Source of the DNA: a virus
Taxonomy: Duplodnaviria > Caudoviricetes
Reading direction: 5' to 3' (one strand)
Length of the DNA stretch: 64,000 nucleotides
Virus record (IMG/VR): IMGVR_UViG_3300022899_000001
Coordinates: 13,731-77,730 of that record
Positions 1 to 64,000 of this stretch are shown piece by piece (within the stretch, counting starts at the first letter, position 1; each line of letters starts with the position of its first letter). A program made the translations under genes and the position numbers. The notes under the pieces are model-generated. The model made no database searches. It was not told the origin of the DNA and saw nothing but the letters and a program-made list of their open reading frames with translations.

Positions 1-3000
1 ATCAATGGATTGAGTGCGAATGCCAGTAAGATTTGCACCCACGCCGATGAATCCCGCACCGGCCCCGCTGAGAGTTGCTCCACCCGAACCAATTGAGAGC
101 GTTGAGCCGCCACCGCTCAAAGTCAGCGTGCTTGAGTTGGTCGCCTCTACCCGGTCGGTGTAGTTCGTCCCGCTGTTGACGATCTGCGCGTTAAAAGCGT
201 TGCTCAGGACTAGGATCGTTCCACTAGAACCCGTGAACGGGCCTTGGATAAGCTTGCCGTCGCCGTCAGCAGCCAGAGATGTTTTGTTCGTCTGACCCGT
301 GTAGAAAGTGCCAGTCGAGAACACGTCGGCGTAGAACGGCCCAAGGAAGTACCACGCCCCGGTATTGGTGAAGTCCCCGCTAAGGTTGTAGTTCGCGTTC
401 GTGTCAAAGTTTCCACTTCCGCTTTTGCTGTTCACCCAGTCAATGAAAGTGGAGTCAATCGAGTTGGTGCGAATGCCGGTGAGATTTGCCCCGACTCCGA
501 TAAAGCCAGCGCCCGCCCCGCTCAGCGTTGCACCACCAGAACCAATCGCGAGCGTAGAGCCACCGCCGATCAAGTCCAGGGTGCTTGAGTTCGTGGCTTC
601 CACCCGGTCAACAAAGTTGGTGCTGCTGGCCAGTATCGGTGCGGCGAACCAGTTGCTGCCACTTATTATCTTTCCAGTGCTGGAAGTGAAACGTGGGTCA
701 GACGATCCTCCAGAATTGTTCGTCAGCCAGTCCAACGCCGCGTTGATGGCCGCAATCTCCGCGAAGCTCAACGTGCGGCTTGGACCTGACCCTCTGGCGT
801 AGAGAAGCGCCGCTCCAGTGTTGGTTGATCCGAACACGTCAATGAATCCGGCGCCGTTTGTCAGCGGCAATCGAATGCGGGTCCCGGATTGTTCCTCCAG
901 CAGCTTTGCTGATGGAGAACCATCGGACGAAAACCCATTCGTTCCCACCACCGTTCCGCCCGCCTGAAAGTCTCCGTTGCGACGGAAGTTAAAGTTGTTC
1001 GTCATCACGGTTTGAGCGCCGGAACTCGCCGGGTTTGTGCCGCCAGTCCAAATCTCAATCTCGCCACTGCCTCCTGTTCCCTTTCCGTATGAGGTTTGAA
1101 TCTTGAAGTTTCCGCCCGCTGTGTCCGAACTACTGGAGTTTCCGAACTGGAACACCTGAGTCGCAGCCGAGCCTGCGTCAACGCCAAACGTGAAGTTGCC
1201 AGCGCCGTTCATGGTTATCCCGCTAGAGCCAGAAAGGTTTATGGTTGGCCCTCTCAGTTGCAGAATCGAGCCTCCGGTTTCAAATATCTCCATCGTGCTC
1301 GCATCGAACTTCTGCATTCTCAGCGAGCCAGCACTGGAAGCAGTCAACTGGATCACTGGGTCAGCCGCGCTTGAATTTCCAACCTGTAACGTCGCCGTGC
1401 TGTTGGTCAGAGTAAGTCCAGCGTCAAGGAACGGGCTGCGAGTTTCGTGATTGGTAAGGGCGTCACCGCCGCTGGGAGGATTGGTGATTGCTATTCCGAA
1501 CAGGACATTGCTGGCAGCGTTGATATCTGCCAGCCATTTGTTTGTTACCTCTGTGGTAAGTGAAGCTGTTCTGAGATTCGCGTTTGTATCCCATGTAATC
1601 GAAGGAGACGAAGCCACATCTATTGAGTTTGAAGCTACACCCCCTTCTTGAGTTGTTGCCAAGACACCGTTTGTCAAAATTAACCCAGCCCCGATTGAGA
1701 TAGGGCCAGCCGGAGCAAGCGAGGCATTGGTGCTTCCTGCAAGTTTGTTTGCTGAAATAATCATTCCGTTAACCGGAAGATTCGTTCCACCAGCAAGGTT
1801 GATGCTCGTGGCGGCGACGTGGCCGGTGAAAGTGATGGACGATAGCGCAGCAGTGACTTCGCCCGTGCTGGACATAGATGTTACCCCTCCGTACTGACTG
1901 GCCTTGAACGGGTCGAATCCAATGTCTGACGACAAACGAAACTCTCCCCCCTCATACAGCAGCTTGTTATGGGAACTTCCTGCGTTGGCGTCGAGATGCA
2001 GGCCGTACGTTCCAGACTCCACTACATAGCGAGCGCGGCCAGGATAGACTTGCAGAACCAGAGGCGTTGTGAGGTTTAGTTGCGGCGCAGTTATCGTCAT
2101 CGTGTTAGTGCCGGTGATGGATGCCACGCCACGGCCCGGTTCAAATACGATGAACTCGTTGTTGAACGAATCCCTGATGTTGAGTCCCGTTGTTCCGTAT
2201 TTGATGTCGCTGTGCGCCTGCTCAACGTTCATCTGGATAGAACCGCCAACGCCAGGCGATGCGTCGGCGGTCACTTCAAGGATTGCCCGATTCGTGGACC
2301 TGACTTGTGCGACCGTCACCGCTGGACTGTCGGCATAGAATGTAAAGCGGTCGGACAAGCTGGCGTCTCCCCATTTGACTGATGAAGTCGTGCCCGGCGA
2401 GCGGAGGCGCAGATTGTCCGTGCTGTCCGTGTCCGGCGCTTGAGCGCCGATGACCACGTTCGCATCCGTGCGGCTGAGTTGCAGAGTTTTGCGATACGGC
2501 AAACTGATAAGAGGTCGGTTCGTCAAATAGTCCGAGTCGAAGGTATCAATCAAATCAACGCCGCCACTGGCCCGCTGCCACAGGATCATGTTGGCCCGGC
2601 CCGGTTGGTTCTTGTTGTTGAAAGCCACGCCCTGAGCCATGAGCGGAAGCGTGTTGCTCACCGACGAAGTGCCGAAATCGTTGTTGATGAAAGTAGCCGT
2701 TGGCGACGTGCCGCTCGCCACACTGAGATGCTTTGACGTGCCGGTCGCATCCGGTTGCCACAGATTGTTCTCAAAGAGATAGTAGCCGCTGTGCAGGTTG
2801 ACCGCTCCGTTCGTCCCGGCGTGTGAAGCATCGCTGTCGGTTGCAATGAAGTTGTCTGTCAACCGAGCAATCGGAACTCCCATGTTGGCGAACATCCAGT
2901 CGTGCTCGTTCCTTACCCCTTCCAACGTCACTGGATCGCTGCCGCCGCTCAGGTCGTAACTAATCAACGCGCCCGTGCCCAATCCGCCCCGAATGCGATA

Positions 3001-4209
3001 ACTCCCGTTGATGGCGTAAATCTGCTTGCGGACGTGGGCGAACGTGCAGTCCTCGTCGAAAACAAGGCTAAGGGCGTTGGCGTTATCGCCTATGACGATA
3101 CCGATACCGCAAAGGGAGTGGTCGTTGTTCGCGCCGGCAACGAGGATTTTCTTGAAACGGATATTCTCGCAATTTTCATGCGCGGTGCGGCTGATGTAAA
3201 TGCCGACGCCGTTGGTGTCCACTTCCTGAAAGGTCTGAATGCGGAGATTCTCAAACAGCGTGTCCGACGTGATGTAGGTATAGCCAGCTATTTGATCGTG
3301 CTCGATGGCCACGTCGCAGTGGTTCGTGTGTATTCCATTGGATGGTGTATCCCGCAAAAATCCAAGGCCGACGACTTTATGATTCAGACCGCGCAGGTTC
3401 AGGATGCACCCATTGCTCATTGAGTTGCCGAGGAAGGCCAGCACTGGCGCATCGTATGGAAACGACAGGGGAACGCCGTGAGTCTCGGTGTCGCCTTTGA
3501 GCGTCCATCCCTGCACGTCGGCAATCTCAATGCAGTTTGTGCCTCCCGTGGTGAACGTGTAAGCGGTGAGGAACGGTGGAAAGACAATGGTTGGAACTGC
3601 CCCGGAGTTCTCTTTGATCTTGGCGATCATGTTCGTCAGTGCGCGGCTAGACGAATGCAGGGTTGCGTCCGACTCAATCGGCCACATTCCATACCACTCT
3701 CCCTTCCAAAGCGTGTTGTTGTCCCGCACGCGCTTCCACTGTCCACTCGAAGCGTGCGCGAACACTGTTCCCAAGTCAGCCGTCTCCGACGTGGATTGGC
3801 GTATGAACTTGCCACCACCCCAAGCGCGGCCATTGGAATCATTCGTGCCGTAATAAGACCTGACAGTGACTTCGCCGTTCATTGGAACAGTTACATCGGC
3901 CACCATCGCCGCAATCGAACTGAACGTGGCGTGTGCTATGTTCGTGCTGTCTATGCGCCACTGGTTGGTTACGGCATCTGTGACGCTGTTTCCGCTTCCA
4001 GTGCCGTGAACTGTAACGACGCCTCCATTTGTTACGGTGATAATGTTTGTTCCTGCCCCCACGCCTTTGACTGGAATTACAACGGCGTTGCGCACCGCGT
4101 TTGTCCACGCCGCAGGTTGGTTCGTCGTGCCAGGCCCGCGAATGATTGGCGCCTGAGCGAAGACGTTGAGAGCGACAAAATACGGCAGGAGTTTTAGCAG
4201 CGTTCTCAT
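1..4209 (-). CDS. Tailspike/tail fibre with probable beta-helix (pectin-lyase-like) depolymerase region; at least 1403 aa, 3' end off window
   Basis: ATG at 4209 overlaps the TGA of the upstream gene (ATGA). My translation begins MRTLLKLLPYFVALNVFAQAPIIRG...GGGKFIRQ...GQWKRV...WYG...TIVFPP, a typical tailspike head-binding then beta-helix entry. No stop seen in the stretches I translated, and the track lists no stop-terminated ORF in this frame. The distal part is G/S/T/N-rich (GANLTGI). Confidence 0.8.
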   Translation of the reverse strand, partial: MRTLLKLLPYFVALNVFAQAPIIRGPGTTNQPAAWTNAVRNAVVIPVKGVGAGTNIITVTNGGVVTVHGTGSGNSVTDAVTNQWRIDSTNIAHATFSSIAAMVADVTVPMNGEVTVRSYYGTNDSNGRAWGGGKFIRQSTSETADLGTVFAHASSGQWKRVRDNNTLWKGEWYGMWPIESDATLHSSSRALTNMIAKIKENSGAVPTIVFPPFLTAYTFTTGGTNCIEIADVQGWTLKGDTETHGVPLSFPYDAPVLAFLGNSMSNGCILNLRGLNHKVVGLGFLRDTPSNGIHTNHCDVAIEHDQIAGYTYITSDTLFENLRIQTFQEVDTNGVGIYISRTAHENCENIRFKKILVAGANNDHSLCGIGIVIGDNANALSLVFDEDCTFAHVRKQIYAINGSYRIRGGLGTGALISYDLSGGSDPVTLEGVRNEHDWMFANMGVPIARLTDNFIATDSDASHAGTNGAVNLHSGYYLFENNLWQPDATGTSKHLSVASGTSPTATFINNDFGTSSVSNTLPLMAQGVAFNNKNQPGRANMILWQRASGGVDLIDTFDSDYLTNRPLISLPYRKTLQLSRTDANVVIGAQAPDTDSTDNLRLRSPGTTSSVKWGDASLSDRFTFYADSPAVTVAQVRSTNRAILEVTADASPGVGGSIQMNVEQAHSDIKYGTTGLNIRDSFNNEFIVFEPGRGVASITGTNTMTITAPQLNLTTPLVLQVYPGRARYVVESGTYGLHLDANAGSSHNKLLYEGGEFRLSSDIGFDPFKASQYGGVTSMSSTGEVTAALSSITFTGHVAATSINLAGGTNLPVNGMIISANKLAGSTNASLAPAGPISIGAGLILTNGVLATTQEGGVASNSIDVASSPSITWDTNANLRTASLTTEVTNKWLADINAASNVLFGIAITNPPSGGDALTNHETRSPFLDAGLTLTNSTATLQVGNSSAADPVIQLTASSAGSLRMQKFDASTMEIFETGGSILQLRGPTINLSGSSGITMNGAGNFTFGVDAGSAATQVFQFGNSSSSDTAGGNFKIQTSYGKGTGGSGEIEIWTGGTNPASSGAQTVMTNNFNFRRNGDFQAGGTVVGTNGFSSDGSPSAKLLEEQSGTRIRLPLTNGAGFIDVFGSTNTGAALLYARGSGPSRTLSFAEIAAINAALDWLTNNSGGSSDPRFTSSTGKIISGSNWFAAPILASSTNFVDRVEATNSSTLDLIGGGSTLAIGSGGATLSGAGAGFIGVGANLTGIRTNSIDSTFIDWVNSKSGSGNFDTNANYNLSGDFTNTGAWYFLGPFYADVFSTGTFYTGQTNKTSLAADGDGKLIQGPFTGSSGTILVLSNAFNAQIVNSGTNYTDRVEATNSSTLTLSGGGSTLSIGSGGATLSGAGAGFIGVGANLTGIRTQSID
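61..640 (-). repeat. Internal ~40-aa duplication in the tailspike (about 61-180 and 514-640)
   Basis: TNYTDRVEATNSSTLTLSGGGSTLSIGSGGATLSGAG versus TNFVDRVEATNSSTLDLIGGGSTLAIGSGGATLSGAG; also visible at DNA level (gtgcttgagtt...acccggtc in both). Confidence 0.85.
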
Positions 4210-5168
4210 ATGATCCACGGCAACCAACTTTGGTTTGTCAAACCAGTGGATTGCCAAAGACTGTTATTCGATTTATCCCGGTAGAACTGGTCTATGCAAT
4301 CCGGTGTCCGAACTCCAAGCGGTGATCCGAAACCAGAAATGTTCTTGCAGGCCGGCGTCGCTGGCGTGATCGGAACGACTGCCGCTGTCGTTGACGTTGA
4401 GGTTGAAGTGGACACCGACATATCGCTTTGCTCGCAATCGCTGATAAGCAGCAGAACAGGCTTGTCCACTCCCAGCGCCAGAAGGTTCTGAGCAGCGACG
4501 GTGAACACGGTCAATAAATCCGTCTTTAGGTTGGTTTGCGCAATGGCGGCAATGGCGGCAAGAATCTCAACAGTGTCCTGTGATTGTGCCAGCAATTCAG
4601 TCAGCACATTTGAGATGGTCAACACTCCAACGGTGTCCTTCGGGCTGCCGTTTGCCTCTGCAATCGTTCCACCGTAGCTCGACGCGACCGCCTTGGCGTA
4701 GTTCAGACGCGAACCGTATCCAGCGAAGTTGCCAAGGCTCATGGAATACGAGTTGTCCACCACGATAGCCGTTGCCACAATGACATCATCGCAGCACGTT
4801 GCTTCCTCCTGTATCGTGAGCGTTGCGCTGACTGTGCGCGTTCCGTAAGTCGCTGTGATGATGGCTATACCAGCTGCCATCGCGGTTCCACTTCCACTAT
4901 TTACGCCGATGGCAAACACAGATGGATCGGAACTCGTGAAGCTCAACCCGTCCGTCAGTTCTGTTTCAGCCCCGTTGACAAGCTCGAACACACTGAAGAT
5001 AACAGAGTCGAGAACGCACAATGTCAGCACTCCCGGCTTGATGATGAGCGATCCAGCAGCGCAGATGTCTGGATGTTGAAGGCTGAAAGTAGAGTCTTGG
5101 CATCGGCTATCGGGCGCAGTCGGTGCCTGAATTACACACGGTGCAATTGTTGTTCGGTCGTAGATCAT
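4206..5168 (-). CDS. Virion-associated protein with Ig-like (Big_2-type) and von Willebrand A domains, ~320 aa
   Basis: LSFTSSDPSVFAIG...AAGIAIITATYG (Ig-like) and AIVVDNSYSMS (DxSxS MIDAS). The ATG at 5168 overlaps the upstream TGA (TGATG) and is preferred over the track start at 5306. Confidence 0.7.
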   Translation of the reverse strand: MIYDRTTIAPCVIQAPTAPDSRCQDSTFSLQHPDICAAGSLIIKPGVLTLCVLDSVIFSVFELVNGAETELTDGLSFTSSDPSVFAIGVNSGSGTAMAAGIAIITATYGTRTVSATLTIQEEATCCDDVIVATAIVVDNSYSMSLGNFAGYGSRLNYAKAVASSYGGTIAEANGSPKDTVGVLTISNVLTELLAQSQDTVEILAAIAAIAQTNLKTDLLTVFTVAAQNLLALGVDKPVLLLISDCEQSDMSVSTSTSTSTTAAVVPITPATPACKNISGFGSPLGVRTPDCIDQFYRDKSNNSLWQSTGLTNQSWLPWII

Positions 5169-6913
5169 CAGATGTTGTATGTCACCGATGTATTGTTGGT
5201 TCCGAAGAACTGATTGCACCAACCAGGGGTGTTCATCTGTGCGTTTCCGTATTGCGATCCGTAAGCCAAGGCTGCGGCGTTCGCCAATTGCTGTGTGGAT
5301 TCCCACCGCCTGCCAACGCCGACGTTTACCGTAACGCTAACGGTGAAGATGTGAGGAGTTCCAAGAATGATGCGAATACATTGTTTCGCCAAGCCGGTGA
5401 CTTGTTGCTGGGTATTTGGAAATAAAACCGGAGGCGCGGCATCGCACGTCGTTGCCAGCTTTGCGAGTCGCAATGCTTCAGCGTAGGCATCTGCGTTGGC
5501 AAGCGATTGAGAAATGTTGCTGTACGTGTGGGCGGCGATTGTCGCCGTACCATCCGCTCCTGTTTGAACCTCTCCAACAGCGCAATGATAGGTCGCCGTC
5601 TGCTCTTTATTCCAGAACGTGCAAACCAGTTGTTCCGCTGCCAAGGCGTCTGCTGCCGCCTGTGCTATACCATCGGCTGTCGCTTGGTCAACCGTTGACG
5701 TTGCATAGCCAGCCGGCAACGAAGCCGTCGTGCTCGGTCCTTCCGCTGCCGGCGTGCCATCTGATTTCGGGCCGGGACAACTGGCATGGCCAATCACAGC
5801 CACGCTCGAATACAGCACTGGCGGCGTGACGCAAACCAATCGCGCCGTGGCTTCGTTGAAGGCGTCGAGTGAAGCGCGGGAGTTGGCATCATCCACGGAC
5901 ACATTGCTGCCAACCGATCCAATCTCTCTGACAACAGTAACAGCATTCCCTGTCTGGCCAACTGGACAAGTCGCTGTGCGTTCCGCCCGCACGTTGTTCC
6001 AGTACGCGTATTCGTTGCTAGGGCCGAAGCCACGCGCTGCCGACGCAGAATTGCCAGCCTGACGGCATTGCACCGACTCGGTTTCGCGGCGGCATTCGTC
6101 AATCAAATCCTGCAAGGCGCCCCATTGGCCAAGGTCGGGATTGCCATACTGCGCCTTCATCTCGGCGAGCTTGGTCGGATTGTCCTCGTAGGAGATGTAG
6201 TGTTGGATGGCAACGTTGAGGCGTAATGCCTGCAATACCTTGGGATCATCGTCCACGAAATCGGGGTCATTCCATTTGCGCTTGATGCCATTTGAAACCA
6301 CAACCAACGACTCCGTGCTTTCAATGTATGGAGCGATGTAGAGGCGACCGCGATAAATAGCGAAGCGACCACCTGGAGAGCGACCACCTGCGTTGGTTGA
6401 AGCCTGCGGATAATGCCGTCCGTCAGGAAGGATTGGCATAGATTCCAAACCTTCATCCGTTGGTTGTGGATAACTGCGTTTGATGCGATAAGCACCCCAC
6501 CACATCGCTGCAAGCGAATCGGCCACGCTCAGAATCGTTGTGTCTGGCAGGCGTTGGCAGAGGCGGTAGAACCGCTCCATCTCACAGTATGGAATTGGGT
6601 GATAGAAAATCTTTGAGCACCAATCGTCACTGACGGTAGCCGATTCAAGTCCAGTCGCGGGATCAATCTTGTCTATGGTGTAAACCTCGACGATCTCCCC
6701 GCGTGGCGCCGGGATAACCGTCAGGCCGCACTCGAAGTAACTGGCGCAATGCGGGTAAACATCCTTGTTGCCGAAGCGATAGCAGGGCACGGCTCGCTGC
6801 AAGTCGTACATTGCCTGCTGGAAGAAATTGTTGTGGGCAGCGACAAGATTTTCGGCTTCATCCTGAAACCATAGCTCATCTCGCAGTTGCGTTTTAAGCT
6901 CAAGAAAATTCAC
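5168..6913 (-). CDS. Virion structural protein (possible head-tail adaptor N-terminus) with C-terminal DUF5977-like repeats
   Basis: 581 aa, downstream of the capsid gene; repeats of the type S..SQ..A(D/N)..A...A...A...L.C. Confidence 0.6.
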   Translation of the reverse strand: MNFLELKTQLRDELWFQDEAENLVAAHNNFFQQAMYDLQRAVPCYRFGNKDVYPHCASYFECGLTVIPAPRGEIVEVYTIDKIDPATGLESATVSDDWCSKIFYHPIPYCEMERFYRLCQRLPDTTILSVADSLAAMWWGAYRIKRSYPQPTDEGLESMPILPDGRHYPQASTNAGGRSPGGRFAIYRGRLYIAPYIESTESLVVVSNGIKRKWNDPDFVDDDPKVLQALRLNVAIQHYISYEDNPTKLAEMKAQYGNPDLGQWGALQDLIDECRRETESVQCRQAGNSASAARGFGPSNEYAYWNNVRAERTATCPVGQTGNAVTVVREIGSVGSNVSVDDANSRASLDAFNEATARLVCVTPPVLYSSVAVIGHASCPGPKSDGTPAAEGPSTTASLPAGYATSTVDQATADGIAQAAADALAAEQLVCTFWNKEQTATYHCAVGEVQTGADGTATIAAHTYSNISQSLANADAYAEALRLAKLATTCDAAPPVLFPNTQQQVTGLAKQCIRIILGTPHIFTVSVTVNVGVGRRWESTQQLANAAALAYGSQYGNAQMNTPGWCNQFFGTNNTSVTYNI

Positions 6914-6918
6914 GCACG

Positions 6919-7410
6919 TTATTGCTCCGCGAGAGACTTTTCCTTGGCGGTGAGATCAGAAAGTTTCCCACGCTTGGCCTTCCTGCGGGCAGGAGACTCG
7001 CCTTCCTTGCCTTCAGTGGCTTCCAGCGCAGGCGCAGGCGGTGGCGCGACGGGCGCAGGCGCAGGCGTCGGTTTAGCAGGCGCCACAACCACGCTTGATG
7101 GTGGCGAACGAAACTGGGGAGTTAGCTTTTCTGGATCGTGCAACCGGATTGGCGGCATTACTTCGTAGGGCGGTGGTGACTTGGCCGAGTTCGTGTTTTT
7201 TTTTAGGATGTCGTACATCTCGGCTGAGATGCGGCGGATGCCATTGCGCTTAGCGTCCGCTTCCTTGTCAAGCAAGGCTATCAAAGCCGCGTCCTTCGTT
7301 TCATCCAGATTGCGAACGCCCTGATTTCGGCCAGACAACTCCCACGGCACGGCGTTGCCATTGGCTTGCTTGATTGGGTGATTTATTTGTTCTTTGAGAA
7401 ACGCACGCAT
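6919..7410 (-). CDS. Hypothetical Pro/Ala/Lys-rich protein after major capsid gene
   Basis: 163-aa ORF packed in the operon. Confidence 0.6.
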   Translation of the reverse strand: MRAFLKEQINHPIKQANGNAVPWELSGRNQGVRNLDETKDAALIALLDKEADAKRNGIRRISAEMYDILKKNTNSAKSPPPYEVMPPIRLHDPEKLTPQFRSPPSSVVVAPAKPTPAPAPVAPPPAPALEATEGKEGESPARRKAKRGKLSDLTAKEKSLAEQ

Positions 7411-7432
7411 AATTCAATGGCTCTTTCGCTTT

Positions 7433-7469
7433 GAGAAACGCCGGTGCGCAAGCCTTTTACGCACCGGCG
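7433..7469 (-). terminator. Rho-independent terminator after the capsid gene
   Basis: Perfect 10-bp stem CGCCGGTGCG/CGCACCGGCG (7439-7448, 7460-7469) followed by TTTCTC on the minus strand. Confidence 0.75.
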
Positions 7470-7501
7470 CTCTAACCAATCAACTCCTACTCCACACTGA
7501 A

Positions 7502-9199
7502 TCAGTAAGTGTAAGTCGAGGTCGTGCTAAGATAATCGGGCCGATCATTGTCGGACTCGTTGCTGTCGGGAATGGTGTTGGCCAGATTCCAGATGAGCAG
7601 GTTCGCTTCCGGGCAATCCACGATGTTCGTGTAGGTCAGGCCGCGCTGTTCGACTTCCCGCGTGGCGGTGTCCTCAACGCATTGATACGTCGGGTCAACC
7701 CGCTGCAAATCCTCCAGCTTGCCGCTGGTGGAAGTCTGCCGCGTGCTTTCCACAACGCCCATCGCGAGGCCGGTCATGTCGAGCAACCAAATGGCGCGAC
7801 CGCCCGCCGAAAGAGAGGAATCAGCTTCCTCGGTCGCATATTCCTGCCACATGGCGAGGTAGTCGTCCAAGCTGAAGTGAGTCATCACGTTCAAGGTGAT
7901 GCCGATGCCTTTGCCGACGAGCCGATAGCGTTTGAAATGGAAACCAAGATTGTCGCCTTCGGCCATCATGTTGATCTGAAGCGTGCTTTCGGAGTACGCC
8001 TTGAACAGTTTGATGAAGCCGCGATCAATGATGCCCGCCGTCTCGCGGTCGGTGAACAAATCGAACTGCGAAGCCGCCGATGAGCCGACGCCCGCCCGCA
8101 CACGCGAGAGGATGTAGATGGCGTCAATCAGACTCCACAAATCCAATGCGGCGCCTTGCGCGTCATAGACTCGGTTGCAACGCTGAAGGATTTCGATGAT
8201 GCCAAGCGCGTTGGCTTTGTAGCCGTCGCAGGTGCCGCCGGCATAGCCCAATCCGATTTCACCAATGAAGCGAGTCACTTGCGGAAGGCTGCGGTAATCG
8301 TTGACGTTCTGGTTCGCGCTGATGGGTTTGCCCCACAGGAAATTCTCGAACACCTTGTTCATCCACGCCTGAAGCTTCTGCGCGTTGGATTCGGCTTCCG
8401 ACTGCGCAAACAACTTCTTGTACATCGGATTGTTTTCCGTGATGGCCTTGCGCCATTCCCGGACGACGGACGAGTTGCACAAAGTCGTCTTGGTGTGCTC
8501 AATCCAGAACGGAACAAGGTTGGTATTGAGGTAACTCGGCTCCGCGTCGCAGTAAGCTTCGCTGCGGGCGATGTTCGCCGGGCCACGGGTCAACCGGCCT
8601 GTCGTCGGGTCCTCAACGTCGAAGGCAGAACCGTCATTCTGCGGCGTCAGGACGAGATCAATGGAGTTGCCATCGAGCGTGCTGGAAACCACCACGCCCT
8701 GCCAGAGATTGAGAGAACCACCAGCGGTCTTGCTCTTGATGAACACGCGCTCGCCAGCGGTGAAGCTCGCGGCGTTGGCCGGGATGCCACTGGTCGAAGT
8801 AACGGTGACGGCCCAATTCTCACCAGATGCCGTGCCGCCCGTGACCTTCCAGTAGTTGTTGTTGATCGGGCGCTTTTGCTCCGCGAGGATGAACGGCTTG
8901 ATCTTGCTCACCCCTTTGTAAAGCGAGTCGGGCTGGATGTTCTTGCGAACAGGCCGCAGGTTGGCCATGAAGAAATCGCGCAGCGGATGCTCCACCATGC
9001 CGCACGCCTTCAACTCCATCGAAGTCATCAGCATCGCCCCGAGTACACGATATTCCCCGTCGAGCTTGTAAATCGAGTCCAAGTCGGAGGCGGTTTCCGG
9101 CTTGGCGTTTACACAGAGGGATGTGGTTCCGCACGTCGCGATGTCGGAACGAATCGCCGGGGAACATTGCTTGTAGATGTCGGTCGTTGCGAATGCCAT
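7502..9199 (-). CDS. Major capsid protein (inferred HK97 fold with insertion domain)
   Basis: 565 aa, order portal-small-scaffold-this gene, followed by a strong terminator. Assignment is by synteny rather than motif. Confidence 0.7.
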   Translation of the reverse strand: MAFATTDIYKQCSPAIRSDIATCGTTSLCVNAKPETASDLDSIYKLDGEYRVLGAMLMTSMELKACGMVEHPLRDFFMANLRPVRKNIQPDSLYKGVSKIKPFILAEQKRPINNNYWKVTGGTASGENWAVTVTSTSGIPANAASFTAGERVFIKSKTAGGSLNLWQGVVVSSTLDGNSIDLVLTPQNDGSAFDVEDPTTGRLTRGPANIARSEAYCDAEPSYLNTNLVPFWIEHTKTTLCNSSVVREWRKAITENNPMYKKLFAQSEAESNAQKLQAWMNKVFENFLWGKPISANQNVNDYRSLPQVTRFIGEIGLGYAGGTCDGYKANALGIIEILQRCNRVYDAQGAALDLWSLIDAIYILSRVRAGVGSSAASQFDLFTDRETAGIIDRGFIKLFKAYSESTLQINMMAEGDNLGFHFKRYRLVGKGIGITLNVMTHFSLDDYLAMWQEYATEEADSSLSAGGRAIWLLDMTGLAMGVVESTRQTSTSGKLEDLQRVDPTYQCVEDTATREVEQRGLTYTNIVDCPEANLLIWNLANTIPDSNESDNDRPDYLSTTSTYTY

Positions 9200-9253
9200 A
9201 TTTTGCTGCCTGACAGGGCGGGTTCATCCGCGCCGCTGTCGGCAACAAAATTG

Positions 9254-10675
9254 TCAACGCAACCAGTCGTTCAAGAAAGAGTCAGTCTTGTTTTTCTGAG
9301 GCTCGTCTTTATTACCGGCAGCGTGCGCAGACATTGGCGCCACGGTTGCCGCAGGAGAATTGACGTGCGGCCTTTGTTCAGGCGGTGTTTCGGATGGCTT
9401 CGCCGGAGCGACAGGCGGTGTTGGAGTGCCGTTCACTTTCTGATAACCACGCGCTTTGGCGATGGCTTCCCACCGATTTTCTTCGTCAGCGAGACTTTGC
9501 TGAGCCAATGCAGCCTGTTCCGCAGCGTACAAAACCGCGAGATCGGTTTCAGACAAACGCCAATAGCGACTGCGTTGCGCGGTCGGCAGGCTGTTGTATT
9601 CGTCGGCGGTGATGAACACTGTCCCGGCAGCGTCGGCGCGATTCAATTTCTTGGCCAGTTCCGCCTGTTCCGCAGGTGCCATGCCTTTGACCGTCTGTTG
9701 CTGGCGTTCCGCGAAGTCGGCGATGAAGCGGTGCTTCGGATTCTTGTCGTCGAACGATTCCAAACCGTTCGTGAGTTTGTGCAGGTCGGCGGCGAATAAC
9801 GGCACGGAGTTGGCCATCTGGACCACGACAGCCTTGGTCGGGTCAGCGTCCACGATGCGTTTGAGTTCTGCTGGGTCAGCCTTGGCGAATTCTTCCCCGG
9901 CCATTGCATAGTACGAACGGCGTGCGTGTTCGGCGGCGGCGGCAATCAGCGGTTCGGCGTCCCGGACTTTCTCCCTGGCTTCGAGTTCGCCAATGCGCTT
10001 GGACTCTTTGGTTTCCTTCTTCTCCAATAATTGTTCCGCCTCGATGCGGGCCAGCGTGCGGTTGTAGAAATGGTCGTCGAGTTGGACATCGTTCTTTTGG
10101 TAAAATGCGTCGTGCTCGCTATCGTCGGGATTGAACGGCTTTCCGGGATTGTCCTTTTCCCATTGCTGCTGGTAAGTGCCAGCGCGTTGAATGGAGTCGG
10201 CAAACTCCTTGGCTTTGCCGGCAAACTTCGTGAACTCCTTTTCCATCCGCTGAATGACGGCGTATTGGTCGCGTTCGGATTCCGTCATCAAATCGGTTTC
10301 GGAAGGCGCTTTCTTTTCGTTGGCCTTCGACAGAGCGGCGGCGGCACCGCGGCCAGAGGCTTCGGCGATCTTCTCGTAATCCACCGGAGCAGGCTGAGGC
10401 GGAAGTGGAGCAGTTGCAGCGGCAGGCTTGCACTTTTTCGGCTTGCCTTCATCCTTGGGCGTGCCTTCGCCTTCGACGGGAGGCTTCTTGTCCGTCGTCT
10501 CAACGTTGTCGGGTTTTTTGTCATCGGGTTTCTTTTCTTCGGCTGGCTTCTTCTCCGGTTTCTTGTCCGTGCTGCGATGGGTCTGGCCGGAAATCATTTC
10601 GTCGAGAAACGAAACGTCGTTATCCAGTTCGGTCTGTGCGCCGGGCTTGGCTTCTAGTGTGGCAGGTTCGCTCAT
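9254..10675 (-). CDS. Capsid scaffolding protein
   Basis: 473 aa; charged, helical, with K/E/P/D low-complexity N-terminus; directly upstream of the capsid gene. Confidence 0.65.
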   Translation of the reverse strand: MSEPATLEAKPGAQTELDNDVSFLDEMISGQTHRSTDKKPEKKPAEEKKPDDKKPDNVETTDKKPPVEGEGTPKDEGKPKKCKPAAATAPLPPQPAPVDYEKIAEASGRGAAAALSKANEKKAPSETDLMTESERDQYAVIQRMEKEFTKFAGKAKEFADSIQRAGTYQQQWEKDNPGKPFNPDDSEHDAFYQKNDVQLDDHFYNRTLARIEAEQLLEKKETKESKRIGELEAREKVRDAEPLIAAAAEHARRSYYAMAGEEFAKADPAELKRIVDADPTKAVVVQMANSVPLFAADLHKLTNGLESFDDKNPKHRFIADFAERQQQTVKGMAPAEQAELAKKLNRADAAGTVFITADEYNSLPTAQRSRYWRLSETDLAVLYAAEQAALAQQSLADEENRWEAIAKARGYQKVNGTPTPPVAPAKPSETPPEQRPHVNSPAATVAPMSAHAAGNKDEPQKNKTDSFLNDWLR

Positions 10676-11028
10676 AGTGTTATTGGAGTGATTTCAGGGA
10701 TTGCGGTTGTGAACGGTTGGTTTGGTGGTTGTTGGCGTAACGCGATCAACGTGGAAATCATCTGCTGCAACTCGTCAGCTTCTTTGGCGAATCCCTTCGC
10801 ATTATCTTCATAGGCCGGGTACATGTCGCGTCCAAACCTGCTTGCAGCGCACTTCAATTCCTTCTCGCACAGACGCGAGTTCAACACGTCCAGCAACAGG
10901 CTGAATTCAGACTGGGCCAGCCATGCTCGGAGCGAGGCTTCCTGTTGGGGCAGTAACGATTGTTGTTTGAGCTGGAGGTTCAAGTGGTGGTACGAGTGCT
11001 CCGTTATTAACCATTGGTTGTGTGACAC
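10672..11028 (-). CDS. Hypothetical protein between portal and scaffold (start uncertain)
   Basis: Stop overlaps the scaffold ATG; the 5' part overlaps the portal 3' end in another frame. Confidence 0.55.
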   Translation of the reverse strand: MSHNQWLITEHSYHHLNLQLKQQSLLPQQEASLRAWLAQSEFSLLLDVLNSRLCEKELKCAASRFGRDMYPAYEDNAKGFAKEADELQQMISTLIALRQQPPNQPFTTAIPEITPITL

Positions 11029-13333
11029 CGCCAGCAGCAGCCACGCTTGAAGCTTGGCTCATCATATCAGGCGGCTGGATAGGCAACGCAGCTTGAGCGA
11101 GCGCCTGAATGCGTTCGACGGCTTTGGCGAGTTCCGCGATTTGCTCGCCTTGCTGGATGATGGCTTTCTGTTGTTCCAGATTCATCGCCTTTTGTTCGCC
11201 GATGGCTTCCGCCGCTGGCTTGGCAATCTGCTCGCCAACGTCCTTGAAGATTGCCGCCTTGATCTGTTCGACGGCCTGGACGAGTTGTTGCGATGTCTGC
11301 GCGTCTTTGTTGGTTCGGATTTTGAAATCGGCGTCGGCTCCGGCTTTGCGGGCGAGAATCTCCAGTTGTTCCAGAACGGAAGTCGGGTCGAGAATCTGAG
11401 CAACCATAGGATTCTGGTTGATGGCCTGAATCGCCAGATAACCCGCCTGTGCCGTGCGAGCGTCATCCTGACGATCCGGCCCCTCGCGTTGCGATACGAA
11501 GCCTTCAATTTTAAGATTCTCCGTTTTGCCTTTGACGATGGTTTTCTTGTGGTCCGGCAAATCCTCCACCTTGTCGAAGCCAAGGTCCTCCAGATGTTTG
11601 TCGAGATCAGGAATGTCGGATGAAACCTGCGCGATGAATTCACGCGGCGCGTGCGCCAGCATCGCCTCGTACTTCTGCCGCTTCCAAGCGTCAATCGCAT
11701 CGTCGGTAAACGAAGCAGTGTATTTGAGCCGATTCGTCGTGTTGACGCTTGTGATCTGGACTTCCTTTACGGATTGCTGATGCGAAGCCGCTGCACCGAT
11801 TTCCTGCGGGCTGATGACCAACGTGCGTTCGAGCAGTGAAGTGACGACGTTGATTGTCGCCATCATCTCCGCCGTGTTGCCCTGCGGGAAGGTGACGGTT
11901 TGAAGCGCGTTCTGTCCGGTTGTCACCATGCCTACCCGCGTCTGTGCTGAATCAAACGGGACAATCTGCGGACCTTGATATTCCCAGTTGTCTTTTTTCT
12001 CCAGTGCTTCCATCGCCGACTTGGCGCCTGACCGAACATCGTAAAGCACCAGTTTCCACAGGTTGTGCTTCGTCGTCAGATGAACCTGCGTCAGCAAATT
12101 GCTCAACAAATCCTGCGCCCACAGAATTTCCAGCGCGAGACTGGCGTTCAGTCCACGGTTTTGATCGGAGTCGTAACCGTCGTAGATGATGGGAGAATAG
12201 CTGTACGAATCGGCAAAGATAACGGTGTCGTCTGAAGCGACGGTCAACCCGAACCACACAGGCTTATCGTAATCGCCCAAGTCCCAATCCTTCGGGACGA
12301 GCTTCATAAACAGGTAGGTGACGAACACGCCTTTGTCGTAATCCGTTTCGATGTACTTCGTGGCGATGTCTTGTCGGTCGGTTTCCGTGCTGGCCTTCGG
12401 CATCACGGGAACTTGCTCCGTGCATGGGTAAGCCTGCTTGAAGTAGTTCGCCCATGTCGCGGTTGGCGATAGCCAATCAATCTGGCCGTAGCTGATGTCC
12501 TCTTTGTTCCAGTAGTCCTTGTTCCGCGCCACGTCGCCGTAGCGCATCATCCCCCAATGCCCACCGAACGTGCAGCCAGTGTCAGTGTTAAAAGTGTCAG
12601 GAGGATATTGCTGGTCCCAGAACTCGCGGGTGATGTGCGGTAGAACATGACGAGTGCCTTGCCGAACCGTCTTCATCTTCCCATCCTCACCTTCCTGTTC
12701 CTCGGTGTACCACGGCTCACGCGGGAACATGAGCGCGACGGAATACATGCAGGAATTGAAGATCATTTGGCGCAACGAGGAGCGATGCCCCATTGTCACC
12801 GTCATCGCCTGCGCCGCATCCGTGACAATCTCACAACGAATTTTGTTCTGCGTCGTGGACTTCAACGGCTCGTAGGAATGCAGCGGGTTCAGGTTGCGGT
12901 CGTTGAAAAGCTTGGCGACGCGGACAGTCAGGTATGCCCGCACGAGCGGCACTGTCACGGGCACAAAAGCGGGAGCGTTGAGTTCGTAAAGGTCGGTGCC
13001 GTTCGGCCCCGCGCCCGGTTTGCAGCAAAACACTTCGCGCTCGTTCAGCTTCCATGACTTGACTGTTTCACGGATTTGCGCGGCTGTGCCTTCGCCGCCC
13101 ATGATGGCGCGGAGAATCGTCGGTGTGATCTGGTTGAAAGGCGCGTCGTAGGCGAGGTCAACCGCCGCCCACATTCGGTGGTCTTTGAGCGAACGCTTGC
13201 GCCCATCGGTTACGCGGTCGCGGATGAGGTCGAGAAGCTTTTTGACACCGGGCTTCTTGGTTTTTGCCTCAAACAGAGGCTTCAAGCTGGCAGAGTCGAG
13301 CTTGTGTGCGGTAAGTGTCTTTTGAGAAATCAC
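10907..13333 (-). CDS. Portal protein (P22/T7-like, long coiled C-terminal barrel), ~808 aa
   Basis: Size, position and Q/A-rich coiled C-terminus. The GTG at 13333 overlaps the upstream TGA (GTGA) and is preferred over the track start at 13507. Confidence 0.7.
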   Translation of the reverse strand: MISQKTLTAHKLDSASLKPLFEAKTKKPGVKKLLDLIRDRVTDGRKRSLKDHRMWAAVDLAYDAPFNQITPTILRAIMGGEGTAAQIRETVKSWKLNEREVFCCKPGAGPNGTDLYELNAPAFVPVTVPLVRAYLTVRVAKLFNDRNLNPLHSYEPLKSTTQNKIRCEIVTDAAQAMTVTMGHRSSLRQMIFNSCMYSVALMFPREPWYTEEQEGEDGKMKTVRQGTRHVLPHITREFWDQQYPPDTFNTDTGCTFGGHWGMMRYGDVARNKDYWNKEDISYGQIDWLSPTATWANYFKQAYPCTEQVPVMPKASTETDRQDIATKYIETDYDKGVFVTYLFMKLVPKDWDLGDYDKPVWFGLTVASDDTVIFADSYSYSPIIYDGYDSDQNRGLNASLALEILWAQDLLSNLLTQVHLTTKHNLWKLVLYDVRSGAKSAMEALEKKDNWEYQGPQIVPFDSAQTRVGMVTTGQNALQTVTFPQGNTAEMMATINVVTSLLERTLVISPQEIGAAASHQQSVKEVQITSVNTTNRLKYTASFTDDAIDAWKRQKYEAMLAHAPREFIAQVSSDIPDLDKHLEDLGFDKVEDLPDHKKTIVKGKTENLKIEGFVSQREGPDRQDDARTAQAGYLAIQAINQNPMVAQILDPTSVLEQLEILARKAGADADFKIRTNKDAQTSQQLVQAVEQIKAAIFKDVGEQIAKPAAEAIGEQKAMNLEQQKAIIQQGEQIAELAKAVERIQALAQAALPIQPPDMMSQASSVAAAGGVTQPMVNNGALVPPLEPPAQTTIVTAPTGSLAPSMAGPV

Positions 13334-13560
13334 TTGGCGGGCTTGGCGATCAGTAGTGCGATGCCGGGAGATTTCTTCGCAGCGTATTCCGGTTCGGCTT
13401 CCTCTGATGCGGCTGGTTCTTCGGGCACTTCCTCCGCATTGGTCGCCGTGAACTTCATCGGTGCATCCTGAGTGACGGTGAACTGGTATTCCGAGCCGTC
13501 TTCCCATGATTTTATAGCGGAAATCAGGTCCGGGTCGGTGACGGTGATCGTGACATTCAT
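13330..13560 (-). CDS. Small acidic hypothetical protein, first gene of the head operon
   Basis: 76 aa, translationally coupled to the portal gene. Confidence 0.65.
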   Translation of the reverse strand: MNVTITVTDPDLISAIKSWEDGSEYQFTVTQDAPMKFTATNAEEVPEEPAASEEAEPEYAAKKSPGIALLIAKPAK

Positions 13561-13638
13561 GGCATTAGAAAGTTGGCTGTGGTAAACAGTCTCAGGAAGT
13601 GGTAACGCTAATGCAGTGCTGAGTCAACCTATTCCTGA

Positions 13639-15186
13639 ATGATTCAAAACGGCGTTTGGCGCCCTGACTTGTTTCCACGTCAATTCGACCTGTTGCGCGA
13701 GTGCCGCAAGCGCGATGGGATGCGGAAGTTCATTCTCGCCAGTGGTCCGCGCTGGTCAGCCAAAAGCCGGGCGTGCTGGGAAGCAATCGTTGACCACGCT
13801 TGGAACGTCAAACACGCCTCGATTTGCATTCTGGCCAAGTCCATCACGTCTGGCAGCAGTTCCGGACATTGGAACATGATAACCGAGCAGATTGTCCCCG
13901 AATGGATTGCCGGCGACTTCGGATTCAACTGGGCGCCAATGGGCATAGGCCGGTGGAAGAACGAGTTGGCCACGCCACGGCAGGACGGCACGACCAAGAA
14001 ACTGTTTTGCCGAGTCCGCAACAAGTTTGGCGGCAGTTCACGTCTGGAATTAAACTCCCTGATGGACGAGCGTGACGTGGAAGGCTTCTTCAAAGACCGC
14101 TACTTCTCTATGATTTACTGGCCGGAGCTTTCCGAGTACGAAGATTTCAAGACGTTTGACACGTTGAAGCACGCCTTGCGCTGTCCTGGTGTAGCGGAGG
14201 AAGATCATGTGTTGCTGGCCGACACCAACCCGTCCAACAAGAAGCATTTCGCTTACAAGGAATGGTACGAGCTTCGGACGGCTGACCCGGAGGATTTACC
14301 AGAGGAACAGCGACCGCGCCAGAAGCACCTTCGCCTTCTCGAATTCACGCTCGACGACAATCTTTCCCTGAGCGAACAGCGTAAGAAAGATATTCTGGCG
14401 GATTTCTCCTACGATCCGCAGGTTCTTGCGCGATACGGTTACGGTCGGTGGACGGATGCGGACACGGGCGGTTTGTTCACAGGCACATTCCTGCCAGCCA
14501 TTCACATTGTCGGCGACGAACACGATCCTGACACCGAGATTTTAATTCCACAGGATGGGTGTTCGGAATTGCTGTGCGGTTGGGACATCGGCGGAACGAA
14601 TAGCGCAATGGCGATGGCTGAGCAGATTTATCCCGGCGATCCTGGCGTGCCAGAATCATCCGTCTTCAAATTCATTGACGAGGAAGTTGTCATTGGTGAA
14701 CGGCTATCTGTCGCGGAGTTCACTGAGCTTGCGCTGGAAAAAATAAATCTATGGGAAGCGTGGATTGGTAAGCCTGTAATGTGGGTTCATTGGAGCGACC
14801 GCAGCGCGTTCGACCGATGGGAGCCAATCTCCAAGACGTATCACCATCAGGAAGTGTATGCTGCCAGTGGTGGGAAAATCATTCTGCAAAGCGTTCATCA
14901 AGGCCGCGAGAGTGTCGCGCAACGAGTTCGCCTGTGGAAGAAGTTGTTGTTTCAGCAACGGCTCTTGTTCTCTGCGGCGAGATGTCCGAAGCTGATTGAG
15001 ATGAACAGGCTTATCAAATGCGGGAAACATCCCTATTCTATAAGCAGCCAGAGTGAGTACAAGCACATCTTCGACGCCGCGAGTTACTTGGTCATACGCC
15101 AGTGTTGGACCGAATTGGAAAACCTTGTGTCAGGCATCAACACTGCCGATAGTGGCGATGCGCGATTGGTTTCGGTTAGGCTATGA
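13639..15186 (+). CDS. terL: Terminase large subunit
   Basis: ILASGPRWSAKS (Walker A-like), MIYWPELSE (Walker B position), LADTNP (motif III/coupling), C-terminal RNase H-like GWDIGG...HIFDAASY. Confidence 0.85.
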   Translation: MIQNGVWRPDLFPRQFDLLRECRKRDGMRKFILASGPRWSAKSRACWEAIVDHAWNVKHASICILAKSITSGSSSGHWNMITEQIVPEWIAGDFGFNWAPMGIGRWKNELATPRQDGTTKKLFCRVRNKFGGSSRLELNSLMDERDVEGFFKDRYFSMIYWPELSEYEDFKTFDTLKHALRCPGVAEEDHVLLADTNPSNKKHFAYKEWYELRTADPEDLPEEQRPRQKHLRLLEFTLDDNLSLSEQRKKDILADFSYDPQVLARYGYGRWTDADTGGLFTGTFLPAIHIVGDEHDPDTEILIPQDGCSELLCGWDIGGTNSAMAMAEQIYPGDPGVPESSVFKFIDEEVVIGERLSVAEFTELALEKINLWEAWIGKPVMWVHWSDRSAFDRWEPISKTYHHQEVYAASGGKIILQSVHQGRESVAQRVRLWKKLLFQQRLLFSAARCPKLIEMNRLIKCGKHPYSISSQSEYKHIFDAASYLVIRQCWTELENLVSGINTADSGDARLVSVRL

Positions 15187-15668
15187 ACAAAGTTAGACTC
15201 TGCGCCTCACTCCTTATCGCCGCCTTCGGCTCAAACCCGTTCCGTCGTGATTTCTGGCGACGCCTCGGAAAAGCGGTGAAGCTCTGGTTTGGTGGATTGA
15301 AGGAAGGCGGCAAAGTAAGCGATGAGATTTACGAAAAGCGCATTGCCGCCTGCCGCCAATGCCCGATCAGTTTTCAGAAGTTCGGACTGCTGACGTGTGG
15401 CTCTCCGTTGGTGAAGGAACTGCGAGACAAGGGCTGTTTTTGCGATATGGTGACGGCTGCAAGGCTGACGGAAAAGACCTGTTGGCTGGACACAGAAACA
15501 GACTTGGATTTCGGCTGGCGCAGAGTCTTTGGCAGTGCGCAGACTTCGGCACCACCGCCTGACGAGAATCCACCGCCATCCGACGCCGAAAACAAACCCA
15601 CGGCTACACTGTCTTTGGTCAACCCTCCCGTGTATGTTGGCACCGCTGGTTCAAAAACGCCAGAATAA
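15183..15668 (+). CDS. Cys-rich (putative Zn-binding) phage protein
   Basis: RIAACRQCP...TCG...GCFC...TCW pattern. Confidence 0.6.
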   Translation: MNKVRLCASLLIAAFGSNPFRRDFWRRLGKAVKLWFGGLKEGGKVSDEIYEKRIAACRQCPISFQKFGLLTCGSPLVKELRDKGCFCDMVTAARLTEKTCWLDTETDLDFGWRRVFGSAQTSAPPPDENPPPSDAENKPTATLSLVNPPVYVGTAGSKTPE

Positions 15669-18600
15669 TGCCAACCCGCCAAGCCATTCTCGATGCCGTC
15701 TTCGCGTTCAAGCAGGCTGGCGGCACAGTTATCGTCGTCGCACCGCGAGCTAGCGGTGTCTTGCAGGGATTCGACCTCGCCGAACGCATTGCCACAGGCG
15801 GTTTCTTCATCAACGCCAGCGATTCAACTTCGGCTGACACGTTGCTGCAACTCAATTATCTTAAGAAACTGCTGTGCGCAGGCTCGTGCGTTGATCCAGG
15901 AGACAGGCACGAGAATCTTCCGGCTATGGACTACGCGACGTTTGTGAACTGGGAGATTGTCGAAGGCAGCGTCAACCTGCTTGGTCCGGGCTTACGCGAT
16001 TTCCTTCCCGGCAACGGGCTTTACATCGAGTTATCCGGCCAGTCGCATACTGTCATCCGAACAATAGACACGTTCGACGTGGTTGCTGGCCAGACGTACT
16101 TGATCTCGTTCAAAGCCGCTGGCAACCAGCAATCGGAAGCCTCGCAATCCATCACGGTATCGCTGCGGGTTGGCGATACGAAGGTATTTGAGCAAACGGT
16201 GTTCCCAGCGTGGAACGACGTGTTCCAGACCTACAACTTCAATTTCACTGCGGCGTTTGACGCCCCTGTTCGCATCTACTTCGAGCAGAATTACGCTGGC
16301 ACAATTGTTCCCGGCACGATGCTGGACGACATCTTGTTCAAGAACGGTGGAACAACGTTGCTGGAGGACAACTTCGATGACGAGAACCTGACTTACATTC
16401 CGCCTGCCTGCGGGGAGAGTGGTGCACTCGACGAAGTTGCCGATCCTGATGCTCCGGTTGTGGCGCCAGAAACGACTGGCGGTGCCGCCGCGCCATTACC
16501 ATTCACTGAGGCGTACGTTTATTCGCTCACGGCGGTAACAAACGAAGGCGAGACGGCTGAGGTTCTTTGTTCGGTTGATCCTGAACCACCTTCTGCGGAT
16601 GAGGCGGGCGACGTTAATCGCATCACTTGGGCGGCTGCGTCCTCGCCACGGATTGTCGCTTGGCGTCTGTGGCGTTCGTTGGGTGAGGATTTGTCAGGCT
16701 GGTCCGGCCCGACCGCGCCGCGCTATCTTCTGGCTCAACTGCCGGCAAATCAGACGACATACATTGACAGTGAGCATATCGCGGAGTTCACCGCCCGCTA
16801 CGAATCTTCTGTGACGGCGCCGACGGTCAACACCACGGCGGTTGCGGCTGGCGGGTTGGGTTACGGATATGCGTCATGCTGTGATTATTACTCAGTGTCC
16901 GGGACGGAGGAAGGTGACTTGATTGTGCCGGGAGAACCTGGAGGTCCACCAGCCAACGCCACCGTCACCGACGAAAGCAACGGCGGTAGCGACCCAACCA
17001 TTGGAGTATGGCTCATCTGTGATGGAGACTTGGGAACATTGTGGGCAGGCAACGTTTCAGTTGATCCAGCTTGGGTTAAGTTTGAGTTCGCAAATGCCAA
17101 ACTCATACAGGAATATCGGATCACGCCGGATTTGGACACCAACCCCGCCGCTTGGACCGCACCGCAAGCGTGGGTTCTGGAGGGAAGCAACAACGATTCA
17201 GATTGGACTGAGATTGATTCGCAATCCGGCGTAGGCGGATGGGCGCACCTTGTGGCTCAATCATTCTCCGTGTCGCCTGTGGATTCCTACAAGTTTTTCC
17301 GGTTCACATTCACCGAGACAACTGATGCCCTTGTTCCAGAGGTAGGAATTGCTGAGTTGCAATTTACCGGCAACCCGGATGTGTTGGAATTTGTAAACAA
17401 CTGCCCTGAATGCCTCAAGGAAGTTCCTGGCACGCAGGTTGCCGATCCGACGCCGTTGGCCGACATCGAAAGCGGGTTCAATCCGCCTGTGATTTATTCC
17501 AGCACCAAGTCGGTTGATGTTGGTTGTCCTGTCGGATTCGCCAATGCGCCGACTGCGAACATTGTTCCCGTGATGACAAGCGCATCCGCACCGTCTGGCA
17601 CGGTGATTTCCAGCGCGGGCGAGGCAGTGGGCTTCGAGGCATGGCGTGTCTTTGACGACGATCCCGATACCTACATGGATTTGGTCGGCACAATCACCGG
17701 CTACGTCGGCTACCTCAACACCGTCACGAAGATTGCAACGAGTTACAGGTTGACAGCCCGTTCGGATTACACGCTCGGCACTCCCAAGGCATGGACATTC
17801 GAGGGCAGCAACGACGGTTCGACATGGGACGTGCTGGATACGCGCTCGAACATCATGTGGTTCGCCGGCCAGACACAAACTTTTAGCTTTCCTAATTCAA
17901 CTAGCTACCTCTATTATCGCCTGAATGTCTCGACCAACGTGTCCGGCGACGCCAGTTCCAATCTTTCATTGGCCGGTCTTGAGATTTTCGGTGCCAGTGC
18001 GGCAACTGCCCACGGTGAAGCGACCGCGACTTCAAGCATTTCTCAACAGGATGCGGACACCAAGGCTACGGCTGCGGCCACTGCCGCAGCGCAGGCGCAG
18101 TTGAATTGCGTTGTCGTCTTTACCTCGACGCAATCGGCGCAAAGCACGCCTTGCCCGATTGGAAGTTACGGTGGTCCGCCTGTCACGAAGTCAGCCACGG
18201 CAACCAGCTACAATTCGCAAGCGGAAGCGGATGCTCTTGCCACTGCCGCAGCGCAGGCGCTCGCGGATGAAGGCAGGGATTGTCTGCAAAGCAACAACAC
18301 GAGTGGGGTTACGATTGGTGATTTGGCAAATGGTGTGCCTTATCCTTCTGTTTCCTACATCGCCGCTGCCGGCGTCATCACAAACGTCCAAGTCAACCTC
18401 AACGGACTAACGCATCCGACGCCCGACGATCTTCGCATCCTCCTAGTGAGTCCGTCAGGGACCGGAGTGTGGCTGATGAAGGATTGCGGAGGAACAAACG
18501 GCCTGAGCAACGTCAATCTTGTGTTCGACGACACGGGCGGTGCGCTGCCGGATTCAACTCAGATCACGTCCGGCACTTACGCGCCGACGATCTTTGGTGG

Positions 18601-18760
18601 AAATCAATTGCCGAATCCGCCTGCTCCACAAAATCTTCCGTCGCTCACGCTCGCGGCTTTTGCGGGAGAGGATAGGCAAGGTTCGTGGGCGCTCTACATT
18701 TCCGACGATTTGGTTGTTGGCGCTGGTAGCGTCGCCTCGTGGTCGTTGATATTCACTTGA
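15668..18760 (+). CDS. Multi-domain virion protein: CBM-like jelly roll, two discoidin (F5/8C)-like domains, DUF5977-like repeats, C-terminal proprotein-convertase P domain
   Basis: PQAWVLEGSNNDSDWTEID and PKAWTFEGSNDGSTWDVLD (discoidin); ITNVQVNLNGLTHPTPDDLRILLVSPSGT...AFAGEDRQGSWALYISDD...GSVASWSL (P domain). Confidence 0.75.
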   Translation: MPTRQAILDAVFAFKQAGGTVIVVAPRASGVLQGFDLAERIATGGFFINASDSTSADTLLQLNYLKKLLCAGSCVDPGDRHENLPAMDYATFVNWEIVEGSVNLLGPGLRDFLPGNGLYIELSGQSHTVIRTIDTFDVVAGQTYLISFKAAGNQQSEASQSITVSLRVGDTKVFEQTVFPAWNDVFQTYNFNFTAAFDAPVRIYFEQNYAGTIVPGTMLDDILFKNGGTTLLEDNFDDENLTYIPPACGESGALDEVADPDAPVVAPETTGGAAAPLPFTEAYVYSLTAVTNEGETAEVLCSVDPEPPSADEAGDVNRITWAAASSPRIVAWRLWRSLGEDLSGWSGPTAPRYLLAQLPANQTTYIDSEHIAEFTARYESSVTAPTVNTTAVAAGGLGYGYASCCDYYSVSGTEEGDLIVPGEPGGPPANATVTDESNGGSDPTIGVWLICDGDLGTLWAGNVSVDPAWVKFEFANAKLIQEYRITPDLDTNPAAWTAPQAWVLEGSNNDSDWTEIDSQSGVGGWAHLVAQSFSVSPVDSYKFFRFTFTETTDALVPEVGIAELQFTGNPDVLEFVNNCPECLKEVPGTQVADPTPLADIESGFNPPVIYSSTKSVDVGCPVGFANAPTANIVPVMTSASAPSGTVISSAGEAVGFEAWRVFDDDPDTYMDLVGTITGYVGYLNTVTKIATSYRLTARSDYTLGTPKAWTFEGSNDGSTWDVLDTRSNIMWFAGQTQTFSFPNSTSYLYYRLNVSTNVSGDASSNLSLAGLEIFGASAATAHGEATATSSISQQDADTKATAAATAAAQAQLNCVVVFTSTQSAQSTPCPIGSYGGPPVTKSATATSYNSQAEADALATAAAQALADEGRDCLQSNNTSGVTIGDLANGVPYPSVSYIAAAGVITNVQVNLNGLTHPTPDDLRILLVSPSGTGVWLMKDCGGTNGLSNVNLVFDDTGGALPDSTQITSGTYAPTIFGGNQLPNPPAPQNLPSLTLAAFAGEDRQGSWALYISDDLVVGAGSVASWSLIFT

Positions 18761-18763
18761 GCC

Positions 18764-20605
18764 GTGGCCGACAAATTCTCAACCTTTCCGATGCGGTCGC
18801 TCGAACGCGCAATCTTTGATGCGCGATATACCGCAGACAGCAAGCCCTTGGGCGCCTTCGCATGGAAACAATGCTTCGCTGTCATTGATGGCAAGCTCGC
18901 CCGCTCGAAAGGATTTGGTAAGCCGTTCCTGCCGTGCTGCCGAAACAGTGACTACCACAGTCAACCCGGCGAGCGCGAACCGATCACGTTGCAATTTCCA
19001 TCCGTCGCCAACGACAACAGCCGCCGTCTGTTCATCGGAACGAAAACCCGAATCGCAGTGCTCGACGAGACTGCCGGTGATTACACAATTCTCGGCTCAG
19101 GCTTTGGTGCCGATGGAAACTCCAGTCTGACGCAAGTGCGTTTCCACGCTTCCGAACTTCAAAACGTCGTGGTGTTCACAAACGGGTTTGATCTCGTTCA
19201 GTATCACGAGATTGCTTCGGGCACACTTCAGCCAATCCCCGATCTGGCCAATGCCGGCGAGGATCACGACAGCAACGTTGTGCCAGTCATGGCGGCAGAA
19301 GTCACGGTCAGTTGGCAAGGCTTCGAGTTCCTGATGAACACGTTGGAAGGCACCGAACGCTTTGCTTCGCGCATTCGCTGGTCCGACTTGAACCGGCCCT
19401 TGCTCTGGACGCCCGGCCAAGCAGCGGTTGATGGCATTGATCCCATCTGTGGGTTTCAAGACCTCGATTACGGAGAGGTGATATTGGCCGCCATCCCATT
19501 CGGTGGTGCGCTCTACGTGTTCACCGACAAATCCATCTGGAAATGCACCATCACGATTGACGCCACACAGACCGATCCAGCCGAAGTCGTCACGCTATCC
19601 TGCTCCAAAATCTACACTGAACCCAAGAACCAAGCCAAATGCCTCGCCTACCGCAACGCCATCGTGAATGACGGCACGGCGTTCTGGTATGCCGGTCGTG
19701 ATGGCATCTACCGTTTCAAGCCCGGTTACACCGCCGAACCTGAGCGCGTGGAATGGCTACATCGCTCGACCAAAATCATCTTACCGACCGAGGACGGCCC
19801 GCCGCCGCCCGCCACGCAGATTGACAAACGCGCCTGCCAGTCGCCCGTCATGGAGTTCTTCCCAGCCACAGATGAATTACACTTCTCCTGGCCTGTGGCG
19901 CCACCCGCTGAAACGGACGTGCCTGATTGCGAGAACTACGTGCCTGCCGCGCCAACTCCCGGCGAAGGGTTGAACTGGCATACGCTCGTGGCCAATACCA
20001 AGTTCGAGACGGCTGACTACCGGCCTTACGGCGCCACCTCCTATGCAAACTTCAGGTCAGATACCGCCGCGCAAGGCAACTGTAATCAGGCCATCCTGCG
20101 GTTGATGGCGGCTTCCCGCGATTTCACCCTGAAACAGATGGACGACCGCAATGGCTGGGAGTTCTACAACCCGTCCAATGATGCCTACACAATCGAAGGC
20201 TACTACTCCATCCTGCGCGGTGTGTTTCCCTTTGAGAAATTTGATGTGGACAAGATTTTGAAGTCGTTCCTTGTGGAACTGACGCCGGATGATCCTACTG
20301 ACACAGCTTTGATTGCCTGCCGCATCGGTGTCTCATACGAGTCATTGGATCCCAATGCCGCCAATGGAAGGTGTGAAGTGTTGTGGAAACCGCTGACGAG
20401 CAAGCCGATTAAGTGTCGGAATAATTACACGGCGGATGAGTACAATGCGATGGGTGTCCAGCCCTACGGTCCCGTTAAGTGGGCGTTCCTAAGACGCGGA
20501 AAAATACTTTACTACGAGGTCACAATCATCGCTTCCGATGGGACAGCGCCTATCGCTGGCGGCTGCTCTGCCAGCAGATTTGAAGTAACTGCGAAATTGA
20601 GTTAG
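18764..20605 (+). CDS. Tail nozzle/stabilisation protein (P22 gp10 / tail tubular B-like, beta-propeller)
   Basis: 613 aa; RIRWSDLN...LLW, ALYVFTDKSIW and AFWYAGRDGIYRF blade-like motifs; podovirus tail context. Confidence 0.6.
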   Translation: MADKFSTFPMRSLERAIFDARYTADSKPLGAFAWKQCFAVIDGKLARSKGFGKPFLPCCRNSDYHSQPGEREPITLQFPSVANDNSRRLFIGTKTRIAVLDETAGDYTILGSGFGADGNSSLTQVRFHASELQNVVVFTNGFDLVQYHEIASGTLQPIPDLANAGEDHDSNVVPVMAAEVTVSWQGFEFLMNTLEGTERFASRIRWSDLNRPLLWTPGQAAVDGIDPICGFQDLDYGEVILAAIPFGGALYVFTDKSIWKCTITIDATQTDPAEVVTLSCSKIYTEPKNQAKCLAYRNAIVNDGTAFWYAGRDGIYRFKPGYTAEPERVEWLHRSTKIILPTEDGPPPPATQIDKRACQSPVMEFFPATDELHFSWPVAPPAETDVPDCENYVPAAPTPGEGLNWHTLVANTKFETADYRPYGATSYANFRSDTAAQGNCNQAILRLMAASRDFTLKQMDDRNGWEFYNPSNDAYTIEGYYSILRGVFPFEKFDVDKILKSFLVELTPDDPTDTALIACRIGVSYESLDPNAANGRCEVLWKPLTSKPIKCRNNYTADEYNAMGVQPYGPVKWAFLRRGKILYYEVTIIASDGTAPIAGGCSASRFEVTAKLS

Positions 20606-20618
20606 GGGCGACGACACC

Positions 20619-21323
20619 TTACTCAATGCAGAGCGGCATTTGATCTTTCTCCACGGTCTTTGGGATATAGCCTTCCATTCGTGCTCTCGACATCTCGAAT
20701 GCGATGGGATCATTCTCAAACGCCACATAATCCACATTCAACGTTTTGGCGGCGTTCAACGTGGCGCCACCGCCGCAAAACGGTTCAAGTAAAACAGCAG
20801 GCCGAATCGGTTTATATTTCCGAGAATGCTGGTCATCTCCAAGGCAATAAGAAATGACGTAACGAGCTGAGCCTTCGTCCTGTCCCCAGTTGTGAAATCG
20901 TTTGTCCGGTCCCTGACCATTGTAGGTGGACACCATGTTGGGAACGATTATCGCGGCCGGTCCTTTTGACCACATCAGGATTGGCTTGCTGGCATTGAGA
21001 ATTTTACGCGGCCAAATGATGGGCTTGTCTCTCGTATTCAGTGTTTCGATTTTGAAGTAATAGGAAAGTCCGCTGGCACTCGCCATTGAGAAGATACGGT
21101 CCAAGTAAAGGCTGCTGGCGATGAAACAACAGAATCCTCCGGGTTTGAGAACGCGCATGGCTTCACAACAAAGCCATCCGTAAAGTGGAATGAATTCTTT
21201 CGGGTAAGGAGGGTCAGTGAATATCATGTCCACCGATTCATCGGGGATGTCTTTTGACAGTTCACGCGCATCGCCAAGCGTGATGGAGTTCAAATCGTAT
21301 GGTCCGAGTTGTTTCATAATCAA
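20619..21323 (-). CDS. Amino (N6-A/N4-C) DNA methyltransferase, beta class
   Basis: SVDMIFTDPPY precedes LLEPFCGGGAT (motif IV before motif I). Confidence 0.85.
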   Translation of the reverse strand: MIMKQLGPYDLNSITLGDARELSKDIPDESVDMIFTDPPYPKEFIPLYGWLCCEAMRVLKPGGFCCFIASSLYLDRIFSMASASGLSYYFKIETLNTRDKPIIWPRKILNASKPILMWSKGPAAIIVPNMVSTYNGQGPDKRFHNWGQDEGSARYVISYCLGDDQHSRKYKPIRPAVLLEPFCGGGATLNAAKTLNVDYVAFENDPIAFEMSRARMEGYIPKTVEKDQMPLCIE

Positions 21324-21351
21324 AGTTTCCCCCGCCGCGTCACGCTACACA

Positions 21352-21411
21352 GCGCAACATCCCGTGCAGCGTATGCCTACCCCGATACGGCTATCGGTTG
21401 TTTTGTTCTGC
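21352..21411 (+). other. Degenerate attC-like site
   Basis: GCGCAAC-ATCCC-GTGCAGCGTATGCC...GGCTATCGGTTG-TTTT-GTTCTGC. The left arm matches the array consensus; the right arm is eroded. Confidence 0.45.
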
Positions 21412-21430
21412 CGGGTCACGGCGGGGAAAG

Positions 21431-21673
21431 TCATTCAGCCTCCAACACTTTCTGCGCTAAGGCATCCATTGAAATGCGACCCTCTGAATCTTTGATGTAT
21501 CGAAGCGCAGTTTGATGCCTTGTCTCTCCCGGCCACTTGCGGGCAACCGCCATGATAAGTTCATTGTAATTACGTTCAAGTTCACGGTGTTGTTGCTCCA
21601 CAAGTTCGATCAATTCAACCGCGTCGGCTGTGCGGTAGAAGCCTTCACTCCTGAGTTCTTTTGGTGTTTTCAT
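21431..21673 (-). CDS. Small hypothetical protein
   Basis: 80 aa, starts MKTPKELRSEGF. Confidence 0.6.
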   Translation of the reverse strand: MKTPKELRSEGFYRTADAVELIELVEQQHRELERNYNELIMAVARKWPGETRHQTALRYIKDSEGRISMDALAQKVLEAE

Positions 21674-21854
21674 TGATTCGCTTCACACAGATTCCACCAA
21701 TCCTTCGCGCTTCCAAGTAATAAGGCAGGGCGTCAAAGCTGATGTGTGTGATTCCTCGGTGCGCGTTTGCGATATACCAGAACGGATCGCCAACTGGGTC
21801 TGGATTTACCAATACGCCAAAACCTTCTGCCCTGAGTTCGGAGGCGGTTTTCAT
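21645..21854 (-). CDS. Small hypothetical protein
   Basis: ATG at 21854 in an ATGA overlap; starts MKTASELRAEGF. Confidence 0.55.
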   Translation of the reverse strand: MKTASELRAEGFGVLVNPDPVGDPFWYIANAHRGITHISFDALPYYLEARRIGGICVKRINENTKRTQE

Positions 21855-22078
21855 TCGATTGATCTGAACCACACCCGGAACTCGTCCAGTGTTTTGAATC
21901 CGTCTATGGCAACCATGCCTTCGGTCGTGTTGATGCCAAGGCGCTCAAGCCAGAGTTGGACTCGACCAAGTTCCATAGGCTTCGGTCTGCGAATCCAGAT
22001 GCCCGTGTCCTGATGGTACGCACCGCGATAGTCGCGGATGGCGTTGGACAGCTTTCTGAGTTTATCGGTTCGGCTCAT
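21851..22078 (-). CDS. Small hypothetical protein
   Basis: 75 aa, ATGA-coupled on both sides. Confidence 0.6.
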   Translation of the reverse strand: MSRTDKLRKLSNAIRDYRGAYHQDTGIWIRRPKPMELGRVQLWLERLGINTTEGMVAIDGFKTLDEFRVWFRSIE

Positions 22079-23289
22079 ATAATCTCGATTCTTTTTCCGG
22101 GTATTAAAAACTTCCCGCCCGCATCCAGATAGTTCTGATTCTTGCTAATGATTTCGTCCTTGAAATTGCCACTGAAGATAATCGCATAATCCGGCTTCTG
22201 CTTCATCAGTTCTGATTCCGGCACAATCGGGATGGAAGTCCCCGGACTGAACTTCCCCTGCTTGTTCGGCGTGCAATCGCAGATGAATTTGATCTCGTTG
22301 TGAGTGAATCCGCAGGCCGAAATCCAGACGGTTGATTTCGCAGATGCGCCAAAACCAGCAATCGTCTTACCCGTTCGTTTGGCCGATCTCAGGCCAAGCA
22401 AGTCCTCTACTTTGAATCGCAGATGATTGATTGCGGCGTGAGCATCGTTGCTGAATGTCTGCCATGATTGTTCGGTGATGTTCTCAGACGGAATTGAGTC
22501 AGGGTATTTCTCGCAGTCATTTCTCCTGAGAAGGAAAACGATTGAGCCTCCCATGATGTCAAAATTCCGAACCGCGTGAAGGTGGAACACCGTGCCTTTC
22601 AGGAGATGCTCGATGGATGAGATTGAGACGTAGGACAAATGTTCGTGGTATGCCGTCTCCCATTGGACTTTACTGAGCATGTCAACCAAGGACGGCACCT
22701 CAATGGCGATAAGTGTGTCCTTTCTTGCGATCACCCCAAGGTTATTGATGAACTCGCTCCAATCATTCACATGCGCGAATACATGGCGGGCAATAATGAC
22801 ATTAGGTATTGGCACAACGCCACCGACGATGTTCGCGCTGTAAGAATCGAACAGGCCAACAATCGTGGTGATGCCATCCTTCGTCGCGAGTTCTGCAAGG
22901 TTGCCAGCCGGGTCAACGCCGCACACTCGTTCTGCGCCATTCGCCAGAGCGAACTTCAAAAATGCGCCCGTGTTGCTGCCAATCTCAATCACCGATTCCA
23001 CTGGCGATTTCTGTTTGATGAACGCCCACAGCGACTCGAAATGAGCGAGCATGGTTGCGCTCTCAGAAGTTCGGTAACTGTATCCAGAATATAAAATCTC
23101 CGGTGAGACAACCTCGCGAAGTTGCGCCAATTGACAACGCTCGCACCAAAGCAGCGTCAATGGAACGTAGCCATCTTGTTCTTCGCCTTCGGCCTTGAAT
23201 GAGTTGGCGAGAGGCATGGGCGGCAGAGAGAATACTTCGCGCAATGATGGATTTCCGCAAGCGCGACAGGTTGTTCGGATCGAGAAAAT
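22075..23289 (-). CDS. NDP-hexose C-methyltransferase-like protein (Zn-binding N-terminus, class I SAM domain, C-terminal domain)
   Basis: TTCRACG...MPLANSF...LTLLWCERCQLAQL, VIEIGSNTG, ARHVFAHV, YHEHLSY, IAGFGASAKS, DCTPNKQGKFSPGTSIPI. The CRAC motif lies upstream of the track start (23244); in-frame ATT at 23289. Confidence 0.85.
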   Translation of the reverse strand: MFSIRTTCRACGNPSLREVFSLPPMPLANSFKAEGEEQDGYVPLTLLWCERCQLAQLREVVSPEILYSGYSYRTSESATMLAHFESLWAFIKQKSPVESVIEIGSNTGAFLKFALANGAERVCGVDPAGNLAELATKDGITTIVGLFDSYSANIVGGVVPIPNVIIARHVFAHVNDWSEFINNLGVIARKDTLIAIEVPSLVDMLSKVQWETAYHEHLSYVSISSIEHLLKGTVFHLHAVRNFDIMGGSIVFLLRRNDCEKYPDSIPSENITEQSWQTFSNDAHAAINHLRFKVEDLLGLRSAKRTGKTIAGFGASAKSTVWISACGFTHNEIKFICDCTPNKQGKFSPGTSIPIVPESELMKQKPDYAIIFSGNFKDEIISKNQNYLDAGGKFLIPGKRIEII

Positions 23290-23290
23290 A

Positions 23291-23764
23291 TCAGCCTCCT
23301 GTGTTGATTGTAAGTCTCGCCATCTCGCGCAATATCACTTCGGCGACCGCAGGTACTATGGCGTTTCCGAGTCCTTTAAGGCGGTGTGTCCGATTGGGTA
23401 TCCCATCAGCCACTCGACCCAATTCGGGTTCAGGCTGCCACTGTGCCCACCCATTACAGAAGGTTGGGTGGATGCGTTCAACACAGGCAAGAGTCTGTGG
23501 CCAGAGCCAGCGGTGATCTTCCGAGCCTCTTTGGTGCCCGGCGCAAGAAGCGGGCTGGCAAGGAGGTCCACCTGTGATGAGATCAGCGTTGAGTTGTGGC
23601 ACGTTTCGGATGTCTCCGTAGTTGGGCACGTTGGGCCAGTGTCGCTTGAGGATTTTGCACGCATAAGGTTCAATTTCAGAAAATCCGATGGTTGTAAATC
23701 CTGCTGCTTGTGCGGCGATTGTGAAGCCGCCAATGCCGCTAAAAAGATCAAGGTGAGTCAGCAT
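23291..23764 (-). pseudogene. C5-cytosine DNA methyltransferase (alpha frame) with large in-frame internal deletion
   Basis: Motif I LDLFSGIGG, motif IV GGPPCQP and motif X LGNAIVP are present; the ENV (VI) and VIII motifs are absent; only 157 aa. Confidence 0.7.
23356..23751 (-). CDS. Alternative-frame (beta-type) polypeptide nested in the C5 methyltransferase gene
   Basis: Open for 131 codons and carries LNPNWVEWLMGYPIGHT, a motif IX-like segment missing from the alpha frame. Confidence 0.55.
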   Translation of the reverse strand: MIFLAALAASQSPHKQQDLQPSDFLKLNLMRAKSSSDTGPTCPTTETSETCHNSTLISSQVDLLASPLLAPGTKEARKITAGSGHRLLPVLNASTQPSVMGGHSGSLNPNWVEWLMGYPIGHTALKDSETP

Positions 23765-23767
23765 ATC

Positions 23768-24394
23768 CTACCTCGGCATCGTCAACCCCCGCTCCCCATC
23801 CGCCGCCCTGGTGAGTTTGGAAACAATTTCAGACCACGGTCTGCCTTCGCAACGGACACGCTTAATAAGGTCCGCGTTTACGCTGCCTGGAAAGCACCAC
23901 CAATCCTCAGTCTCGCCATAGTCAGGAATCACAACGTCGGCGCAGGCCAGATCGTAACCGTATTCCTTCATCGCCAATCGCATTCTGTCACGCGGCTCAT
24001 CACCAATCCTGTAACGATCATGCTCAATAGTCGCAACACTGAATCGTAATGTTCCAAACGGTATGTTACTGAACGTGTCGAGTGTCGCATCGTCACAGTC
24101 CAAACTCAAAAAGTCAATTATTCGAGGCAGACCAGCCTCATCAATTACCGCGAGCCAGTCCGTTTTGGTTGTGTCGCCCTGAATAAACTTGCTGGTGCGA
24201 TTCTGAATCCGATCTGCGTCACACAGAATGTCGAACAATAAACCGCTCCAACCCATTTGCTCAAGAGCGTATGTGTTGTTCATCGAGGTCAGGTTATACG
24301 AACCAACATCCAGAAATGTGCCATCAGTTCTCTGCCCGCACATTTCAAATGCGAATACATCCTGTCCCGCCTGTGATGTGGATTGAAGAATCAT
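23768..24394 (-). CDS. FkbM-like class I SAM methyltransferase
   Basis: SQAGQDVF...GTFLDVGS...NNTYALEQMGWSGLLFD...IDFLSLDCD. Confidence 0.75.
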   Translation of the reverse strand: MILQSTSQAGQDVFAFEMCGQRTDGTFLDVGSYNLTSMNNTYALEQMGWSGLLFDILCDADRIQNRTSKFIQGDTTKTDWLAVIDEAGLPRIIDFLSLDCDDATLDTFSNIPFGTLRFSVATIEHDRYRIGDEPRDRMRLAMKEYGYDLACADVVIPDYGETEDWWCFPGSVNADLIKRVRCEGRPWSEIVSKLTRAADGERGLTMPR

Positions 24395-25179
24395 GCACGA
24401 CTTCTTCGAGACGACGCATCATACATCGCCTGAGCCTTCTTCAAATCACGCGGCCCGTTTTCAATCTCGTGCATCTGGTGAAAGTATAAGTATTCTTCAA
24501 TTATGTGAAACTTCACTCCCGCCCGCTGCATGGCTCCCTGAAGATCAAGCTGCCAATAGCCCCATTCCAAAAGTTCTTCATCGTAAAAATCCGCTGCCGC
24601 CATTGCTTGTTTCGTCGTGATAAAACTGGCCGCATCATACAAGGCGCTCGTGTGCCAGCCCGCGCCTTCCGAGTTCTTCAGGAGGTTTTTTGGGTTTTCC
24701 CTCCAATTCAAACCTTCCAAATCAGAAGCGTGGTCAACTGCTTCGTGTGGTTTTCCTTTTTGCGACCAATAGGGCATCTGCATCAACCAGCTTGCAACAA
24801 ACCACATAGGGTCAGCGCCATCGTTAGACTGCTTGGAAAACTCACCGACCAGCCTCTCGCAGTAATCCACATCGTAAATACAATCTGCTTTTGCCAAAAT
24901 AAACACGTCATGCTTGGCCATTCTGATAGCTGTATTCTGGCACCAAGAAGCTGTTGTCTTGGCCGGATCACCGTGTTTATTAAACGAGAACCGAAGCTTG
25001 TCCACGTCGAAATGCTTGGCTATGACCCTTTTGATTTCACTCTCTGAATAATCAGTGTTGTTCTCGAAGAACAGCCAGCAATCAGGGGAGATGGTTTGCT
25101 TGGACAATGAGTAGAGGCTTCGCTCAAGATGGTCAAGCGTCAGACTTCTAAAGAATGTGAAAATCAAACTCCAAGTCAT
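24391..25179 (-). CDS. GT-A fold (GT2-like) glycosyltransferase
   Basis: N-terminal SLIFTFF...LERSLYSLSKQT; FILAKADCIYD (DxD-like); WGYWQLDLQ...HQMH. Confidence 0.65.
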   Translation of the reverse strand: MTWSLIFTFFRSLTLDHLERSLYSLSKQTISPDCWLFFENNTDYSESEIKRVIAKHFDVDKLRFSFNKHGDPAKTTASWCQNTAIRMAKHDVFILAKADCIYDVDYCERLVGEFSKQSNDGADPMWFVASWLMQMPYWSQKGKPHEAVDHASDLEGLNWRENPKNLLKNSEGAGWHTSALYDAASFITTKQAMAAADFYDEELLEWGYWQLDLQGAMQRAGVKFHIIEEYLYFHQMHEIENGPRDLKKAQAMYDASSRRSRA

Positions 25180-25925
25180 ATTTCTGCCCCTTTTCTCTTG
25201 TTGAATTGCTGTTTGAAATACGGATCAGTCAACGTGTCGGCGAAACCTGAAAGCACGCGCTTGGTTTTCATGTCTGCTTTTGAAAAATCTTCTGTCGGCC
25301 TCCAAAACGCGAGACAATTTGACTGGTCGCCGCGCCAGAAGCAATTTGGTGCCCTGCGCCATTCGCGCCATTGATACTCACCACTCCATAGCACCAGCTT
25401 GACTGGAAGCTTTTCCCGCGCAACCAAAACCCACAAACTGTTAGGGCCATGCTCGAATGCGTATCGGTCAGACTTGCTACTGACGCCGAATGGATAACGT
25501 CGCAAAATGTGTGGCGGGCAAAAGAATCCACTCGTGTTAAGATGTGGGCGAATCTGATAGCTGGCGCAGGTCCCGTAAAGACCTGGAGCTTCGGCGAACA
25601 CCTTGGCCATGCGCGAGAGCCAGCCGGGTTTGTTGAAATAAGCTGACGCACCAAAACACAAGATCATGTCGGCGTCACATTGCTTGGAATAATCCAAATA
25701 ACCACCGATGTCCCAGCCGTCGTTTGTGCGAGTGAAGAAACTACAATCTGCAATCTGGCTGAATTGTGCCTTCTGCCGGCTGTCCGGCTCCCGGCCATTA
25801 CAGATGATAACAGTTGAATGGTGTTCACCGGGCGGATGCGAAAGGTAGGAACTGATAAAACGCGAGTGCGCGGACTGAAACTGCGCAAGATGAGGAACCA
25901 TGATGTAGGCGAGCATGATCTTCAT
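25176..25925 (-). CDS. Putative glycosyltransferase-like protein
   Basis: FFTRTNDGWDIGGY...ILCFGASAYF...HLNTSGFF...YAFEHG; lies within the GT cluster. Confidence 0.5.
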   Translation of the reverse strand: MKIMLAYIMVPHLAQFQSAHSRFISSYLSHPPGEHHSTVIICNGREPDSRQKAQFSQIADCSFFTRTNDGWDIGGYLDYSKQCDADMILCFGASAYFNKPGWLSRMAKVFAEAPGLYGTCASYQIRPHLNTSGFFCPPHILRRYPFGVSSKSDRYAFEHGPNSLWVLVAREKLPVKLVLWSGEYQWREWRRAPNCFWRGDQSNCLAFWRPTEDFSKADMKTKRVLSGFADTLTDPYFKQQFNKRKGAEI

Positions 25926-26596
25926 GCAGGCACTCGCCTTCCAAAGTACATCGGAAATCTCCTAGCCACTTCATGGAAATTGCGCTGCTCAATCGCATTG
26001 ATGCCGGGCATCTTCGAGCTTGTGGCCTTGCCGATGTGGGTCACGCGGCAGTCTGGAGTAACGTGAAGGGTGTAGCCTTTTTCTATCAGACGAAGACCAA
26101 GGTCTATCTCCTCCCAGTAACAAAACTTCAAGTAATCACTGAACAATCCAACCTCTTTCAACAATTCCGTTCGCCCCATCATGCAATGTCCCCATAGATA
26201 TTCGATTGCGGATTTATCAGGGTTGAGGCTTTTTCGGAAATGACCACCCACCGGCGAGGACAACGCGCACATCTGAAACTCCTTGAACGGACGCTCCAAA
26301 GCCTCAAGCCAGCCAGAATCAACAGTCGTGTCGTCATTGAGGTAAATCACAAAATGCGAAGTTATCTTGGTCAATGCAACTCGTGATGGATTGATGAATC
26401 CCTCGTTCTTTTGATTTATTACCACCGTGACGTTGGGATGATCGCGAGCCAGGCCAAGGAAATAATTCCCAACTACCGGATTACCGTTGCTGGTCAGGCA
26501 TAATTCAAAGTCGGAACTGTGTGCAAATACGGACTCCAGGCATCTCTTACAGTGATCCAGAGCCGTGTATGTCGTTATACAGATGCCGTAACGCAT
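25922..26596 (-). CDS. GT2 family glycosyltransferase
   Basis: ICITTY...CLESV...NEGF...IYLNDDTTV...EEIDLGLRL..KGY. Confidence 0.85.
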   Translation of the reverse strand: MRYGICITTYTALDHCKRCLESVFAHSSDFELCLTSNGNPVVGNYFLGLARDHPNVTVVINQKNEGFINPSRVALTKITSHFVIYLNDDTTVDSGWLEALERPFKEFQMCALSSPVGGHFRKSLNPDKSAIEYLWGHCMMGRTELLKEVGLFSDYLKFCYWEEIDLGLRLIEKGYTLHVTPDCRVTHIGKATSSKMPGINAIEQRNFHEVARRFPMYFGRRVPA

Positions 26597-26953
26597 TTAC
26601 GGTTTCTCTCCCTTCGCCAGCCGAATCATGCTCTTTTGTTGTTCCGGCTTCAGCAGTTGTTTCACGCTCACACCCTTGGTCAGACGGCGATAACGCCTGC
26701 GCGGATCACGCGCCAACAGGTTCACACCGCACGCCTCGGCAAAGTCGCTCACCGTCTTTAGGAGCAATGGCCATTCACGGCGATAGGCCAACGCCTGCAA
26801 CGTGCGCCGCTTGATCCCGCTGCGTTGCACCAGATCGTTGATTGTCCTGTGTTGAACGCCGCGCTTCCGGTCGCGCCTGACAGCCATCGCAAGACAGACG
26901 AAAGGCGGCGTGCGTTGCACGGTTTGCCAGAGGGTTAGGGGTTTGCGATTCAC
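26597..26953 (-). CDS. Basic, putative HTH DNA-binding protein
   Basis: TINDLVQRSGIKRRTLQALAY; 118 aa. Confidence 0.5.
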   Translation of the reverse strand: MNRKPLTLWQTVQRTPPFVCLAMAVRRDRKRGVQHRTINDLVQRSGIKRRTLQALAYRREWPLLLKTVSDFAEACGVNLLARDPRRRYRRLTKGVSVKQLLKPEQQKSMIRLAKGEKP

Positions 26954-26963
26954 GTTTTCAATA

Positions 26964-26993
26964 TGCTAACCCGTCGCATAATCACTGTTAGCA
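26964..26993 (+). other. attI-like site 1
   Basis: AATCACT-GTTAGCA opens array 1 without an attC left arm; 9/10 identical to the site beside the integrase remnant. Confidence 0.55.
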
Positions 26994-27223
26994 GGCTCTC
27001 CGTTTTTGGCGTCGTAGTATTTGTCCCACGCTTTCGAGGTCTGGTCGCACAGGTCATCGTATGCCAGTTGAGCATCTTGAGCTTGCTGTCGTGCTTCGTT
27101 TCGTAGTGATTGGAGTTTTTTGCAGTTCGCAAGTAGCCTGCTAACAAGCTCACTGGAGCGAACCGGCTTGGGCTGCTTCAGTGAGGTTATCAGGGCGTAG
27201 TTGGACGGTTTGATTCGGCTCAT
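26966..27223 (-). CDS. Cassette ORF, small coiled hypothetical protein
   Basis: 85 aa; ATG inside attC 27139-27271; ends ANSDYATG across the attI-like site. Confidence 0.6.
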   Translation of the reverse strand: MSRIKPSNYALITSLKQPKPVRSSELVSRLLANCKKLQSLRNEARQQAQDAQLAYDDLCDQTSKAWDKYYDAKNGEPANSDYATG

Positions 27224-27271
27224 AGGTCTTGTTGCATTTCGCCAGCGGGTCGCTCAGTTCGGTCGTTAGGC
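27139..27271 (+). other. attC-type site (133 bp)
   Basis: TGCTAAC-AAGCTC-ACTGGAGCGAACCGGC ... GCGGGTCGCTCAGT-TCGGTC-GTTAGGC. Confidence 0.85.
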
Positions 27272-27272
27272 G

Positions 27273-27881
27273 TCATAGGAACGCGCCTTGCAAGTTCGGA
27301 CGCTTTCGTTCCGCAAGGCATATTGTGTCGTTGTGGGCCGCGCCGTGGCAGACGAGCATCACTTCGAGGATGTCGCAGCCGTGCTTCTGCCCCATTCCGG
27401 CGCTGTTCCATCCGAAGCTCAGGACGATGGCATCGTCGGTCAGCACTTCGGCCATTGCGTTTTTTACGCGAGAGTAGAGCGCGGCGTTTTGCGTTTCCTT
27501 CATGCCGCACTTGATTCCGGCTTCCTGGTAGCACTCGCTGATTTGGCGCGGCGAGTATGGCGGGTCGAGGATTGCGAGGTCGCACCGGATTCCTTTGCCC
27601 GCGAGCATCCGCAGAAAGTCCTCGGCATCCATGTGATATTCCGCCTCTGTCTTTGGGTTCAGGTCGTTGGTGTAGGTTGCCCATCGTTTGTTGCGTGCGA
27701 ACGGGTCGCACGAGATTTTCGCGGCTTTGAGATAGCGTTGCACCATGTCACCTATTGGCCGGACGCTGAAGGTGTCAGCAGACGGCATTGCCCACACGCG
27801 GGAGAATGACGCCGAACCATACGGTGCAGCGAATGCCGCCATCGCATCTCCGGCGAGTTCGTGAGTCTCAGTGGGCGGCAT
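27273..27881 (-). CDS. Cassette ORF: small adenine-type DNA methyltransferase-like protein
   Basis: ISCDPFARN...LAILDPPYSPRQISECY; true start may be a few codons downstream. Confidence 0.7.
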   Translation of the reverse strand: MPPTETHELAGDAMAAFAAPYGSASFSRVWAMPSADTFSVRPIGDMVQRYLKAAKISCDPFARNKRWATYTNDLNPKTEAEYHMDAEDFLRMLAGKGIRCDLAILDPPYSPRQISECYQEAGIKCGMKETQNAALYSRVKNAMAEVLTDDAIVLSFGWNSAGMGQKHGCDILEVMLVCHGAAHNDTICLAERKRPNLQGAFL

Positions 27882-27904
27882 CGCTGACCTTATCGTCGTT
27901 GGGC
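27811..27904 (+). other. attC-type site (94 bp)
   Basis: GCCGAAC-CATAC-GGTGCAGCGAATGCCGCC ... GGCGGCATCGCTGACC-TTATCGTC-GTTGGGC; the arms differ only by the extra G and A. Confidence 0.9.
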
Positions 27905-28131
27905 CGACGCCAGTGGGTAGCGATCTTATCTACCTTTGCCCACTTTGGCCGATACATTGGCCGGCCATCGTAGAATCTCAGAACGGTTTGGACACTGCCC
28001 CACCACACTTCACCGCTCACGAGTTTAGTGCCAATTTGTATTCGGTCGCCCGGCCCAACCACCGGATGCTGCGAACGTGCGGTTCGCTTTCGGCATCCGG
28101 CTTTGGGAGAAATTGGACGTTTATTTTTCAT
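27868..28131 (-). CDS. Cassette ORF, small basic hypothetical protein
   Basis: 87 aa; starts in attC 28053-28160 and ends PNDDKVSDAAH in attC 27811-27904. Confidence 0.55.
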   Translation of the reverse strand: MKNKRPISPKAGCRKRTARSQHPVVGPGDRIQIGTKLVSGEVWWGSVQTVLRFYDGRPMYRPKWAKVDKIATHWRRPNDDKVSDAAH

Positions 28132-28160
28132 CGGCAGGTCGCTGATCCGGGACGTTCCCC
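28053..28160 (+). other. attC-type site (108 bp)
   Basis: GCCCAAC-CACC-GGATGCTGCGAAC ... GGTCGCTGATCC-GGGAC-GTTCCCC. Confidence 0.85.
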
Positions 28161-28885
28161 ACCTTGAGCACGCGCAGGATTTGCCGTGCGAGATATTCCG
28201 CGAAGGCCGGTGGTATGGCTTGCGCGATTTCTTTTCGAGTCGCCCACGGCATCTGCATGATTTCGCGGGCTTCTTCGAGTCCCTTTGGCTTGCGTCCGAG
28301 TCCGCCAGTTTTCTTTTTACGAGGCGCGTGTTGGAAGCTGCCAGTTCCGCTCACGTCTATCGGGTCAGGTTGTGCGGCGTGGTTGCATTCCGGCGCAGTC
28401 AGCAGGACGTTGCTCTCGAAGATGCGATGCCGGCGCACCCGAAGCCCGAAGGACGAGCCACAGAGCATCACCGGATTTTGCAGCGGCGCACCGACCACGT
28501 TTTCGATGATGTAGAGTCCTCCCCACGCCTTGAGCTTTTCGCGTGTGCGTTCGATGTAGCACTCGTATTCTTTGCCGGTCACATGCTTTAGAGTTGTGTG
28601 CGCCTGGCACGGCGGCGAGGCCCACACGAAATCGAAGCCGGACAGGTCAGCATCCAGCGCATTTCCGATGTGACGCTTGAAGGGATAGTTCAGGCCGCTC
28701 TTGATGTCCCATCCTTCCACCTCGAATCCGGCGTTGTGGATTCCCATGCCCGCACCGCCGGCGCAGCAGAATAAGTCAGCACATCGCGGGGCAGGTGGGG
28801 AACAAGACGCTGCACGCAAAGATGCCCCGCTTCGCAGTTCGAGCGGTTGCATCTTCGGCGGCGCGTCTGTCAGTTCGATAGTCAT
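28121..28885 (-). CDS. Cassette ORF: C5-cytosine DNA methyltransferase (short phage type)
   Basis: DLFCCAGG (I), WASPPCQ (IV), IIENV (VI), RRHRIFE (VIII), IAQAIPPAF (X). Confidence 0.85.
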   Translation of the reverse strand: MTIELTDAPPKMQPLELRSGASLRAASCSPPAPRCADLFCCAGGAGMGIHNAGFEVEGWDIKSGLNYPFKRHIGNALDADLSGFDFVWASPPCQAHTTLKHVTGKEYECYIERTREKLKAWGGLYIIENVVGAPLQNPVMLCGSSFGLRVRRHRIFESNVLLTAPECNHAAQPDPIDVSGTGSFQHAPRKKKTGGLGRKPKGLEEAREIMQMPWATRKEIAQAIPPAFAEYLARQILRVLKVGNVPDQRPADEK

Positions 28886-28931
28886 TTGGCGTTATTGAGG
28901 CGGGGCATCTTGCGTGAGCTTTTCGTTGGGC
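28797..28931 (+). other. attC-type site (135 bp)
   Basis: GGGGAAC-AAGAC-GCTGCACGCAAAGATGCCCCGC ... GCGGGGCATCTTGCGTGAGC-TTTTC-GTTGGGC. Confidence 0.9.
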
Positions 28932-29596
28932 CACTTAGCGCACGTCGCTGCCAGTTCGAGCAGATAGTGCGCGAACGCGGGAGGCGTGGCGTTTGCCTCA
29001 CGCTTTGAGAGTGTCGGTTTATTGGCGGCCTTGCCGCGCTGGTCGTGGAAGCCGACTTGATGCGTCCCGATTGGTCGCGCCCATCGAGGGTGTAGCGGAG
29101 ATTGAGTGCCTGAGCAGTAGAGCCATGTTCGTTTGTTCGCTCGATGCCCGTAGGCCGATTGCCAGACTTCGCACACCCATCCTTGCTTCCATCGCGTCCA
29201 TCCGATTCCAGGATACGGCAGCCCGTGCGCCGTCCATGCGTAGGTTTCCGCAGGATGTTCGAGCACGCCGCCGCAGCGGTTCACAGTGTCGAGCGCAAAT
29301 TGGAAGCAGCCGCCATCATTGCCGGGTCGGTTGTGTTCTCCGCCCCACCGCAGATGATTTATCACCGCCATCTTGCCCCACAGTTGGCAGGGAGGATGAG
29401 CGACCACGGGATTGTTGCCCGCGTAGGTCAGCGCGTTTCGTTCGGCGTCGTAGCAGTCACAGCCGAGCGACTTGTAGAGAGAGTCTTTCATCACGAAAAG
29501 CACAGTGACGTGGCCCAACCAATCAGTGCAGCGAACAGCCGCCCCGCTCTCCGGTTCGGCGTTCACTGGAATTAGAATGTCGGCGGTGTCGTTCAC
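28892..29596 (-). CDS. Cassette ORF: divergent C5 DNA methyltransferase-like phage protein
   Basis: VVAHPPCQLW (PC motif), GGVLEHP, HRANKRTWLY, ANATPPAFA. Confidence 0.6.
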   Translation of the reverse strand: MNDTADILIPVNAEPESGAAVRCTDWLGHVTVLFVMKDSLYKSLGCDCYDAERNALTYAGNNPVVAHPPCQLWGKMAVINHLRWGGEHNRPGNDGGCFQFALDTVNRCGGVLEHPAETYAWTAHGLPYPGIGWTRWKQGWVCEVWQSAYGHRANKRTWLYCSGTQSPLHPRWARPIGTHQVGFHDQRGKAANKPTLSKREANATPPAFAHYLLELAATCAKWPNEKLTQDAPPQ

Positions 29597-29635
29597 GGTT
29601 TCTCTCGGAGGCTGTCGCTGACTTCTGCGTTCTAC
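29513..29635 (+). other. attC-type site (123 bp)
   Basis: GCCCAAC-CAATC-AGTGCAGCGAACAGCC ... GGCTGTCGCTGACT-TCTGC-GTTCTAC. Confidence 0.9.
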
Positions 29636-29922
29636 GGCACCGGCATGACGCCTTTGCTTTTAAGAAAACGGCGGTTGATCTCTTTCGGCCAGTCAGCGGG
29701 CCAGTCGGTTGGGTCGCCTTTGGAGTCCATCAGCACCCACCCTTCGGCATCCCGATACGCAGAGGCCGGTGACGTAGAACCAGCCGGATGCAGCGAACCG
29801 GGCTTCGCCGGTTCGCCATCACGCTTTTTTGAACGGCGCTGCTTTGCCTTCTGTTCACGCAGCCAGTTTCTTGTTGCCGAGTCCTCCGGCCACACTCTTG
29901 GTTTCGCCATGCCCATTGCCAT
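29632..29922 (-). CDS. Cassette ORF, small hypothetical protein
   Basis: 96 aa; starts inside attC 29774-29973; its TAG is part of the next site's R' box. Confidence 0.55.
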   Translation of the reverse strand: MAMGMAKPRVWPEDSATRNWLREQKAKQRRSKKRDGEPAKPGSLHPAGSTSPASAYRDAEGWVLMDSKGDPTDWPADWPKEINRRFLKSKGVMPVP

Positions 29923-29973
29923 ATTCAGATTTCTTTCTTGTTTTCGCCCGGTCGCTGATCCGGGACGTTCTCT
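29774..29973 (+). other. attC-type site (200 bp)
   Basis: GTAGAAC-CAGCC-GGATGCAGCGAACCGGGC ... GCCCGGTCGCTGATCC-GGGAC-GTTCTCT; 21 bp (29950-29970) identical to 28137-28157. Confidence 0.9.
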
Positions 29974-30245
29974 GTCGGCTGTCGCTTACTCTCGTGCCCC
30001 ATCTGCCGGCGGAAGCGGCCTTTGTAGTGCATCGGCACGCCTCCAAAGTGGTTGATAATATAGACGGTGTTTTCGTCCACTGATTTCCATTTGCACGGAT
30101 GCGAGTAGTGGTAGAATTGGTCACCTTTTCGGATTCGCTCCTTGAGTCTCAGCACACGAAATTGGCTAACCACGCGCTGAAGACGACTGCGAGAGCGTCG
30201 GGTAGCACTGGCCGTCTTTCCGCGTTGGAGCTTTTTTGTTTTCAT
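29925..30245 (-). CDS. Cassette-like ORF, small basic hypothetical protein
   Basis: 106 aa; ends ENVPDQRPGENKKEI inside an attC. Confidence 0.55.
   Translation of the reverse strand: MKTKKLQRGKTASATRRSRSRLQRVVSQFRVLRLKERIRKGDQFYHYSHPCKWKSVDENTVYIINHFGGVPMHYKGRFRRQMGHESKRQPTENVPDQRPGENKKEI
30164..30190 (+). other. attC left half-site
   Basis: GGCTAAC-CACGC-GCTGAAGACGACTG with no convincing right arm. Confidence 0.45.
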
Positions 30246-30637
30246 CGCCGCTGCGCCTTGTAGTGTTCCAATATCTTGTCATACTCCGCATCGCCCACTG
30301 GAATGACCTGTCCTTTGAACGGTTCTGGCATATCCTCGCCGCTGAACCATGCGAACCGAGTCCCTTCCACAGTAGTAATGGCGCACCAACCCAAGTCCAA
30401 GTTCTTCTGGCACGTCGGGCAATACGGCTTGTGCTTTGGCTCGACTATCTTCGCTTCGACTCGCTTGGCAAACGGAGCGCCATATCTCTTTCCGCACAAC
30501 GCGCAGGGTATCGCAGCGGATGGCAGCTTGCCGTTGCGCTTGGCCCGATTCTCCATCATGCGGTCGCCATACTGCTTCTTTAACGAAGGCAGCAGCGCGG
30601 AGAGACGCTTCAGTCGGTCGAGGAAGTTGTCGCTCAT
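30242..30637 (-). CDS. Hypothetical protein with two CxxC motifs
   Basis: PCALCG...YCPTCQ; 131 aa. Confidence 0.6.
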   Translation of the reverse strand: MSDNFLDRLKRLSALLPSLKKQYGDRMMENRAKRNGKLPSAAIPCALCGKRYGAPFAKRVEAKIVEPKHKPYCPTCQKNLDLGWCAITTVEGTRFAWFSGEDMPEPFKGQVIPVGDAEYDKILEHYKAQRR

Positions 30638-30642
30638 AACAA

Positions 30643-31182
30643 TCAGCCATCTAGCGGGCTTTTGATGCGCCGCTCGACCGGAGCGGCGACATGAATGTGC
30701 TTTGCATGTCCCGGAAGTGACCCGAATTCACCATGAAGAAGGCGTGATGCGAAAGCATACGCGACGGCAGCGTCCCTCTCGGTATCGAAATGGCCTATTG
30801 GAATCATTTTGTAGTTATACCTAATTCGCGCTCTGAATTTATTCTTGTCCTTTGAGACTCCGCGCACCCCGTATTTGCCCCATGCCAAGTGAAGATTTCG
30901 GCTGTTTTCTCCTTGGGTGCATAGCCTTAAATTCTCCCGGCGATTGTCCAGCCCGTCTCCATTGATGTGGTCAACTTGCTTGTGTGATGATCCATTTATG
31001 CCAAGCATGAATCGGTGCATGGTGACTTCGATCCGCTTTCCGTTTACCGTCGGTCGCCGTGCAGCATAAAGCAGCTTTCCGCCATGACATTGTTTCAAAC
31101 TCCATTTGAACTTTGACAACTTATCGAAGTCCGAATCATCAACGATGGCGTGTTTTCCAGCACTAAGAGGGATTGTTTTCAT
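30643..31182 (-). CDS. HNH homing endonuclease with AP2 DNA-binding domain
   Basis: MHRFML...VDHINGDGLDNRRENLR...N; GVRGVS...FRARIRYN...IGHFDTERDAAVAY. Confidence 0.9.
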   Translation of the reverse strand: MKTIPLSAGKHAIVDDSDFDKLSKFKWSLKQCHGGKLLYAARRPTVNGKRIEVTMHRFMLGINGSSHKQVDHINGDGLDNRRENLRLCTQGENSRNLHLAWGKYGVRGVSKDKNKFRARIRYNYKMIPIGHFDTERDAAVAYAFASRLLHGEFGSLPGHAKHIHVAAPVERRIKSPLDG

Positions 31183-31353
31183 TTAGTTGCTAGTGTGCCG
31201 CAGCGTGTGACATGCTGTCAAACTGTAATCGAGCAAACGCTTGACGTAACAATCCACCGTGCGCGGCGAGTAATGCTTGGTGACCAGCCAGCGGCGGAAC
31301 ACCTCACGTGGCTTGAGTGAATCAGCTTTACGCGGTTCAATTACGGCTGTCAT
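31183..31353 (-). pseudogene. intI: Integron-integrase (tyrosine recombinase) remnant, 56 aa
   Basis: My translation: MTAVIEPRKADSLKPREVFRRWLVTKHYSPRTVDCYVKRLLDYSLTACHTLRHTSN*. It joins an IntI-type N-terminal HYSxRTxxxY helix directly to the box II CHTLRH motif. Confidence 0.75.
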
Positions 31354-31643
31354 GGCTTTGAGTCGTTGGAATAACTGTTCTGACGCTTGGAATCAGCAGC
31401 TTCAATCTCTTTTGAGAAGGCGACCATTGCGTTGACCACCTCAGTCTTGTGGGCAAGTGGCACTTCAGGTTGGTAGCACAGAAGGTCTGTTATTTCCTTC
31501 ATCCACGCTTCAAGCCTCTGGACGGCAGGTCGCGTCAGAACCATGCGGTGCAGCGAATGAGCTTCCGCCTGTTCCGCTTCTCGCAGGCTTCGCTCTGTAG
31601 CGCAGTCTAGGCACAGACAATCTTCTTCGTGTTTATCGCTCAT
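31350..31643 (-). CDS. Cassette ORF (first of array 2), hypothetical protein
   Basis: ATG at 31643 lies in the L' arm of the attC; ends QNSYSNDSKP; its TGA overlaps the intI ATG. Confidence 0.6.
   Translation of the reverse strand: MSDKHEEDCLCLDCATERSLREAEQAEAHSLHRMVLTRPAVQRLEAWMKEITDLLCYQPEVPLAHKTEVVNAMVAFSKEIEAADSKRQNSYSNDSKP
31365..31383 (+). other. attI-like site 2
   Basis: AATAACT-GTTCTGA, about 24 bp upstream of the intI ATG and on the opposite strand, as in canonical integrons. Confidence 0.65.
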
Positions 31644-31664
31644 CGCTGACCTTTTTCGTTCTAC
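31535..31664 (+). other. attC-type site (130 bp)
   Basis: TCAGAAC-CATGC-GGTGCAGCGAATGAGC ... GCTCATCGCTGACC-TTTTTC-GTTCTAC. Confidence 0.9.
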
Positions 31665-31915
31665 AGCACCCGCTCGCTGTGTTTTATTTCGACGCATCTG
31701 ATTTCGGGGGGCACTAGCAAGTCCCTAAAGAACCATCTGGCATATTCCAGCGCCTGTGATTTGTTGTCCCGCTGGCCGGGGATCCGTTCCCATTTGGCCT
31801 TCTTTGTTTTCCATTCGACCGCGTATGCTGTAGAACCACGGCATGGAGCAGAACTGCCCTTGCGCTTTGCAGTTTTCAAGCGTGCTGGTTTGCGGGAGTT
31901 GGTTTTCGTTTTCAT
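31661..31915 (-). CDS. Cassette ORF, small basic hypothetical protein
   Basis: 84 aa, bounded by attC sites. Confidence 0.55.
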   Translation of the reverse strand: MKTKTNSRKPARLKTAKRKGSSAPCRGSTAYAVEWKTKKAKWERIPGQRDNKSQALEYARWFFRDLLVPPEIRCVEIKHSERVL

Positions 31916-31960
31916 ATTTTCGGGCTGTCGGCGGGCAGTCGCTCATCGCCGACGTTCTGC
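31830..31960 (+). other. attC-type site (131 bp)
   Basis: GTAGAAC-CACGGCATGGAGCAGAACTGCCC ... GGGCAGTCGCTCATCGCCGAC-GTTCTGC. Confidence 0.8.
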
Positions 31961-32274
31961 CGCCTGCGTTTCAGTCCTTCGAGCCGCTTCTGGAGAGCCG
32001 TTAGGTCGCGCTCCGATTCAGCGATTGCCTTGGCGAAGGCTTCGTCCCGCGTCTCGAAAAGATGATGTCCTTCCGCGCCGGAGAATCCGACTTCTGGACA
32101 CCACCACATTGTTGGGTTGCTTGGAGCGCATGAGTAGCCAGTGACTTCGCGCACGTCACCATCTGCCACGGCCCACCATTGGCGTTTCTCGCGTTCGACT
32201 GCGGCAGAACCACCGGGTCGAGCTAACCCGGCGGGCCGATCTGGTTGTTGGATGTTGGTTTGCATGGATTTCAC
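31912..32274 (-). CDS. Cassette ORF, hypothetical protein
   Basis: 120 aa; ends QNVGDERLPADSPKI inside an attC. Confidence 0.6.
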   Translation of the reverse strand: MKSMQTNIQQPDRPAGLARPGGSAAVEREKRQWWAVADGDVREVTGYSCAPSNPTMWWCPEVGFSGAEGHHLFETRDEAFAKAIAESERDLTALQKRLEGLKRRRQNVGDERLPADSPKI

Positions 32275-32316
32275 GTTTGGGTTTTCGCGCCGGGTAGCTC
32301 ACCCGGAGCGTTCTGC
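32204..32316 (+). other. attC-type site (113 bp)
   Basis: GCAGAAC-CACC-GGGTCGAGCTAACCCGGCG ... CGCCGGGTAGCTCACCC-GGAGC-GTTCTGC. Confidence 0.9.
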
Positions 32317-32579
32317 CAATGTTCCTCGCATCGAACCTTGGCCTCTTTGACCGTGGCGTAATCACCGATAGTCCAGGATCGTCTATAGGCCGTTCCAGAG
32401 GAGACGTGCGCTTGGACTTTGGCTCTGTATTGCGTCACGAAATAGCGAAACCCAGCCGACGCAGCCCACGTCCACATATTTACTCCATTCGCCTGACTGT
32501 AATGCCAAATGGCAGAACCAACCGGATGGAGCAGACCCGGTTGGGCGTATTGAGTTTTTTCTTGAGGTTCAGGTTTCAT
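32271..32579 (-). CDS. Cassette ORF, hypothetical protein
   Basis: 102 aa; ends QNAPGELPGAKTQT inside an attC. Confidence 0.6.
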   Translation of the reverse strand: MKPEPQEKTQYAQPGLLHPVGSAIWHYSQANGVNMWTWAASAGFRYFVTQYRAKVQAHVSSGTAYRRSWTIGDYATVKEAKVRCEEHWQNAPGELPGAKTQT

Positions 32580-32619
32580 AAAGTCTCAGTTCCGGGGCTG
32601 CTCATCCGGGACGTTAGCC
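32512..32619 (+). other. attC-type site (108 bp)
   Basis: GCAGAAC-CAACC-GGATGGAGCAGACCCGG ... CCGGGGCTGCTCATCC-GGGAC-GTTAGCC. Confidence 0.9.
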
Positions 32620-32778
32620 AGCATTGAACGATGCGCACACCACACATTGTTTCGCGCCTTCCGTCGCCTCACCAAGATACTCCGCTTTTACCTGTTCGAC
32701 CGATGAGCACCACGCCGAGTATTTATCTCGCCACCCTTGGTGTGGTCCTTCGTTATTCGCTGGCCGCATTCTGCACAT
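32614..32778 (-). CDS. Possible 54-aa cassette ORF
   Basis: MCRMRPANNEG...QCVVCASFNAG*; the stop TAA lies in the R' box. Confidence 0.35.
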   Translation of the reverse strand: MCRMRPANNEGPHQGWRDKYSAWCSSVEQVKAEYLGEATEGAKQCVVCASFNAG

Positions 32779-32797
32779 CTCATAGTTAGTTGTTTTT

Positions 32798-32828
32798 CAT
32801 CGGTGCTGCTTTAACTCAGTCGTTCTGC
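32798..32828 (+). other. attC right half-site
   Basis: CATCGGTGCTGCTTTAACT-CAGTC-GTTCTGC; a 49-aa ORF (32816-32965, minus) ends QND* across it. Confidence 0.4.
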
Positions 32829-33088
32829 GTCTTCGCCTCGTCCAGTTGCGGAGCGCGGCATTGTGGGCCGCACGACAGGTCTTCGATGACCTGTTCCGTG
32901 GCTTCCTCTGGCAGTTCGTCCAGAAAGATTCTCACGCCTTTGTAGCGCACGAGGCGCACGCTCATCGCTCAGCTTGGTCGTAAGATTCAAAACCAATGCT
33001 CCGCCCGCTACAGTCACTCTGGTGAGGAATGATGGTCTTGCGACCAACGGAGCACTGGAAACTTGATCGTGACTGTAGCATGGAGGAG

Positions 33089-33117
33089 ATAAAAACACCT
33101 TGGCGTAAGAATGTCAA
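33089..33117 (-). promoter_or_regulatory. Candidate sigma70-type promoter for the accessory/cassette operon
   Basis: TTGACA-N17-TTTTAT with TG at the extended -10 position. Confidence 0.4.
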
Positions 33118-33153
33118 CTATAAAAATCATTGCCTTAAATCGCTTTCGGGAGC

Positions 33154-33369
33154 ATGGTTGGCAACGTGACCGACGCAGAGAAAAAAAGGCTTCGAGGGTT
33201 GAGTAACCGAACTGAATCTGTGCGTGGTCCTATCGAAGGCTTCTCGTTGACGGAACTTCCGCCCAAGATTCTGAAAATATGCCCGGAGCTTGAGTCTTGG
33301 AGACAGGTAAACAACGAGCGAATCCGTGACCATTTCTCCAAATTAAACACCACGTTGCCTGCAACCTGA
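33154..33369 (+). CDS. Small protein leading the ejection operon
   Basis: 71 aa; stop 1 nt before the next ATG. Confidence 0.5.
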   Translation: MVGNVTDAEKKRLRGLSNRTESVRGPIEGFSLTELPPKILKICPELESWRQVNNERIRDHFSKLNTTLPAT

Positions 33370-33370
33370 T

Positions 33371-34720
33371 ATGCCAATTAACCCTTACACTGGCGGTGAT
33401 CCAAACACATTCTTGCAACGCAATTACGGTGTTCTGCCGTCGCTCTCCGGCAGGCGATTCAGCGGTGTGCCAACTGGCCAAGTGGTTCTCGATTCGTTGA
33501 TGGGGTATATTGACAGTGGGACCGGACGACCGTTCACTGGGGCCCTTGGCACCACGGGCAAGTTTGTCGTGAACGGCAAATTGTCTGACACTGACCCAAA
33601 CGCCGTGCCGAAACCCGACTTCCAGCGCAACGTCCTCTATCCCGAAATCGCTACACCCGCCACGGCGCTCGCCAAGACTATCGGCACCGGCTCATCTCTG
33701 ACGCCAGATTTTAATAAACTCGCCACAGACTACCGTGCGGCTTCCGACACCGCGCTCAAGTCTTACGACACTGCCCCGCTCGAAACCGAAGTGCGCGGGT
33801 TGCAGAAGTCCTACGAGACTGGCCAAGGCGATGTCCTCTCGAAGTTCAGCGACAGCAATGCGCGGTATGCGCAGGAAGCCAAGGACGCGATTGCCCGGCT
33901 GACCTCGCAACTGGACAAGACCGAATCCAACATTCGGCAGCAGGCCGGTGCCGCTTCATCCCTTGGCGCATCCATCGCACGGTTTCCTGGTGTTGGAGGT
34001 TCCGACACGATCACGTCCAACAACGCTGGCTTGGCTCCGCGCATTGCCCGCGCATCGCTCCTGCCGCAGCTTGCGGCTGAGGAACGCATCGGCAACCAAC
34101 GCTATGGCCAGATTGCCAACATTGAGATGCCGCTGAACCGCGAACTCTACGGCAACGATCAGGGTTTGCTCAGTTTCACCGCCGCGTTGAATGACAAATT
34201 TCGTGGCGACAGATTCCAGATTGCGTCCTTCCTGAACGATGTCAAAACGCGGATGGCCGCGATGCCATTGCAGTTGCAGGAGAACTACGCCAATTACGTC
34301 CTGAAGCTGATTGGCGGTGAACAGGCGATTGCAGCAGGCCAGTTGTCGAACCTGTCAGCCGCGCAACGGTTGATTGCCGCGAGTGAATATCTGGAGCGTA
34401 ACATTCCTGAGCCAGCCACGGCGCCAATGTTGAGTTATCCGGTCAGCACGCCGGGTTATGCGCCCGTGCGTCAGCCGCAGAATGTGTCGGTTAATGATCT
34501 GCTGAATTTGCTGGCGCAACGCAGTGGCCAGCCTGCTCAACCCGGAGTCCAACCCGTGTATCCGAATCCAAGTCAGTACCTCAATCGTGCGACACCGAGC
34601 ATTCCTTTCGACCCCTACGCTGTTAGTGGTGGTTCTGCGGTTGTGAACGGGAACTACTACGGCCCTAGCACAGGCGCGGCTGCTGACCAATGGTGGAACG
34701 ATTCGCTTATGGGTGGATGA
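33371..34720 (+). CDS. Internal virion/ejection protein
   Basis: 449 aa, A/Q/G-rich and helical, upstream of the giant gene. Confidence 0.55.
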   Translation: MPINPYTGGDPNTFLQRNYGVLPSLSGRRFSGVPTGQVVLDSLMGYIDSGTGRPFTGALGTTGKFVVNGKLSDTDPNAVPKPDFQRNVLYPEIATPATALAKTIGTGSSLTPDFNKLATDYRAASDTALKSYDTAPLETEVRGLQKSYETGQGDVLSKFSDSNARYAQEAKDAIARLTSQLDKTESNIRQQAGAASSLGASIARFPGVGGSDTITSNNAGLAPRIARASLLPQLAAEERIGNQRYGQIANIEMPLNRELYGNDQGLLSFTAALNDKFRGDRFQIASFLNDVKTRMAAMPLQLQENYANYVLKLIGGEQAIAAGQLSNLSAAQRLIAASEYLERNIPEPATAPMLSYPVSTPGYAPVRQPQNVSVNDLLNLLAQRSGQPAQPGVQPVYPNPSQYLNRATPSIPFDPYAVSGGSAVVNGNYYGPSTGAAADQWWNDSLMGG

Positions 34721-35795
34721 CATTATGCCAGACCTACGCTTTTTCGGCTCAACAGTTGACGCGATTGCCCCGCAAGAGCAAAACGTCCTGTCGCAATTTC
34801 GGACGCACAACTGGCAGGTCGAAGCCGCTAACGCTGCCGCTGCCGAACGTGCCCGCCAAGCCTCGATGGACGCATGGCGCTTTGGCCAGCAGAACGAGCA
34901 GCAGCAGGCGCAGCAGGATTACGCCAACCGAATCAACCTCGCGCAGTTTGCAGATCGCTCCATTCGCGACACCACAGGCGAGAATCTTGATCTGTACAAG
35001 TTTGAGGCTCTAAGGAAGGACGCGGCCAGACGTGAGGCAACCGTGGCGCAGTTGCGACGTGAGGAAATAAAAGCCACATCCGACGCCCGCAAGAATCCTG
35101 TCGAAGAACGCTTGGCGCAATATGAGGACAAGCGGGCGCAAGACATGGCCGACTCCGGCGAATGGAACGATGTAGCCCACATCCTTTCCGTTCATCCGAC
35201 GATACCGCCAGCTTTGGCAAAGCAATACGCCATTCGTTCCGCTCAAGTCAGGGCCAGCATTGACGCAGAGGATGCTCAGGTAAAGTCTGCCGCGAACACG
35301 CTCAATCAATATCAGAAGTTGCTGGCCGAACAGAAAGCACTCGCGACTCCGAACACCTTTGGTGATTGGGCGCACGCTGGAACTCCAAACGCCGACTTGA
35401 AGGCTCGCGCCGAGGCTATCAGCGCGAAGCTCAAAGCCATCGGCCCAGGTTATCAGAAGTTCACCGACCCGAAGAATCCGATTTCCACACTGCTGAACTT
35501 CGATCCAGTCGCTGGCGAATGGACACCCGCGCTTCCTGTCCGACCGTGGCAGGTTAAGAGCGCCGCTCCAGTCACGCAGTTTGCGCCAAGCACGACTCCA
35601 CCATCAATCCCCCGCGTTGACCTCTCGCAATTCAGCACGGCGACGAATGCGCCGGTGGCCGCGCCTGCCATCATTTCATCGCCAGCGCACAGTATTCGCG
35701 TCCGGTATCCAAGCATTGACCACGTTCGCGCTGATGTACAGTCGGGCCGTCTCACTGACCAACAAGCTTTGGAGATTCTGACAACCGCGTTCTGA
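34713..35795 (+). CDS. Internal virion/ejection protein
   Basis: 360 aa, coiled A/Q/E-rich. Confidence 0.55.
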   Translation: MDDIMPDLRFFGSTVDAIAPQEQNVLSQFRTHNWQVEAANAAAAERARQASMDAWRFGQQNEQQQAQQDYANRINLAQFADRSIRDTTGENLDLYKFEALRKDAARREATVAQLRREEIKATSDARKNPVEERLAQYEDKRAQDMADSGEWNDVAHILSVHPTIPPALAKQYAIRSAQVRASIDAEDAQVKSAANTLNQYQKLLAEQKALATPNTFGDWAHAGTPNADLKARAEAISAKLKAIGPGYQKFTDPKNPISTLLNFDPVAGEWTPALPVRPWQVKSAAPVTQFAPSTTPPSIPRVDLSQFSTATNAPVAAPAIISSPAHSIRVRYPSIDHVRADVQSGRLTDQQALEILTTAF

Positions 35796-35796
35796 T

Positions 35797-36486
35797 ATGA
35801 CTCAGGAAGAAGCCGCAGCATTATTGCAATCGTGGAAAACAGTGCCAGCAACAGGAACAGCCACGAACGCCGCGCCTGCAATTCTCTCGCCGCAACCGCG
35901 ATGGCAGAACAACCCTGAAACATCCATGCAATACTGGTCACGCTCTCCAATTGTTGAGCGTGCGCCGGGATTTGTTCGCTCTGGTGCCGAACTCGTCGGC
36001 CAAGGTGCCGGAGATGTTGTTGATGCAATGCAGCTTCCAGCCCGCGTAGCTTGGAATGCTCCGATTCAAGCGGGCCGCTACGTCACTGATACGCCGGTTG
36101 GCCAATCCGTAATTCGCGGCGCTGGTGCTGTTGGTAACGAAATGGGTAGGGACATCAGAGCCGGATGGAACGCATTTGCCGCGCCGATCCGTTACGTCGG
36201 CGGGGAGCTAAACCGGACGATTGTTCAACCTGTGGCTGAACTTGGAGGCGCATTGGCCGAAGATGTTGGGCGTGGCGCTCGTGTAGTCGGGGACGCCGTT
36301 AGCCGTGGAGTTGGCGCGGTTGCCGGAGCCGCTGGACGCGGCGTGGCATCCGGCGCAAGATGGGCGCGTGAGAATGTAATCCCGCCGCCGATTGCCACAC
36401 CACAATCACGACAGGAATACGACATGCTCCGGCCCGGAACGCTTTACATTGACCCGCAGACTGGGAAAACGTATCGCAAGCAATGA
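35797..36486 (+). CDS. Internal virion protein
   Basis: 229 aa, G/A/V-rich, ending EYDMLRPGTLYIDPQTGKTYRK, a terminal motif common in ejection proteins. Confidence 0.55.
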   Translation: MTQEEAAALLQSWKTVPATGTATNAAPAILSPQPRWQNNPETSMQYWSRSPIVERAPGFVRSGAELVGQGAGDVVDAMQLPARVAWNAPIQAGRYVTDTPVGQSVIRGAGAVGNEMGRDIRAGWNAFAAPIRYVGGELNRTIVQPVAELGGALAEDVGRGARVVGDAVSRGVGAVAGAAGRGVASGARWARENVIPPPIATPQSRQEYDMLRPGTLYIDPQTGKTYRKQ

Positions 36487-36489
36487 GTC

Positions 36490-39400
36490 ATGCCTTTCTC
36501 GGATACCGATGAACTGGTTTACGACACACCGAAGTCCTCTTTCTCGGAATCCGACGCACCTGTAGAACCACCTCCGCAAGCAATTCCTGCTGACAATCAA
36601 GGCGGCTACCTTACCGAAGTCGCACGCGGCCTGACGCAGTTTGTTCCTGCGGCAATCAAAACGATTTCCACTGTTGGTGAACGTCAAAAGTTTACTCCAT
36701 TCGGTCCAACTGCCCGCGAAGTTGCTGACTACGCCTTGCGGAAGGTTGGTGTTGAACCCGCGCCCGGAGAACTTCCTGAGACTCGTCCAATCTACAAGAT
36801 TGGCCAGCGTGTCGAGGATGTTTTGAACCAAGCCTACCCCGCTGTGCCTGAACCAGAGCGCAATCTTGGACACGACGTTGCAGCCGGACTTGGCCAGATG
36901 GCTTCCATGTTGGCAGGCGGTGTTGGAGCGCGGGCCGCTGGCGCAACCGCTAAAGGCGCGGCAGGTATCGCAACATTGCTTGGCGGTGTTCAAGAGTTCG
37001 ATGATGCTTTTGGCCGCTCACGACAGCGCGGCGATGATCCTGACACCGCGTTTGCCAAGTCACTTGGCTATTCCACCGTCGCGGCTTTGATCGAAAACCA
37101 TCTTGGTGCCGGACGCATTCTCAAGAAGTATTTCCCTGATCCTGCCGAAGCCGCCCGCAAGCTGAGTGCGTGGGGAGTCAGTAAAGCTGTGGCTGGCTCA
37201 CTCGCTGTCGGTTTTGGCGAGGAAGGCTCACAACGATTCGCGCAGAACTGGATTGTCGAAGGCAAGCCGTCATTGGAAGGTGTCGTTCAGGAAGGCGCAC
37301 CGGGCGGCATAGTTCAGGCGATAGCGGAACTGCCAGCGACTTTGTTGAGAACAAAAGGCGGTCGAGTGCGCCGTCCAACACAAGCACAACCTACGGAGGA
37401 AACAGATGCCACAAGAACTGGAATCCCAATTGAAGCGCCGGGCACGCAAGCTCCACCTGTCGAAGAAGCGGACAGGGGCATACGTGTACGGGACACTGCG
37501 CAAAACCGGATGGGAGCCCCAGCCATCCTCGCACCGCCGCAAGCAGAAGCGCCTGTCGTCGCGACGACGCCGGTAGCGCCGCTGGCTCTGCCTTCCGTCG
37601 GGGAATCAATTGAACATCCTGTCGTTGGCCAGAAGTTTATAGTTCCACGCCAACTGCGGCTGGCAGATGCTCCGGTTGATACCGAAGTGACCGTGGAGAG
37701 CGTGAAGCGTGGCCCTGACACAAGAGGGGGTAGTCAGACTATCGAAGTTAGATTTTCAGACGGAAATACCAGTGGGAGAAACGCCGGCCAACAATCCGAC
37801 GGAACATTTGTTCCTGTTGATGACATCGTTAATCAGATTCTTTCCGAGCGGAAAGCCAGACCATCTCCTGCGCCGGTCGCCCCTGCGGTTGTTCCGCCAG
37901 TCGTCCTACCCAAGATCGCCCCCGTCGTTTTCAAATCACTCGACCCGATGAATCCGTCCATCGGCTGGTTTGAATTGACCGAGCCGTTCACAGCGCCAGA
38001 AACAGGACGCACGACGGCAGCAGGCGGACGGCTCAACTCGAATCAAATCGAACAATACGGCATGTCGCTGGAAGGGCCTGCTAAGGCAGCGTTCGAGGAA
38101 GCGAAGAAACGAACTTCAGTTAGCAATGCACCCAAGGAACCGAGTGTGGCGGCGGGAGACCAACTAACACCCGTTAGTGAGGGAACAACTCCCGCCGCTG
38201 CTCCTGTAAATGTTCCAACCCCAATCGCAAATGTTCCAACCCCTGCGCCCGTTGCAGCGAAGCCTGCCGAGACTCTCCCGCAAGGGAAAGCTTGGTCTGT
38301 GCCTTGGGCTGATGGTCGGGCGCGTGCATGGTTTAAGACGAAAGAAGCAGCAGACGAATTCTATCGCCAGAAACTTTCAGAGAACGATGTTGATGGTCCT
38401 CCAGAAATTGGTGAACCAACCAAAGGAGTTAAATATGCCGACGAAAAGTATCAAATTCCGAAGGCTGCCAAGGGCTCAAGTGAATCGAATATTAAAGCAG
38501 ACGATTTGGCTGGAGTATTGGGAGAGGGTGCAGGAGGCGGCGCGGCCAGAACTGAAGGCCCTATTGCGATCTCACCAACTACGCCCACGGTGTGGAAGGT
38601 AAGCTATACAGATTTGGAAACCCGTGCTGCCAAGCGCCCATTCTTCAAGCATGTCGTCTATTCAGAAGGTGCGACTCGTCAGGAAGCCATAGACAGAGTT
38701 AAATCTTATCACGGAAATCTTTCAAAGTGGGGAGAGTTTAGAGCCTCAAAAGCTGAAGGTAAAAAGGCTGATTCGTTCTTCCGTGCTCCAGTTGAAGAAA
38801 CCCCCGGCCCAGCGAGCGATGTTTCACCGAAACAGAGCGCCCAAGCTGAGGCGGGACAGTCAATCGTTCAAACTCCAAGTGTTGCGCCGGTTGAGCAGAC
38901 AGTCAAGCTCGTGGCTGATGTTGGGGATGAAGTTACATTCACGCCTTCTGCAAAGAAGGGATTGGCTGTTTCTGGAATCGTTCAGGAAATTGTGAACGGT
39001 GGGCGTGGCTACAACATTCTTTCGCCGCTTCCGAATGATCCAAACCGCGTTGTTCGCGTTTGGCTTGAAGATGGAAGGGTTGAGAAGAAAGCTGCGCCTG
39101 ATACTGCGTCCTTGTTGACGGTTGATGTTCCATTCACCGATGATGCCCGCCGCCGAATAAAAGCTGTTGACCTTCAGCAAGCGCAGTTGCGTGGCGAATA
39201 CCAAAAGATTCAGGACGAGATAAAGTCACTCGAAAAGACCATCAAGCCTCAACGTGGTAATGCTTACTCACGGAGTAAGATCAAGGCGAGCGCAAAACGA
39301 TTAGATGTAGAGCGTTTCCATGCGCTCCAGAAGCAGGCTCGAACGATTGACGAGCAGCTTCATGCTTTGGACGAATCGGCACGAGTGGACAGAAGGCTGA

Positions 39401-42400
39401 TTGACCAGTCGGTTTCAGCAGATGTCGTCAACAATCCACAGAAGTCGCTCGCGCAACGATTGGTTCATCGAGTCTCGCTCTGGCAAGACCAGAATCCCGG
39501 CGCACGGGTGCCACCAGAATTGGTGAAGGCGAGAGACGCCGAGCTTTACAGAGAATTGAAGGCGGTATTCCCCGACGCAACAGATGCAGAACTGCTTTCT
39601 ATGCGCGATGAAGCGCAACGCAACGCCTACTTTGGTGATCCGATTACCGGCTCTGGAATTGGACCGAAGTTGGACATTCAAACGAGTCGCCGTGCCGCTC
39701 TTGATGCTGCCGTCAATGCGCCAGACATTCCGAAGCATTTATTTTCCGAAGCGTTTCGCGACAAATTGAATCGCTACCGCACTGGCGACCGGCCTTACGG
39801 TGGAAAGATTGATCCTAACGCGCCAGTCGAGCCGCTGTCTGCAACCGTCTTGGCCGAACTCAAGGCTGACATCCAATCCGAAACCACGCGCATTCGTGAA
39901 GAACTGGCTGCGACGGAGAAAAAGAACGCCGAAGAAAAAGCGGCCAATGAAGCGCAGGAGGCAAAACTCATTCGGGCAGCGGAAACTGAAGCCGCATCAG
40001 CTAAAGGCATCCCGGCAAAGCAGGTTAAATCAGAACTCGTTTCCAGAATTAAGAAGGCGATTGATGACCTTGTGGCGTCTGACGAAATAACCCTGACCAA
40101 GAACGACGAAGGCACTTACGCGGCCCAAGGCAAAGGCGGCGGATTCTCGTTCGGTGAAATCGAACCTGCTGGCAGTGGGCGATTCAAGGTAACAACGTGG
40201 CAACCGGGAGATACCAAGACTAAAATTTCCGCTGCGGTCGGCTCTCAAGCAGAAGCAGAAAGCATTATCAAGGCAATGGCCGCGCAAGGCTCTGGCAAGG
40301 TCGTCATTGGAGTCCCCGGCGATGGCGTGTTCCGACTTTACAAACACGGGCCTTCATTGCTTCAGGTTTGGTCAGATGCTCGCAAGATTGAGGTTTCTTC
40401 AGGTGGCCCAAACTATCGCAGCGTCGGCGGTGCTGAAAAGCCCCCATCCTCAATCAAGACCGTCGCTGACTGGAATGCCGCGAAAGAATATCACGGCTTG
40501 CAGGCAAGCGACGAAATCTCAACGTGGTCGCCCGCGCTTTTGGAGGTTGCAAAGAAGATCAATCCGAAAAACCCTGAGACGGTCAATACCGCTGCGGTGG
40601 ACAAATGGATTGAGAAGCGGCGAACAGAAAAGTCTGAAGGCTCCGCCAGCCTCACTGAATCAACTGGCGCAATTTCCGAACAGTCAGCCCAACCCATCAT
40701 CGCCGCATGGCGCAAAGAGAACCCAAACGCGCCAGAAGTCCAAGTCGTCAACCGCCCGGAATGGACGCAAACCGGAAGCGACGGCAAACAATACGGCGTG
40801 CGCGGATGGTGGGATGGACAGAAGATCGTCATAAACCTGGCGCATGTGGCCAATGCCGACGCGGTTCGCGAAGTCCTCAATCACGAATTGATTCATCCGT
40901 TGCTGGACTCAGCGCAAGGACGAGCCGCAATCGAGTCAGCCATCACACAGGAACTTGGCGGCGACGCTCTTGCCAAAATCAGGCAGCGTTACAAACAGGG
41001 TGCGACTGAGAGTGACGAACAGTATCAACGCCGCGCAATGGCAGAATGGTTCGCGCAGTTGAAGGAGACGACGCCGACACTTTGGCAGCGCATCGTTGCC
41101 CGCATCCGTGAGTTTCTGTCCAAGTTGAATGTGGCTGGATTGTCTGACGATGAGATCGGGCGGGCGATTCTCAGGAATCTTGAATCAGCTTCGGAATTTC
41201 AGGCGCAAGAAGCTGTCGGCGCCGCCAGCCTTGGCGAAGAATCCGTCCCGCCGTGGCAGATGACGCAAAAGGATTTCGCCAAGAAGTATTACGAGGCGAA
41301 TCCAGAGGAACGAGAGAAGGCGATGCGCGGCATTGGTGTAAGTGCTGAAACGCTTCATCGCGCTGCCGTCCGCCGTGCGGCTCGTGCTGGCATTCCGATC
41401 CCCGAATTCAACCAGCGTTATCTCGAAGGACAAGCCAGCCTGACGAATGAGCCGGTTGAGAATGAAGTGCGCGGCTCGGTCATTGACCCGGCCACTGGCA
41501 AATGGGCTGAGGAAGCGGAGCCCAGCGGCGACATCGTTCAAATCGCTGGCATAGAATACAACATTCTCGGCAAGGAACGGCTGACGCCCGAACAGAAGGC
41601 GGCGGCGGATACCCGTGCCAGCGATTACGTCGAGTCTCTGAATCTTCCCGGCGAAGCGGATTTATCGTCTGGAACGCAACGCGGCGCTACGGACACAAAC
41701 CTCGTTTTCAAACTCGAATCCGATGGGCAGAACCATGATGACGCGGGCGAGGCATTGCTGAAACATCTGACGGAACAAATCCAGTCGCAACACCAACCGG
41801 GCGGCGATCCCGCTTACGTGTCGAGTCTCGTCAACTTCCTGAACAAGAATTTCAACGTCGGCAATTTGCAGGGTGTTTTCAGCGACGGAATGATTCAACG
41901 GCTGATGGAAATATCCGTTGGCGAATCGTCCTGGCGCGGCACGATGCTGCGGGCCATCACCGGCATCACCGAGGACATGGGGACTGTCGCCCGCAACGCG
42001 AAGTTTTTCCTGCGTCGAACCTACGAGAATATGTTCGGCGGTGATCTCACGCGCAAGATCATGGACCGGATTGCGCTCAACTTCCGCGAACGATTCACTG
42101 GTGAGGAAATTGAACGGCTTTACAACGAGAATCCCAAGTTGCAGGAATTGTTCCTTGGCGTCGTTGGCCGGCTCAAAGTGAAGCCGTCCTTGCGCGATGT
42201 CATTCTGGAAATCTTCGCCACACCGATCAACAAGCAGGACGACATCGTGGAGAGGTTCGTGGACACGATGGTGAACAAGTTCAGCGCAACGCCATCGGAA
42301 GCGGCTCGACTCAAGTCTGAATTCAGCGCCACGTTCGCCCGCAGCTTCGCGGTCGCCCGCGAGAAGGCACAGGCGAAGGCGCTGGCCACACTGCTGCCGG

Positions 42401-45015
42401 AAGAACGCAAAGTCATCGGCCCGCAGACGCAGTTGTGGAAGAAGCTGACCGACCTCGTGAACTCCGGCTGGTTCGACTCAGCGAAGGTGGTTGAGGAATA
42501 CGCCAAGACCAAGGGGATGAAAGTTCCCACGGAAGCCGAGATCAAGCAGATGCGCGATTGGTCCATCCGCGAACAATCGTTGCGAAAGCCGACGCCGGAA
42601 GAAGTCAAGTTGTACGGCGACAAGGCGAACATTCTTGTCGAAGGCACGACGCTGGAGAAGCGGCAGGAATTGTTGCGCCAGATGAACACGCAATGGTCGC
42701 GCTGGACGCACCCAGTCGCCAGCCTGCGGCACCCGTCCACCTTCCTCGACCCAGTGAAGCGGTACAACTCCGCTATGGCCGCGAACGAGTGGCTCACCGC
42801 GAACCTGTTACTGAAGCTAGGATTTGGCACTCGTCAAGTGATAGACGTAGCCACACAGATGATGCTGCATACGCCGACTCGCGCAGCGCAATACGCCTTC
42901 GAGCAATGGGGCAATGACAAGACTGCTGGGCGTGACTCGAATTTGTTGAACAATCTGTCTCAGGCGATGACCGACGCCTACCGGACGCGCCTGAAAGTGC
43001 TGGGTGACACGCTGGCGTCGTTCAAGCGCACGCTGGCGGGCAAGGGCGAGCAGAAGAACGTCGAGCAGTTGATTTCCTCCATCGCCGTGTTTGACCGGGC
43101 TTTGATGAAGGCGGATGAGATGAAGGCGGCTGGCAAACCCGCTGCCGCACGCTTCCTGCATCTGCTGGCGTTGACCATGCGGTTTGGCCGGCAGTTCGCC
43201 GCTGCTGCCGACGTGATTCAGGGTGTGCCGGCTGAGGCGCAGGAAATGGCGCACCAGATCAGGACCGGACTGCGCGAACAGGGCAAGAGTCCGGGACAGC
43301 AGGAAGTGGAGTTCAACACGATTCTCGGATTGCTGACGACGGCCCGCGTCGAGTCGCTGGCGCAGGCACGGCAGATTCTTGAGGATCGCGGGTTGGACCT
43401 CAACAACGCCTCCATCCAGCGGGCAGCGTGGCATATCCTGCGCGAGAAGATTTATAGCATGGCCAAGACTGCCGGCCTGCCTGCGGACGAGTGGAAGATT
43501 CAGAATCATTACTACCGGAATGTGCTCGGCTGGAATGAGCCGGAGTCGCAGGGCTTTGGCGCCATCGGTGGGCCGGGCGGACTCGTGGCTATGGGCGCCA
43601 AGGGCGGAAAGGAAGTTATGTCCAAGACTGGACTACCCGCCTTCCCGTTCGTGTTCGGTAACGCGATGGGGATTTCGCTCAACCGCAAGCTGGCTTACAC
43701 GCCGCTGGGCTTGTTCCCCGGTTTCTTCAAAGGTTCGCCGTGGTTCGAGGGTGAGCGCAACATCCGGCAGCGAAAGATCGAGGCTGTCATTGGCACAACC
43801 ATCGGAAGTACGCTATTTACTCTGGCCGCGCTGGGGATTTGGACTGTCCTGCCGCGCAAATGGCCTGAAGATGAGAAGGAGAAGGCCAAATGGACGGCCA
43901 ACGGCTGGCAACCGAACATGCTCATCATTCCTGTCAGCGACACGCAGGAAATGAAGATCAGCACGCGGGTTGGCCCGATGTCGCTGTTTTCACCCTACCT
44001 CGCGGCGGGCGGGGCCTTCCACGACGCCACCGTGGAACAAGCGAAGAAGCAGGAGGCTTTGAATGAGCGTGCGGCCAAGCTCGGACTCACGCCGGAGAAG
44101 TTGGACGGGTTGGATCCCAGCCAGTGGCTTAACGTTATCGGCTCGGCGGCCTATTCGTCGGCGGTAGGCGGTAGAACTACGAGTGGGATGCTAGGTAGTT
44201 ATACGGATTTCGGCCAGTTTTCGGCAAAAAAGGCGGGCGCGGCAGCGGCCAGCACGCTTGTCCCTGGATTACCCGGCTTTCAGGAGATCAGCCGCATGGC
44301 CGGCTCGAACATCAACCCAAAACTGGCTTCGTTCTGGGACCTGCTTGTGCCGTTGCCGACCAGTGACGCCAACCGGGTCAACATGCTGGGTGATCCGATG
44401 CGCAACGAGAACGATTTTGAGCGTATTTTCCAAGTCCTGAGCGGTGGAACGGCACCGTTGCCCGCCGACAAGGAGCAGTTCAACAAGAACCGGGCGTATT
44501 CCAACTTGTTTGCCAGCGATTTCCGACCGCCAGCCATCAATCCGTCGCGTGGCTACCAGTTCGGTGACGAGTTGCGCTCCATGACCGAAGCGGAGTTGCA
44601 GAAATACACGACTCTGCGCGGGAAAGAGTTTTCCGATGAACTCGGACGACTGGATTTGACCGGGTTGTCACCGGAAGCGGCGAAGAAAGCCGCGGCGTCA
44701 GCCTTCCAACGTGCTGAAACGCGGGCGTTGTCTGAGGTTGGGGCTGTGGCGCCGAGGGTATCGTCAGCCCGTGGAACATCTTTGGATGGCTCGAGTACCG
44801 CCGCTGGCCTATCCCTTCCCGGCAGCCGTAGCACGCGCACACGTCGCTACGGGCTATCGTCCATTCGACCAATCAGACTGCGCGGTTCCCGCACTCGCAC
44901 GCGCCGTATCAGCACGCGCCGAAGTCGTGTCAGTTTGAGCAGTCGGCCACGCGGCAGACGATCTTCGTTCCGTATGGCGAGAATTCGCCGTCCAAGTATT
45001 TCGCAGTTTGTGTGA
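36490..45015 (+). CDS. Giant internal virion / large polyvalent protein (2841 aa) with zincin-like domain
   Basis: RGWWDGQKIVINL...VLNHELIH...EWFA (HExxH at 40882-40896); PWQMT...LHRAAV motif; Arg/Ser-rich C-terminus. Confidence 0.75.
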   Translation: MPFSDTDELVYDTPKSSFSESDAPVEPPPQAIPADNQGGYLTEVARGLTQFVPAAIKTISTVGERQKFTPFGPTAREVADYALRKVGVEPAPGELPETRPIYKIGQRVEDVLNQAYPAVPEPERNLGHDVAAGLGQMASMLAGGVGARAAGATAKGAAGIATLLGGVQEFDDAFGRSRQRGDDPDTAFAKSLGYSTVAALIENHLGAGRILKKYFPDPAEAARKLSAWGVSKAVAGSLAVGFGEEGSQRFAQNWIVEGKPSLEGVVQEGAPGGIVQAIAELPATLLRTKGGRVRRPTQAQPTEETDATRTGIPIEAPGTQAPPVEEADRGIRVRDTAQNRMGAPAILAPPQAEAPVVATTPVAPLALPSVGESIEHPVVGQKFIVPRQLRLADAPVDTEVTVESVKRGPDTRGGSQTIEVRFSDGNTSGRNAGQQSDGTFVPVDDIVNQILSERKARPSPAPVAPAVVPPVVLPKIAPVVFKSLDPMNPSIGWFELTEPFTAPETGRTTAAGGRLNSNQIEQYGMSLEGPAKAAFEEAKKRTSVSNAPKEPSVAAGDQLTPVSEGTTPAAAPVNVPTPIANVPTPAPVAAKPAETLPQGKAWSVPWADGRARAWFKTKEAADEFYRQKLSENDVDGPPEIGEPTKGVKYADEKYQIPKAAKGSSESNIKADDLAGVLGEGAGGGAARTEGPIAISPTTPTVWKVSYTDLETRAAKRPFFKHVVYSEGATRQEAIDRVKSYHGNLSKWGEFRASKAEGKKADSFFRAPVEETPGPASDVSPKQSAQAEAGQSIVQTPSVAPVEQTVKLVADVGDEVTFTPSAKKGLAVSGIVQEIVNGGRGYNILSPLPNDPNRVVRVWLEDGRVEKKAAPDTASLLTVDVPFTDDARRRIKAVDLQQAQLRGEYQKIQDEIKSLEKTIKPQRGNAYSRSKIKASAKRLDVERFHALQKQARTIDEQLHALDESARVDRRLIDQSVSADVVNNPQKSLAQRLVHRVSLWQDQNPGARVPPELVKARDAELYRELKAVFPDATDAELLSMRDEAQRNAYFGDPITGSGIGPKLDIQTSRRAALDAAVNAPDIPKHLFSEAFRDKLNRYRTGDRPYGGKIDPNAPVEPLSATVLAELKADIQSETTRIREELAATEKKNAEEKAANEAQEAKLIRAAETEAASAKGIPAKQVKSELVSRIKKAIDDLVASDEITLTKNDEGTYAAQGKGGGFSFGEIEPAGSGRFKVTTWQPGDTKTKISAAVGSQAEAESIIKAMAAQGSGKVVIGVPGDGVFRLYKHGPSLLQVWSDARKIEVSSGGPNYRSVGGAEKPPSSIKTVADWNAAKEYHGLQASDEISTWSPALLEVAKKINPKNPETVNTAAVDKWIEKRRTEKSEGSASLTESTGAISEQSAQPIIAAWRKENPNAPEVQVVNRPEWTQTGSDGKQYGVRGWWDGQKIVINLAHVANADAVREVLNHELIHPLLDSAQGRAAIESAITQELGGDALAKIRQRYKQGATESDEQYQRRAMAEWFAQLKETTPTLWQRIVARIREFLSKLNVAGLSDDEIGRAILRNLESASEFQAQEAVGAASLGEESVPPWQMTQKDFAKKYYEANPEEREKAMRGIGVSAETLHRAAVRRAARAGIPIPEFNQRYLEGQASLTNEPVENEVRGSVIDPATGKWAEEAEPSGDIVQIAGIEYNILGKERLTPEQKAAADTRASDYVESLNLPGEADLSSGTQRGATDTNLVFKLESDGQNHDDAGEALLKHLTEQIQSQHQPGGDPAYVSSLVNFLNKNFNVGNLQGVFSDGMIQRLMEISVGESSWRGTMLRAITGITEDMGTVARNAKFFLRRTYENMFGGDLTRKIMDRIALNFRERFTGEEIERLYNENPKLQELFLGVVGRLKVKPSLRDVILEIFATPINKQDDIVERFVDTMVNKFSATPSEAARLKSEFSATFARSFAVAREKAQAKALATLLPEERKVIGPQTQLWKKLTDLVNSGWFDSAKVVEEYAKTKGMKVPTEAEIKQMRDWSIREQSLRKPTPEEVKLYGDKANILVEGTTLEKRQELLRQMNTQWSRWTHPVASLRHPSTFLDPVKRYNSAMAANEWLTANLLLKLGFGTRQVIDVATQMMLHTPTRAAQYAFEQWGNDKTAGRDSNLLNNLSQAMTDAYRTRLKVLGDTLASFKRTLAGKGEQKNVEQLISSIAVFDRALMKADEMKAAGKPAAARFLHLLALTMRFGRQFAAAADVIQGVPAEAQEMAHQIRTGLREQGKSPGQQEVEFNTILGLLTTARVESLAQARQILEDRGLDLNNASIQRAAWHILREKIYSMAKTAGLPADEWKIQNHYYRNVLGWNEPESQGFGAIGGPGGLVAMGAKGGKEVMSKTGLPAFPFVFGNAMGISLNRKLAYTPLGLFPGFFKGSPWFEGERNIRQRKIEAVIGTTIGSTLFTLAALGIWTVLPRKWPEDEKEKAKWTANGWQPNMLIIPVSDTQEMKISTRVGPMSLFSPYLAAGGAFHDATVEQAKKQEALNERAAKLGLTPEKLDGLDPSQWLNVIGSAAYSSAVGGRTTSGMLGSYTDFGQFSAKKAGAAAASTLVPGLPGFQEISRMAGSNINPKLASFWDLLVPLPTSDANRVNMLGDPMRNENDFERIFQVLSGGTAPLPADKEQFNKNRAYSNLFASDFRPPAINPSRGYQFGDELRSMTEAELQKYTTLRGKEFSDELGRLDLTGLSPEAAKKAAASAFQRAETRALSEVGAVAPRVSSARGTSLDGSSTAAGLSLPGSRSTRTRRYGLSSIRPIRLRGSRTRTRRISTRRSRVSLSSRPRGRRSSFRMARIRRPSISQFV

Positions 45016-45112
45016 GATTTCTGTTGACTCATTCCATGAAGCCTGATTAACTCGCCCGCATTGAGCGACTCTTGGACGAGCCGCGAAAATGAAATGTTAC
45101 GAATCCTAACAT

Positions 45113-45192
45113 CGCCAGCTTGTGACCCCGTAGGTTTTGCCATTGCGCGAGCGATGGCTTTTCCCTGCTCGTCCACACAGGCTGGCGTTTTT
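45113..45192 (+). promoter_or_regulatory. Structured leader/terminator-like element upstream of the replication gene
   Basis: Outer stem CGCCAGCTTGTG/CACAGGCTGGCG, inner hairpin GCCATTGC-GCGA-GCGATGGC, then TTTTT. Confidence 0.45.
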
Positions 45193-45197
45193 AGGGT

Positions 45198-46133
45198 TTG
45201 TCGGTGAATCCACCTGCATTTCAATTCTACGCTGATGACTTCATCGCCGGTACTGGCGATATGACCACACGCGAGGTAGGAGTTTACATACGGCTTCTGT
45301 GCTTCCAATGGGGTAAGGGTTCGCTTCCCAATGATGAAACAAGGCTGTTTATGATGGCCAAAACCAACAACGAACCAGACAACGAAGCGGCGGTTCGTTA
45401 TGTCGTATCGAACAAGTTCGTTGTTGGAGATGATGGACGGCTAAGAAACGCTCGCATGGAACAAGTTAGGTGTGAATCTGAGCAATGGAGAAAAAGAAGC
45501 TCAAACGGAGGTAAAGCCTCTGCTGCCAATAGGATTGGTGATTCTTCTTGGGGAAAACGAATGGCCGAGCAACGAACCAAGAACGAAGCGGATAACGAAG
45601 CACACAACGAACCGAAGCAACGAACGACAACGAACCCTCCTTCTCCGTCTCCTACTCCAGTACATAAAGAAGGAGACGCTTCGCTTTCTAGTGCGGCTTT
45701 GATAGCTGAAATCTTCGAGGCATGGAACAGCACGAAAGGTCTTACACAGTGTTTGCTCGTATCTGACAAGCGACGAAGATCGCTTTCAATCAGAATCCGC
45801 GAGCCGTTCTTTGCTCAGAACTGGCGCAAGGCGATTGATCGTGTTGCGTCGTCCCGATTCTGCCAGGGGGAATCTGAGCGTGGCTGGAAAGCCACTTTTG
45901 ATTGGTTCATCACTCCAGATGCCGTGACAAAAATAATGGAAGGAAAGTATGACAACCGGAACGGAACCCAAATCAGCAAGCCAAATCCTCGCAACTTCGG
46001 AATTGTTGTCGGCCCCACCGACTACGCCACCGCCGTCCCAAGAAAGCAGCGGGAACTCGAAGCCCAACGAGCAGCAAAGGCGAGCATGGCTGGAAAAGTG
46101 GCTCCGGCTGAGAATCACGCACCCACAACTTGA
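45198..46133 (+). CDS. Replication initiator (YdaU/DUF1376-like N-terminus)
   Basis: PAFQFYADDFIAGT..MTTREVGVYIRLLCFQW; C-terminal GWKATFDWFI; likely start GTG 45204. Confidence 0.8.
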   Translation: MSVNPPAFQFYADDFIAGTGDMTTREVGVYIRLLCFQWGKGSLPNDETRLFMMAKTNNEPDNEAAVRYVVSNKFVVGDDGRLRNARMEQVRCESEQWRKRSSNGGKASAANRIGDSSWGKRMAEQRTKNEADNEAHNEPKQRTTTNPPSPSPTPVHKEGDASLSSAALIAEIFEAWNSTKGLTQCLLVSDKRRRSLSIRIREPFFAQNWRKAIDRVASSRFCQGESERGWKATFDWFITPDAVTKIMEGKYDNRNGTQISKPNPRNFGIVVGPTDYATAVPRKQRELEAQRAAKASMAGKVAPAENHAPTT

Positions 46134-46683
46134 GGCAGCGGCCCAGCGGATTTACTCAATTTGCGCCGAGTATGCAAAAAGCCCGGCGCATGGAAGGACC
46201 ATTGTGATCATCGGTGAGAACGGCGCCGGTAAAAGCCACATAGCCAACAGGATTGCGTATTGGGCGCAGCGAATCGCCATGAAAATCCCGATGGTTGATC
46301 ATCCCGACATCGGATTGGGTTCGCCTTCGGTCGCCTATGCGCTCTGGCCTGACATTGTGGATGGGTTCAAAAAGGATCAATGGGATGTTGTGGACGACAT
46401 TCAAAAGGCTGCATTGCTGATTCTGGATGACATCGGCGCCGAACACGACCCGTCAAAGATTGGCGTTGAAAAACTCTACATTCTTCTGAGCCGGCGCGAA
46501 TTCAAGTGGAACATCATCACGACGAACGTTGCTCCTTCCGCGTGGCCGGAGAAGTTCGAGCGGCGTATCTCATCGCGGTTGTTTCGCAATGCGGAGCACG
46601 TTGATTTGTCACAGGTGCCCGACTATTCAACAACGCCTCTCGATGAAGGTGTGACAAACCGCCTGCCCTACAAGGACATATGA
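45949..46683 (+). CDS. DnaC/IstB-like AAA+ helicase loader
   Basis: GENGAGKS Walker A, LLILDDIGAE Walker B, ITTN, RISSRL. Confidence 0.85.
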   Translation: MTTGTEPKSASQILATSELLSAPPTTPPPSQESSGNSKPNEQQRRAWLEKWLRLRITHPQLEAAAQRIYSICAEYAKSPAHGRTIVIIGENGAGKSHIANRIAYWAQRIAMKIPMVDHPDIGLGSPSVAYALWPDIVDGFKKDQWDVVDDIQKAALLILDDIGAEHDPSKIGVEKLYILLSRREFKWNIITTNVAPSAWPEKFERRISSRLFRNAEHVDLSQVPDYSTTPLDEGVTNRLPYKDI

Positions 46684-46865
46684 CCGCAACCGACTACACC
46701 AAAGCAAGACGCAAGGCATGGGTAGAATCCGGCCTGACGACAAGTGGAACGGAGCGAATCAACAAGAGGCATCCTGAGTTAGTTGGGCTGACTGGCAATG
46801 ATTACGCCCGCGAGTTTATGAGGAAGCAAAGAAAGTCCGACCGCGAAGCGTGGGAGCAAATATGA
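46680..46865 (+). CDS. Small hypothetical protein
   Basis: 61 aa, ATGA-coupled. Confidence 0.5.
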   Translation: MTATDYTKARRKAWVESGLTTSGTERINKRHPELVGLTGNDYAREFMRKQRKSDREAWEQI

Positions 46866-46936
46866 ATGCAACAGAACTCCATCTCAAAAACTGGCCAGTC
46901 TCGAAACGAATCGTTTACCGTTTGAAGTGACTAGTT

Positions 46937-47137
46937 ATGCGCGAACTTACTGACGACGAAGATGTGTATTGGGTGAGGACAGACGATAAAAGCGGCAAAG
47001 TCACCGCCGCTCTTGTTGAAAAACACTTCTCAAAAGAAGAACTGGAAAATGAACTGGACGACATGCGCCGCCTCGGTCCTGTGCGCAGAATACTGGCCAG
47101 CCGAGTGACCATCGGCGAGGCACTCAGGGCAACATGA
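46937..47137 (+). CDS. Small hypothetical protein
   Basis: 66 aa, coupled to the next gene. Confidence 0.5.
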   Translation: MRELTDDEDVYWVRTDDKSGKVTAALVEKHFSKEELENELDDMRRLGPVRRILASRVTIGEALRAT

Positions 47138-47334
47138 AGCTCCCCCTCGCCACAGCCAAGATCAGAAAAGGATACGGCGGAACGTTCCGGGCGTTGAAGC
47201 CGGGAGAGATTCTTGAGGAAGGCGACGTTGAGATCGGCCCGACGTTTGTAAACGAAGTGCTGGAGAAATACGCAGGGCAAGCAGTCAAGCCCGGCGAGGC
47301 CATCATTCGGCTGGAGTTTGATACGAAGTGGTGA
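47134..47334 (+). CDS. Small hypothetical protein
   Basis: 66 aa, ATGA-coupled. Confidence 0.5.
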   Translation: MKLPLATAKIRKGYGGTFRALKPGEILEEGDVEIGPTFVNEVLEKYAGQAVKPGEAIIRLEFDTKW

Positions 47335-48116
47335 GCACGGCAATCATATCGCTTATGCGTTTAGGTGACATAACCAATAATTTTCCTGTGGCCCGCGACA
47401 TCTTCCTTCGCACGGGAGAGAAGCCTGATTGGTACGTGAATCTTCACTATGCCTCCCTGTTCGGCGGAATCGGATATTGTAGCCCGGTGAAGGTTCAATT
47501 TGCTCCCGACCGCTCCGACTTGGCCGTTGATCTGGCACAGAAAAAACATGCAACGGTGTTGATGATGCAGACGTTCGGCAAGCGGTGGCACGGAAAAGCC
47601 ACGCCATGCTGCTACAACCGGCTGGCGTGGACTCATGTTGGCTACGGAGATAAATTCGATGACGTTGAAAATTATCCCTTGGTCTTTGACCGTCGCGACC
47701 CCAGCCGCGAAGCCCGCTTGGTCAGCCGCACACTAACGTCAGACAACAAACCCGTGCTACTCCTGAGCCTCAGTTGTGGCCGCAGTTCCCCCTTCGCCGC
47801 GCATCACGCCTTCACTTACTCCATCCGGCGAAAATGGTCGGCGCACTTCCAGATCATTGACCTGTGCAATGTCAGGGCCGCACGCGCCTACGATGTCCTG
47901 GCGCTGCTGGAAAAAGCCGCGCTGCTCATCACGGGCGATTCATTCTGCGTGCATCTGGCCGCAGCGGTGCAAAAGCTGCCCGTCATCTTCCTGTGCAACG
48001 ACCAGCCGTTTCTGGCGAGCGATACGCGGTGCAACTGCGTGTTGCGGCTCAAGTATTCCGAGTGGCACGGGAGGATCAAGGAAGTGCATCAGACGGTTTC
48101 ACGTTACCTACAATGA
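47328..48116 (+). CDS. GT9-like (heptosyltransferase-type, GT-B) glycosyltransferase
   Basis: SLMRLGDITNNFP at the N-terminus; LLITGDSFCVHLAAAV..PVIFL. Confidence 0.7.
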   Translation: MVSTAIISLMRLGDITNNFPVARDIFLRTGEKPDWYVNLHYASLFGGIGYCSPVKVQFAPDRSDLAVDLAQKKHATVLMMQTFGKRWHGKATPCCYNRLAWTHVGYGDKFDDVENYPLVFDRRDPSREARLVSRTLTSDNKPVLLLSLSCGRSSPFAAHHAFTYSIRRKWSAHFQIIDLCNVRAARAYDVLALLEKAALLITGDSFCVHLAAAVQKLPVIFLCNDQPFLASDTRCNCVLRLKYSEWHGRIKEVHQTVSRYLQ

Positions 48117-48304
48117 AAAAACGCACAGACACCCAAATCATTGACGCCTTGGAAGCTCTGCCGTGCCGTGTGGACATCATCTATAAAATGGGTGAGCCTC
48201 GGTCTGACTCCGCCCCTCCATTGCGCGATCAAATCAACCTCTTCCTCGACGAAGAACTCAAGCACCATCGCAAATCATCATGCACGGCGACAAAACCAAA
48301 CTAG
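48113..48304 (+). CDS. Small hypothetical protein
   Basis: ATGA overlap with the GT9 gene; 63 aa. Confidence 0.45.
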   Translation: MKKRTDTQIIDALEALPCRVDIIYKMGEPRSDSAPPLRDQINLFLDEELKHHRKSSCTATKPN

Positions 48305-48555
48305 CCACACGTGAATTACTCAAAGGCAAACTGCCGAAGGAGATCGTGCGCGAATTCGGGATTGATTCGTCGTCCATCCGAAATGCCGCTCGCAAGATGG
48401 GAATGCCTCCGTTCAAACGAGGCCGGGCACGCGGACATATATGCCCACATATACCTGCTGCGATTCTGCTGCGTAGGGGCGGGGCGACGCTGAAAGCCAT
48501 CGGTCTTAAATTTGGAGTGACAAAACAACGCGTATCGCAATGGCTAAAACCATGA
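48280..48555 (+). CDS. Tandem HTH DNA-binding protein
   Basis: PKEIVREFGIDSSSI and TLKAIGLKFGVTKQRVSQW. Confidence 0.65.
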   Translation: MHGDKTKLATRELLKGKLPKEIVREFGIDSSSIRNAARKMGMPPFKRGRARGHICPHIPAAILLRRGGATLKAIGLKFGVTKQRVSQWLKP

Positions 48556-48928
48556 AACCCGAATCCGAACAAGAGCCGCTAGACAGGAAGATTATAAGGA
48601 GCTTCAAGGTTTTGGTTTACGCCGTTGGAATCATGGCGTGGTTGACCACGACGTTCGTTAATTGCCATGTTGACAAATCCGAGAAGAAAATCCTCGAAGC
48701 AATCGAGCAGTTGAAAACCAAACCGTGAAGGCTCTCAAAATCATAGCATTTTTCTGTGTCGCGTTCGCTGCCTCGATGGTGCTGCTCGGCGCAATCAGTT
48801 TACTTTTAGACTTCATGTGGTGGGCGGCTGGGAAAATCCCATCGGCAGGAGTAGCCGCGATCATATCAGTGGTGTGGGCAGTATGGTTCACTCTCTACGC
48901 CTACAGATTTAATAAAACCAAACCATGA
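48552..48928 (+). CDS. Two small membrane proteins (48552-48728, 48725-48928)
   Basis: One and two hydrophobic segments; coupled overlaps. Confidence 0.45.
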
Positions 48929-49317
48929 AAACCATCATCGCCCTAATCGCCCTCGCCAACCTGATACTGACATGAACGAAATCGAATTCTATTTGGTGCG
49001 CCTCTACCTCCGTCGTGGCGGCTGGCGAATCACATTGCTGGAAATCTTCAACTTCGACAGCGGCTCGAATTGGGCGCTGCTTTGTTTCGCCTGGGACAAG
49101 TCTGAAGGCGCATCTATTACTGTTGGAGCATTATGACCTCAGCCAAACGCCAGGAGCTTGAACGCCGCGTGGCGATCCTCGAATCACTCACAAAAAAGAT
49201 TCGCGAGATCATCGCGCAACGGCAGGCTCAGGCGGGACCGCAACATGCCGATGACTCGCACACTGAGGCGACGTGGCAGGGCAAAACGATTCATCGCAAC
49301 AACGGGACTGGCGTATG

Positions 49318-49664
49318 AGCACACCCTACAACCTGCCAGATGGCGTTTTGATTCGTGATCTTGAAGATGACTGGCACACCATTCCAGACTGGAACGAGCG
49401 GGAATACGAGAAAGAGTTGGAGAAAGAAGAACAGAAACTCGACATCGAAAGGAACGATTTATGACTGTGAAGCCTGATATGAGCACGGCTGAATTCGTAA
49501 AACTTTCGAGACTCCAAGATGCCCACATGGAAGGGTATGAATCTGCCAGAGACGCTCGCTTGCCGTATATCTCTAAGCGTTGGAGTTCACCAGACCTGAG
49601 AGATGCGTGGATCACTGGCTACGTCACTGAACTACGCAACCGCCTAGAAGCTCCAGACCGATGA
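49318..49664 (+). CDS. Two small hypothetical proteins (49318-49464, 49461-49664)
   Basis: Chain of ATGA overlaps. Confidence 0.45.
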
Positions 49665-50038
49665 AGCCTCAAATTTACGTCGGCACGTACCGACTCTGCT
49701 CCAGCAACGTTGATCTCTACGCTTTGACGCACGAGAACAACGGCTACTTTTATGGAGCGCCGGATGACAATTCTTTGCCTCGAATCAAAGTCGGCATCTC
49801 GTCCATACATTGGGATCAAGTCGTCAACATACTCTTGCACGAATCCTTCGAGATGGCGCTGGACAACATCCGGGTTCGTTACGAGAAAAGCGGGTCATGC
49901 GGCGACATGGCGAGCTATCTTTTTTGCTTCGATCACTGCCAATTTGTAGAAGCCTGCGAGTCGGTATCGCGGTTCATCACGCCGGCGCTGCCGGAACTCG
50001 CGTCGGTTTACAAAAAGGCGCACCGAAAGAGAAAGTGA
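49661..50038 (+). CDS. Hypothetical protein with metallopeptidase-like LLHESFE motif
   Basis: PRIKVG...VNILLHESFEMAL. Confidence 0.5.
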   Translation: MKPQIYVGTYRLCSSNVDLYALTHENNGYFYGAPDDNSLPRIKVGISSIHWDQVVNILLHESFEMALDNIRVRYEKSGSCGDMASYLFCFDHCQFVEACESVSRFITPALPELASVYKKAHRKRK

Positions 50039-50045
50039 CCAACGT

Positions 50046-50231
50046 ATGAAACAATCCGAAGCAGTCCGACAGGCGTTCATTGATGAAGCAACCAGACTCA
50101 ATCCACCGCAACCCAACATTCACGACGACGCTCTCGACAAGTGCGCCCGCATCGCCGCGTGGTGCTATGGCACGATCATCGCCGTGTTCCTGGCCTTGGG
50201 CGTCAGGATTGTGTGTAGGATGTTTTTATGA
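50046..50231 (+). CDS. Small membrane protein
   Basis: C-terminal hydrophobic helix. Confidence 0.45.
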   Translation: MKQSEAVRQAFIDEATRLNPPQPNIHDDALDKCARIAAWCYGTIIAVFLALGVRIVCRMFL

Positions 50232-50683
50232 GCGACAAAGAACTGCGCGAACTGGACGCTTGGATTGCCGAGCATGTGATGGACGTAAAGCGATTCGTCG
50301 GCGTCAAAAAGCGCGGTTACTGGTATCGTCCAAACGCGCATGGTTACACCGATAGGCAGGCAGAGGCTTGGTGGCTTACCCGCGACGAAGCGAAGAAGCA
50401 TGAATACTTGCGCGGTGACGAGCCTGTGACCATCTGCGAGTTTTCAACGCCGCTCTACACCACCGACCCCGCCGCCGCGATGCAGGTGTTGGAGAAGTGT
50501 GTTGCGGAATTAGAGTTGAAACGAGCCTTCCCTGCCATCGAGAAATACTCTGACCTTGACGGATTCCAAGGCTGGAAGGTGACAGCGTTATTCTCCAATG
50601 GAAATCAACAAACATTCTCAGAGGTTGCTGAAACGCTCCCTCTCGCCATCTGCCTTTTCGCCAAGCAACTGTTCTCCAAATGA
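50228..50683 (+). CDS. Phage ABA-sandwich-like (BC1872-like) protein
   Basis: ELDAWIAEHVM...PLYTTDPAAAMQVLEK...AETLPLAICLFA. Confidence 0.7.
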   Translation: MSDKELRELDAWIAEHVMDVKRFVGVKKRGYWYRPNAHGYTDRQAEAWWLTRDEAKKHEYLRGDEPVTICEFSTPLYTTDPAAAMQVLEKCVAELELKRAFPAIEKYSDLDGFQGWKVTALFSNGNQQTFSEVAETLPLAICLFAKQLFSK

Positions 50684-50880
50684 AACTCCCGCCCGGCACC
50701 CGCATCCGATTCACCAAGACCATCGAGGATCACGGTGAACTTGGTAGAATCTTCGCCACCCAAGGCGAGTCCGGCGTCATCACCGACCACACCTCCAAGG
50801 AAGGCTACGACGTGCGGACGGATGGGGATAGACGATGGTTTGGCGCCGAGAGAAAGGAGTTTGAGAAAGCTGATTTATGA
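50680..50880 (+). CDS. Small SH3-like hypothetical protein
   Basis: PGTRIRF...GESGVI...YDVRTDG; 66 aa. Confidence 0.45.
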   Translation: MKLPPGTRIRFTKTIEDHGELGRIFATQGESGVITDHTSKEGYDVRTDGDRRWFGAERKEFEKADL

Positions 50881-51326
50881 TAAACGCAATCCAATGGTTC
50901 AAGGACAAGGGCTTCACCTTCGACGACAAAATCACCATCAAGGACGTGCTGATTCTTCAGAAGGATGCCAAGTGCGACGGGATTGAAGTCGCGACCGATC
51001 TTTACCACGCCGCTTGCTCGCTTATGCGCCACCAATCAGACAAAGACTGCTGGCAAAACCTGCAAAATGCCGCAGCCAGATGGGAGGCTGAACGGCAGGG
51101 AGCAAATAACGACCGGATTATATCCAACTCATCGTGTGACGAGGACGAAACTCTGATTGAAAACTGTCTTGAAGTGTTGCGTTCTGATAAACAGCACGCC
51201 GGGATCGCAATTCTCCAGCGTCGCCTACGTCTTGGATACAGCCGCGCCGCGAGAATAATGGATGAACTCGAACGGCGAGGGAATGTCGGTCCAATCAGAT
51301 CATTGGAGCCTCGTGAAGTGTTTTAA
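50877..51326 (+). CDS. Protein with C-terminal FtsK gamma (winged-helix) domain
   Basis: GIAILQRRLRLGYSRAARIMDELERRGNVGP...PREV. Confidence 0.8.
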   Translation: MINAIQWFKDKGFTFDDKITIKDVLILQKDAKCDGIEVATDLYHAACSLMRHQSDKDCWQNLQNAAARWEAERQGANNDRIISNSSCDEDETLIENCLEVLRSDKQHAGIAILQRRLRLGYSRAARIMDELERRGNVGPIRSLEPREVF

Positions 51327-51818
51327 CCCTAACCCGGAATCCCCTCGGCAGCGATAGGGGGAAAGTTCCGTCTAACCTCCCATGCACGGATTGAAGCACC
51401 GGAAGTATTCCTGAAAACAAAGTCGTTTCGCGAAAAGGCACCTGATAGCGTTATTCGACCACCCCACCCGTACCCCAAAAGTATCCACCCCCGCCTCCAC
51501 GCTGCCCTGCGCCGCTCGCTGCTGCCCGCTGGCTGGGCGTTTGCCTGTCTGAACCTGTCGGGATAGCTACGGCTCGTCCTAGGGCAATCATGAAGGGTTA
51601 ACGGCCCATCGGAAGGATGATCGAGGACACCTCCAAAAGACGGTAAATTGTGGCCAGTTGCGCCAGAACAGGACAAAAAGACAGACACAAGTTGCCTTGT
51701 GGTCTTTTGTAACCTCTACATTTTAATCGGAAACAACAACAAACAAAGGCAAACGGTGAGATTCAGGCAATAATAGTCTAACTATAAACGATATGCACAC
51801 ATGCCAAAACACCACAAT

Positions 51819-52310
51819 TCAAGCCGACAGGTCAGGCGCCGCATTCTTCGGCTTCGATGGCTTCCGTTCCTTCGTGGGATCAGGCGATGGACGCCGGCTG
51901 CCTGGGTTGGGCTGGCCTTTCAGGATGCGGATACGCTCAAGCGCAGTGTCCCAAGCGCGGGTTAGTGCCAGAAAGTCGCGGGCACCTGAATCTGGCTCAG
52001 ATCGAGACTTGTTGTCACACGACCCATTCTCGCTTCCGTCCTGCTTTGTGGCCTTCCGAGTCTCTTTCAACTCGGCCAGCATTTCGACTGCTTCACGCTC
52101 GAAAAGAAGCGCATGGGCGAGGAACTGGCGCTTTGTCCCGCGAGGTTTGTTGCGGATATGATCGGTAACAGGATCAGTGCCGGCACGTTTGAAGGTGCCG
52201 TTTCCAGTGTGGGTTTTGGTTGGCGGCGAAGTGGGTTCCACTTGCTGACAATAGGAGCAACACACTGCTTCGGCAAGTACCTTTGCTTCTGCCTCTGCTT
52301 CTGTTGACAT
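51819..52310 (-). CDS. Hypothetical protein, candidate terminase small subunit
   Basis: Helical core ALTRAWDTALERIRILKGQPNPGS with a basic tail; next to a strand-switch low-complexity region. Function is inference. Confidence 0.4.
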   Translation of the reverse strand: MSTEAEAEAKVLAEAVCCSYCQQVEPTSPPTKTHTGNGTFKRAGTDPVTDHIRNKPRGTKRQFLAHALLFEREAVEMLAELKETRKATKQDGSENGSCDNKSRSEPDSGARDFLALTRAWDTALERIRILKGQPNPGSRRPSPDPTKERKPSKPKNAAPDLSA

Positions 52311-52379
52311 TTCGAGACAAAATTTGACTGTCAACAATGTCTTTGACACATGGGTTAATGGTGCGTAATCATTGGCGAA

Positions 52380-52888
52380 TGTATGCCAAGATATTCACTC
52401 AAATCTTCGATTCTTCCATTGCTGAAAATTACGAAGTGCGCCATGTGTTCGAGGATTTGTTGAAATTGGCGGACCAAGACGGGGTTGTGGACATCACAGC
52501 GGAAGCCATCTCGCGGCGTACAAATGTCCCACTGGATAAGGTCCTGTTTGGGATCGGTGAACTGATGAAGCCGGACCCGCGCAGCCGGTCGAAGGATCAC
52601 GACGGGCGACGATTGGTGCCGATTGACTCTCGGCGCGACTGGGGTTGGCTCATTGTCAACTACCAGCACTACCGAGCCGTTCAAGATGAGGAAGCGCGTC
52701 GGTCCTACTTTCGGGATGCGAAGAAGCGCGAGCGAGCGAAGAAAAAGAGCAGGAAGGCAAAGCGCACACTGGCTCAGATTCGAGCCGAGAACCTGTCACG
52801 CGAACGGCGGGCCGATGAAGCCGAGAAGCGCGGGGACCAAGCTGGAGCCGATGCAATCGCAGCCGAAAATCTCCCCAACGGCGCCTAA
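52380..52888 (+). CDS. Phage replication-protein-like winged-helix protein
   Basis: MYAKIFTQIFDSSI...LADQDGVV..T..AISRRTNVP...PDPRSRS...GRRL...GWLIVNYQHYR. Confidence 0.6.
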
Positions 52889-53079
52889 GAATTTCCCCTA
52901 TTCCAAGGTAGGTAAAAATAGTTTGAAATAATCCCTTGACATCTTCTGGCATAGTGTGAGAAGCTACGCATGTGAAGACGACGAACAATCTACCGGGAAT
53001 CAATCGGACGTGCGCTGTGTCGTCTTCACACTACTTCATTGCGTGCGCTGGTTGGTTCCCGGTTTTGAAAGGCTGACAG

Positions 53080-53322
53080 ATGAGCAAACAGACATTTCTA
53101 AATGAACCATCGGATTGTGAATGGCTACGCACTACACACTTGAAACCGTCACAATGGAACAATGCAAATCCGATTCCTGAATTCAAATCGTTTTGCTTGT
53201 TTGGCAATGAAGATTGCCCGCAAGAAATTCTCCTTTATCGGGAAGATCACCCGACAGTCAGTGACAATCCGGTGCGGGCAATGTTGATGGACAATGGCTG
53301 CTATTCCTTCACTCCGGTTTAA
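53080..53322 (+). CDS. Early-region hypothetical protein
   Basis: 80 aa, AAAGG ribosome-binding motif upstream. Confidence 0.55.
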   Translation: MSKQTFLNEPSDCEWLRTTHLKPSQWNNANPIPEFKSFCLFGNEDCPQEILLYREDHPTVSDNPVRAMLMDNGCYSFTPV

Positions 53323-53349
53323 CCCACACCCCAAACGAAAGGCTGAACG

Positions 53350-53904
53350 ATGAAAATAGACTCACACGAACAAGAGCATGAGGGTTACAAAATCCGCGTT
53401 GCAATCCATCACGATACCGACATGGGCGCACCGTGGGAAGAACACGACGGGCACGGCATAGTCAGCGAATGGACTTCGCGCGACAAGGAGCCCGGCGAAA
53501 TGGTTCTTTGCAGTGATCGCCATTCACGCCGCTATTACGATTTCAAGGCGACGCTTGAAGTTGCGAAGCGCGACGGCTGGGGACTTGGTGACGAAAGCAA
53601 GGCGAAGCTCGCCATGAAACTTGGCCACAAGCCCACGGCAAAGGAGATTCGAACGGAAGCAGTCCAACATGATTTCGAGTATTGCCGTGGCTGGTGCAAT
53701 GACGAATGGGTGTGGCTGGGCTACACGACGGAGATTGAGACACCAGACGGCGAAACTCTTGACGGTGACTCTTGCTGGGGATTTGAAGGGACCGACGGCG
53801 GGAAGGAATACATGATAGGCGAAGCGGTGAGCCAGGCCGAGGCAGTGATTAAACGGCACCAATTAACGGTGCGCGAAACCGCGATTGCGGAATGTGTCCC
53901 CTAA
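53350..53904 (+). CDS. Early-region acidic hypothetical protein
   Basis: 184 aa, AAAGG upstream. Confidence 0.65.
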   Translation: MKIDSHEQEHEGYKIRVAIHHDTDMGAPWEEHDGHGIVSEWTSRDKEPGEMVLCSDRHSRRYYDFKATLEVAKRDGWGLGDESKAKLAMKLGHKPTAKEIRTEAVQHDFEYCRGWCNDEWVWLGYTTEIETPDGETLDGDSCWGFEGTDGGKEYMIGEAVSQAEAVIKRHQLTVRETAIAECVP

Positions 53905-53926
53905 CACCCCAACGCGAAAGGCAACC

Positions 53927-54127
53927 ATGAAACCAACGACGACGAAACAGACGGAGATTTCTGAACGGCTCGAGTACTTGCGGGGCGAGATCAAAGCCGA
54001 GCGGATCAGTTACGAGGAAATAGTCGAACTGCAATCGCTGGCGGAACATATCCCGGCTGCCGATGTTCTTTTGCGGGAATGGGCCGGCTTGCCTGAATTC
54101 CCCAAAGCGACCGGAGGCGACAAGTGA
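53927..54127 (+). CDS. Early-region hypothetical protein
   Basis: MKPTTT...RLEYLRGEIKAERISYEE...WAGLPEF; AAAGG upstream. Confidence 0.55.
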   Translation: MKPTTTKQTEISERLEYLRGEIKAERISYEEIVELQSLAEHIPAADVLLREWAGLPEFPKATGGDK

Positions 54128-54269
54128 GCATGCAACTATTCATCGGATTCTTGATCGGCGCTTGCGTTCAAGCAGTGTTCACAATTCTCTTTACGCTGTG
54201 GCAGGACTGGACGGAAAGGAAAGGGAAACAAACTTAATCGCCCTCGCGCTTCCCATGAGAGGCGCGACG

Positions 54270-54591
54270 GCGGCGAAGTGCCGCGAATAACGAAAGGAAA
54301 ACAATGCAAGCAAAGTTCGCAAAGCTGTTAGCAAACAACATCGCCACAATCGCCGGCAATGTGGCGCACGTCGCCCTAATAGACGCCAAAATCATCAATG
54401 ATGAAATCGTCCCGCCTCTTAGAGCCGACGCCTGCGCCAAGGTTGAAGCATGCAAGGCAAGCATCGCGGAAATTCTCATGCAGCCCGGCGCCAGATGGGA
54501 TGCGAAAGAGAGCTAAAGATTCTTCCCCTCGCTCCTAACCGAGCGCCTAGAGCGCCGAGCGAGGGGAGAAATCCACGCGGCGAAGTGCCGC
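54270..54591 (+). repeat. Two copies of hairpin GCGGC-GAAGT-GCCGC (54270-54284, 54577-54591)
   Basis: Identical 15-mers, each 19-26 nt upstream of a start codon and preceded by another GC hairpin. Confidence 0.8.
54304..54516 (+). CDS. Early-region hypothetical protein
   Basis: 70 aa, AAAGG upstream. Confidence 0.5.
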   Translation: MQAKFAKLLANNIATIAGNVAHVALIDAKIINDEIVPPLRADACAKVEACKASIAEILMQPGARWDAKES

Positions 54592-54617
54592 ACAACCAAC
54601 AACAAAAAGGCTAGACA

Positions 54618-56480
54618 ATGAGTGAACACAAAGGCACGGCGACCTATTCGCCGGAGGATAACAAGCTGCGGCTCTACATTGGCCGCGTACCGCGTGATGA
54701 GTTTCTGAAACTCCGCGCCGATGGCTGGGTAACGCTGCATAAGCAACGCGAGGCAGGCGGCGGAGACTTCGCGGCGACCTGGACACCCAGCCGGCGAGAT
54801 ACCGCGCTGGAGTATGCCGGGATAATCGAGGACGAGGACATGGGGCCAGCCGAACGCGCCGCAGATCGGGCGGAACGCTTCGGAGATTATCGGGACAAAC
54901 GGACAGGCGAGGCAACCGGACACGCGGACAGATACGACAGCGGGCCAGTGGTCCACGGCTACCAGAGCGAGGCACGCGCCGAATGTTCAGCCGCAAGGCA
55001 TGATCGGATTGGAACGCGGGCGGTTGACGCTTGGAGCAAGGCCGAATATTGGACGCGCCGCACTGCGGGCGTTATCTCGCACGCTTTGCACGTTTCGTCT
55101 CCGGGCGTTCGCATGGGCAGGATTAAGACGCTAGAGGCTGAACTACGGAAATGCCGCGCAGGGATCGAGGAGCGTAAATCAATCTGGCAGGGCTGGCAGA
55201 AGATCGCAGCCATCACCGACCCAGCCGAACAAACAAAGGCGGCGGTCTGGTTTGCTGGTCATGCTCACACGTGGGCCGATTACATGCACCCAAGGCCAGA
55301 CAAATGCCGGGAATACTACCGCACGAACGCAACAAGTCTTTATTCACTCCTAACCGACGAGCGCGACCCAATCACCGGCGCCGAGGCTTGCGCCTTCTAC
55401 TTCTCAGACCACAGCGAGCTGACCGAAGAAACCGACTGGACGACTCACCTGACATTGCGCCTCGCCTATGAAAATCAAATGATCGAAGCCCAAGGCGGGC
55501 GGGCGGCATTTGTCGAAATGCAAGCGGGCGGCTGGATCGGCTCTTATCAAATCCGCAAGGTGAACAAGAGCAACGCCACGGGCCGCGTGGTATCGGTCAA
55601 CGTGCTTGACCCTCGCGGCTGGTCTGGATTCACCAAGGAAAGCGGATACAAGGAACACGTAACCCGCGCCGCGATTGTAACGTTGAACATCGAACGGCTT
55701 AAAAAAGAAGCGTATCGCCCCCCGACACCGGATGACATCGCCAAGCTCGAAGCCGAGATTGACGCGGAGAAAGCCAAGGCACCGAAGAAAGCGCCGTGTC
55801 CGCTTGTCAATCCAACCGAAGCCGAAGCGGAACGCCTGCAAGCCATTTGGAACGAGCGAGCGAAGGCGAAGCACTGCGCGGCTTACCTGAAGGAATACGG
55901 CAAAGATTATGCCGCCGACTTCATGCCGGCAACCGTCTGCAAAATCACACAGGCGATTTACAGCGCCAACAGCAAAGGCGCGTATGCGCGGGCGGAAACG
56001 GAAAAGCTTTGCGCGAACGCCACGCTTGAACCTGGACAACGGTTTTACGATTACGCCAAACAGGTGCAAGAGGCCAAGGAACGCGGCCCCGCCATCTGCC
56101 AGATCAGAACCACACACGAAGCGAACTCGAAGCAATTCACGCCGCATCGGGTTATTATCCTCACCGACAAACCTCAAAAGGCTTTGCCCGCCGCCGTATG
56201 GAAGGCGCACAAGCAAGCCAGTGAAGCAACGGCAGAGAAGTCAAAGCTGAACGTTTTCAAGTTTTGGAATTGCGCTTGCGGATTCCAAGACGAAACAAGC
56301 GCCGTGTATGACGCCAAGATTTGCCCGAAGTGCGGGGAGAAGATGCACGACGACACAAAAGCCGTTGCCGCGATCCGCGCAGCCGTTCGAGGCCGTGAGT
56401 ACGAAGCGATGGACAAGAAGCGGGCCGACGCTGGCGCAAGTTCTGTCAACGCGGAAACCGGCGAACTTTCCTTCGCATGA
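54618..56480 (+). CDS. DUF3560-like domain protein
   Basis: AERAADRAERFGDYRDKR...HGYQSEARA...WSKAEYW...RIKTLEAELRK. Confidence 0.65.
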   Translation: MSEHKGTATYSPEDNKLRLYIGRVPRDEFLKLRADGWVTLHKQREAGGGDFAATWTPSRRDTALEYAGIIEDEDMGPAERAADRAERFGDYRDKRTGEATGHADRYDSGPVVHGYQSEARAECSAARHDRIGTRAVDAWSKAEYWTRRTAGVISHALHVSSPGVRMGRIKTLEAELRKCRAGIEERKSIWQGWQKIAAITDPAEQTKAAVWFAGHAHTWADYMHPRPDKCREYYRTNATSLYSLLTDERDPITGAEACAFYFSDHSELTEETDWTTHLTLRLAYENQMIEAQGGRAAFVEMQAGGWIGSYQIRKVNKSNATGRVVSVNVLDPRGWSGFTKESGYKEHVTRAAIVTLNIERLKKEAYRPPTPDDIAKLEAEIDAEKAKAPKKAPCPLVNPTEAEAERLQAIWNERAKAKHCAAYLKEYGKDYAADFMPATVCKITQAIYSANSKGAYARAETEKLCANATLEPGQRFYDYAKQVQEAKERGPAICQIRTTHEANSKQFTPHRVIILTDKPQKALPAAVWKAHKQASEATAEKSKLNVFKFWNCACGFQDETSAVYDAKICPKCGEKMHDDTKAVAAIRAAVRGREYEAMDKKRADAGASSVNAETGELSFA

Positions 56481-56728
56481 ACGCAAAACATATCCACGGA
56501 GAGCCAAGGGCGGCGCACGAGATTTACGGACTGCAATCAGAGCCTCCGATTCCTTGCGCGTTCAAAATTGGCGACTCAGTAACTTATACCAATGACCAAG
56601 GGTGCAAATTCAACAATCGGCTCGTCATTGGGTTTGCGAAAGAAGTCCAAAGTTGGGGCGGTTTTATTCACTTGGACTCCGATGCGTGGTGGTTTCCGGT
56701 AAAACCTCAAAACTTGGCCGCCGTATGA
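56477..56728 (+). CDS. Small SH3-like hypothetical protein
   Basis: FKIGDSVTYTNDQGCKF...VIGF. Confidence 0.55.
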   Translation: MNAKHIHGEPRAAHEIYGLQSEPPIPCAFKIGDSVTYTNDQGCKFNNRLVIGFAKEVQSWGGFIHLDSDAWWFPVKPQNLAAV

Positions 56729-56870
56729 GCTACGCAAAGGCAATGCGCCACAATCGCAATCCGCGCAAGTGGAAACGGACGCGGGTTAAGGACGGGCGCG
56801 GCATGTCGTTATCTGGCCAGCGCGGGCAATGGCTTGTTTTTGGAAAGCCAACCACAGCGGAGGCCAAACC

Positions 56871-57506
56871 ATGAAGCCCGCAACCTTCCATCGCCTGCAC
56901 GATCTCCGCATGGAGAACGACGCCGCAGGCTACGCGCAAGCCGAGTTGCGCCCGCGCTTTGATCGGCTGGCGGGGCGGCATGAGAACGGCACGGCGCCGA
57001 AAGCGGTTGCCGTGCCGCAACTGTTCCAAACGCCGGTTGCCATCGCCGCGCAACTCGTGGCCGCGTTGGAGCTTCAACCCGGCGCCCGTGTGCTTGAGCC
57101 ATCGGCAGGGCTTGGGAGATTGCTGGACGCATTGAAGTCATTCGCGCCGCGTGAAGTTGTGGCGGTGGAGATCGCCCACGATTGCACGCGGGAACTATTC
57201 CGCCAGGAGCGCGAAGGCGTGACGATCATGCAGCGGGATTTCCTGATGTTGTCACCAGAGGAAACAGGTTTGTTTGATGCCGTGGCCATGAACCCGCCTT
57301 TCACGATGCGAAGCGACATCCGGCACATTCAACACGCGCTGACGTTCCTAAAGAAAGGCGGCAAGCTGGCGGCAATCTGTTTCGATACAGACCAGAGACG
57401 GCACGCCTTCCAATCAGTTGCATCAACTTGGGTTGAGCTACCGCAAGGCGCGTTCAAAGAAACCGGCACCAACGTCAACACGGCCCTGCTCGTGATTGAC
57501 GCCTGA
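56871..57506 (+). CDS. Amino DNA methyltransferase, gamma class (small)
   Basis: VLEPSAGLG precedes VAMNPPF; FKETGTNVNT; ATG at 56871 overlaps an upstream TGA. Confidence 0.85.
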   Translation: MKPATFHRLHDLRMENDAAGYAQAELRPRFDRLAGRHENGTAPKAVAVPQLFQTPVAIAAQLVAALELQPGARVLEPSAGLGRLLDALKSFAPREVVAVEIAHDCTRELFRQEREGVTIMQRDFLMLSPEETGLFDAVAMNPPFTMRSDIRHIQHALTFLKKGGKLAAICFDTDQRRHAFQSVASTWVELPQGAFKETGTNVNTALLVIDA

Positions 57507-57771
57507 CAAAAAGGCCCATGACTCTAAGCCACAGCCCTCGCCTAACCTTTCCCTCGCCCGTTGCGAGGTTTCTAGGCGTGGGCTGCTGGCGGTGGGGAAG
57601 GTGAATTATGACAAAAGAACAGTGTATCAAAACAACCTGCCAAGTGCTGCGTAAGCGTGTGCGCTATGATGGTGCGTCAATAGCTCTGCCGACAACTCCA
57701 TTCCCCGGCGATGACACGCCAGTGATACGTGAGGCGACAGGGAATTCTATGAGCACACAAGGGGGCACGAA

Positions 57772-58167
57772 ATGGACAAACCCGACAACGAGGACGCGCA
57801 AGAGATTCTCCGCGCTGCCGCACAAGCCGACAAAACTTCGCTTACCATTCGTTGCGCCATGAATACCCAAGGAATAACTGAACGCCTCCACGCGAAAGCT
57901 GACGCTCAGCTTACGGCGGAAATCAGCAAAGCACTTGAGCCGATCTGGAACCTCATGGGCCGTGACTCGCAGCCTCACAAATTCAAAGCGATACGCACCA
58001 CGGACGCGCACACTGAGGTTGAGGTTTACTGGCGCGAGTCCATAAAGGGGATCAAAGCGATGGCATTTGAACACCATCGGGACGCCTTCCGACAGAAGGT
58101 GGTTGACGAGTTCATGGCCAAGGTTGAATCACTTTCTGAACAGGTGGAACAACTTCGCAATATATGA
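57772..58167 (+). CDS. Hypothetical protein
   Basis: 131 aa, helical. Confidence 0.5.
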   Translation: MDKPDNEDAQEILRAAAQADKTSLTIRCAMNTQGITERLHAKADAQLTAEISKALEPIWNLMGRDSQPHKFKAIRTTDAHTEVEVYWRESIKGIKAMAFEHHRDAFRQKVVDEFMAKVESLSEQVEQLRNI

Positions 58168-58589
58168 TCTCAACCATTCTCGGACTCGTCATGCTGGTTG
58201 TCGGCCTGCTCGCCTTCGTTGCTCTCGTGTGGGCGGGCCTATCCCGTTGCCCCAAATGCGGCGGCTATTGTTGCAGCGAAACAGACGTGTGCCAGGAGAA
58301 CCGGAAAAGGAAAGGGCTGTGATTACAAAAACTAAATTACACCGAATGGGCTACAGATTGAGCGCAAGCCGAGACTTCTACTGTAAACGCCGCTGTGTGG
58401 TTTGCCGTCCTGAATCGAAAGCAACCGTCCAAGTGAAGCTTCGTGGACACGGTTGGTACGACGTGACCTCAACCGAAGCCGGTCAAACTGACTTCTCGGA
58501 AATGCTGAAAGGGATACGCCAACTGAAGCAATGGGAGGCATTTGCTTTTTGCTATTGACACAAATCACGAAGAAGCGTAAAAACAACCC

Positions 58590-59217
58590 ATGATTCGCGA
58601 AAGATATTTTGCCGTGCGCGTCGGCAAGCCGGGAAAACACTTTCCCTATTTGATGGTGTCGCATGAATGCCCGGATTCGCCGGGGCTTTATGTCACCAAA
58701 GGTCAGGCTGAACAACGAAGGCCAAAATACCCCGACATGAAGGTCGTCAGAGTTGAAGTAAGGGAACTAAAGAAATGAACGAACGACCACAAATCCCCTG
58801 CACAAACTGCAACGGCGCCGGGAGTCAGGCCATGCCGGACAAATACTGGCGCGTGCTGACGTTTCTCCGGCGCAAACGTTCGGCAACATCGTCGGATGTC
58901 CACGCGCTGGAGCCGGAGGCAAGCCCTGTGCTGGCCAACAAGCGGCTAGAATATCTGCGGGCGCATGGGTTCGCAACGCGGACGTTGCAACAGGACAGCA
59001 AGACGAAACCGTTTTGGATTTACAAGCCTGTATGAAATCGAAGGAATTGAAAGATTACACGTTTGATGAACTCGTTGACCATGCTGCGGGAGGGTTGCTT
59101 CAAGACATTTTGCAAGGAACAAAATTCAGGACCGCAGCATGGAGAGCAGTTGAAATCGGCGTGCGCTGGCGAGACGAGCAGAACATTGCGCGGATGAAAG
59201 AAAAAAGAAAGAAATGA
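58590..59217 (+). CDS. Three small coupled ORFs (58590-58778, 58775-59035 with CxxC and wHTH-like segment, ~59032-59217)
   Basis: ATGA overlaps; CTNCNG motif. Confidence 0.5.
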
Positions 59218-59395
59218 AACCTTGGACCTACAAGCCGTCATCTCGTCTGTCTCGCTGGTCAATGTGGCTGGCGCGGCACGATCTCATTCCAAAACACGCA
59301 TTAAGGCCGTGGCTTTGGAGAATTTTGAAATGATTTTTACACTTTCGAGAAGAACAACAAACCACTCGAAACACGAACAAAAGAAAGAAACCGTT

Positions 59396-59785
59396 ATGCA
59401 CATATCAGCCCTCAAACAAAGCAACTTCCTGACACGGGCCGAAGTCGGCAAAGGAGTGTTGCTCACCATCCGTCAGATCACCCAGGAGAACGTAGCCAAG
59501 CAGGGCGCACCCGAAGAACTACGCTGGTGCCTGCACTTCGATGAAGTTGAGAAGCCAATGGTCCTGAACTCGACCAATGGCCAGATCATCGCCGGGATCA
59601 CCAAGAGCGAGGACACCGACACATGGCCAGGCCAGAAGATAGTGGCCTACGATGATCCGAACGTTTCATTCGGTGGAAAACTGGTCGGCGGCATCCGTGT
59701 CCGGGCACCAAAGAATCAGCCTGCACCAAAACCCGCTGCCCCAGTCGCGCCCGCCGCTCAGGAGAGCGATGACGTACCGTTTTGA
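59396..59785 (+). CDS. Phage single-stranded DNA-binding protein-like
   Basis: KPMVLNSTN...DTDTWPGQKI...VSFGGKLVGGIRVR; acidic C-terminus ending DDVPF. Confidence 0.65.
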   Translation: MHISALKQSNFLTRAEVGKGVLLTIRQITQENVAKQGAPEELRWCLHFDEVEKPMVLNSTNGQIIAGITKSEDTDTWPGQKIVAYDDPNVSFGGKLVGGIRVRAPKNQPAPKPAAPVAPAAQESDDVPF

Positions 59786-59902
59786 TGGCGAGCAAACCAG
59801 CTCTCATCTGTGCGAGAAGTGCGGCCAGTTCGGAAGGGTTAAGTATTCGGCGGTGCTGAAAGCTTGGCTCTGCTGGCCGTGCTTTCTGAACAGACGGCGA
59901 CT

Positions 59903-60256
59903 ATGAATTCTCAAGCCATTCAATTCCACGGGGTATTGTCCCGTGTGGGAACGCGCAGCGATGGTTCATTGGGAATGACCATTGAAAGCGGGGAGCTTGT
60001 TCCAGAGGACAAGCTTTCCGTGTTCAACCTGCAAAACATCCCGTGCCTGATTACGTTCCGGCCAAATGATGCCGATGCCAGCCCGCCAAAGGAGATAAAG
60101 GGAGAACTCTCGAAGAAAACCCAGTCCGAACGCATCAGGGCGGTGTTGTTCGTGTTCTGGCATCAGGTCGGGGAGCCGGGCAACTTCGATCAATTCTACC
60201 TCGCTGAAACCGAGAAAATCCTGAACACAATCAAAGCCAAGCTGAAACCCGTATGA
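59903..60256 (+). CDS. Conserved phage hypothetical protein
   Basis: SRVGTRSDGSLGMTI...KKTQSERIRAVLF. Confidence 0.6.
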   Translation: MNSQAIQFHGVLSRVGTRSDGSLGMTIESGELVPEDKLSVFNLQNIPCLITFRPNDADASPPKEIKGELSKKTQSERIRAVLFVFWHQVGEPGNFDQFYLAETEKILNTIKAKLKPV

Positions 60257-60876
60257 ACAAAGACTATTGGGTATTGGATATTGAGACAAAAGGACTACCA
60301 GAGTCACTACAAAGGCAGGTAATGCCATCAGAATGGCCGCTAGGCAACGTCAAAGACCCGGAGAAGGTCAAAACAGCCATAGCGGAGAAAGAACGCTCCT
60401 GGCTCGACTGTGCGCCACTGGAGGCCAGTCGTGGGGAAGTGCTGGCGATAGGGGTTATTCTGGATGATGGGCCAGAAATCATTCACGGCATGGACGAGAT
60501 GACTTTGCTCAAGTTTTTCAGAGGAAAGGCCACGGAATATAGTCACAGAACTGTGGTTGGCCATAATCTGCTTGGGTTTGACATACCGTTTCTGTGTCGG
60601 CGCATGTGGAAACACGGCATAAGACCGCCCACACAATGGCAGGATTGTACTCCCTGGAAGGCAAAATGGGCGTTTGATACGATGCAGTATTGGTCCTGTG
60701 GCAACCGGGATCAAAGGATTGGACTAGACCTGCTGGCGTGGCACATGGGCGTGGGTCGAAAACAAGGCAATGGCTCAGACTTTGCCAAGCTGTACGAAAC
60801 CGACAAGGACAAGGCTTTGGAGTACATTAAAAATGATCTTATGCTGACTGAGGCTGTGTACCTGAAGATGGTCTAA
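60253..60876 (+). CDS. DEDDy 3'-5' exonuclease (PolB exonuclease-like)
   Basis: VLDIET, GHNLLGFDIPFL, YIKND. Confidence 0.85.
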   Translation: MNKDYWVLDIETKGLPESLQRQVMPSEWPLGNVKDPEKVKTAIAEKERSWLDCAPLEASRGEVLAIGVILDDGPEIIHGMDEMTLLKFFRGKATEYSHRTVVGHNLLGFDIPFLCRRMWKHGIRPPTQWQDCTPWKAKWAFDTMQYWSCGNRDQRIGLDLLAWHMGVGRKQGNGSDFAKLYETDKDKALEYIKNDLMLTEAVYLKMV

Positions 60877-61026
60877 GCCCCCACAACAAAACGACGACGT
60901 TCCGATACCGTGAAGAATAAACCACAATACGATTGGAAAGCAGCGTTTGACGCTCTGTGCAGAAGTTTGGATGAAGATGCAACCGCGCTTGAAAAGATCG
61001 TGGCCGATGAGGACTCCTGATTTCCG

Positions 61027-61236
61027 GTGAATACGAAATCACCAAAGCTAAAACGGAGCGCACAGCAGCGTCTAGTTAACGATGCCGCAAACCGTCTATT
61101 GCTCGCTGTCTGCCTTAAAGTGCTGGCCGAAGCGCAACGAGCGGTTGCAGAAAGAAAGTGGGTTGAGCGTGGCATGGACGTAAAAATCAACCGCATCCTT
61201 TGTCCGCAATACTTTACCAAGCGAAAGAAGGCGTGA
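61027..61236 (+). CDS. Small basic hypothetical protein
   Basis: 69 aa, GTGA overlap with the next gene. Confidence 0.4.
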   Translation: MNTKSPKLKRSAQQRLVNDAANRLLLAVCLKVLAEAQRAVAERKWVERGMDVKINRILCPQYFTKRKKA

Positions 61237-62174
61237 AAATCGAAAACAACATCGGCTGGTGCGACGAAACGACGAACGCTGTAACAGGCTGCGACAAGGT
61301 TTCGCCGGGGTGCAAGAATTGTTACGCCGAGGCCGGAACTCGCGCCCGCGTTCTGCGAGCTCAAGGCAAGGATACATGGGGATCAAAAGGCGAGCGTGTG
61401 CCGGTGAACTTCGAGCCGGTGTTTCGGAGGCTGAACAAATTGTGCGTGTGCGATAAGTGCCACACATCTACCGATTTTGTGAATATGGGAAACGGGTGTT
61501 CTCAGCCCGACCCACAGACAGGGTTTTGCGAAGGAGAACTCAGAAGAATCCGCCTTTTCGCAGATTCAAATTCGGATTGGCTCGACCCAAAGTGGCCGGT
61601 AGAAACGCTGGCGCGGTTTCTGGACGCGATCCGACTTGCTCCAAATGTGGACGTGTTGCTGCTGACGAAGCGGATTGAGAATTTCAGGACCAGGCTCAAA
61701 GAAGTTGCGGATTCATGCGAGGGACAGAAGCCCTCAGATGTTTGGAGTCTCCTGAGATTTGTTTGCGGGTGGCTCAACGGTGAAGCGCCGTCACATGTCT
61801 GGGGACTTGTCAGCGTAGAGGATCAGAAGCGGGCCGACGAGCGGATACCACAGTTACTTCAGACGCCATTCGCGGTGCGCGGTGTGAGCGTCGAGCCGTT
61901 GTTGGAAAAGGTGGACTTGAACACGAGCGAAAAGAGTGGCCCGATTGCGCCCGTGGATTGGGTCATCGTAGGCGGCGAGTCCGGCAAGAACCGGCGCGAT
62001 TGCGGAGTGGAGGCGATTGAATCGGTTGTCCAACAATGCGCGATGGCAGGAGTTCCGGTTTTCTGCAAGCAGGACAGCGCCTTTCTCAGTGGTCAAAAAG
62101 GGCGACTCAGCGACAACGCCTGGTCGTTCAAGGAGTTTCCCAACAAATGCCCCTTGACACCATTCCAGACTTGA
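61233..62174 (+). CDS. Phage Gp37/Gp68 (DUF5131) family protein
   Basis: IGWCDETTNAVTGCDKVSPGCKNCYAE...LLTKR...SVEPLLE...DWVIVGGESG...VPVFCKQ. Confidence 0.9.
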   Translation: MKIENNIGWCDETTNAVTGCDKVSPGCKNCYAEAGTRARVLRAQGKDTWGSKGERVPVNFEPVFRRLNKLCVCDKCHTSTDFVNMGNGCSQPDPQTGFCEGELRRIRLFADSNSDWLDPKWPVETLARFLDAIRLAPNVDVLLLTKRIENFRTRLKEVADSCEGQKPSDVWSLLRFVCGWLNGEAPSHVWGLVSVEDQKRADERIPQLLQTPFAVRGVSVEPLLEKVDLNTSEKSGPIAPVDWVIVGGESGKNRRDCGVEAIESVVQQCAMAGVPVFCKQDSAFLSGQKGRLSDNAWSFKEFPNKCPLTPFQT

Positions 62175-62303
62175 GGCAGAGTTGCGGCGTTCAATTTCCT
62201 TGACGGGAAAAGAGCATGACAACGAAACAATTTGATTCCAGTCCTGCAAAAGCCGAAAGGCTCTCGGCGCTAGTCGAGTTTCCCGTCAAGGTCTGGCATC
62301 GTT

Positions 62304-62337
62304 CCCGCCCGGTGTAAAAACCTGGCGGGTTTTTCTT
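62304..62337 (+). terminator. Rho-independent terminator-like hairpin
   Basis: CCCGCC-CGGTGTAAAAACCT-GGCGGG followed by TTTTTCTT. Confidence 0.55.
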
Positions 62338-62647
62338 TGCCCCATGAACCAGACCGTTGAAGCGGGCTAACTGCAACGCGGCGGACGTTCTGTTTGTGGT
62401 CGTAGCCGGGACAGTCAAACGACCAGCGTGGGTGCGAAAGGCTAGAGCGCGACTGGGTGTGGGCAACCTCCCGCAAATAGTCTGGCCAATCATGGAGCCG
62501 AGGTTTTAGCGGCACCCATGAGCCGAAGTGAAGCGAAGCGATAACCGCGCCGTAAACTTTGAGCGTTGGCACGGCTCCCTAGGGGGAGCTATGCCTCGCT
62601 CGCTCGCTCCTCCCGTCCGTAAGGGTTAAGAGGAGCCAAAGAAGAAG

Positions 62648-63019
62648 ATGAGGAACCAGATTGATGTACACTTTGATGGTGGTTGCAGGCCAACCAATCC
62701 AGGCAACAAGTACGGTTCATGGGAAGTCCTGCTTGATGGACAGCAGGTGTTCAAAGCGAGTCGGGTTGAGTTCGGTTGGGGCACATCCAACGAGAGTGAA
62801 TTCAACTCACTTATTCAAGCCCTGCAATGGACGGTCGAGAATCTTCACACTGCTGGATTTCCTCCTGAGATTTACACTGTAACGATCTTCACTGATTCAA
62901 TGATTGTGCGTAATATGGGGCATCTGACACGAGATTGCCTGTCGAGACTTACGTTATTCAAGTTGTGGTCTGTTGAATGGCGTGGCAGGAAAGAAAACGT
63001 TGAAAGATTCGGACACTGA
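62648..63019 (+). CDS. RNase HI-like protein (apparently shortened)
   Basis: VHFDGGC..TNPG..YGSW; TSNESEF..LI.AL; IFTDS. Confidence 0.75.
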   Translation: MRNQIDVHFDGGCRPTNPGNKYGSWEVLLDGQQVFKASRVEFGWGTSNESEFNSLIQALQWTVENLHTAGFPPEIYTVTIFTDSMIVRNMGHLTRDCLSRLTLFKLWSVEWRGRKENVERFGH

Positions 63020-63020
63020 T

Positions 63021-63368
63021 ATGAAGAAACGAGCCAAACCATTCGCAGCAAACCTAGCCAGCCGAAAGATGATGGAGGCAGAAGGCTGGACCTGCTCAGT
63101 CACCGAACAAACCATTCCTCACTGCTTCATAAAGCGGGACACGTACGGATTCGGGGACCTGCTGTGCTGTTCACCCTCCAAGGGCATAATGCTGGTACAG
63201 GCCACAGGAGGCGGCAACATGAGCCACAGGGCGGAAAAGATGCGCCTTGAGCCTCGTAGCGCGATCTGGCTGGCTTCTGGTGGCAGGATACAGATTCACG
63301 ACTGGGTGAAGCGGGCGGACAAGAAGGGGAGATTTTGCCGGATTCTGGAGATTACTTCCCAAAGTTGA
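63021..63368 (+). CDS. PD-(D/E)XK-type nuclease, putative Holliday junction resolvase
   Basis: EAEGW...VTE...RDTYGFGDLL...MLVQAT. Confidence 0.6.
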   Translation: MKKRAKPFAANLASRKMMEAEGWTCSVTEQTIPHCFIKRDTYGFGDLLCCSPSKGIMLVQATGGGNMSHRAEKMRLEPRSAIWLASGGRIQIHDWVKRADKKGRFCRILEITSQS

Positions 63369-63999
63369 ACGCCAGCGCGTAGGAGAACTGGCGGGAGAAC
63401 TGAGCCGGGGTTAGACGGTTGAAGCCACGCCAGCCTTGTCTTGGACCCCATGACCCTTGCACGCCATAGAATGGTTTGGCTGACACTTGATCGTAGGCGC
63501 ATAGGACCACTCCGTGACCCCCTATCCAGTCATCCCCTTCAGGAATCCAACCTTCAGCGTCTGCAAACTCCCATTGTTTCGTGATCTGGAATGCCGCCAG
63601 CAACACGCCGTTGCGGTGGAGCGCCTGCTTTACCTGGTCAGGTGTTGAGACTTCACGGATGGCGGCATTGTCGGCCCATGAGACTAGCCCTAGGTCCTGT
63701 GCGGCCTGCGTGACTGCTTCCAAGGTGGTGCCTTCGATGCCTTCCAGTCCGTCCAATTGCTTCGCCCTGGCATAAATCGGATGCGGGTCAATCTGCTGCG
63801 CTATCCCATACTGCCGCCAGTTGTAGTACTCCAAGCAGCCAGCCATTGCGTAGGCCGCACATTCCACGAGCACGCCCTGATCGTTTGATTCGAGCAGTTG
63901 CGCCCGAAGATCAATGTAGGCCGGGGTTACGTATTCGACAGGTGCAGCGGACAGCACCTTGCGACGAAGGCGGTTGGGATTGATTACGAGGCCAGTTGT
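63352..63999 (-). CDS. Papain-like (C1A) cysteine peptidase, 5' end off window
   Basis: YIDLR...NDQG..VECAAYA (Q, C); GGHGVVLCAYD (H); QGSWG..QGWRG. The frame is open to the window edge. Confidence 0.8.
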   Translation of the reverse strand, partial: TTGLVINPNRLRRKVLSAAPVEYVTPAYIDLRAQLLESNDQGVLVECAAYAMAGCLEYYNWRQYGIAQQIDPHPIYARAKQLDGLEGIEGTTLEAVTQAAQDLGLVSWADNAAIREVSTPDQVKQALHRNGVLLAAFQITKQWEFADAEGWIPEGDDWIGGHGVVLCAYDQVSAKPFYGVQGSWGPRQGWRGFNRLTPAQFSRQFSYALAFNFGK

Positions 64000-64000
64000 C

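Follow-up and report, generated by a model that had tools for sequence, protein, structure and literature searches.

Several described systems share features with the phage locus analysed here. Canonical integrons, both class 1 mobile and sedentary chromosomal, have attC sites whose R'' arm carries two extrahelical bases spaced six pairs apart, together with an unpaired spacer and AAC/GTT boxes. They leave a G/TT crossover footprint, attI adjoins intI at its 5' end, the attC top strand is directed away from intI and IntI belongs to TIGR02249. All of this is shared by the phage locus and its relatives. Unlike in canonical integrons, the phage cassette genes run in the direction of intI and antisense to attC. 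Their start codons and leaders of 23-29 residues come from within attC, and the crossover has a standardised frame. The phage sites also differ in their length (86-204 nt) and in the proximal unpaired base on the top strand, which is G in 34/41 sites where class 1 attCs have C, and the locus itself has a dead intI and two arrays. Transcription of the phage genes would come from a distal phage promoter and proceed towards intI, which would leave any cassette inserted at attI in a promoter-distal place. In the 'inverted-integrase' integrons of the Treponema denticola type, intI is flipped and the array lies downstream with ordinary gene-then-attC cassettes. There as here the cassette genes share their direction of transcription with intI, but here the geometry of intI, attI and attC is canonical and only the genes are reversed. 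Individual antisense cassettes, e.g. toxin-antitoxin ones, exist in bacterial arrays as a minority with their own promoters. In the phage all are reversed and tiled as an operon, with starts in attC and no promoter recognised for the cassette genes. PeSL (promoter-early stem-loop) cassettes of T4-type phages are promoter-plus-hairpin units without a dedicated recombinase or attC anatomy, proposed to shuffle small accessory genes in the plastic early region. Our locus likewise has short structured repeats that flank small accessory genes in the plastic early region of a phage genome, but these are bona fide attC sites linked to IntI.

Phage-borne integrons and CALINs have already been published (Qi, Rajabal, Ghaly, Tetu, Gillings 2023, PMC9892861). 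That paper describes captured integron fragments in Vibrio and Shewanella phages, and attC clusters without a working integrase in phages that do not look temperate. The phage attCs fit bacterial-type models and recombined with IntI1, each CALIN had 2 to few attCs, complete integrons were captured host fragments and cassettes were oriented as in bacteria. The attC clusters and DNA methyltransferase cassettes are common to both studies. The present locus has ten sites plus relics, along with an intI remnant, and its sister phage contigs encode intact IntI and have as many as 12 cassettes. Qi et al. 2023 do not mention antisense genes, attC-internal starts or a phage-linked IntI clade. A previous sequence-only reading of our locus knew of no description of a compact antisense phage integron and called for a literature check. 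Phage integrons as such are not new. What appears undescribed is the antisense design with starts embedded in attC, together with the phage-linked IntI clade.

The window, meaning the whole 64-kb stretch of DNA that was analysed, comes from a CheckV-complete 77.7-kb phage genome (G000) that encodes tail and virion genes. Its locus is confirmed to hold ten genuine attC sites and a wrecked intI (Table 1). Array B consists of attC 1-6, and array A of attC 7-10 and two decayed half-sites.

Table 1. Features of the locus in window coordinates; a slash marks the crossover point.
Feature	Coordinates	Strand	Details
Left end of array B, with attI-like core	26964-26993	+	AATCACTG/TTAGCA; G at 26987
attC 1	27139-27271	+	133 nt; R1 83 bits, R2 59.7 bits
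Cassette 1	26988-27265		278 bp; closed by attC 1
Cassette 1 gene, 85 aa	26966-27223	-	start codon 48 nt inside R' end of attC 1
attC 2	27811-27904	+	94 nt; R1 69 bits
Cassette 2	27266-27898		633 bp
Cassette 2 gene, DPPY-type DNA methyltransferase	27273-27881	-	phrog_11619 E 6e-34
attC 3	28053-28160	+	108 nt; R1 76 bits
Cassette 3	27899-28154		256 bp
Cassette 3 gene, 87 aa	27868-28131	-	
attC 4	28797-28931	+	135 nt; R1 52 bits
Cassette 4	28155-28925		771 bp
Cassette 4 gene, C5-cytosine-type DNA methyltransferase	28121-28885	-	phrog_363 E 6e-24
attC 5	29513-29635	+	123 nt; R1 76 bits
Cassette 5	28926-29629		704 bp
Cassette 5 gene, phrog_12600 protein	28892-29596	-	phrog_12600 E 1e-60
attC 6	29774-29973	+	200 nt; R1 93 bits
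Cassette 6	29630-29967		338 bp
Cassette 6 gene, 96 aa	29632-29922	-	TAG stop within attC 5 R' box
Two genes, 106 aa and 131 aa	29925-30637	-	between array B and intI remnant
HNH endonuclease gene, 179 aa	30643-31182	-	Pfam HNH_3 E 2e-8, phrog_99 E 6e-32
intI remnant, 56-aa ORF	31183-31353	-	tblastn
attI_A core	31368-31383	+	GGAATAACTG/TTCTGA; G at 31377; 23 nt upstream of intI-remnant start
attC 7	31535-31664	+	130 nt; R1 84.5 bits
Cassette 7	31378-31658		281 bp
Cassette 7 gene	31350-31643 or 31350-31697	-	stop overlaps intI-remnant start
attC 8	31830-31960	+	131 nt; R1 84.6 bits
Cassette 8	31659-31954		296 bp
Cassette 8 gene, 84 aa	31661-31915	-	
attC 9	32204-32316	+	113 nt; R1 94 bits
Cassette 9	31955-32310		356 bp
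Cassette 9 gene, 120 aa	31912-32274	-	
attC 10	32512-32619	+	108 nt; R1 86 bits
Cassette 10	32311-32613		303 bp
Cassette 10 gene, 102 aa	32271-32579	-	
Decayed distal end of array A	32790-32990	+	two L'-R' half-sites

All ten sites are structured on the plus strand. Each begins with xxxxAAC, a 2-4 nt spacer and an L'' arm whose unpaired bases, a G and an A, lie six pairs apart, followed by a variable centre, the L' arm, a spacer and GTTxxxx. The sequence-only reading had recognised this attC anatomy, and the covariance search it proposed agrees. Model R1, trained on the window's ten sites only, and model R2 recover all ten at 45-94 bits. The next best matches in the window reach only 14-15 bits, and there are none in the rest of the 77.7-kb genome. 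In a set of 42 sites drawn from 9 sources, 89% of cells are paired (65% in shuffles). The covariation score of 0.51 compares with 0.14 in shuffles and 0.05-0.08 with the pairs slid. Folded as minus-strand DNA, attC 9 has a z of -4.3, and its 3' arm shows T and G bulges. R1 also retrieves the class 1 integron sites attC_aacA4, attC_catB8 and attC_aadA1 on the ORF strand (28-37 bits), and their two bulges align with those of the window sites. In bacterial intI loci it retrieves 35 attCs, every one upstream of intI on the opposite strand, without a false positive across 838 kb. Over 41 nt, an attC from a sister phage shares 90-93% identity with catB8/aadA-type attCs present in 4,971 plasmids. The attC motif occupies varying reading frames from gene to gene, which identifies it as a nucleic-acid element rather than a protein motif. 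The ten sites behave as attC in every computational test run, and the sequence-only interpretation of them is supported.

Every cassette gene reads on the minus strand, in the direction of intI and antisense to the attC top strand, and extends through the sites as that reading had it; the cassette sizes it gave (256-771 bp) also match our measurement. Read on this strand, the region yields two DNA methyltransferases, the phrog_12600 protein, the HNH gene and the intI remnant. Antisense coding is backed by PHROG matches, ORF tiling and the phage's own codon usage, on which 15/15 plus-strand ORFs are negative and most minus-strand ORFs score like control genes. The start codon lies within attC in 10/10 window sites (56/61 overall), behind weak Shine-Dalgarno motifs. 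The reading frame is standardised at the R' crossover, where AAC is an in-frame Asn codon in 45/57 sites (P = 2e-12).

The boxes of neighbouring sites also carry information. Among neighbouring pairs, the outer 4 nt of one R' are complementary to those of the following R'' in 7 of 9 cases in the window (P = 3e-9) and in 32 of 52 across the phage arrays (P = 6e-33), against 3.7% among non-neighbour sites. The two boxes of a single attC match in only 4/63 cases. We argue from these sequences that the complementarity of neighbours is the footprint of G/TT crossovers. The R'' of attC 3 (GCCCAAC) complements the R' of attC 2 (GTTGGGC), and the R'' of attC 4 (GGGGAAC) the R' of attC 3 (GTTCCCC). The pairing holds between attC 5 and attC 6 (GTTCTAC/GTAGAAC) and at attC 8, 9 and 10 with their respective preceding sites. 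It fails between attC 6 and attC 7. The R'' of attC 7 (TCAGAAC) complements the junction TTCTGA of attI_A. An identical attI core is found at an identical offset in contigs L028 and L012, and L029 and L031 have a similar one. This conserved core, (G)AA(T/G)(A/C)ACTG/TT, is 15-23 nt upstream of intI, and the variable 4 nt that follow its GTT complement the R'' of the first attC in 5/5 testable loci. The attI-like core of array B is preceded by an inverted TGCTAAC box and has no intI next to it. It matches the attI core of L012, whose IntI is intact, at 12/13 positions, and its TTAGCA complements the outer bases of attC 1 R'' (TGCTAAC).

The canonical att polarity claimed earlier is true of attC 7-10, which are placed canonically relative to the intI remnant. 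AttC 1-6 lie downstream of the remnant and start from the second attI-like core (26978-26993); no intact relative has attCs downstream of intI in this way. Since array B is downstream of intI and has its own attI-like core, the locus is two tandem integron relics rather than the single integron first proposed. The only close relatives of G000 that were found are 100% identical across the array, which therefore shows no variation.

The dead intI spans 30643-31353 and has a big internal deletion and an in-frame HNH endonuclease insertion. In its 56-aa ORF, residues 6-43 of the IntI N-terminus are followed immediately by residues ~261-284 from the box II region; the deletion removes ~220 residues, catalytic R and K included. 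The final ~37 residues of the HNH gene are the IntI C-terminus (30649-30759), where tblastn places IntI residues 283-330 in frame at 46% identity (30759-30649). The region around the catalytic tyrosine is absent. No recombinase gene is encoded in G000, and the array sequence is the same in at least 5 samples.

We argue that the region is very probably the remains of a phage-adapted integron lineage, with two tandem attI-anchored arrays that flank a destroyed intI. It is worth considering passive capture of a bacterial chromosomal integron piece, where the antisense layout would record the direction of pick-up and not phage adaptation. Temperate phages are known to take up host integron fragments (Qi et al. 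2023, PMC9892861), and the intI of G000 is dead and its array static across samples. However, at least 12 unrelated viral contigs, direct-terminal-repeat genomes among them, repeat the antisense layout with starts in attC, and attC arrays are present in direct-terminal-repeat genomes of 78 kb and 204 kb. L012 has an intact IntI homologue (356 bits on TIGR02249, cut-off 265), and L027, L028 and L029 have further intact copies, each with arrays of up to 12 attCs. These four IntIs fall together on one side of a 100% SH-aLRT branch in a quick, midpoint-rooted tree with the 79 closest bacterial sequences only, which suggests that the phage-linked proteins form their own clade. None of the bacterial IntIs among 185,579 species representatives is >51% identical to them. 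The bacterial arrays found with R1 are mostly sense-oriented, the sense ORF being longer in 18/23 cassettes by a crude measure, and the standardised frame at R' points to long co-evolution of gene and site. Passive capture is therefore very unlikely.

In the phage-adapted lineage reading, intI was destroyed by the ~220-residue deletion and the in-frame HNH insertion. The footprints suggest past cassette assembly by ordinary IntI chemistry, in which a folded bottom-strand attC would have recombined with attI or another attC by a crossover at G/TT in R'. The mobility of the cassettes is read from these footprints in the sequence. With each gene antisense to its own attC, the attC comes first in the gene's sense, and the start codon and first ~25 codons sit in the attC loop and the L''/R'' arm. 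Since the genes are antisense with starts embedded in attC, they would not be read from the Pc promoter at attI. They would probably belong to a single leftward phage operon with its start near 33.1-33.3 kb, read in the direction of intI. Cassette ends have a standardised frame, in which AA/C at the crossover gives an Asn codon or the box a TAA/TAG stop, so a gene could read a short tail from the following attC and terminate near the next start codon. Termination there may melt the hairpin and couple translation, a presumed mechanism for a frame bias that is itself observed. The cargo, which includes two DNA methyltransferases, would fit exchangeable anti-restriction and host-takeover genes. 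The system in G000 is presumably frozen for want of a recombinase, its array being identical across those samples, and could be mobilised in trans only.

An even less probable scenario is recombination of the other strand with the crossover in R''. The cassettes would then be minus-strand gene-then-attC units, and each attC would donate a start codon and a leader peptide to the cassette after it. Unrelated proteins do share the attC-encoded 23-29-residue leader and diverge exactly after R''; the attC 2 type and its leader peptide precede unrelated proteins in L012, L020 and L023. The PHROG homology of the cargo begins at residues 27-36, and R'/next-R'' pairing alone fits either model. However, unrelated genes with shared attCs are nothing unusual in bacterial integrons either (e.g. 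aadA1 and catB8). In attI the constant part extends only as far as G, and it is the variable TTxxxx that pairs with the R'' of the first attC, so only an R' crossover fits. The frame is fixed at R' but random at R'' (23, 22 and 16 occurrences), which means R'' shuffling would break two thirds of the fusions. Homologous attCs retain the outer bases of R'' and vary those of R'. The site-2-type attC has R'' GCCG in 4/4 copies and a different R' in all four. The unpaired bases are on the same arm as in the aadA1 attC too.

The least probable scenario, that the hairpins are RNA-level or REP-like elements (translational operators, processing sites, terminators) that resemble attC by convergence and never recombined, suits a start codon enclosed by each hairpin in the mRNA sense, where translational regulation is possible, and the lack of a recombinase in G000, but it leaves unexplained the neighbour box-end complementarity, the junctions at attI, the presence of an intI remnant within the array and of intact IntI next to sister arrays, and the retrieval of canonical attCs without false positives in 838 kb. 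An RNA role on top of recombination could still exist.

Some smaller features of the integron remains must be noted. Between arrays only attCs are shared, and cassette bodies rarely are at the DNA level. The attI-proximal cassette of L012 is a 39%-identical homologue of the cassette 5 phrog_12600 protein. The 106-aa and 131-aa genes between array B and the intI remnant are outside any recognisable cassette, and a weak model match (11 bits) lies in this interval at 30164-30244. The R' box of attC 10 contains the TAA stop of the next gene (32614-32778). The decayed end of array A beyond it gives no full model match at 32790-32990 and was identified from the direct-repeat families D1 and D3 and inspection of the sequence. 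One half-site (~32790-32826) ends in GTTCTGC, and in the other (~32955-32990) GTT is mutated to GTA.

We argue that the ten plus-strand sites of the window are attC sites. Four independent lines lead there: what a covariance model built from the sites retrieves elsewhere, the pairing of boxes between neighbouring sites, covariation in the stem, and the identity of one sister phage attC to those of class 1 integrons. All ten share one plus-strand layout: first a box with AAC at its end, then a spacer of 2-4 nt, an arm, a variable centre of 40-150 nt, the complementary arm, a spacer and an invariant CGTT. The L'' arm of each site carries an unpaired G and then an unpaired A six pairs on. All ten window sites keep AAC and GTT unchanged, as do 41 of 42 sites across the family, and many relatives have the textbook GTTAGGC/GCCTAAC boxes. 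Folded as DNA, the minus strands give the expected hairpins, with two bulges of one base each on the 3' arm, separated by six pairs. In an alignment these bulge columns coincide with those of attC_aadA1 and attC_catB8. The proximal unpaired base of the top strand is G in 34 of 41 sites, whereas it is C in class 1 attCs. The attC anatomy that a sequence-only reading had proposed for these sites holds in structure, in model scores and along all four lines.

Two covariance models were used, one from the ten window sites only and a broader one from 42 sites. Both recover all ten at 45-94 bits, and neither finds a further site above 15 bits in the window or the whole 77.7-kb genome. When the broader model was used to look for extra or degenerate full sites there were none; the best candidates are an 11-bit match and two half-site relics to the right of site 10. 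The 11-bit match begins with GGCTAAC, the exact complement of the outer bases of the site 10 R' box about 2.4 kb away, and its position is the one predicted for an attC at the head of the 106-aa gene. We may be seeing a decayed site here, and with it the trace of a rearrangement. Rfam at the gathering threshold has no match in the window, which is uninformative for attC. On a class 1 integron the ten-site model finds exactly the three attCs (aacA4, catB8 and aadA1). Each match immediately follows a gene's stop codon on that gene's strand, and its bulges align with the extrahelical positions known for attC. Run over 838 kb surrounding bacterial intI genes, the same model finds 35 sites, and all 35 are upstream of intI on the opposite strand. 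Across 42 sites from nine sources, 89% of stem cells are paired versus 65% in shuffles; the covariation score is 0.51 versus 0.14 shuffled and about 0.06 with the pairs slid, on an alignment fitted to the model, which favours structure, although the margin is large. One attC of the sister phage contig L028 matches catB8/catB10/aadA-type attCs at 90-93% identity along 41 nt, its R''-L'' arm; those attCs occur in class 1 integrons on 4,971 plasmids (e.g. NC_021728.1). This suggests, from sequence identity, a pool of attCs or cassettes shared between these phages and clinical mobile integrons.

Coordinates of features in the window and in related records
Feature	Record	Positions	Strand	Remark
ORF of >1419 aa	window	1-4257	-	very large
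Leftward genes	window	~20.6-33.3 kb	-	every gene leftward, tightly tiled
Four-gene run	window	23768-26596	-	immediately downstream of the cassette array, same operon
Glycosyltransferase family 2 match	window	24391-25179	-	gene of the four-gene run
Glycosyltransferase family 2 match	window	25922-26596	-	gene of the four-gene run
Second attI-like core, AATCACTG|TTAGCA	window	26978-26993		pairs with site 1
attC site 1	window	27139-27271	+	first site of the left array
attC of shared-leader type	window	27811-27904	+
attC of shared-leader type	L012 (sister contig)	2907-2999
attC of shared-leader type	L020 (sister contig)	8693-8784
attC of shared-leader type	L023 (sister contig)	8056-8147
Weak match, broader model	window	30164-30244		11 bits
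Weak match, extent beginning GGCTAAC	window	30164-30271	+	possible decayed site
HNH endonuclease ORF	window	30643-31182	-	C-terminus is IntI residues 283-330
56-aa ORF	window	31183-31353	-	IntI residues 6-43 fused to ~261-284
HNH ORF and IntI remnant together	window	30643-31353	-
attC site 10	window	32512-32619	+	last complete site
End of right array	window	~32990
Divergent region	window	near 33.1-33.3 kb		putative start of leftward transcription
ORF of 2841 aa	window	36490-45015	+	very large
attC akin to class 1 attCs	L028 (sister contig)	8790-8895	-
Class 1 attC match	L032 (plasmid record)	3001-3041
phrog_12600 gene, Ralstonia phage PQ43W	L120	9001-9409		= PP405626.1 23375-23783
Borderline PF00589-like stretch	phage genome G005 (as L019)	19648-20157		26.9 bits

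The boxes record where cassettes were joined. The outer 4 nt of R' complement the outer 4 nt of the next site's R'' in 7 of 9 neighbouring window pairs (P 3e-9). Across the phage arrays this holds for 32 of 52 pairs, versus 3.7% for non-neighbours, and within single sites the two boxes match each other in only 4 of 63. We take this to be the classic footprint of cassettes joined at G|TT. Because attC is nearly palindromic, neighbour pairing by itself fits a crossover at R' or at R'' equally. The junction at the putative attI tells the two apart. A core (G)AA(T/G)(A/C)ACTG lies exactly 23 nt upstream of the intI start in the window and in two sister contigs, L028 and L012; in L029 and L031 it recurs at about that distance. 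It is followed by TT and four variable bases, and these complement the outer R'' bases of the first attC at 5 of 5 loci. This means that the constant platform ends at G and the cassette starts at TT, as it does in bacterial integrons. A platform ending at G also makes the plus strand of the window the attC top strand. The footprints argue that cassettes were joined by IntI-type recombination at G|TT, both at attI and between attCs.

Reading frames lead to the same place. Read in gene sense, the R' box places its AAC in frame with the incoming ORF, as an Asn codon, at 45 of 57 sites (P 2e-12), and at most of the others T-AA|C serves as a TAA stop. At R'' the three frames are spread (23, 22 and 16). 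Cassette ends are thus frame-standardised at the crossover and nowhere else, which again places the crossover at R'. A crossover at R'' would give canonical units of a gene followed by its attC, with donated leaders. Neighbour pairing would permit that scenario, but we reject it on the attI junctions and the frame statistics. With the crossover at R' and the frame standardised, a gene that lacks a stop of its own takes a short tail from whichever attC comes next (e.g. N-V-P-D-Q-R-P...) and ends within a few bases of the next start. Stop and next start are within about 15 nt at 6 of 10 window junctions. A protein-level repeat, as the recurring tail NVPDQRP might indicate, is ruled out because the motif lies in differing reading frames among the genes and partly in intergenic DNA, which makes it a nucleic-acid element.

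The second attI-like core in the window pairs with site 1 and has no intI alongside it, and between sites 6 and 7 the boxes do not pair. We therefore read the locus as two relics in tandem. The left one consists of this core and sites 1-6; the right one has the dead intI, its putative attI, sites 7-10 and two decayed half-sites. The sequence-only reading had described a single integron with canonical att orientation. The intI remnant stands, and so does the att polarity for sites 7-10, but the single array does not.

Integrons are the textbook bacterial gene-capture device, and multidrug resistance cassettes travel mainly in them. As a rule they have a promoterless gene and then its attC, with the gene read from Pc at attI. 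We argue that all cassette genes here are antisense to the attC top strand. The PHROG matches (two DNA methyltransferases, phrog_12600 and HNH) are on minus-strand products, and the intI remnant reads on the minus strand too. Under a codon usage model from the phage's long genes, 15 of 15 plus-strand ORFs are negative while most minus-strand ORFs look like control genes. Neither plus-strand coding potential nor a Pc promoter at the platform driving sense-oriented promoterless cassettes was found. All ten window attCs hold the start codon of the downstream gene, 21-51 nt inside the R' end, and from there the gene continues through L'' and R'' into the cassette body. The earlier claim that every cassette ORF is on the opposite strand, co-directional with intI, and runs through the att sites is thus borne out. 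Sister arrays behave alike, with an in-frame start inside attC for 56 of 61 outgoing ORFs overall, and the PHROG homology of the L028 cargo starts at residues 27-36, just beyond attC. In bacterial arrays found with the same model the sense ORF is the longer one in 18 of 23 cassettes; a longest-ORF comparison is noisy in GC-rich DNA, so this is a crude contrast only.

Unrelated proteins from different contigs have in common a leader of 23-29 residues that attC encodes, and their similarity ends exactly after R''. One attC type found in the window, L012, L020 and L023 encodes a nearly identical N-terminal leader of 24-27 residues, MTPQETSEL..DAMASLAA..GSA, and the four protein bodies fused behind it are unrelated. 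L010 and L012, and likewise L010 and L028, show this for other attC types. In bacterial integrons unrelated cassettes share attC types (aadA1, catB8), and the shared leader of the phages is the mirror image of this. A leader shared by unrelated bodies is relevant to the way cassettes arise.

Searching with a 16-mer of the conserved arm brought up further viral contigs that have same-strand arrays of these attCs. In L012 a 331-residue protein adjoining the array passes the 265-bit cut-off of NCBIfam TIGR02249 (integron integrase) with 356 bits. With this protein as probe the IntI segments of the window fall in two adjacent ORFs, and the remnant that had been claimed is indeed there. In one, the HNH endonuclease gene continues in frame into the last ~37 IntI residues; in the other, the IntI N-terminus is joined directly to box II. 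Of the catalytic residues, R and K are missing, and so is the region surrounding the tyrosine. We argue that the window intI was gutted by deletion and insertion of the HNH gene; the damage looks like invasion by a homing-type endonuclease plus deletion. A functional integron integrase was not found in the window, which holds a remnant only, and a profile search of the whole 77.7-kb genome found no tyrosine recombinase domain (PF00589).

Intact homologues of the L012 IntI, 53-76% identical, are present in L027, L028 and L029, and L030 and L031 have similar remnants, C-terminal or N-terminal. In all five of these contigs the attCs are upstream of intI with the top strand directed away from it; L028 has 12 attCs and L031 has 9. 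Among the bacterial IntIs of 185,579 species representatives, the closest one reaches 51% identity. In a quick maximum likelihood tree, rooted at the midpoint and including only the closest bacterial sequences, the four phage IntIs are together on one side of a long branch (SH-aLRT 100%).

The 77,730-bp IMG/VR record, of which the window is bases 13731-77730, is rated complete by CheckV and encodes tail and virion proteins. The attC locus is the upstream end of a leftward operon, with glycosyltransferase genes downstream of it. With ten attCs and intI in fragments, the window in its present state formally counts as one CALIN or as two. At least five samples yielded assemblies of this phage (JGI 3300015201; ENA ERZ27228478 and ERZ27228465; SRR6956476; SRR7967860). 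Each contig is 100% identical over its 3-12.6 kb overlap with the window; three of the five overlap the array, and two of those cover it entirely. Identical copies are silent on cassette shuffling. The sequence-only reading had proposed a look in related phage contigs for the same cassettes in another order, and the searches gave none: beyond these copies, a protein search gave one 33%-identical relative whose locus has no array. The flanking 449-aa protein has no relatives in viral_contigs or metagenome_contigs. Since the recombinase is absent and the assemblies are identical across the array, the system is frozen in this phage. The window is a fossil copy of it.

The way such an array works would be as follows. 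Transcription would run leftward, towards intI, from the divergent region, the array being one part of the phage operon; scans for consensus promoters and terminators found no more than shuffled sequence would give. In the mRNA the attC hairpin would enclose each start codon. Ribosomes ending the upstream gene inside the 5' arm would open the hairpin, so that translation is coupled. A cassette inserted at attI would be promoter-distal, the reverse of the bacterial rule.

Taken together, we lean slightly towards an integron lineage kept by phages, with a dedicated IntI clade and a rebuilt cassette grammar, that swaps anti-defence and host-takeover genes and exchanges them with bacterial mobile integrons. 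The attC before each gene would double as a portable translation-initiation and leader module. Frame standardisation at AA|C would let any cassette precede any other with translational coupling kept, and the whole array, intI last, would be driven by a phage early promoter. The phage attCs may be near enough to those of class 1 integrons (judging by the one L028 arm) for cassette exchange. If this is true the recombination grammar and the expression grammar of integrons are separable, and phages own a dedicated means of shuffling accessory genes, anti-restriction genes among them. The unsolved problem of cassette origin would be touched as well, since one attC-encoded leader is joined in frame to unrelated genes. 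Though a fossil, this phage is a well-preserved example in a complete genome with unusually clear anatomy.

It must be noted that integrons in phages are already in print. In a screen of 10,705 phage genomes, Qi et al. 2023 (PMC9892861) found 17 CALINs and three complete integrons that the phages had captured. Their CALINs have few attCs each and include methyltransferase cassettes, and they showed recombination of phage attCs with IntI1. However, antisense cassettes, starts inside attC, frame standardisation and a phage-linked IntI clade are not described there, and a full-text literature search found no other paper on them. The compact antisense version, of which the sequence-only reading knew no description, thus appears to be undescribed, whereas phage integrons and CALINs as such are known.

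A blastn search of INPHARED gave a single match, 70% identical, to the phrog_12600 gene of Ralstonia phage PQ43W, with no attC there. This gene thus also exists outside a cassette context. The PQ43W copy lies in an unannotated gap after a helicase gene. The two glycosyltransferase family 2 matches in the window are from two genes scanned at the upstream end of the four-gene run. The window also has two very large ORFs, and the one scanned, of 2841 aa, has no PHROG match. An unrelated 78-kb phage, G005, has a 3315-aa ORF with a borderline PF00589-like stretch.

Follow-up and report, generated by a model that had tools for sequence, protein, structure and literature searches.

The region from 26.96 to 32.83 kb of the window (the whole 64,000-nucleotide stretch that was analysed, from a soil phage with a complete 77.7-kb genome) holds 12–13 integron-type attC sites, all on the + strand. 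All of the genes in this region lie on the − strand and run through these sites. Genes, sites and integrase remnants are arranged as follows.

26966–30637, − strand: left array, eight to nine tightly packed ORFs, among them 26966–27223, 27868–28131, 29632–29922, 29925–30245 and 30242–30637
27273–27881, − strand: DNA methyltransferase (PHROGs)
28121–28885, − strand: DNA methyltransferase (PHROGs)
28892–29596, − strand: phrog_12600, function unknown (PHROGs)
30643–31182, − strand: HNH endonuclease gene (PF13392), its last ~17 codons being the C-terminus of an integron integrase
31183–31353, − strand: integron integrase remnant of 56 aa, with the N-terminal motif and a piece of box II
31350–32965, − strand: right array, six ORFs (31350–31697, 31661–31915, 31912–32274, 32271–32579, 32614–32778 and 32816–32965)
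26964–26993, + strand: site Z, short palindrome TGCTAAC...GTTAGCA with an attI-like core
27139–27271, + strand: attC site A, R'' TGCTAAC, R' GTTAGGC; matches model R1 (80.9 bits) and folds as a hairpin
27811–27904, + strand: attC site B, GCCGAAC and GTTGGGC; tail NDDKVSDAAH-stop; R1 match
28053–28160, + strand: attC site C, GCCCAAC and GTTCCCC; tail NVPDQRPADEK-stop; R1 match
28797–28931, + strand: attC site D, GGGGAAC and GTTGGGC; tail NEKLTQDAPPQ-stop; R1 match
29513–29635, + strand: attC site E, GCCCAAC and GTTCTAC; upstream ORF ends with TAG right before the AAC; R1 match
29774–29973, + strand: attC site F, GTAGAAC and GTTCTCT; long central part; tail NVPDQRPGENKKEI-stop; R1 match
31360–31383, + strand: site G, attI-like, with R' GTTCTGA only, adjoining the integrase remnant; tail NSYSNDSKP-stop
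31535–31664, + strand: attC site H, TCAGAAC and GTTCTAC; upstream ORF ends with TAG right before the AAC; R1 match
31830–31960, + strand: attC site I, GTAGAAC and GTTCTGC; tail NVGDERLPADSPKI-stop; R1 match
32204–32316, + strand: attC site J, GCAGAAC and GTTCTGC; tail NAPGELPGAKTQT-stop; R1 match
32512–32619, + strand: attC site K, GCAGAAC and GTTAGCC; upstream ORF ends at a TAA overlapping the AAC; R1 match
32822–32828, + strand: lone R' box GTTCTGC, crossed by ORF 32816–32965, which ends in QND-stop

Ten of the window sites can be aligned and fold as hairpins, and they share the architecture of attC: the order R''-L''-variable centre-L'-R', an imperfect hairpin with extrahelical bases and the conserved AAC/GTT. 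The hairpin is built from an R box of AAC and GTT, a short unpaired spacer, an L stem with two bulged bases and the variable centre. Covariation is pronounced in the L stem, with both sides changed in 11 of 16 pairs and the observed score reached by none of 500 shuffles. The ends of the cassettes carry the footprint of circular intermediates: of 70 pairs of adjacent sites, 50 have an R' that is the complement of the R'' in the following site, against only 23 of 110 when the two boxes of a single site are compared. Among sites A–F and G–K of the window, eight of the nine neighbour pairs are perfectly complementary, A–B having a single mismatch, and the pair Z–A is also perfect. No R''/L'' partner was found for site G, whose R' and the R'' of site H are complementary, and none of the searches turned up a partner arm for the lone R' box.

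The first-pass annotation had placed the crossover on the assumption that the + strand is the top strand of the sites, an assumption borne out by bulge geometry, by the strand of ORFs in bacterial arrays and by integrase position. In the hairpin folds it is the 5' arm of the + strand that carries the bulged bases; in metagenome arrays built of this site family, callable cassettes are sense to the top strand in 21 cases versus 5; and in Verrucomicrobiota MAGs intI or its fragments are divergent and to the left of the + sites at four of four loci, a layout repeated in the phage contig L017 with a full IntI. With the + strand as the top strand, the canonical crossover falls at AA/C and the cargo genes run antisense: all ORFs of the region oppose the attC top strand, and none forms the sense-oriented, promoterless cargo read from Pc that belongs to a complete integron. 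The site family adjoins integron integrases in bacteria and in phages. A search of genome contigs with a 16-mer from the L' arm gave mostly chance matches, real sites being found after screening in two Verrucomicrobiota MAGs only, and the metagenome matches to the 16-mer were screened likewise before use. Relatives were also sought by terminase and none were found.

This phage has no functional integron integrase, with no match to PF00589 or a tyrosine recombinase domain anywhere in the complete 77.7-kb genome. Its integrase consists of remnants split by the HNH gene. The ATG of the 56-aa remnant overlaps the stop of the upstream gene, and by tblastn the end of the HNH gene matches residues 283–330 of the L017 IntI, the last 15 compared residues being identical. 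With 12–13 sites and no functional integrase, the array has the composition of a CALIN (at least two attC sites, no functional intI nearby). The integrase of L017 is full-length (TIGR02249, scoring 356 bits where the cut-off is 265), and with L308, L309 and L310, which also carry IntI, there are four related contigs in which it is intact. Two candidates for attI are present in the window, site G, which has only an R' and abuts the intI remnant, and site Z, which on the coding strand reads AACAGTGATTA, the same 11 nt found in front of intI in L017.

It had been proposed that eight ORFs read the AAC of the R' core as an in-frame asparagine, and all eight quoted tails are present in the ORF list: ANSDYATG (26966–27223), PNDDKVSDAAH (27868–28131), GNVPDQRPADEK (28121–28885), PNEKLTQDAPPQ (28892–29596), ENVPDQRPGENKKEI (29925–30245), QNSYSNDSKP (31350–31697), QNVGDERLPADSPKI (31912–32274) and QNAPGELPGAKTQT (32271–32579). 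Each of the eight Asn codons is the reverse complement of the GTT in a + strand R' box, that of ORF 26966–27223 lying in the R' of site Z (26987–26993), whose complement forms the R'' of site A. The observation on these eight ORFs is thus confirmed, as are the two ORFs that end, in the same frame, at a TAG immediately ahead of the AAC (29632–29922 and 31661–31915) and the N-terminal motifs SLHPAGS, LLHPVGS and SLHRMVL, all found in window ORFs. Two further endings go beyond that description, the methyltransferase 27273–27881, which stops 8 nt short of the box of site A, and ORF 32614–32778, which stops at a TAA overlapping the box of site K (TAA-C).

A frame bias over many phage arrays had been offered as a check and was found. 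Genes ending just before the box were kept apart from read-through ORFs in the count. In the window alone, 8 of 8 read-through ORFs use one frame (P = 1.5e-4); seven other phage contigs have the Asn frame in 23 of 24, giving 31 versus 1 over eight contigs when the window is included; and an independent set of four integrase-bearing contigs has it in 14 of 17. Over the 12 contigs, 45 of 49 read-throughs are in the Asn frame (P = 1.5e-17), a figure to be read with the sites of one family not being fully independent samples. The upstream cargo proteins fall into ~30 unrelated clusters, so that the frames are largely independent events. The integrase-bearing set is looser, with 3 of 17 read-throughs in other frames and five ORFs that end before the box. 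The GTT box in phage arrays has no fixed frame (21/10/6).

Metagenome arrays were considered as a negative control and dropped because they are not clean. Top-strand ORFs at R'' follow no frame rule (13/7/7), and bottom-strand ORFs also favour frame 0 (28/5/8), an excess that may derive from phage arrays among the contigs or from shadow ORFs.

The bias could reflect just selection against long read-through or fusion in the other frames, with no role for coupling or shuffling, as at many sites an ORF in frame 1 or 2 would continue for tens to hundreds of codons before meeting a stop, compared with 1–24 codons in frame 0. As an explanation by itself this is quite improbable: genes could simply stop before the box, an option taken by only 7 of 64, and an in-frame start lies one base before the frame-0 stop at 20 of 39 sites, including sites without any ORF reading in. 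With the frame-0 stop sitting on the next start in about half of the sites, the arrangement is built into the site and not just into the gene. Selection against read-through overlaps with the explanation by coding junctions developed below and does not replace it.

If cassettes donate the tails of their neighbours, identity between homologous cargo proteins should end at the Asn codon, and the 234-aa cargo that ends at site D behaves as predicted. It is 85% identical at the DNA level in three phages (the window, L278 and L279), the alignment ending exactly at GGCCCAAC, the AAC of site D, and its tails past the AAC differ among the three (NEKLTQDAPPQ-stop, NGPDQGRRASDSRTL-stop and N-stop). Homology is confined to the part from GTTGGGCC through GGCCCAAC. 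Outside arrays, members of this family start at about residue 28 and stop near residue 220, with their own codons, and an in-frame TTG inside the GTT box of the 234-aa gene aligns with the start of these free-standing homologs, which leaves the start codons uncertain. Family profiles cover just the inter-box part of cargo proteins (residues 34–196, 32–238 and 29–220). Beyond the two methyltransferases and the one family of unknown function, PHROGs named nothing else in the cargo, and a Pfam search of the small cargo proteins named none.

The companion prediction, that the tail tracks the downstream site, also held, with the L278 tail occurring again after unrelated genes in L017, where the site bodies behind it are 94% and 86% identical to the L278 site body. 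Site bodies are 84–94% identical between unrelated flanks, as at site B, the body of which has 84% identity to L017:2903; site F has 71% identity to L017:3736. The identity sets in at the AAC and takes in the whole GTT box, outer bases included, and closely related bodies have the outer bases in common at the GTT box and not at the AAC box. Upstream of the 234-aa orthologues, the site bodies agree at only ~60%, no more than any two members of the site family, which gives no sign of linkage between this cargo and its own upstream site.

T4-type phages carry promoter stem-loop cassettes that are intergenic and thought to act via homologous recombination; neither an integrase nor an AAC/GTT core nor a coding role is known for them. 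The resemblance lies in repeated stem-loops at the gene junctions of early regions, tied to modular gene shuffling. Similarly, the repeats in the window could be linkers at which phages recombine by homology, with no integrase acting on them, which would suit a repeat at every gene junction and the mosaic gene content between phages. This is highly improbable given breakpoints at the conserved AAC triplet and not within the arms, cassette ends that are complementary as in circular intermediates, the covariation of the hairpins and the occurrence of the same site family beside integron integrases in bacteria and phages.

The stretch is probably (at roughly 70%, judged from sequence) a phage integron whose integrase gene has decayed and whose cargo is antisense and runs through the attC sites, with the AAC kept in frame. 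The interpretation in the first-pass annotation, of frame-preserving sites that donate tails, is largely supported, each of its proposed tests having come out as predicted. On the coding strand, a site would comprise, in order, the four outer box bases, AA/C, the L' arm, the upstream stop, the downstream start, the L'' arm and the GTT box. Because the cargo is antisense and passes through the sites, the standard crossover (G/TT of R', top strand) would fall inside a codon of the upstream gene, and this codon appears to be maintained as in-frame AAC (Asn). Each cassette would then supply the last 1–24 codons and the stop of whichever gene is upstream, the stop usually being an ATGA or GTGA overlap with the start codon of the cassette itself, so that any order would yield closed, back-to-back frames. 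With the crossover almost always in an Asn codon, cassettes could swap without breaking the coupled gene chain. Recombination at AA/C is suggested by the homology breakpoints at the AAC and the linkage of the outer box bases; the enzyme would be an IntI, either the phage's own, as in relatives, or that of the host. The anatomy of the sites suggests that translation starts inside them, and selection for coupled translation presumably keeps the frame.

Taken further, attC may have been turned into coding junction modules with a universal frame standard (Asn at AA/C plus the NTGA overlap), through which an early operon ending in intI would stay coupled in any cassette order and phages would permute anti-restriction methyltransferases and other small early genes, a proposal to which we would give about even odds. 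Integron recombination sites are usually regarded as non-coding spacers behind promoterless genes, and the machinery here appears to act within the reading frames of a virus, on the opposite strand, under a rule by which gene order could change freely at no cost in expression. If true, a site-specific recombination site can double as coding sequence, phages possess a device devoted to reshuffling their early and anti-defence genes, soil phages are tied through the same site family to the integrons of their likely Verrucomicrobiota hosts, and the frame standard is a natural counterpart of standardised cloning scars.

The 'reverse integrons' of Treponema, like the inverted-integrase group, have an integrase gene that is turned round with respect to attI and the cassettes. 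These share with the phage array intI and cassette genes in the same direction, whereas here the platform is canonical and it is the cargo that is inverted relative to its own attC. Bacterial integrons, both mobile class 1 and sedentary chromosomal, have in common with the array the R and L boxes of attC with bulged bases, complementary cassette ends, the crossover triplet, a platform in which intI diverges from the array's top strand and, in a relative, an IntI of TIGR02249. They differ in that here every cargo gene runs antisense to the canonical direction, in the same orientation as intI, ORFs begin and finish within attC with the crossover triplet as a codon in fixed frame, and the carrier is a lytic-type phage genome with a remnant intI. 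Class 1 integrons also have reading frames within recombination sites, ORF-11 in attI1 and short ORFs in attC that aid the next cassette via termination and restart (review PMC8876359). Those are separate small sense-strand ORFs at single sites, while here the upstream gene itself enters, in one frame, at nearly all sites. Attachment-site clusters (CALINs) and integrons with DNA methyltransferases in the cargo have been described in virulent phages, with five of six tested phage attC sites recombined by IntI1 and cassettes in cultured phages either sense-oriented, as typical of bacteria, or in mixed directions (Qi et al. 2023, PMC9892861). Coding attC sites and the frame rule are not in that paper, and the soil lineage lies outside its cultured phages. 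Thus attC clusters in phages are already known (Qi et al. 2023), and the frame rule and coding, antisense attC sites, which were not found published, are apparently new as far as found.

Related phages differ almost completely in cassette content while the sites persist. When 13 phage array regions were compared all against all at the DNA level, nothing was shared beyond the 234-aa cargo, some site bodies and intI, and no identical cassette occurred in two contexts, so no recent shuffling event is documented. The integrase is also absent from the complete or near-complete relatives G001 and G007, and with no working integrase in these or in the window the array here may be frozen. It is conceivable, if unlikely, that such arrays are relics built long ago and now immobile, the frame being a set way of grafting cargo into sites and not the outcome of selection for safe reshuffling; the decayed or missing integrases, one site type with differing cargo and the lack of a high-identity cassette common to different phages would all fit. 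Against this stand the near-complete cassette turnover between related phages, the intact IntI in four related contigs and cassette ends that are still perfectly complementary. Moreover, the frame-0 stop-start overlap is kept even at sites that no ORF enters, as at site E, where the GTGA is retained despite no ORF reading in.

The repeats of this phage genome, a complete-rated IMG/VR virus record that includes a terminase gene, are confined within the window to 26.96-32.83 kb, where every ORF lies on the - strand and the ORFs are packed end to end. The + strand of this stretch carries 10 clear repeats of 94-200 nt (sites A-F and H-K), two short attI-like cores (Z and G) and one lone box, all in a single common orientation, with the repeats laid out as xxxxAAC, arm, variable centre, arm and GTTxxxx. 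As single strands, the repeats fold into hairpins with paired AAC/GTT, an unpaired spacer of 2-3 nt, a stem of 13-16 bp and, on the + strand's 5' arm, two bulged bases. An alignment of the ten sites has both sides changed in 11 of the 16 stem pairs, and their covariation score was reached by none of 500 shuffles. The features referred to below are:

26964-26993 (+), second attI-like core
27273-27881 (-), methyltransferase ORF
28892-29596 (-), 234-aa ORF, phrog_12600
30643-31182 (-), HNH endonuclease gene
31183-31353 (-), 56-aa ORF
32822-32828 (+), lone R' box

The 3' box (R') of one site is perfectly complementary over 7 bases to the 5' box (R'') of the next for the pairs Z-A, B-C, C-D, D-E, E-F, G-H, H-I, I-J and J-K, while the two boxes within one window site are mostly mismatched. 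Across all arrays collected, perfect R'/R'' complementarity occurs in 50 of 70 neighbouring pairs versus 23 of 110 comparisons within sites. Judged from sequence, the stretch is an integron-type array, with the complementary neighbouring boxes the footprint of cassettes that were formerly circular. Next to the array are a C-methyltransferase (22075-23244, -; PF08484 and others) and another N6/N4 DNA methylase (20619-21323, -); farther away, the structural region contains one ORF of 2841 aa (36490-45015, +).

Three independent lines agree that the + strand is the top strand. By the published geometry of attC sites, extrahelical bases on the 5' arm identify that arm as R''-L'' of a top strand, and the 5' arm of + is the bulged one here. 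A model of the window sites found this site family again, densely arrayed, in contigs from soil metagenomes and in two Verrucomicrobiota MAGs; the cassettes with a callable coding strand are 21 sense versus 5 antisense relative to the model. Further, four MAG loci have + oriented sites with an integron integrase gene, or a fragment of one, on their left and directed away from them. This is the textbook integron layout, and the same arrangement is present in the phage contigs L017, L308, L309, L310 and L312. On the phage coding strand the standard crossover, G|TT of R', therefore reads AA|C, and the cargo of the phage runs antisense to the usual integron direction and shares the direction of intI. 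The integrase-bearing contigs L309 (1142-6161) and L312 (3494-6581) have arrays of 11 and 8 attC sites, respectively, all upstream of and antisense to intI, such that intI would be the last gene of a cassette operon.

A first-pass annotation had proposed that the crossover AAC is an in-frame Asn and that each cassette supplies the tail of the gene upstream. Eight window ORFs do read the R' AAC as Asn, with 6-13 codons to the stop, and two end, as had been claimed, at a TAG directly before the AAC in the same frame; the TAA of one ORF overlaps the AAC and the stop of the methyltransferase ORF lies 8 nt before it. Counts of read-through of the box, in frame versus other frames, were 23 versus 1 for seven more phage contigs carrying this site family and 14 versus 3 for another four, an independent set retrieved via the integrase. 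The bias expected over phage arrays is thus borne out, with 45 of 49 read-through ORFs in the Asn frame (P = 1.5e-17 versus equal frames). The upstream proteins fall into ~30 unrelated clusters, so the bias is not explicable by inheritance of one gene end, and the frame is not forced by the sequence itself, since the consensus arm, as read from its sequence, has no stop in any of the three frames. Under the proposal, only the crossover box should have a strict frame, and downstream genes at the GTT box occur in all three phases (21/10/6). Top-strand ORFs at R'' in metagenome arrays follow no frame rule (13/7/7). The metagenome loci L143-L257 (e.g., L207, L172 and L239) are densely arrayed with this site family, and their cassettes measure only 300-500 bp; bottom-strand ORFs at these loci favour the Asn frame at R' as well (28/5/8), and further phage-type arrays may be among them.

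The dependence of the tail on the downstream site is seen with the 234-aa ORF, which has 28 homologs in viral contigs and a profile match limited to residues 29-220; homologs outside arrays start near residue 28 and end near residue 220 with their own codons, and the start of these free-standing homologs falls, in the alignment, on a TTG within the GTT box of the 234-aa gene. Over the stretch that runs from the GTTGGGCC box up to the GGCCCAAC box, the phage contigs L278 and L279 share 85% DNA identity with the window, and their alignment stops at the AAC of the GGCCCAAC box, the predicted boundary. Beyond it the tails of the three phages differ: NEKLTQDAPPQ and NGPDQGRRASDSRTL, each followed by a stop, and a direct stop. 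Two L017 sites behind unrelated genes are 94% and 86% identical to the site that follows the L278 copy, and these genes have nearly the same tail as the L278 copy, so that the tail tracks the downstream site. In these and two other close pairs of site bodies, identity begins exactly at the AAC, with the four outer bases of that box differing, and extends over the whole GTT box with its outer bases, which fits crossover at R' and not R''.

Gaps at the window junctions are -4 nt (four cases), -11, -14, 0, 2, 5 and 6 nt, and most of the predicted starts are ATG and positioned inside the sites. At 20 of 39 sites an in-frame downstream start lies one base before the frame-0 (Asn-frame) stop (ATGA/GTGA), an overlap kept at sites E and H, where no ORF now reads in. 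The site body thus looks prepared for any incoming frame-0 ORF, whichever neighbour is present. Site bodies upstream of three orthologous 234-aa cargos are alike no more than random site pairs, so no link between a cargo and the site that bears its start is supported; either rapid drift accompanied by compensatory changes or independent exchange of the site bodies could account for the dissimilarity. Cargo is almost completely different between phages, and a DNA comparison of phage array regions found no near-identical cassette in two contexts.

A domain search of the 77,730-base genome found no tyrosine recombinase domain. The related phage contig L017 encodes a full integron integrase (5670-6665; TIGR02249, 356 bits versus a cut-off of 265), and its N-terminus, box II and C-terminus are matched by the 56-aa ORF together with the end of the HNH gene, the 56-aa ORF being the N-terminal remnant and the C-terminal stretch being fused to the HNH gene end. 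These matches point to an integron with a gutted integrase, part of it replaced by the HNH gene, which seems to have taken the place of the catalytic core. The second attI-like core, outermost in the left array, has AACAGTGATTA in common with L017 5643-5653, directly before intI, consistent with the cassette arrays that flank the remnant on both sides. The phage's own integrase is dead, and present-day activity would require a helper, e.g., a host IntI.

Integrons and attC clusters in phage genomes, including methyltransferase cassettes, and the recombination of phage attC sites by IntI1 have been reported (PMC9892861, 2023), as has translational coupling via short ORFs in attI and attC of class 1 integrons (PMC8876359). 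Our literature search did not find described cargo that runs antisense through attC sites, a crossover codon of fixed frame or the phage lineage of the window with its own IntI. Verrucomicrobiota, which we infer are likely the hosts, also have this site family, together with IntI genes that share 41% identity with the phage IntI. The two MAGs (G005 and G006; loci L268-L277) have 28 and 11 sites, respectively, scattered over many contigs, with a single complete IntI and several integrase fragments interrupted by internal stops, suggesting that each genome has more than one integron or integrons in decay.

Follow-up and report, generated by a model that had tools for sequence, protein, structure and literature searches.

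Two integron cassette arrays in a phage genome

The window analysed here, a stretch of 64,000 nucleotides, comes from a 77.7-kb phage genome and holds two integron cassette arrays of six and four cassettes, in which each cassette consists of cargo and, after it on the plus strand, an attC hairpin of its own. We conclude, with a probability of about 0.9, that this region was built by integron-type recombination and that its units move as circles. The reading rests on the pairing of the cassette ends and its significance, the structure of the attC sites, their link to integrases in related genomes, breakpoints of homology at GTT and covariation of the ends; from sequence, these point to actual excision and insertion of cassettes. 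What is unusual is the setting: an array in a phage, adjoining a dead integrase gene, with all genes on the strand opposite to attC. Ten attC sites and an intI pseudogene make the region a CALIN (at least two attC sites with no functional intI nearby); it is not a complete integron, which has a functional IntI (TIGR02249) adjoining the array, as two intI remnants are all that the genome holds. A search of Rfam matched nothing in the window.

Array 1 opens at an attI-like junction (26968..26989, plus strand), where a lone GTT follows a motif that matches the viral integron motif (...AATCACT/GTT, the slash marking the junction); there is no hairpin or attC to its left. All cassettes are given on the plus strand and all cassette genes lie on the minus strand; pairing lengths are perfect runs that include GTT and AAC. 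Cassette 1 (26988..27265) has its R' box at 26987-26997, its R'' box at 27135-27145 and its attC at 27139-27271 (96 bits), with 11-bp pairing, and its gene (26966..27223) gives a coding signal on the minus strand. Cassette 2 (27266..27898; R' 27265-27276, R'' 27806-27817, attC 27811-27904, 69 bits) pairs at 11/12 positions and carries a DNA methyltransferase gene (27273..27881; phrog_11619, 5.8e-34). Cassette 3 (27899..28154; R' 27898-27906, R'' 28051-28059, attC 28053-28160, 75.6 bits) has 9-bp pairing and a gene at 27868..28131. The second DNA methyltransferase gene (28121..28885; phrog_363, 6.4e-24) belongs to cassette 4 (28155..28925; R' 28154-28164, R'' 28793-28803), which has 11-bp pairing and a variant attC at 28797-28931 (25.5 bits, detected only with filters off). 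Cassette 5 (28926..29629; R' 28925-28934, R'' 29510-29519, attC 29513-29635) has 10-bp pairing and a gene at 28892..29596 (phrog_12600, 1.2e-60). Cassette 6, the last of array 1 (29630..29967; R' 29629-29636, R'' 29773-29780, attC 29774-29973, 98.5 bits), pairs perfectly over 8 bp and at 13/14 positions overall, and its gene lies at 29632..29922.

Array 2 opens at a similar attI-like junction (31354..31379, plus strand; ...AATAACT/GTT). It comprises cassette 7 (31378..31658; R' 31377-31386, R'' 31532-31541, attC 31535-31664, 109 bits; 10-bp pairing; gene 31350..31643), cassette 8 (31659..31954; R' 31658-31668, R'' 31826-31836, attC 31830-31960, 94 bits; 11-bp pairing; gene 31661..31915), cassette 9 (31955..32310; R' 31954-31963, R'' 32201-32210, attC 32204-32316, 97 bits; 10-bp pairing; gene 31912..32274) and, as the last of the array, cassette 10 (32311..32613; R' 32310-32318, R'' 32510-32518, attC 32512-32619, 90 bits; 9-bp pairing; gene 32271..32579). 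To the right of cassette 10 the covariance model described below, run over 16 kb, detected no further attC.

The two ends of each cassette are complementary

In all ten units the start, opening with GTT, is complementary to the end, closing with AAC, over 8-11 perfect base pairs (11/12 in one unit). The earlier note had claimed this complementarity between the opening R' and the closing R'', and both positions and sequences proved to be as it had them. The significance of the pairing was determined by keeping the set of ends and re-pairing them 200,000 times, not counting the invariant GTT. Within units the runs beyond GTT sum to 62; re-paired ends average 14.4 and reach 53 at most (p < 5e-6), so that within-cassette pairing surpasses every shuffled pairing; the total identity of within-unit ends is likewise higher than in every permutation, and runs between ends of different units are mostly 0-2. 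When the AAC end of one unit was compared with the GTT that follows it in the same integrated site, the run sum was 13, with single values of 0-5, which bears out the further claim that R'' and R' inside one integrated attC mostly do not match. The same end rule was found in 44 cassettes that belong to further viral and bacterial arrays with attC sites of this family, with a mean run of 5.5 within the cassette vs 1.4 within the site.

These data fit the known action of an integron integrase, which cleaves attC in its distal box R', after the G and before the TT (G/TT). The bases after that G in an integrated array thus belong to the following cassette, and the bases completing a cassette's attC sit at that cassette's own start; such a placement of the cut would explain the complementarity between a unit's start and its R'', and the mismatch between the two boxes of a single site. 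Excision as a circle would bring the two ends together, and their pairing would make up the 9-11 bp at the base of the attC stem. Re-insertion would be limited to cassettes that keep the pairing, and the pairing would thus be maintained by selection on mobility. The G/TT crossover also predicts the layout of the arrays, which open with a lone GTT at an attI-like motif beside the intI start and close with a whole attC.

The hairpins are attC sites of a family that adjoins integron integrases

The ten attC sites (92-199 nt) are bounded by RYYYAAC (R'') and GTTRRRY (R') boxes and share one layout: AAC is followed by three unpaired spacer nucleotides, two 6-bp helices each ending in a bulge, and a further stem. 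Stem positions are paired in 86% of cases, compared with 73% in shuffles and 24-41% when partners are slid, despite a mean column identity of only 41%. Compensatory changes affect 13 of 21 stem pairs, and the covariation score was reached by none of 500 shuffles. On the plus strand the bulges occupy the AAC arm with a spacing of 6 bp (7 in one site), so the minus strand reads T-N6-C in nine sites and T-N6-G in one; a T-N6-G/C extrahelical pattern is the bottom-strand rule of attC (PMC3053210, PMC5027507). All ten sites are oriented along the plus strand, with reverse-strand scores of at most 17 bits. A strict hand-written geometry scan had caught 6 of the 10 sites and was superseded by a covariance model built from nine attC sites of the window, which recovers all ten, on one strand, and nothing else in 16 kb.

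The covariance model also detects arrays whose neighbouring integron integrases exceed the TIGR02249 cut-off. A Verrucomicrobiota MAG encodes an IntI of 464 bits beside a matching array, and so does the viral contig G004 (356 bits, cut-off 265); four further viral contigs carry an IntI that is 47-76% identical. IntI is intact in the relatives G004, L038, L039 and L040. Hence, the hairpins that separate the units are true attC sites, and their family adjoins integron integrases. A tyrosine recombinase near attC-like sites in one MAG (L032) was excluded as evidence, since it scores below the IntI cut-off and lies beside an IS91 transposase, and the recombinase of L035 is not an IntI by NCBIfam. 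N4-type hairpin promoters and T7-type RNase III sites were considered and dropped because the sites belong to an attC family adjoining true IntI genes. REP or MITE repeats were rejected, given that the terminal sequences differ from unit to unit beyond GTT/AAC and that the units have no flanking target-site duplications.

The stretch between the arrays is a degraded integrase platform

The earlier note had taken the stretch starting at 29967 for a unit that fails the pairing rule and keeps a half-site. It does lack an AAC partner: from 29967 to 31376 neither an R'' box with AAC nor a hairpin or attC was found. It is, however, not a failed cassette but a degraded integrase platform between the two arrays. 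Next to array 1 are two small non-cassette genes on the minus strand (29925..30245 and 30242..30637, in the stretch 29968..30642), for which no family matches were obtained. They are followed by an HNH endonuclease gene (30643..31182, minus strand; PF13392, 1.7e-08) whose final ~37 codons correspond to the C terminus of an integron integrase: in the IntI of the G004 phage this tail aligns to residues 283-330, and its last 17 residues are 88% identical. The adjoining intI remnant (31183..31353, minus strand) encodes 56 aa, in which an N-terminal segment is directly joined to a box II-like CHTLRH motif; it aligns to IntI residues 6-43 (44% identity) and 261-284. No match to PF00589 was obtained anywhere in the 77.7-kb genome. 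The phage's own intI is therefore destroyed, and any current movement of cassettes would need an integrase from the host or from a co-infecting phage.

The junction opening array 2 lies 24 nt from the start codon of the intI remnant, with the same motif and spacing as in viral integrons with an intact intI. The motif ending ACT/GTT, ~25 nt upstream of the intI start codon, was found at five viral loci and twice in the window, and we regard it as a putative attI.

Cargo genes lie antisense to attC

PHROG matches were obtained for minus-strand ORFs only, and codon log-odds favour the minus strand in all ten cassettes. Antisense cargo is also the rule in other viral arrays, with 29 of 30 cassettes (39/40 in total), a layout other than the canonical one, in which cargo lies on the attC top strand with a promoter at the attI end. 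The genes start inside the loop of their own attC, 7 of 10 end inside the neighbour's attC, and in 9 of 10 there is an in-frame AAC codon where the reading frame crosses the crossover point. Searches of Pfam gave no match for most cargo genes; the two DNA methyltransferases probably act against restriction.

Homology between genomes breaks at the cassette ends

Window minus-strand proteins compared by tblastn with related viral loci gave two matches only, and a tblastx comparison of 53 cassettes revealed hardly any cargo in common. Evidence for mobility was therefore drawn from a metagenome search with the protein of one cassette. Cassette 5 is homologous to 13 metagenome contigs; the homology starts at 28923-28925, its GTT, and the left flanks are unrelated. 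BLAST breakpoints near the GTT do not distinguish a G/TT cut from homologous exchange in the conserved L' arm nearby, and the exact phosphodiester bond lies beyond the reach of sequence. Contigs L045 and L046 have in common a 704-nt cassette, within a 713-nt match, and nothing else. The homologous cassettes carry at least eight distinct end pairs, each self-complementary, which supports the selection in the earlier note's suggestion of recent activity or selection; recent activity cannot be shown, and the phage's own integrase is dead. Together with the attC family beside true integrases and the lone GTT that starts each array, the breaks at GTT support that note's view of the units as attC-closed circles.

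In this one cassette family, cargo and attC are linked in the L045/L046 pair and unlinked in ~35 other pairs. Cargo thus often appears not to be tied to one attC interior, which differs from the prediction of simple bottom-strand-only circles. Counting against the circle explanation are this lack of conservation of the attC interior in most homologous pairs, the lack of a functional integrase in the genome and the location of the cargo on the attC bottom strand.

Alternative explanations for the paired ends

The pairing could be due to chance or be a by-product of the common GTTRRRY/RYYYAAC consensus, as GTT and AAC are present in all sites and GTTCT or GTTGGGCC in several. This is refuted by the permutation, in which the set of ends stays unchanged and p is nonetheless < 5e-6, and we assign it next to no weight. 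The pairing might instead serve a structure in place, in mRNA or single-stranded DNA, looping out the genes between hairpins for processing, termination or translational coupling, with no part in recombination. The hairpins coincide exactly with the gene boundaries in a densely packed operon, and the stable bottom-strand fold is the one present in the mRNA. However, the end rule holds equally in bacterial arrays with genes on the other strand, the sites go together with integron integrases, the arrays open with a lone GTT at an attI-like site and homology between genomes breaks at GTT; we consider this explanation very improbable. We know of no such role in processing, termination or coupling for stems closing loops of up to 650 nt.

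A third possibility would refine the circle explanation rather than replace it. Both boxes may be crossover points, such that the moving module is the cargo bounded by R' and R'' and attC interiors are swapped separately from it. This could result from additional top-strand recombination by the integrase at R'', or from crossovers made by phage recombinases in the conserved L''/L' arms. The end complementarity would still arise from a circle stage, and the cassette would not be a fixed unit of cargo plus attC. Cargo homologues with 84-92% DNA identity (68-80% at third codon positions) adjoin attC interiors that are 52-65% identical, the level of unrelated attC sites (mean 56%, maximum 64%), and in 22 pairwise matches the right-hand homology stops at R'' or at most 35 nt away. 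Recombination of the top strand at R'' has been reported at low frequency (PMC5027507). The closely related pair L045/L046 bears on this in both directions: it keeps cargo together with the right-hand attC (96% identical), which counts against separate exchange, and it speaks against attC interiors merely diverging faster than third codon positions. In addition, no pair in this cassette family shares the left-hand attC, although a top-strand mechanism predicts such pairs. We hold that both boxes acting as crossover points is possible but on the whole doubtful.

With units moving as circles as the main explanation, a wider model can be put forward tentatively, at somewhat short of even odds. 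Uncultivated phages, probably infecting Verrucomicrobiota, would run their own integron inside a phage operon, with cassettes turned inside out: genes would read from their own attC loop through the crossover point into a tail provided by the neighbouring attC, so that any cassette order would give a translationally coupled operon toward intI. Cargo units bounded by R' and R'' and attC interiors would assort independently, with both boxes and both strands crossing over in nature.

Discussion

The end-pairing rule itself is not new, having been known since the 1990s, when it reportedly served Hall, Stokes and colleagues for the original deduction of the integron crossover point. Phage-borne attC clusters have been known since 2023. 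The value of the present data is their context, namely ten cassettes assembled by integron-type recombination in a complete phage genome whose relatives encode the integrase themselves. Phages would in this way shuffle accessory genes via integrons, the two DNA methyltransferases included, and an attC family common to phages and host chromosomal integrons would be a direct two-way route of gene flow. Possibly new are the location of all cargo antisense to attC, the reading frames across the crossover point and the apparently separate assortment of cargo and attC interiors, for which a limited check of the literature gave no earlier description. The antisense layout with its crossover-spanning frames and the apparent unlinking of cargo from attC interiors bear on how cassettes are created and on how strict one-strand recombination is.

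The arrays resemble the gene cassettes of class 1 integrons and the VCR arrays of Vibrio cholerae in their R''/R' boxes, unpaired spacer, bottom-strand extrahelical bases 6 bp apart, variable loop, single orientation per array, G/TT crossover and lone GTT, here at a putative attI, beside intI. Unlike in those systems, the host replicon is a phage, all cargo lies on the attC bottom strand, each gene has its start in the loop of its own attC and, in 7 of 10 cases, its end in the attC of the neighbour, and the cargo often appears not to be tied to a given attC interior. The R stem measures 9-11 bp here vs ~7 in class 1 and VCR cassettes, and the second extrahelical base is mostly C, whereas it is G in those cassettes.

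Qi et al. 2023 (PMC9892861) described attC clusters in phages, some without an integrase, with DNA methyltransferases among the cargo, and one prophage with a complete integron and a second array with its own attI. Their 10,705 isolate genomes yielded 3 complete integrons and 17 CALINs; the complete integrons were all located in temperate phages and had apparently been taken up from the host, and the smallest CALINs had two attC sites. In contrast, the contigs described here are from uncultivated phages, intI lies inside the phage operon and arrays reach 13 attC sites; 39 of 40 cargoes are antisense, and the words 'antisense' and 'opposite' are absent from that paper. A third comparison is with the chromosomal integrons of Verrucomicrobiota MAGs (L034-L036, L021), which have the same attC family (30-65 bits) and the same end-pairing rule, and whose true IntI is 43% identical to the phage IntI. 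Unlike the phage arrays, they have the cargo of 13 out of 14 cassettes on the usual strand, and the integrase of L036 is co-directional with its cassettes, whereas phage intI is divergent from the attC top strand.

Cassette ends pair within units

The earlier note had described the ends of each cassette as mutually complementary, a footprint of circular intermediates. All the end pairs it had listed were recovered, at the same coordinates, when the sequence was scanned for GTT...AAC pairs whose inward complementarity reached 8 bp or more. With the invariant GTT and AAC left out and only the bases beyond them counted, the ten within-unit pairs show perfect runs of 5-8 bases (sum 62); overall, one pair matches imperfectly at 11/12 and one at 13/14. 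Random re-pairing of the same ends gave a mean sum of 14.4 and a maximum of 53 in 200,000 trials, and the two boxes flanking one integrated hairpin gave runs of 0-5 (sum 13), demonstrating that the end complementarity is correct and far beyond chance and that, as had been proposed, R'' and R' of one integrated attC are mostly unmatched. A lone mismatch also recurs at base four of the R stem, with cassette-start GTTA opposite R'' GAAC, at 27265/27817 and at four other loci (L014, L015, L039 and L042); apart from it, the several cassettes concerned pair perfectly.

It is established that strand exchange by integron integrases takes place between the G and TT of R' (restated in PMC5027507 and PMC9892861). 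After insertion, the TTRRRY... behind a cassette's attC is part of the next cassette, and what continues a cassette's own R' is found at its start. The observed layout, with a lone GTT at the opening, a whole attC at the close, and pairing within units and not within sites, fits the G|TT crossover model exactly. The same rule was found in 44 cassettes of other arrays, including bacterial ones beside a true IntI. The reading of the ends as the probable product of circle excision and insertion is supported.

The inter-unit segments are attC hairpins

Each inter-unit segment (78-186 nt between boxes) folds as a long imperfect hairpin. On the plus strand they have one geometry in common: AAC is followed by about 3 unpaired bases and 6 bp, then by a bulged base (G in 9 sites, C in 1), another 6 bp and a bulged A; a further stem, a variable loop and a return arm ending in GTT complete it. 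In a 9-sequence alignment 86% of cells pair, a figure that falls to 73% after shuffling and to 24-41% when the partners are shifted by 1-3 columns, and 13 of 21 stem pairs are changed on both sides. A covariance model built from these sites gave exactly ten matches in 16 kb, every one of them plus-strand. The bottom strand of the sites is the minus strand, which reads T-N6-C, or T-N6-G in one site. Spacing and first base are as Larouche and Roy (PMC3053210) described for well-recombined attC sites; C as the second base is tolerated, or even preferred, by some integrases (PMC3053210).

Relatives carry an integrase of which the phage keeps fragments

A 19-nt L'-arm motif recurs exactly in four viral contigs besides this one and in 15 genome contigs (8 labelled Verrucomicrobiota), and the covariance model detected attC arrays in contigs sharing it. 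In a Verrucomicrobiota MAG (L036) the array adjoins a 349-aa protein scoring 464 bits on the integron-integrase model TIGR02249 (cut-off 265), and the array of viral contig G004 (locus L015) adjoins one of 331 aa with 356 bits; the two proteins are 43% identical. Four further viral contigs encode IntI proteins 47-76% identical to that of G004, with 1-13 attC hits upstream of intI, on the opposite strand in every case. In all these viral integrons the first cassette junction is marked by a short motif that ends in ACT|GTT, some 25 nt ahead of the intI start codon. Two loci in contigs of bacterial label, L029 (Haliangiales) and L022 (the end of a 4.6-Mb Verrucomicrobiae contig), hold high-scoring arrays whose cargo is antisense, as in the phages; possibly this is DNA of a phage or prophage, co-binned with or integrated in bacterial genomes. 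At another locus, L032 (G005:C2:208000-221000), attC-like sites lie directly upstream of repeated IS1182 and IS91-plus-tyrosine-recombinase units, which suggests insertion sequences targeting, or carrying, attC sites.

The window spans bases 13731-77730 of a 77,730-bp IMG/VR virus record that is rated complete by CheckV; genes for a large terminase (13639..15186) and for tail-fibre-like proteins lie in it. No tyrosine-recombinase domain was detectable across the whole phage genome. Using the G004 IntI as query, we found two fragments: a 56-aa ORF (31183..31353) aligns to IntI residues 6-43, after which the alignment skips ahead to box II, and the last ~37 residues of an HNH endonuclease ORF (30643..31182) align to residues 283-330. 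The N-terminal remnant is followed by an HNH gene that ends in IntI codons, so this gene has taken the place of the intI catalytic core; it looks to be of homing type (30643-31353).

Array 2 (31377-32613, four cassettes) is opened by an attI-like motif 24 nt from the start codon of the intI remnant. Array 1 (26987-29967, six cassettes), opened by a second copy, is a further attI-like site and array located downstream of intI; its motif is nearer in sequence to the G004 version than the array 2 copy is. Since such motifs open both arrays, the unit starting at 29967, which in the earlier note failed the pairing test and had only a half-site, is in fact the segment that separates array 1, behind its last attC, from the attI-like site of array 2; inside it lie the HNH gene, the intI remnant and a further two small genes. 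The array 1 start (26597-26989) has no adjoining integrase remnant, and the 118-aa ORF beside it (26597..26953) has no family match.

Cargo is antisense to attC and coupled in frame

All real genes between 20619 and 32965 are encoded on the minus strand, closely packed and frequently overlapping by a few bases. PHROG matches within the cargo fall on minus-strand ORFs only (two DNA methyltransferases and phrog_12600), and in each of the ten stretches codon log-odds point to the minus strand. Other viral arrays are likewise antisense to attC in 29/30 cassettes, with PHROG support in L039, whereas bacterial arrays carry usual-strand cargo in 13/14. A single co-directional overlapping string is made up in G004 and L039 by the cargo genes together with intI and the ~650-aa gene after it. 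Each minus-strand ORF of the window arrays (26966-32579) begins within its own attC loop, at a depth of 61-142 nt, 7 of 10 end 21-42 nt inside the neighbouring attC, and in 9 of 10 an in-frame AAC codon makes up the crossover triplet, so that shuffling would keep frames and start/stop overlaps. This leftward string continues just past the arrays with a run at 22075-26596 that includes glycosyltransferase family 2 genes (24391..25179 and 25922..26596) and neighbours. Elsewhere, an ORF of 2841 aa (36490-45015) has no Pfam match at 1e-4.

Relatives of cassette 5 break at the crossover

A metagenome search with the protein of cassette 5 (28926..29629) returned 80 loci, where 72 of 73 attC hits are antisense to the gene. 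In the closest 13 contigs, DNA homology to the window (84-88%) starts at 28923-28925, the GTT of the cassette, and the sequence to its left is unrelated in every one. Two metagenome loci, L045 and L046, share a single 713-nt match around a 704-nt cassette with non-homologous flanks, the right junction being weakly documented by an L046 flank of only 11 nt. More distant family members show at least 8 other end-sequence variants, each able to pair over 8-13 bp with the opposite end of its own cassette. Such compensatory changes, paired across ~600 nt of coding DNA, support selection on the pairing and not merely recent origin. Of "recent activity or selection", as the near-perfect matches had been explained, selection is therefore supported; recent activity is not demonstrable in this genome.

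In this one cassette family, attC interiors adjoining cargo homologues are 52-65% identical, against a mean of 56% for unrelated attCs, and the homologues themselves (28925-29629 and L043-L050) are 84-92% identical, or 68-80% at third codon positions. R'' thus likewise behaves as a homology breakpoint, and cargo and attC interior seem often unlinked, assorting separately; only L045 and L046 retain the same attC (96% identity). Occasional top-strand recombination could possibly unlink them, as could homologous exchange, if relaxed, within the conserved L arms.

Comparison with known integrons

The earlier finding was correct and correctly interpreted; the end-pairing rule itself is old, its principle textbook. 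Phage-borne attC clusters are also already known, since Qi et al. 2023 (PMC9892861) reported 3 complete integrons, 1 In0 element and 17 CALINs in 10,705 phage genomes and showed five phage attC sites to recombine with attI1. We found no description in the open-access literature of phage integrons whose cargo is uniformly antisense and overlaps attC. The array described here is a phage-borne integron remnant with inverted, frame-coupled cargo, and it shares methyltransferase cargo with the phage attC clusters in which Qi et al. (PMC9892861) noted it.

Follow-up and report, generated by a model that had tools for sequence, protein, structure and literature searches.

Bacterial integrons pair an IntI-type integrase (TIGR02249; VchIntIA, PDB 2a3v), encoded opposite the top strand of the attC sites, with an adjacent attI that has a G/TT crossover (here and below the slash marks a crossover or a junction) and with cassettes that follow the R''/R' boundary rule. 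Decayed intI genes are found next to clusters of attC sites (CALINs; Cury et al., 2016; PMC4889954), and loss of intI that leaves such a cluster behind is common in bacteria. Phage integrons have also been published, as host-derived fragments or small CALINs: a survey of temperate phages reported three complete integrons and one In0, together with 17 small CALINs (Qi et al., 2023; PMC9892861). The complete ones are host chromosomal or class 1 fragments in prophages or in P1, the phage CALINs are described with two or more attC sites (the TJE1 example has three), and DNA methyltransferase cassettes occur among them (Qi et al., 2023).

The locus described here lies in a window of 64,000 nucleotides (the whole stretch analysed), part of a 77.7-kb IMG/VR virus record that is rated complete and carries terminase and virion genes. 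With a probability of roughly 85%, we read it as the stump of a phage integron's intI that was killed by a deletion and by an HNH gene, which persists in a leader-like manner beside intact attI and attC sites that would need an IntI acting in trans. The element shares with bacterial integrons the IntI-type ancestry, the position of intI opposite the attC top strand, the adjacent attI with its G/TT crossover and the R''/R' boundary rule. It differs from them in residing in a phage genome, in the phage-associated IntI clade to which it belongs, in an attI crossover only 24 nt from the start codon and in cassette genes that lie on the attC bottom strand and point to intI, so that, unlike in the divergent bacterial layout, intI comes last in the cassette operon. 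As in the survey of Qi et al. (2023), a phage here carries intI, attI and attC; however, the window has ten attC sites in two arrays, its integrase clade occurs in at least two phage types (a GpA-type terminase at locus L006, Terminase_3 in the window), and the cassettes at one attI differ across seven alleles.

A second comparison is with genes split by free-standing HNH-AP2 homing endonucleases. The window likewise has an HNH_3 plus AP2 gene inserted in a conserved coding region, with a start that abuts the upstream stop and reuse of the 3' end of the interrupted gene. One such split gene is reportedly nrdA of Aeromonas phage Aeh1, interrupted by insertion of the endonuclease gene mobE. Unlike in split genes, the interrupted intI of the window is mostly deleted and not kept functional in pieces. 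In the literature we found no report of an HNH gene inside intI, of a phage-associated IntI clade with its own attI, or of cassette genes that run antisense to the attC top strand in the orientation of intI.

A truncated integrase gene

The remains of intI and the gene inserted in it comprise the following features:

31183..31353, minus strand: delta-intI stump, a 56-aa ORF (BLASTP to the full-length IntI P0004, 37/44, E 2e-26)
31225..31353, minus strand: stump codons 1-43, the N-terminal (SAM-like) piece, equivalent to IntI residues 1-43
31195..31221, minus strand: stump codons 45-53, LTACHTLRH, the box II remnant, equivalent to IntI residues ~268-275
30643..31182, minus strand: gene for a 179-aa HNH-AP2 protein of homing-endonuclease type, inserted after box II and before the catalytic Tyr codon of intI
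30646..30696, minus strand: integrase C-terminal tail, in frame as the last 17 HNH codons IHVAAPVERRIKSPLDG (blastn to L006 and L008)

The initial annotation had proposed a 56-aa ORF at 31183-31353 with an IntI-like N-terminal motif, TACHTLRH as box II, more than 200 residues missing between the two and an ATG overlapping the stop of the first cassette gene. Each of these points was borne out, on the minus strand. Over its first 43 residues the stump shares 84% identity (E 2e-26) with the N-terminus of 328-aa viral/metagenome proteins, and the DNA at 31383-31227 is 82-86% identical to that of three related loci (L006, L008 and L005). In box II, H49-T-L-R-H53 of the stump matches P0004 H271-H275 exactly, collinear and in frame, and its DNA (CACACGCTGCGGCAC) agrees with L008 at 13/15 positions. 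On its own this piece is not significant (E 0.18); it convinces because the integrase pieces flank it, N-terminal before and C-terminal after, in the right order and reading frame. The deletion junction falls between stump codons 43 and 45, and ~225 codons are missing (P0004 residues 44 to ~267), among them those for the box I Arg, the Lys hairpin and the IntI-specific segment. HTLRH is followed by three codons, a TAA and the HNH gene. The stump begins and ends in close contact with its neighbours: at its 5' end the ATG (31353-31351) and the TGA (31352-31350) of the upstream minus-strand ORF form a joint ATGA (31350-31353), and at its 3' end the TAA (31185-31183) runs straight into the HNH ATG as TAAATG. 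Contigs from four other samples carry the same stump/HNH arrangement at 99.6-100% identity; without read-level data, it is this recurrence that leads us to hold that the arrangement is not an assembly artefact.

By themselves, the 56 aa had no match in Pfam, only E 0.15 with NCBIfam TIGR02249 and only E 0.25 with phrog_216 of PHROGs. An uninterrupted 63-aa allele matches PF13495 (E 0.0016, profile positions 4-40), a family without a match in six frames across the phage genome, and blastn of the region against GenBank phages returned nothing. Neither a Shine-Dalgarno sequence nor a promoter was identified at the stump, and no promoter or terminator stood out in the region. A perfect TTGACA hexamer lies at the deletion junction before box II (31213-31218 in the window, ~214-219 in the related locus L017), where GTGACG or GTTACG stands in intact intI genes. 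The hexamer could be the scar of a common junction, or it could act as a -35-like element serving the HNH gene; no -10 element beside it was convincing.

Full-length relatives and the identity of the stump

A word-indexed search led to P0002, an 84-aa protein at locus L005, the true gene of which has 63 codons: a window-type N-terminus fused directly to ...PVERRIKSPLDA, an ending that is also the C-terminus of the window HNH ORF. When this 63-aa allele was used as query against longer proteins, three were retrieved: P0004 (328 aa, IMG/VR contig L006/L012), P0005 (328 aa, L007) and P0003 (210 aa, L008). P0004 and P0005 score 330 and 343 bits on the TIGR02249 integron integrase model (cut-off 265), in one stretch covering positions 5-314/315. 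On the XerC/XerD models they reach only 131-143 bits, in two stretches, against cut-offs of 330-335, and cannot be counted as members. The alignment of P0004 to VchIntIA (2a3v) has E 6.7e-65, spans residues 20-321 and contains a single gap of four residues, upstream of the IntI-specific segment; this segment, LPGAL..KFP..W.W.FVFP...RHH in P0004, aligns free of gaps. The window has lost the IntI-specific I2 helix region that lies between patches II and III; the full-length relatives retain it.

Could the stump instead derive from an ordinary phage or XerC/D-type integrase and be uninformative about integrons? The only support for this is that no HMM is significant on the 56 aa alone. The stump does meet the criterion of homology to IntI over the SAM-like N-terminal domain, and its full-length relatives pass TIGR02249, miss the Xer models by ~190 bits, align with 2a3v through the IntI-specific segment and belong with attI and attC sites of integron geometry (see below). 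We regard this origin as refuted, with barely any probability left to it. The assignment of the stump as an IntI-type remnant, not one of XerC/D or a generic phage integrase, is supported because the full-length relatives pass TIGR02249 and align through the IntI-specific segment. The initial annotation had called the ORF an integron-integrase remnant and had suggested seeking full-length homologues with the I2 insertion, which P0004 and P0005 provide; best matches to Xer or phage integrases without that insertion, which would have refuted it, were not encountered. Its suggestion to compare the stump pieces with IntI by HMM succeeded for the full-length relatives, not for the 56 aa themselves. 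In one scan of GTDB genomes the nearest IntI proteins were only 42-47% identical, in two MAGs, and no attC of the window type was found in either.

An HNH-AP2 gene inside intI

The initial annotation correctly saw a remnant but omitted the gene that sits in intI and includes its 3' end. This ORF matches PF13392 (HNH_3) with 34.4 bits (cut-off 24.8) and phrog_99 with E 5.7e-32 over residues 47-163; close relatives match both PF00847 and PF13392, and the gene qualifies as HNH_3 with an AP2-type DNA-binding domain. DNA similarity to intact intI resumes at 30698 (blastn, window 30698-30649 against L006 and L008), and the integrase tail borne by the HNH protein matches P0005 at E 5e-8 (BLASTP). The codon at 30697-30699 reads CAC (His); intact genes carry the catalytic Tyr (TAC or TAT) at this position. 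Most of 915 HNH-AP2 relatives are 150-175 aa long, and their native C-terminus reads ...AYAFAS..LHGEFGSLPGH-x-K-F (or H). Because the native protein ends GSLPGH-x-K-F, we place the fusion point between HNH and integrase at codon 162/163. The insertion replaced ~26-30 integrase codons. BLASTP also aligns HNH residues 142-161 (AFASRLLHGEFG) with the box II sequence SFATHLLESG, but this is coincidental: these residues are native to the free-standing HNH-AP2 relatives, and we rejected them as box II. Rfam returned no family over 26000-34000 and hence no group I intron around the HNH gene.

Three of the 35 nearest HNH relatives carry an integrase tail and most are free-standing, although the query contained the tail and retrieval was biased accordingly. 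At L017 the layout is like that of the window and the HNH protein is 67% identical. The stump there is of the type of the metagenome protein P0016 (76% identical to it, ~36% to the window stump by a count by eye), the TTGACA motif just before box II is common to both loci, the end of the remnant ORF and the HNH start overlap as ATGA, and the 3' junction falls at the Tyr codon as in the window (GHEK/YNHVAAP). L016 represents a third, IntI1-like type (HYALRTEQAYWHW), with an HNH protein 53% identical and the tail ...AVRSPLD; at L016:570-1686 the integrase N-terminus stays open through ~90 unrecognisable codons into an HNH-AP2 gene ending ...GGHAVRSPLDTVEM. In a contig of 68% G+C this open frame may be due to chance. 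L018 (864-1217) has the fusion junction of the window at 82% DNA identity (dN/dS 0.05). It lacks the stump and the N-terminal half of the HNH protein; the AP2 half and the integrase tail remain, with dN/dS against the window of 0.04 in the AP2 part and 0.13 in the 17 codons of the tail, which suggests that the AP2 half with its IntI tail may itself be under selection. At L007 (4749-5315) a different HNH_3 gene lies two genes downstream of the intact intI; it is unrelated to that of the window and was rejected as a relative.

Loss of the catalytic domain

From the catalytic set (Arg I, Lys, box II His-x-x-Arg, His/Trp, Tyr) only H-T-L-R-H is left in the window intI, which lacks residues ~44-267 and ~276-305 and has His at the Tyr position. 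Searches with PF00589 and PF00239 in six frames across the whole 77.7-kb genome gave no match, while control genomes did match, and no tyrosine or serine recombinase was found elsewhere in the phage by these models. A split integrase with its remainder encoded elsewhere was rejected on the genome-wide absence of PF00589. The window intI is, as predicted from its coding sequence, a pseudogene and not a functional member of the family. The view of the initial annotation that the remnant cannot be catalytic is thereby supported, with ~225 codons gone, Tyr replaced by His and no PF00589 in the genome, although loss of activity remains an inference.

attI and the crossover point

Two features on the canonical side of intI define the recombination site:

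31354..31383, plus strand: attI, conserved GGCTTTGAGTCGTTGGAATAACTG/TT, crossover between 31377 and 31378
31378..31658, plus strand: first (attI-proximal) cassette

Reading the loci on the top strand from the complement of the intI start codon, we found a common ...GAGTCGTTGGAATAACTG/TT in seven alleles (the window, L003/L004, L005, L006, L007, L008 and L025), which are unrelated after the TT. Similarity breaks exactly at AACTG/TT, 24 nt from the intI start codon. At all four loci that have the first attC on the contig, the junction heptamer is complementary at 7/7 positions to the R'' of that attC:

Window: junction heptamer GTTCTGA, first-attC R'' TCAGAAC
L005: junction heptamer GTTCGGA, first-attC R'' TCCGAAC
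L006: junction heptamer GTTACCA, first-attC R'' TGGTAAC
L007: junction heptamer GTTCGGC, first-attC R'' GCCGAAC

The break in attI and the complementarity of the heptamers therefore put the crossover between 31377 and 31378. The locus meets the criterion for an integron platform, an attI beside the 5' end of intI with G/TT and an R'' complementing the 5' TTRRRY of the cassette. Scans of viral and metagenome contigs for the attI pattern gave mostly chance hits; L021 (the L006 contig) and L025 were the only true ones. Seven different first cassettes at a single crossover point constitute direct evidence, at the level of sequence, that attI x attC recombination has occurred in this lineage.

attC arrays

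The attC-like sites fall into two arrays:

31535-31664, 31830-31960, 32204-32316 and 32512-32619, plus strand: four attC on the canonical side of intI
26987..29973, plus strand: second array with six attC (27139-27271, 27811-27904, 28053-28160, 28797-28931, 29513-29635 and 29774-29973)

Each of the ten sites folds as a hairpin. When the ten are aligned, the L-box stem is 87% paired, against 23-39% in slid controls, and 9/13 of its pairs show compensatory changes. Since the 5' arm on the plus strand has two extra bases, the plus strand is the attC top strand. Complementarity between the R' and R'' of neighbouring sites is the classical rule for cassette boundaries. Here the 3' heptamer of a site is the reverse complement of the next site's 5' heptamer at 6-7 of 7 positions in all eight within-array neighbour pairs; in the four-site array R'(n) and R''(n+1) are reverse complements at 7/7. 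We base the attC call on this rule and on our own covariance model (R1), which was built only from the ten sites of the window.

The four canonical-side sites score 80-91 bits on R1. Among the relatives the model finds 11 sites at L006, four at L007, four at L005 (one cut by the contig end), one at L018 and a partial one at L008. These sites all lie on the strand opposite intI and upstream of it; the downstream side has none. The six-site array is found beyond the 3' end of the intI stump, a side on which the relatives have no sites. It starts at an attI-like AATCACTG/TTAGCA (26987) that resembles the attI AATAACTG/TT, and reverse-complementing the GTTAGCA at this point gives TGCTAAC, the R'' of the first site in the array. 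No integrase was found beside it; the neighbouring 118-aa ORF is unrelated. The initial annotation had taken the stump as corroboration of the attC sites, and this finds backing in relatives with intact intI, which carry the same attC type at the canonical place. The stump ties the phage hairpin array to a real integron integrase, and relatives keep the intact enzyme beside the same kind of attI and attC sites. With seven first cassettes at one crossover and intact relatives, it follows that integron-type gene capture has operated inside phage genomes, and not only in host fragments carried by prophages.

Recurrent decay of intI

L001 and L002 carry the dead allele of the window at 100% identity, L003 and L004 at 99.6%. 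The latter two (L003:1-112 and L004:1-100, against window 31351-31480) have a different first cassette, and similarity stops exactly at the crossover, where the window reads G/TTCTGA... and L003/L004 read G/TTATGC.... Either a cassette was exchanged by IntI in trans after the integrase had died, or the dead allele entered phages with other arrays. Independently broken alleles encode 63 aa (L005) and 210 aa (L008, with a deletion between DFARH and DFDRH). In metagenomes, the in-frame mini forms P0006, P0010, P0013 and P0016 (86-133 aa) join the N-terminal domain to box II or to the C-terminal tail; P0013 and P0016 have a common junction (LAN or LAG to HTFRH) that probably arose from microhomology between VHVT and V/C-HT. 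Several truncated N-termini are also among the independent decayed alleles. Judged from these alleles, loss of intI is frequent in this clade.

Across the N-terminal 43 codons dN/dS is 0.03-0.07 in every pair, including pairs of dead alleles; for the window against L005, both dead, it is 0.05 at a dS of ~0.86. The tail of the HNH-fused integrase also looks constrained (dN/dS 0.13 over 17 codons against L018, which has the same junction). Given no relaxation in the 43 codons, either all decay events were recent or the peptide is still selected.

How the locus may have arisen and why the stump persists

What the data establish is an IntI pseudogene in a genome from which the catalytic domain is absent, with attI and attC intact. 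In the reading that we favour, an in-frame deletion of ~225 codons would have joined intI codon 43 to box II, and an HNH-AP2 gene would have inserted just past HTLRH, replacing ~26-30 codons and ending in the last 17 codons of the integrase, with His at the catalytic Tyr position. As there is no catalytic domain elsewhere in the 77.7-kb genome, the phage would be unable to move its own cassettes. Since attI and ten attC sites are intact, further exchange would need IntI in trans, for example from a co-infecting relative with an intact intI, and without it the cassette array would presumably be frozen. We infer that the stump persists owing to its first codons, which overlap or abut attI, and to the open translated path that it provides from the upstream ATGA overlap to the TAAATG at the HNH start; along this path the endonuclease would probably be expressed by translational coupling. 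An open path to the HNH start exists elsewhere, through an ATGA overlap at L017 and in frame without a stop at L016. The 56-aa product is most likely functionless. Expression, translational coupling and loss of activity are all deduced from the DNA alone.

Counter-evidence to a purely neutral remnant is the low dN/dS of the 43 codons, and the same value invites the idea that the 56-aa product, or the IntI tail of the HNH protein, is a functional mini-protein, such as a DNA-binding or IntI-interacting modulator of an integrase supplied in trans. The many in-frame N-to-C mini forms in metagenomes (P0002, P0006, P0010, P0013 and P0016) and the dN/dS of 0.13 that the tail shows after fusion would fit this. 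Yet the 43 residues do not make up even half of the IntI N-terminal domain, out-of-frame truncations (P0008, P0009, P0011 and P0014) are about as common as in-frame ones, the low dN/dS could have been inherited from the time of the intact gene, and L018 does without the stump entirely. We consider a functional mini-protein doubtful. Somewhat less remote, but still on the unlikely side, is the possibility that the intI 5' stump, the HNH gene and the 3' tail form a homing unit that kills the intact intI of co-infecting phages, repair copying the deleted, HNH-bearing allele with stump and tail as homology arms. This would account for the persistence of the stump and is compatible with a dead gene. 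Homing endonucleases usually insert in the most conserved part of a gene, and the insertion is in that part of intI. The layout recurs in different IntI backgrounds: L017 combines an HNH protein 67% identical with a stump only ~36% identical, the same TTGACA junction and a 3' junction at the Tyr codon, and L016 adds a third IntI type with its 53% identical HNH protein and AVRSPLD tail. L003/L004, moreover, hold the dead allele at 99.6% identity next to a different first cassette, with similarity ending at attI; this difference could equally be the work of IntI in trans. Against a homing unit stand the free-standing state of most close HNH relatives (tail in only 3 of the nearest 35, from a search biased by the tail in its query) and the lack of a known cleavage site and of cleavage data. 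The recurrence of the insertion site in diverged intI lineages is indirect evidence that suggests, and does not prove, homing of the HNH gene into intI. If it were true, the unit would freeze the cassette array of the recipient and would explain the frequent decay of intI in this phage-borne integron family. An endonuclease gene in the catalytic core points to a conflict of two mobile elements and suggests a testable cause of frequent intI loss.

Orientation and content of the cassette genes

The layout of the window departs from textbook integrons in that its cassette genes run antisense to the attC top strand, in the direction of intI. The criterion that cassette genes lie on the attC top strand and lead away from intI from a Pc promoter is not met, as the genes are on the bottom strand. 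The gene of the first cassette (31350..31643/31697, minus strand) crosses attI and ends at the TGA that overlaps the intI ATG. The initial annotation had inferred that an intact intI would be expressed together with the cassettes. Co-orientation of the cassette genes with intI in the window, L005, L006 and L007 agrees with this; the ATGA overlap with the upstream ORF does not generalise, being confined to decayed alleles (the window, L005 and L008), whereas at L006 and L007, with intact intI, the upstream gene ends 32-220 nt earlier. Co-transcription of intI with the cassette genes is inferred and not demonstrated.

Between 27000 and 32600 all cassette genes are on the minus strand, the attC bottom strand, and overlap attC arms; the gene of the first cassette starts within its own attC. 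The cargo includes a C5-methyltransferase-like gene (28121-28885), a 50% identical homologue of which is present in the array of L006.
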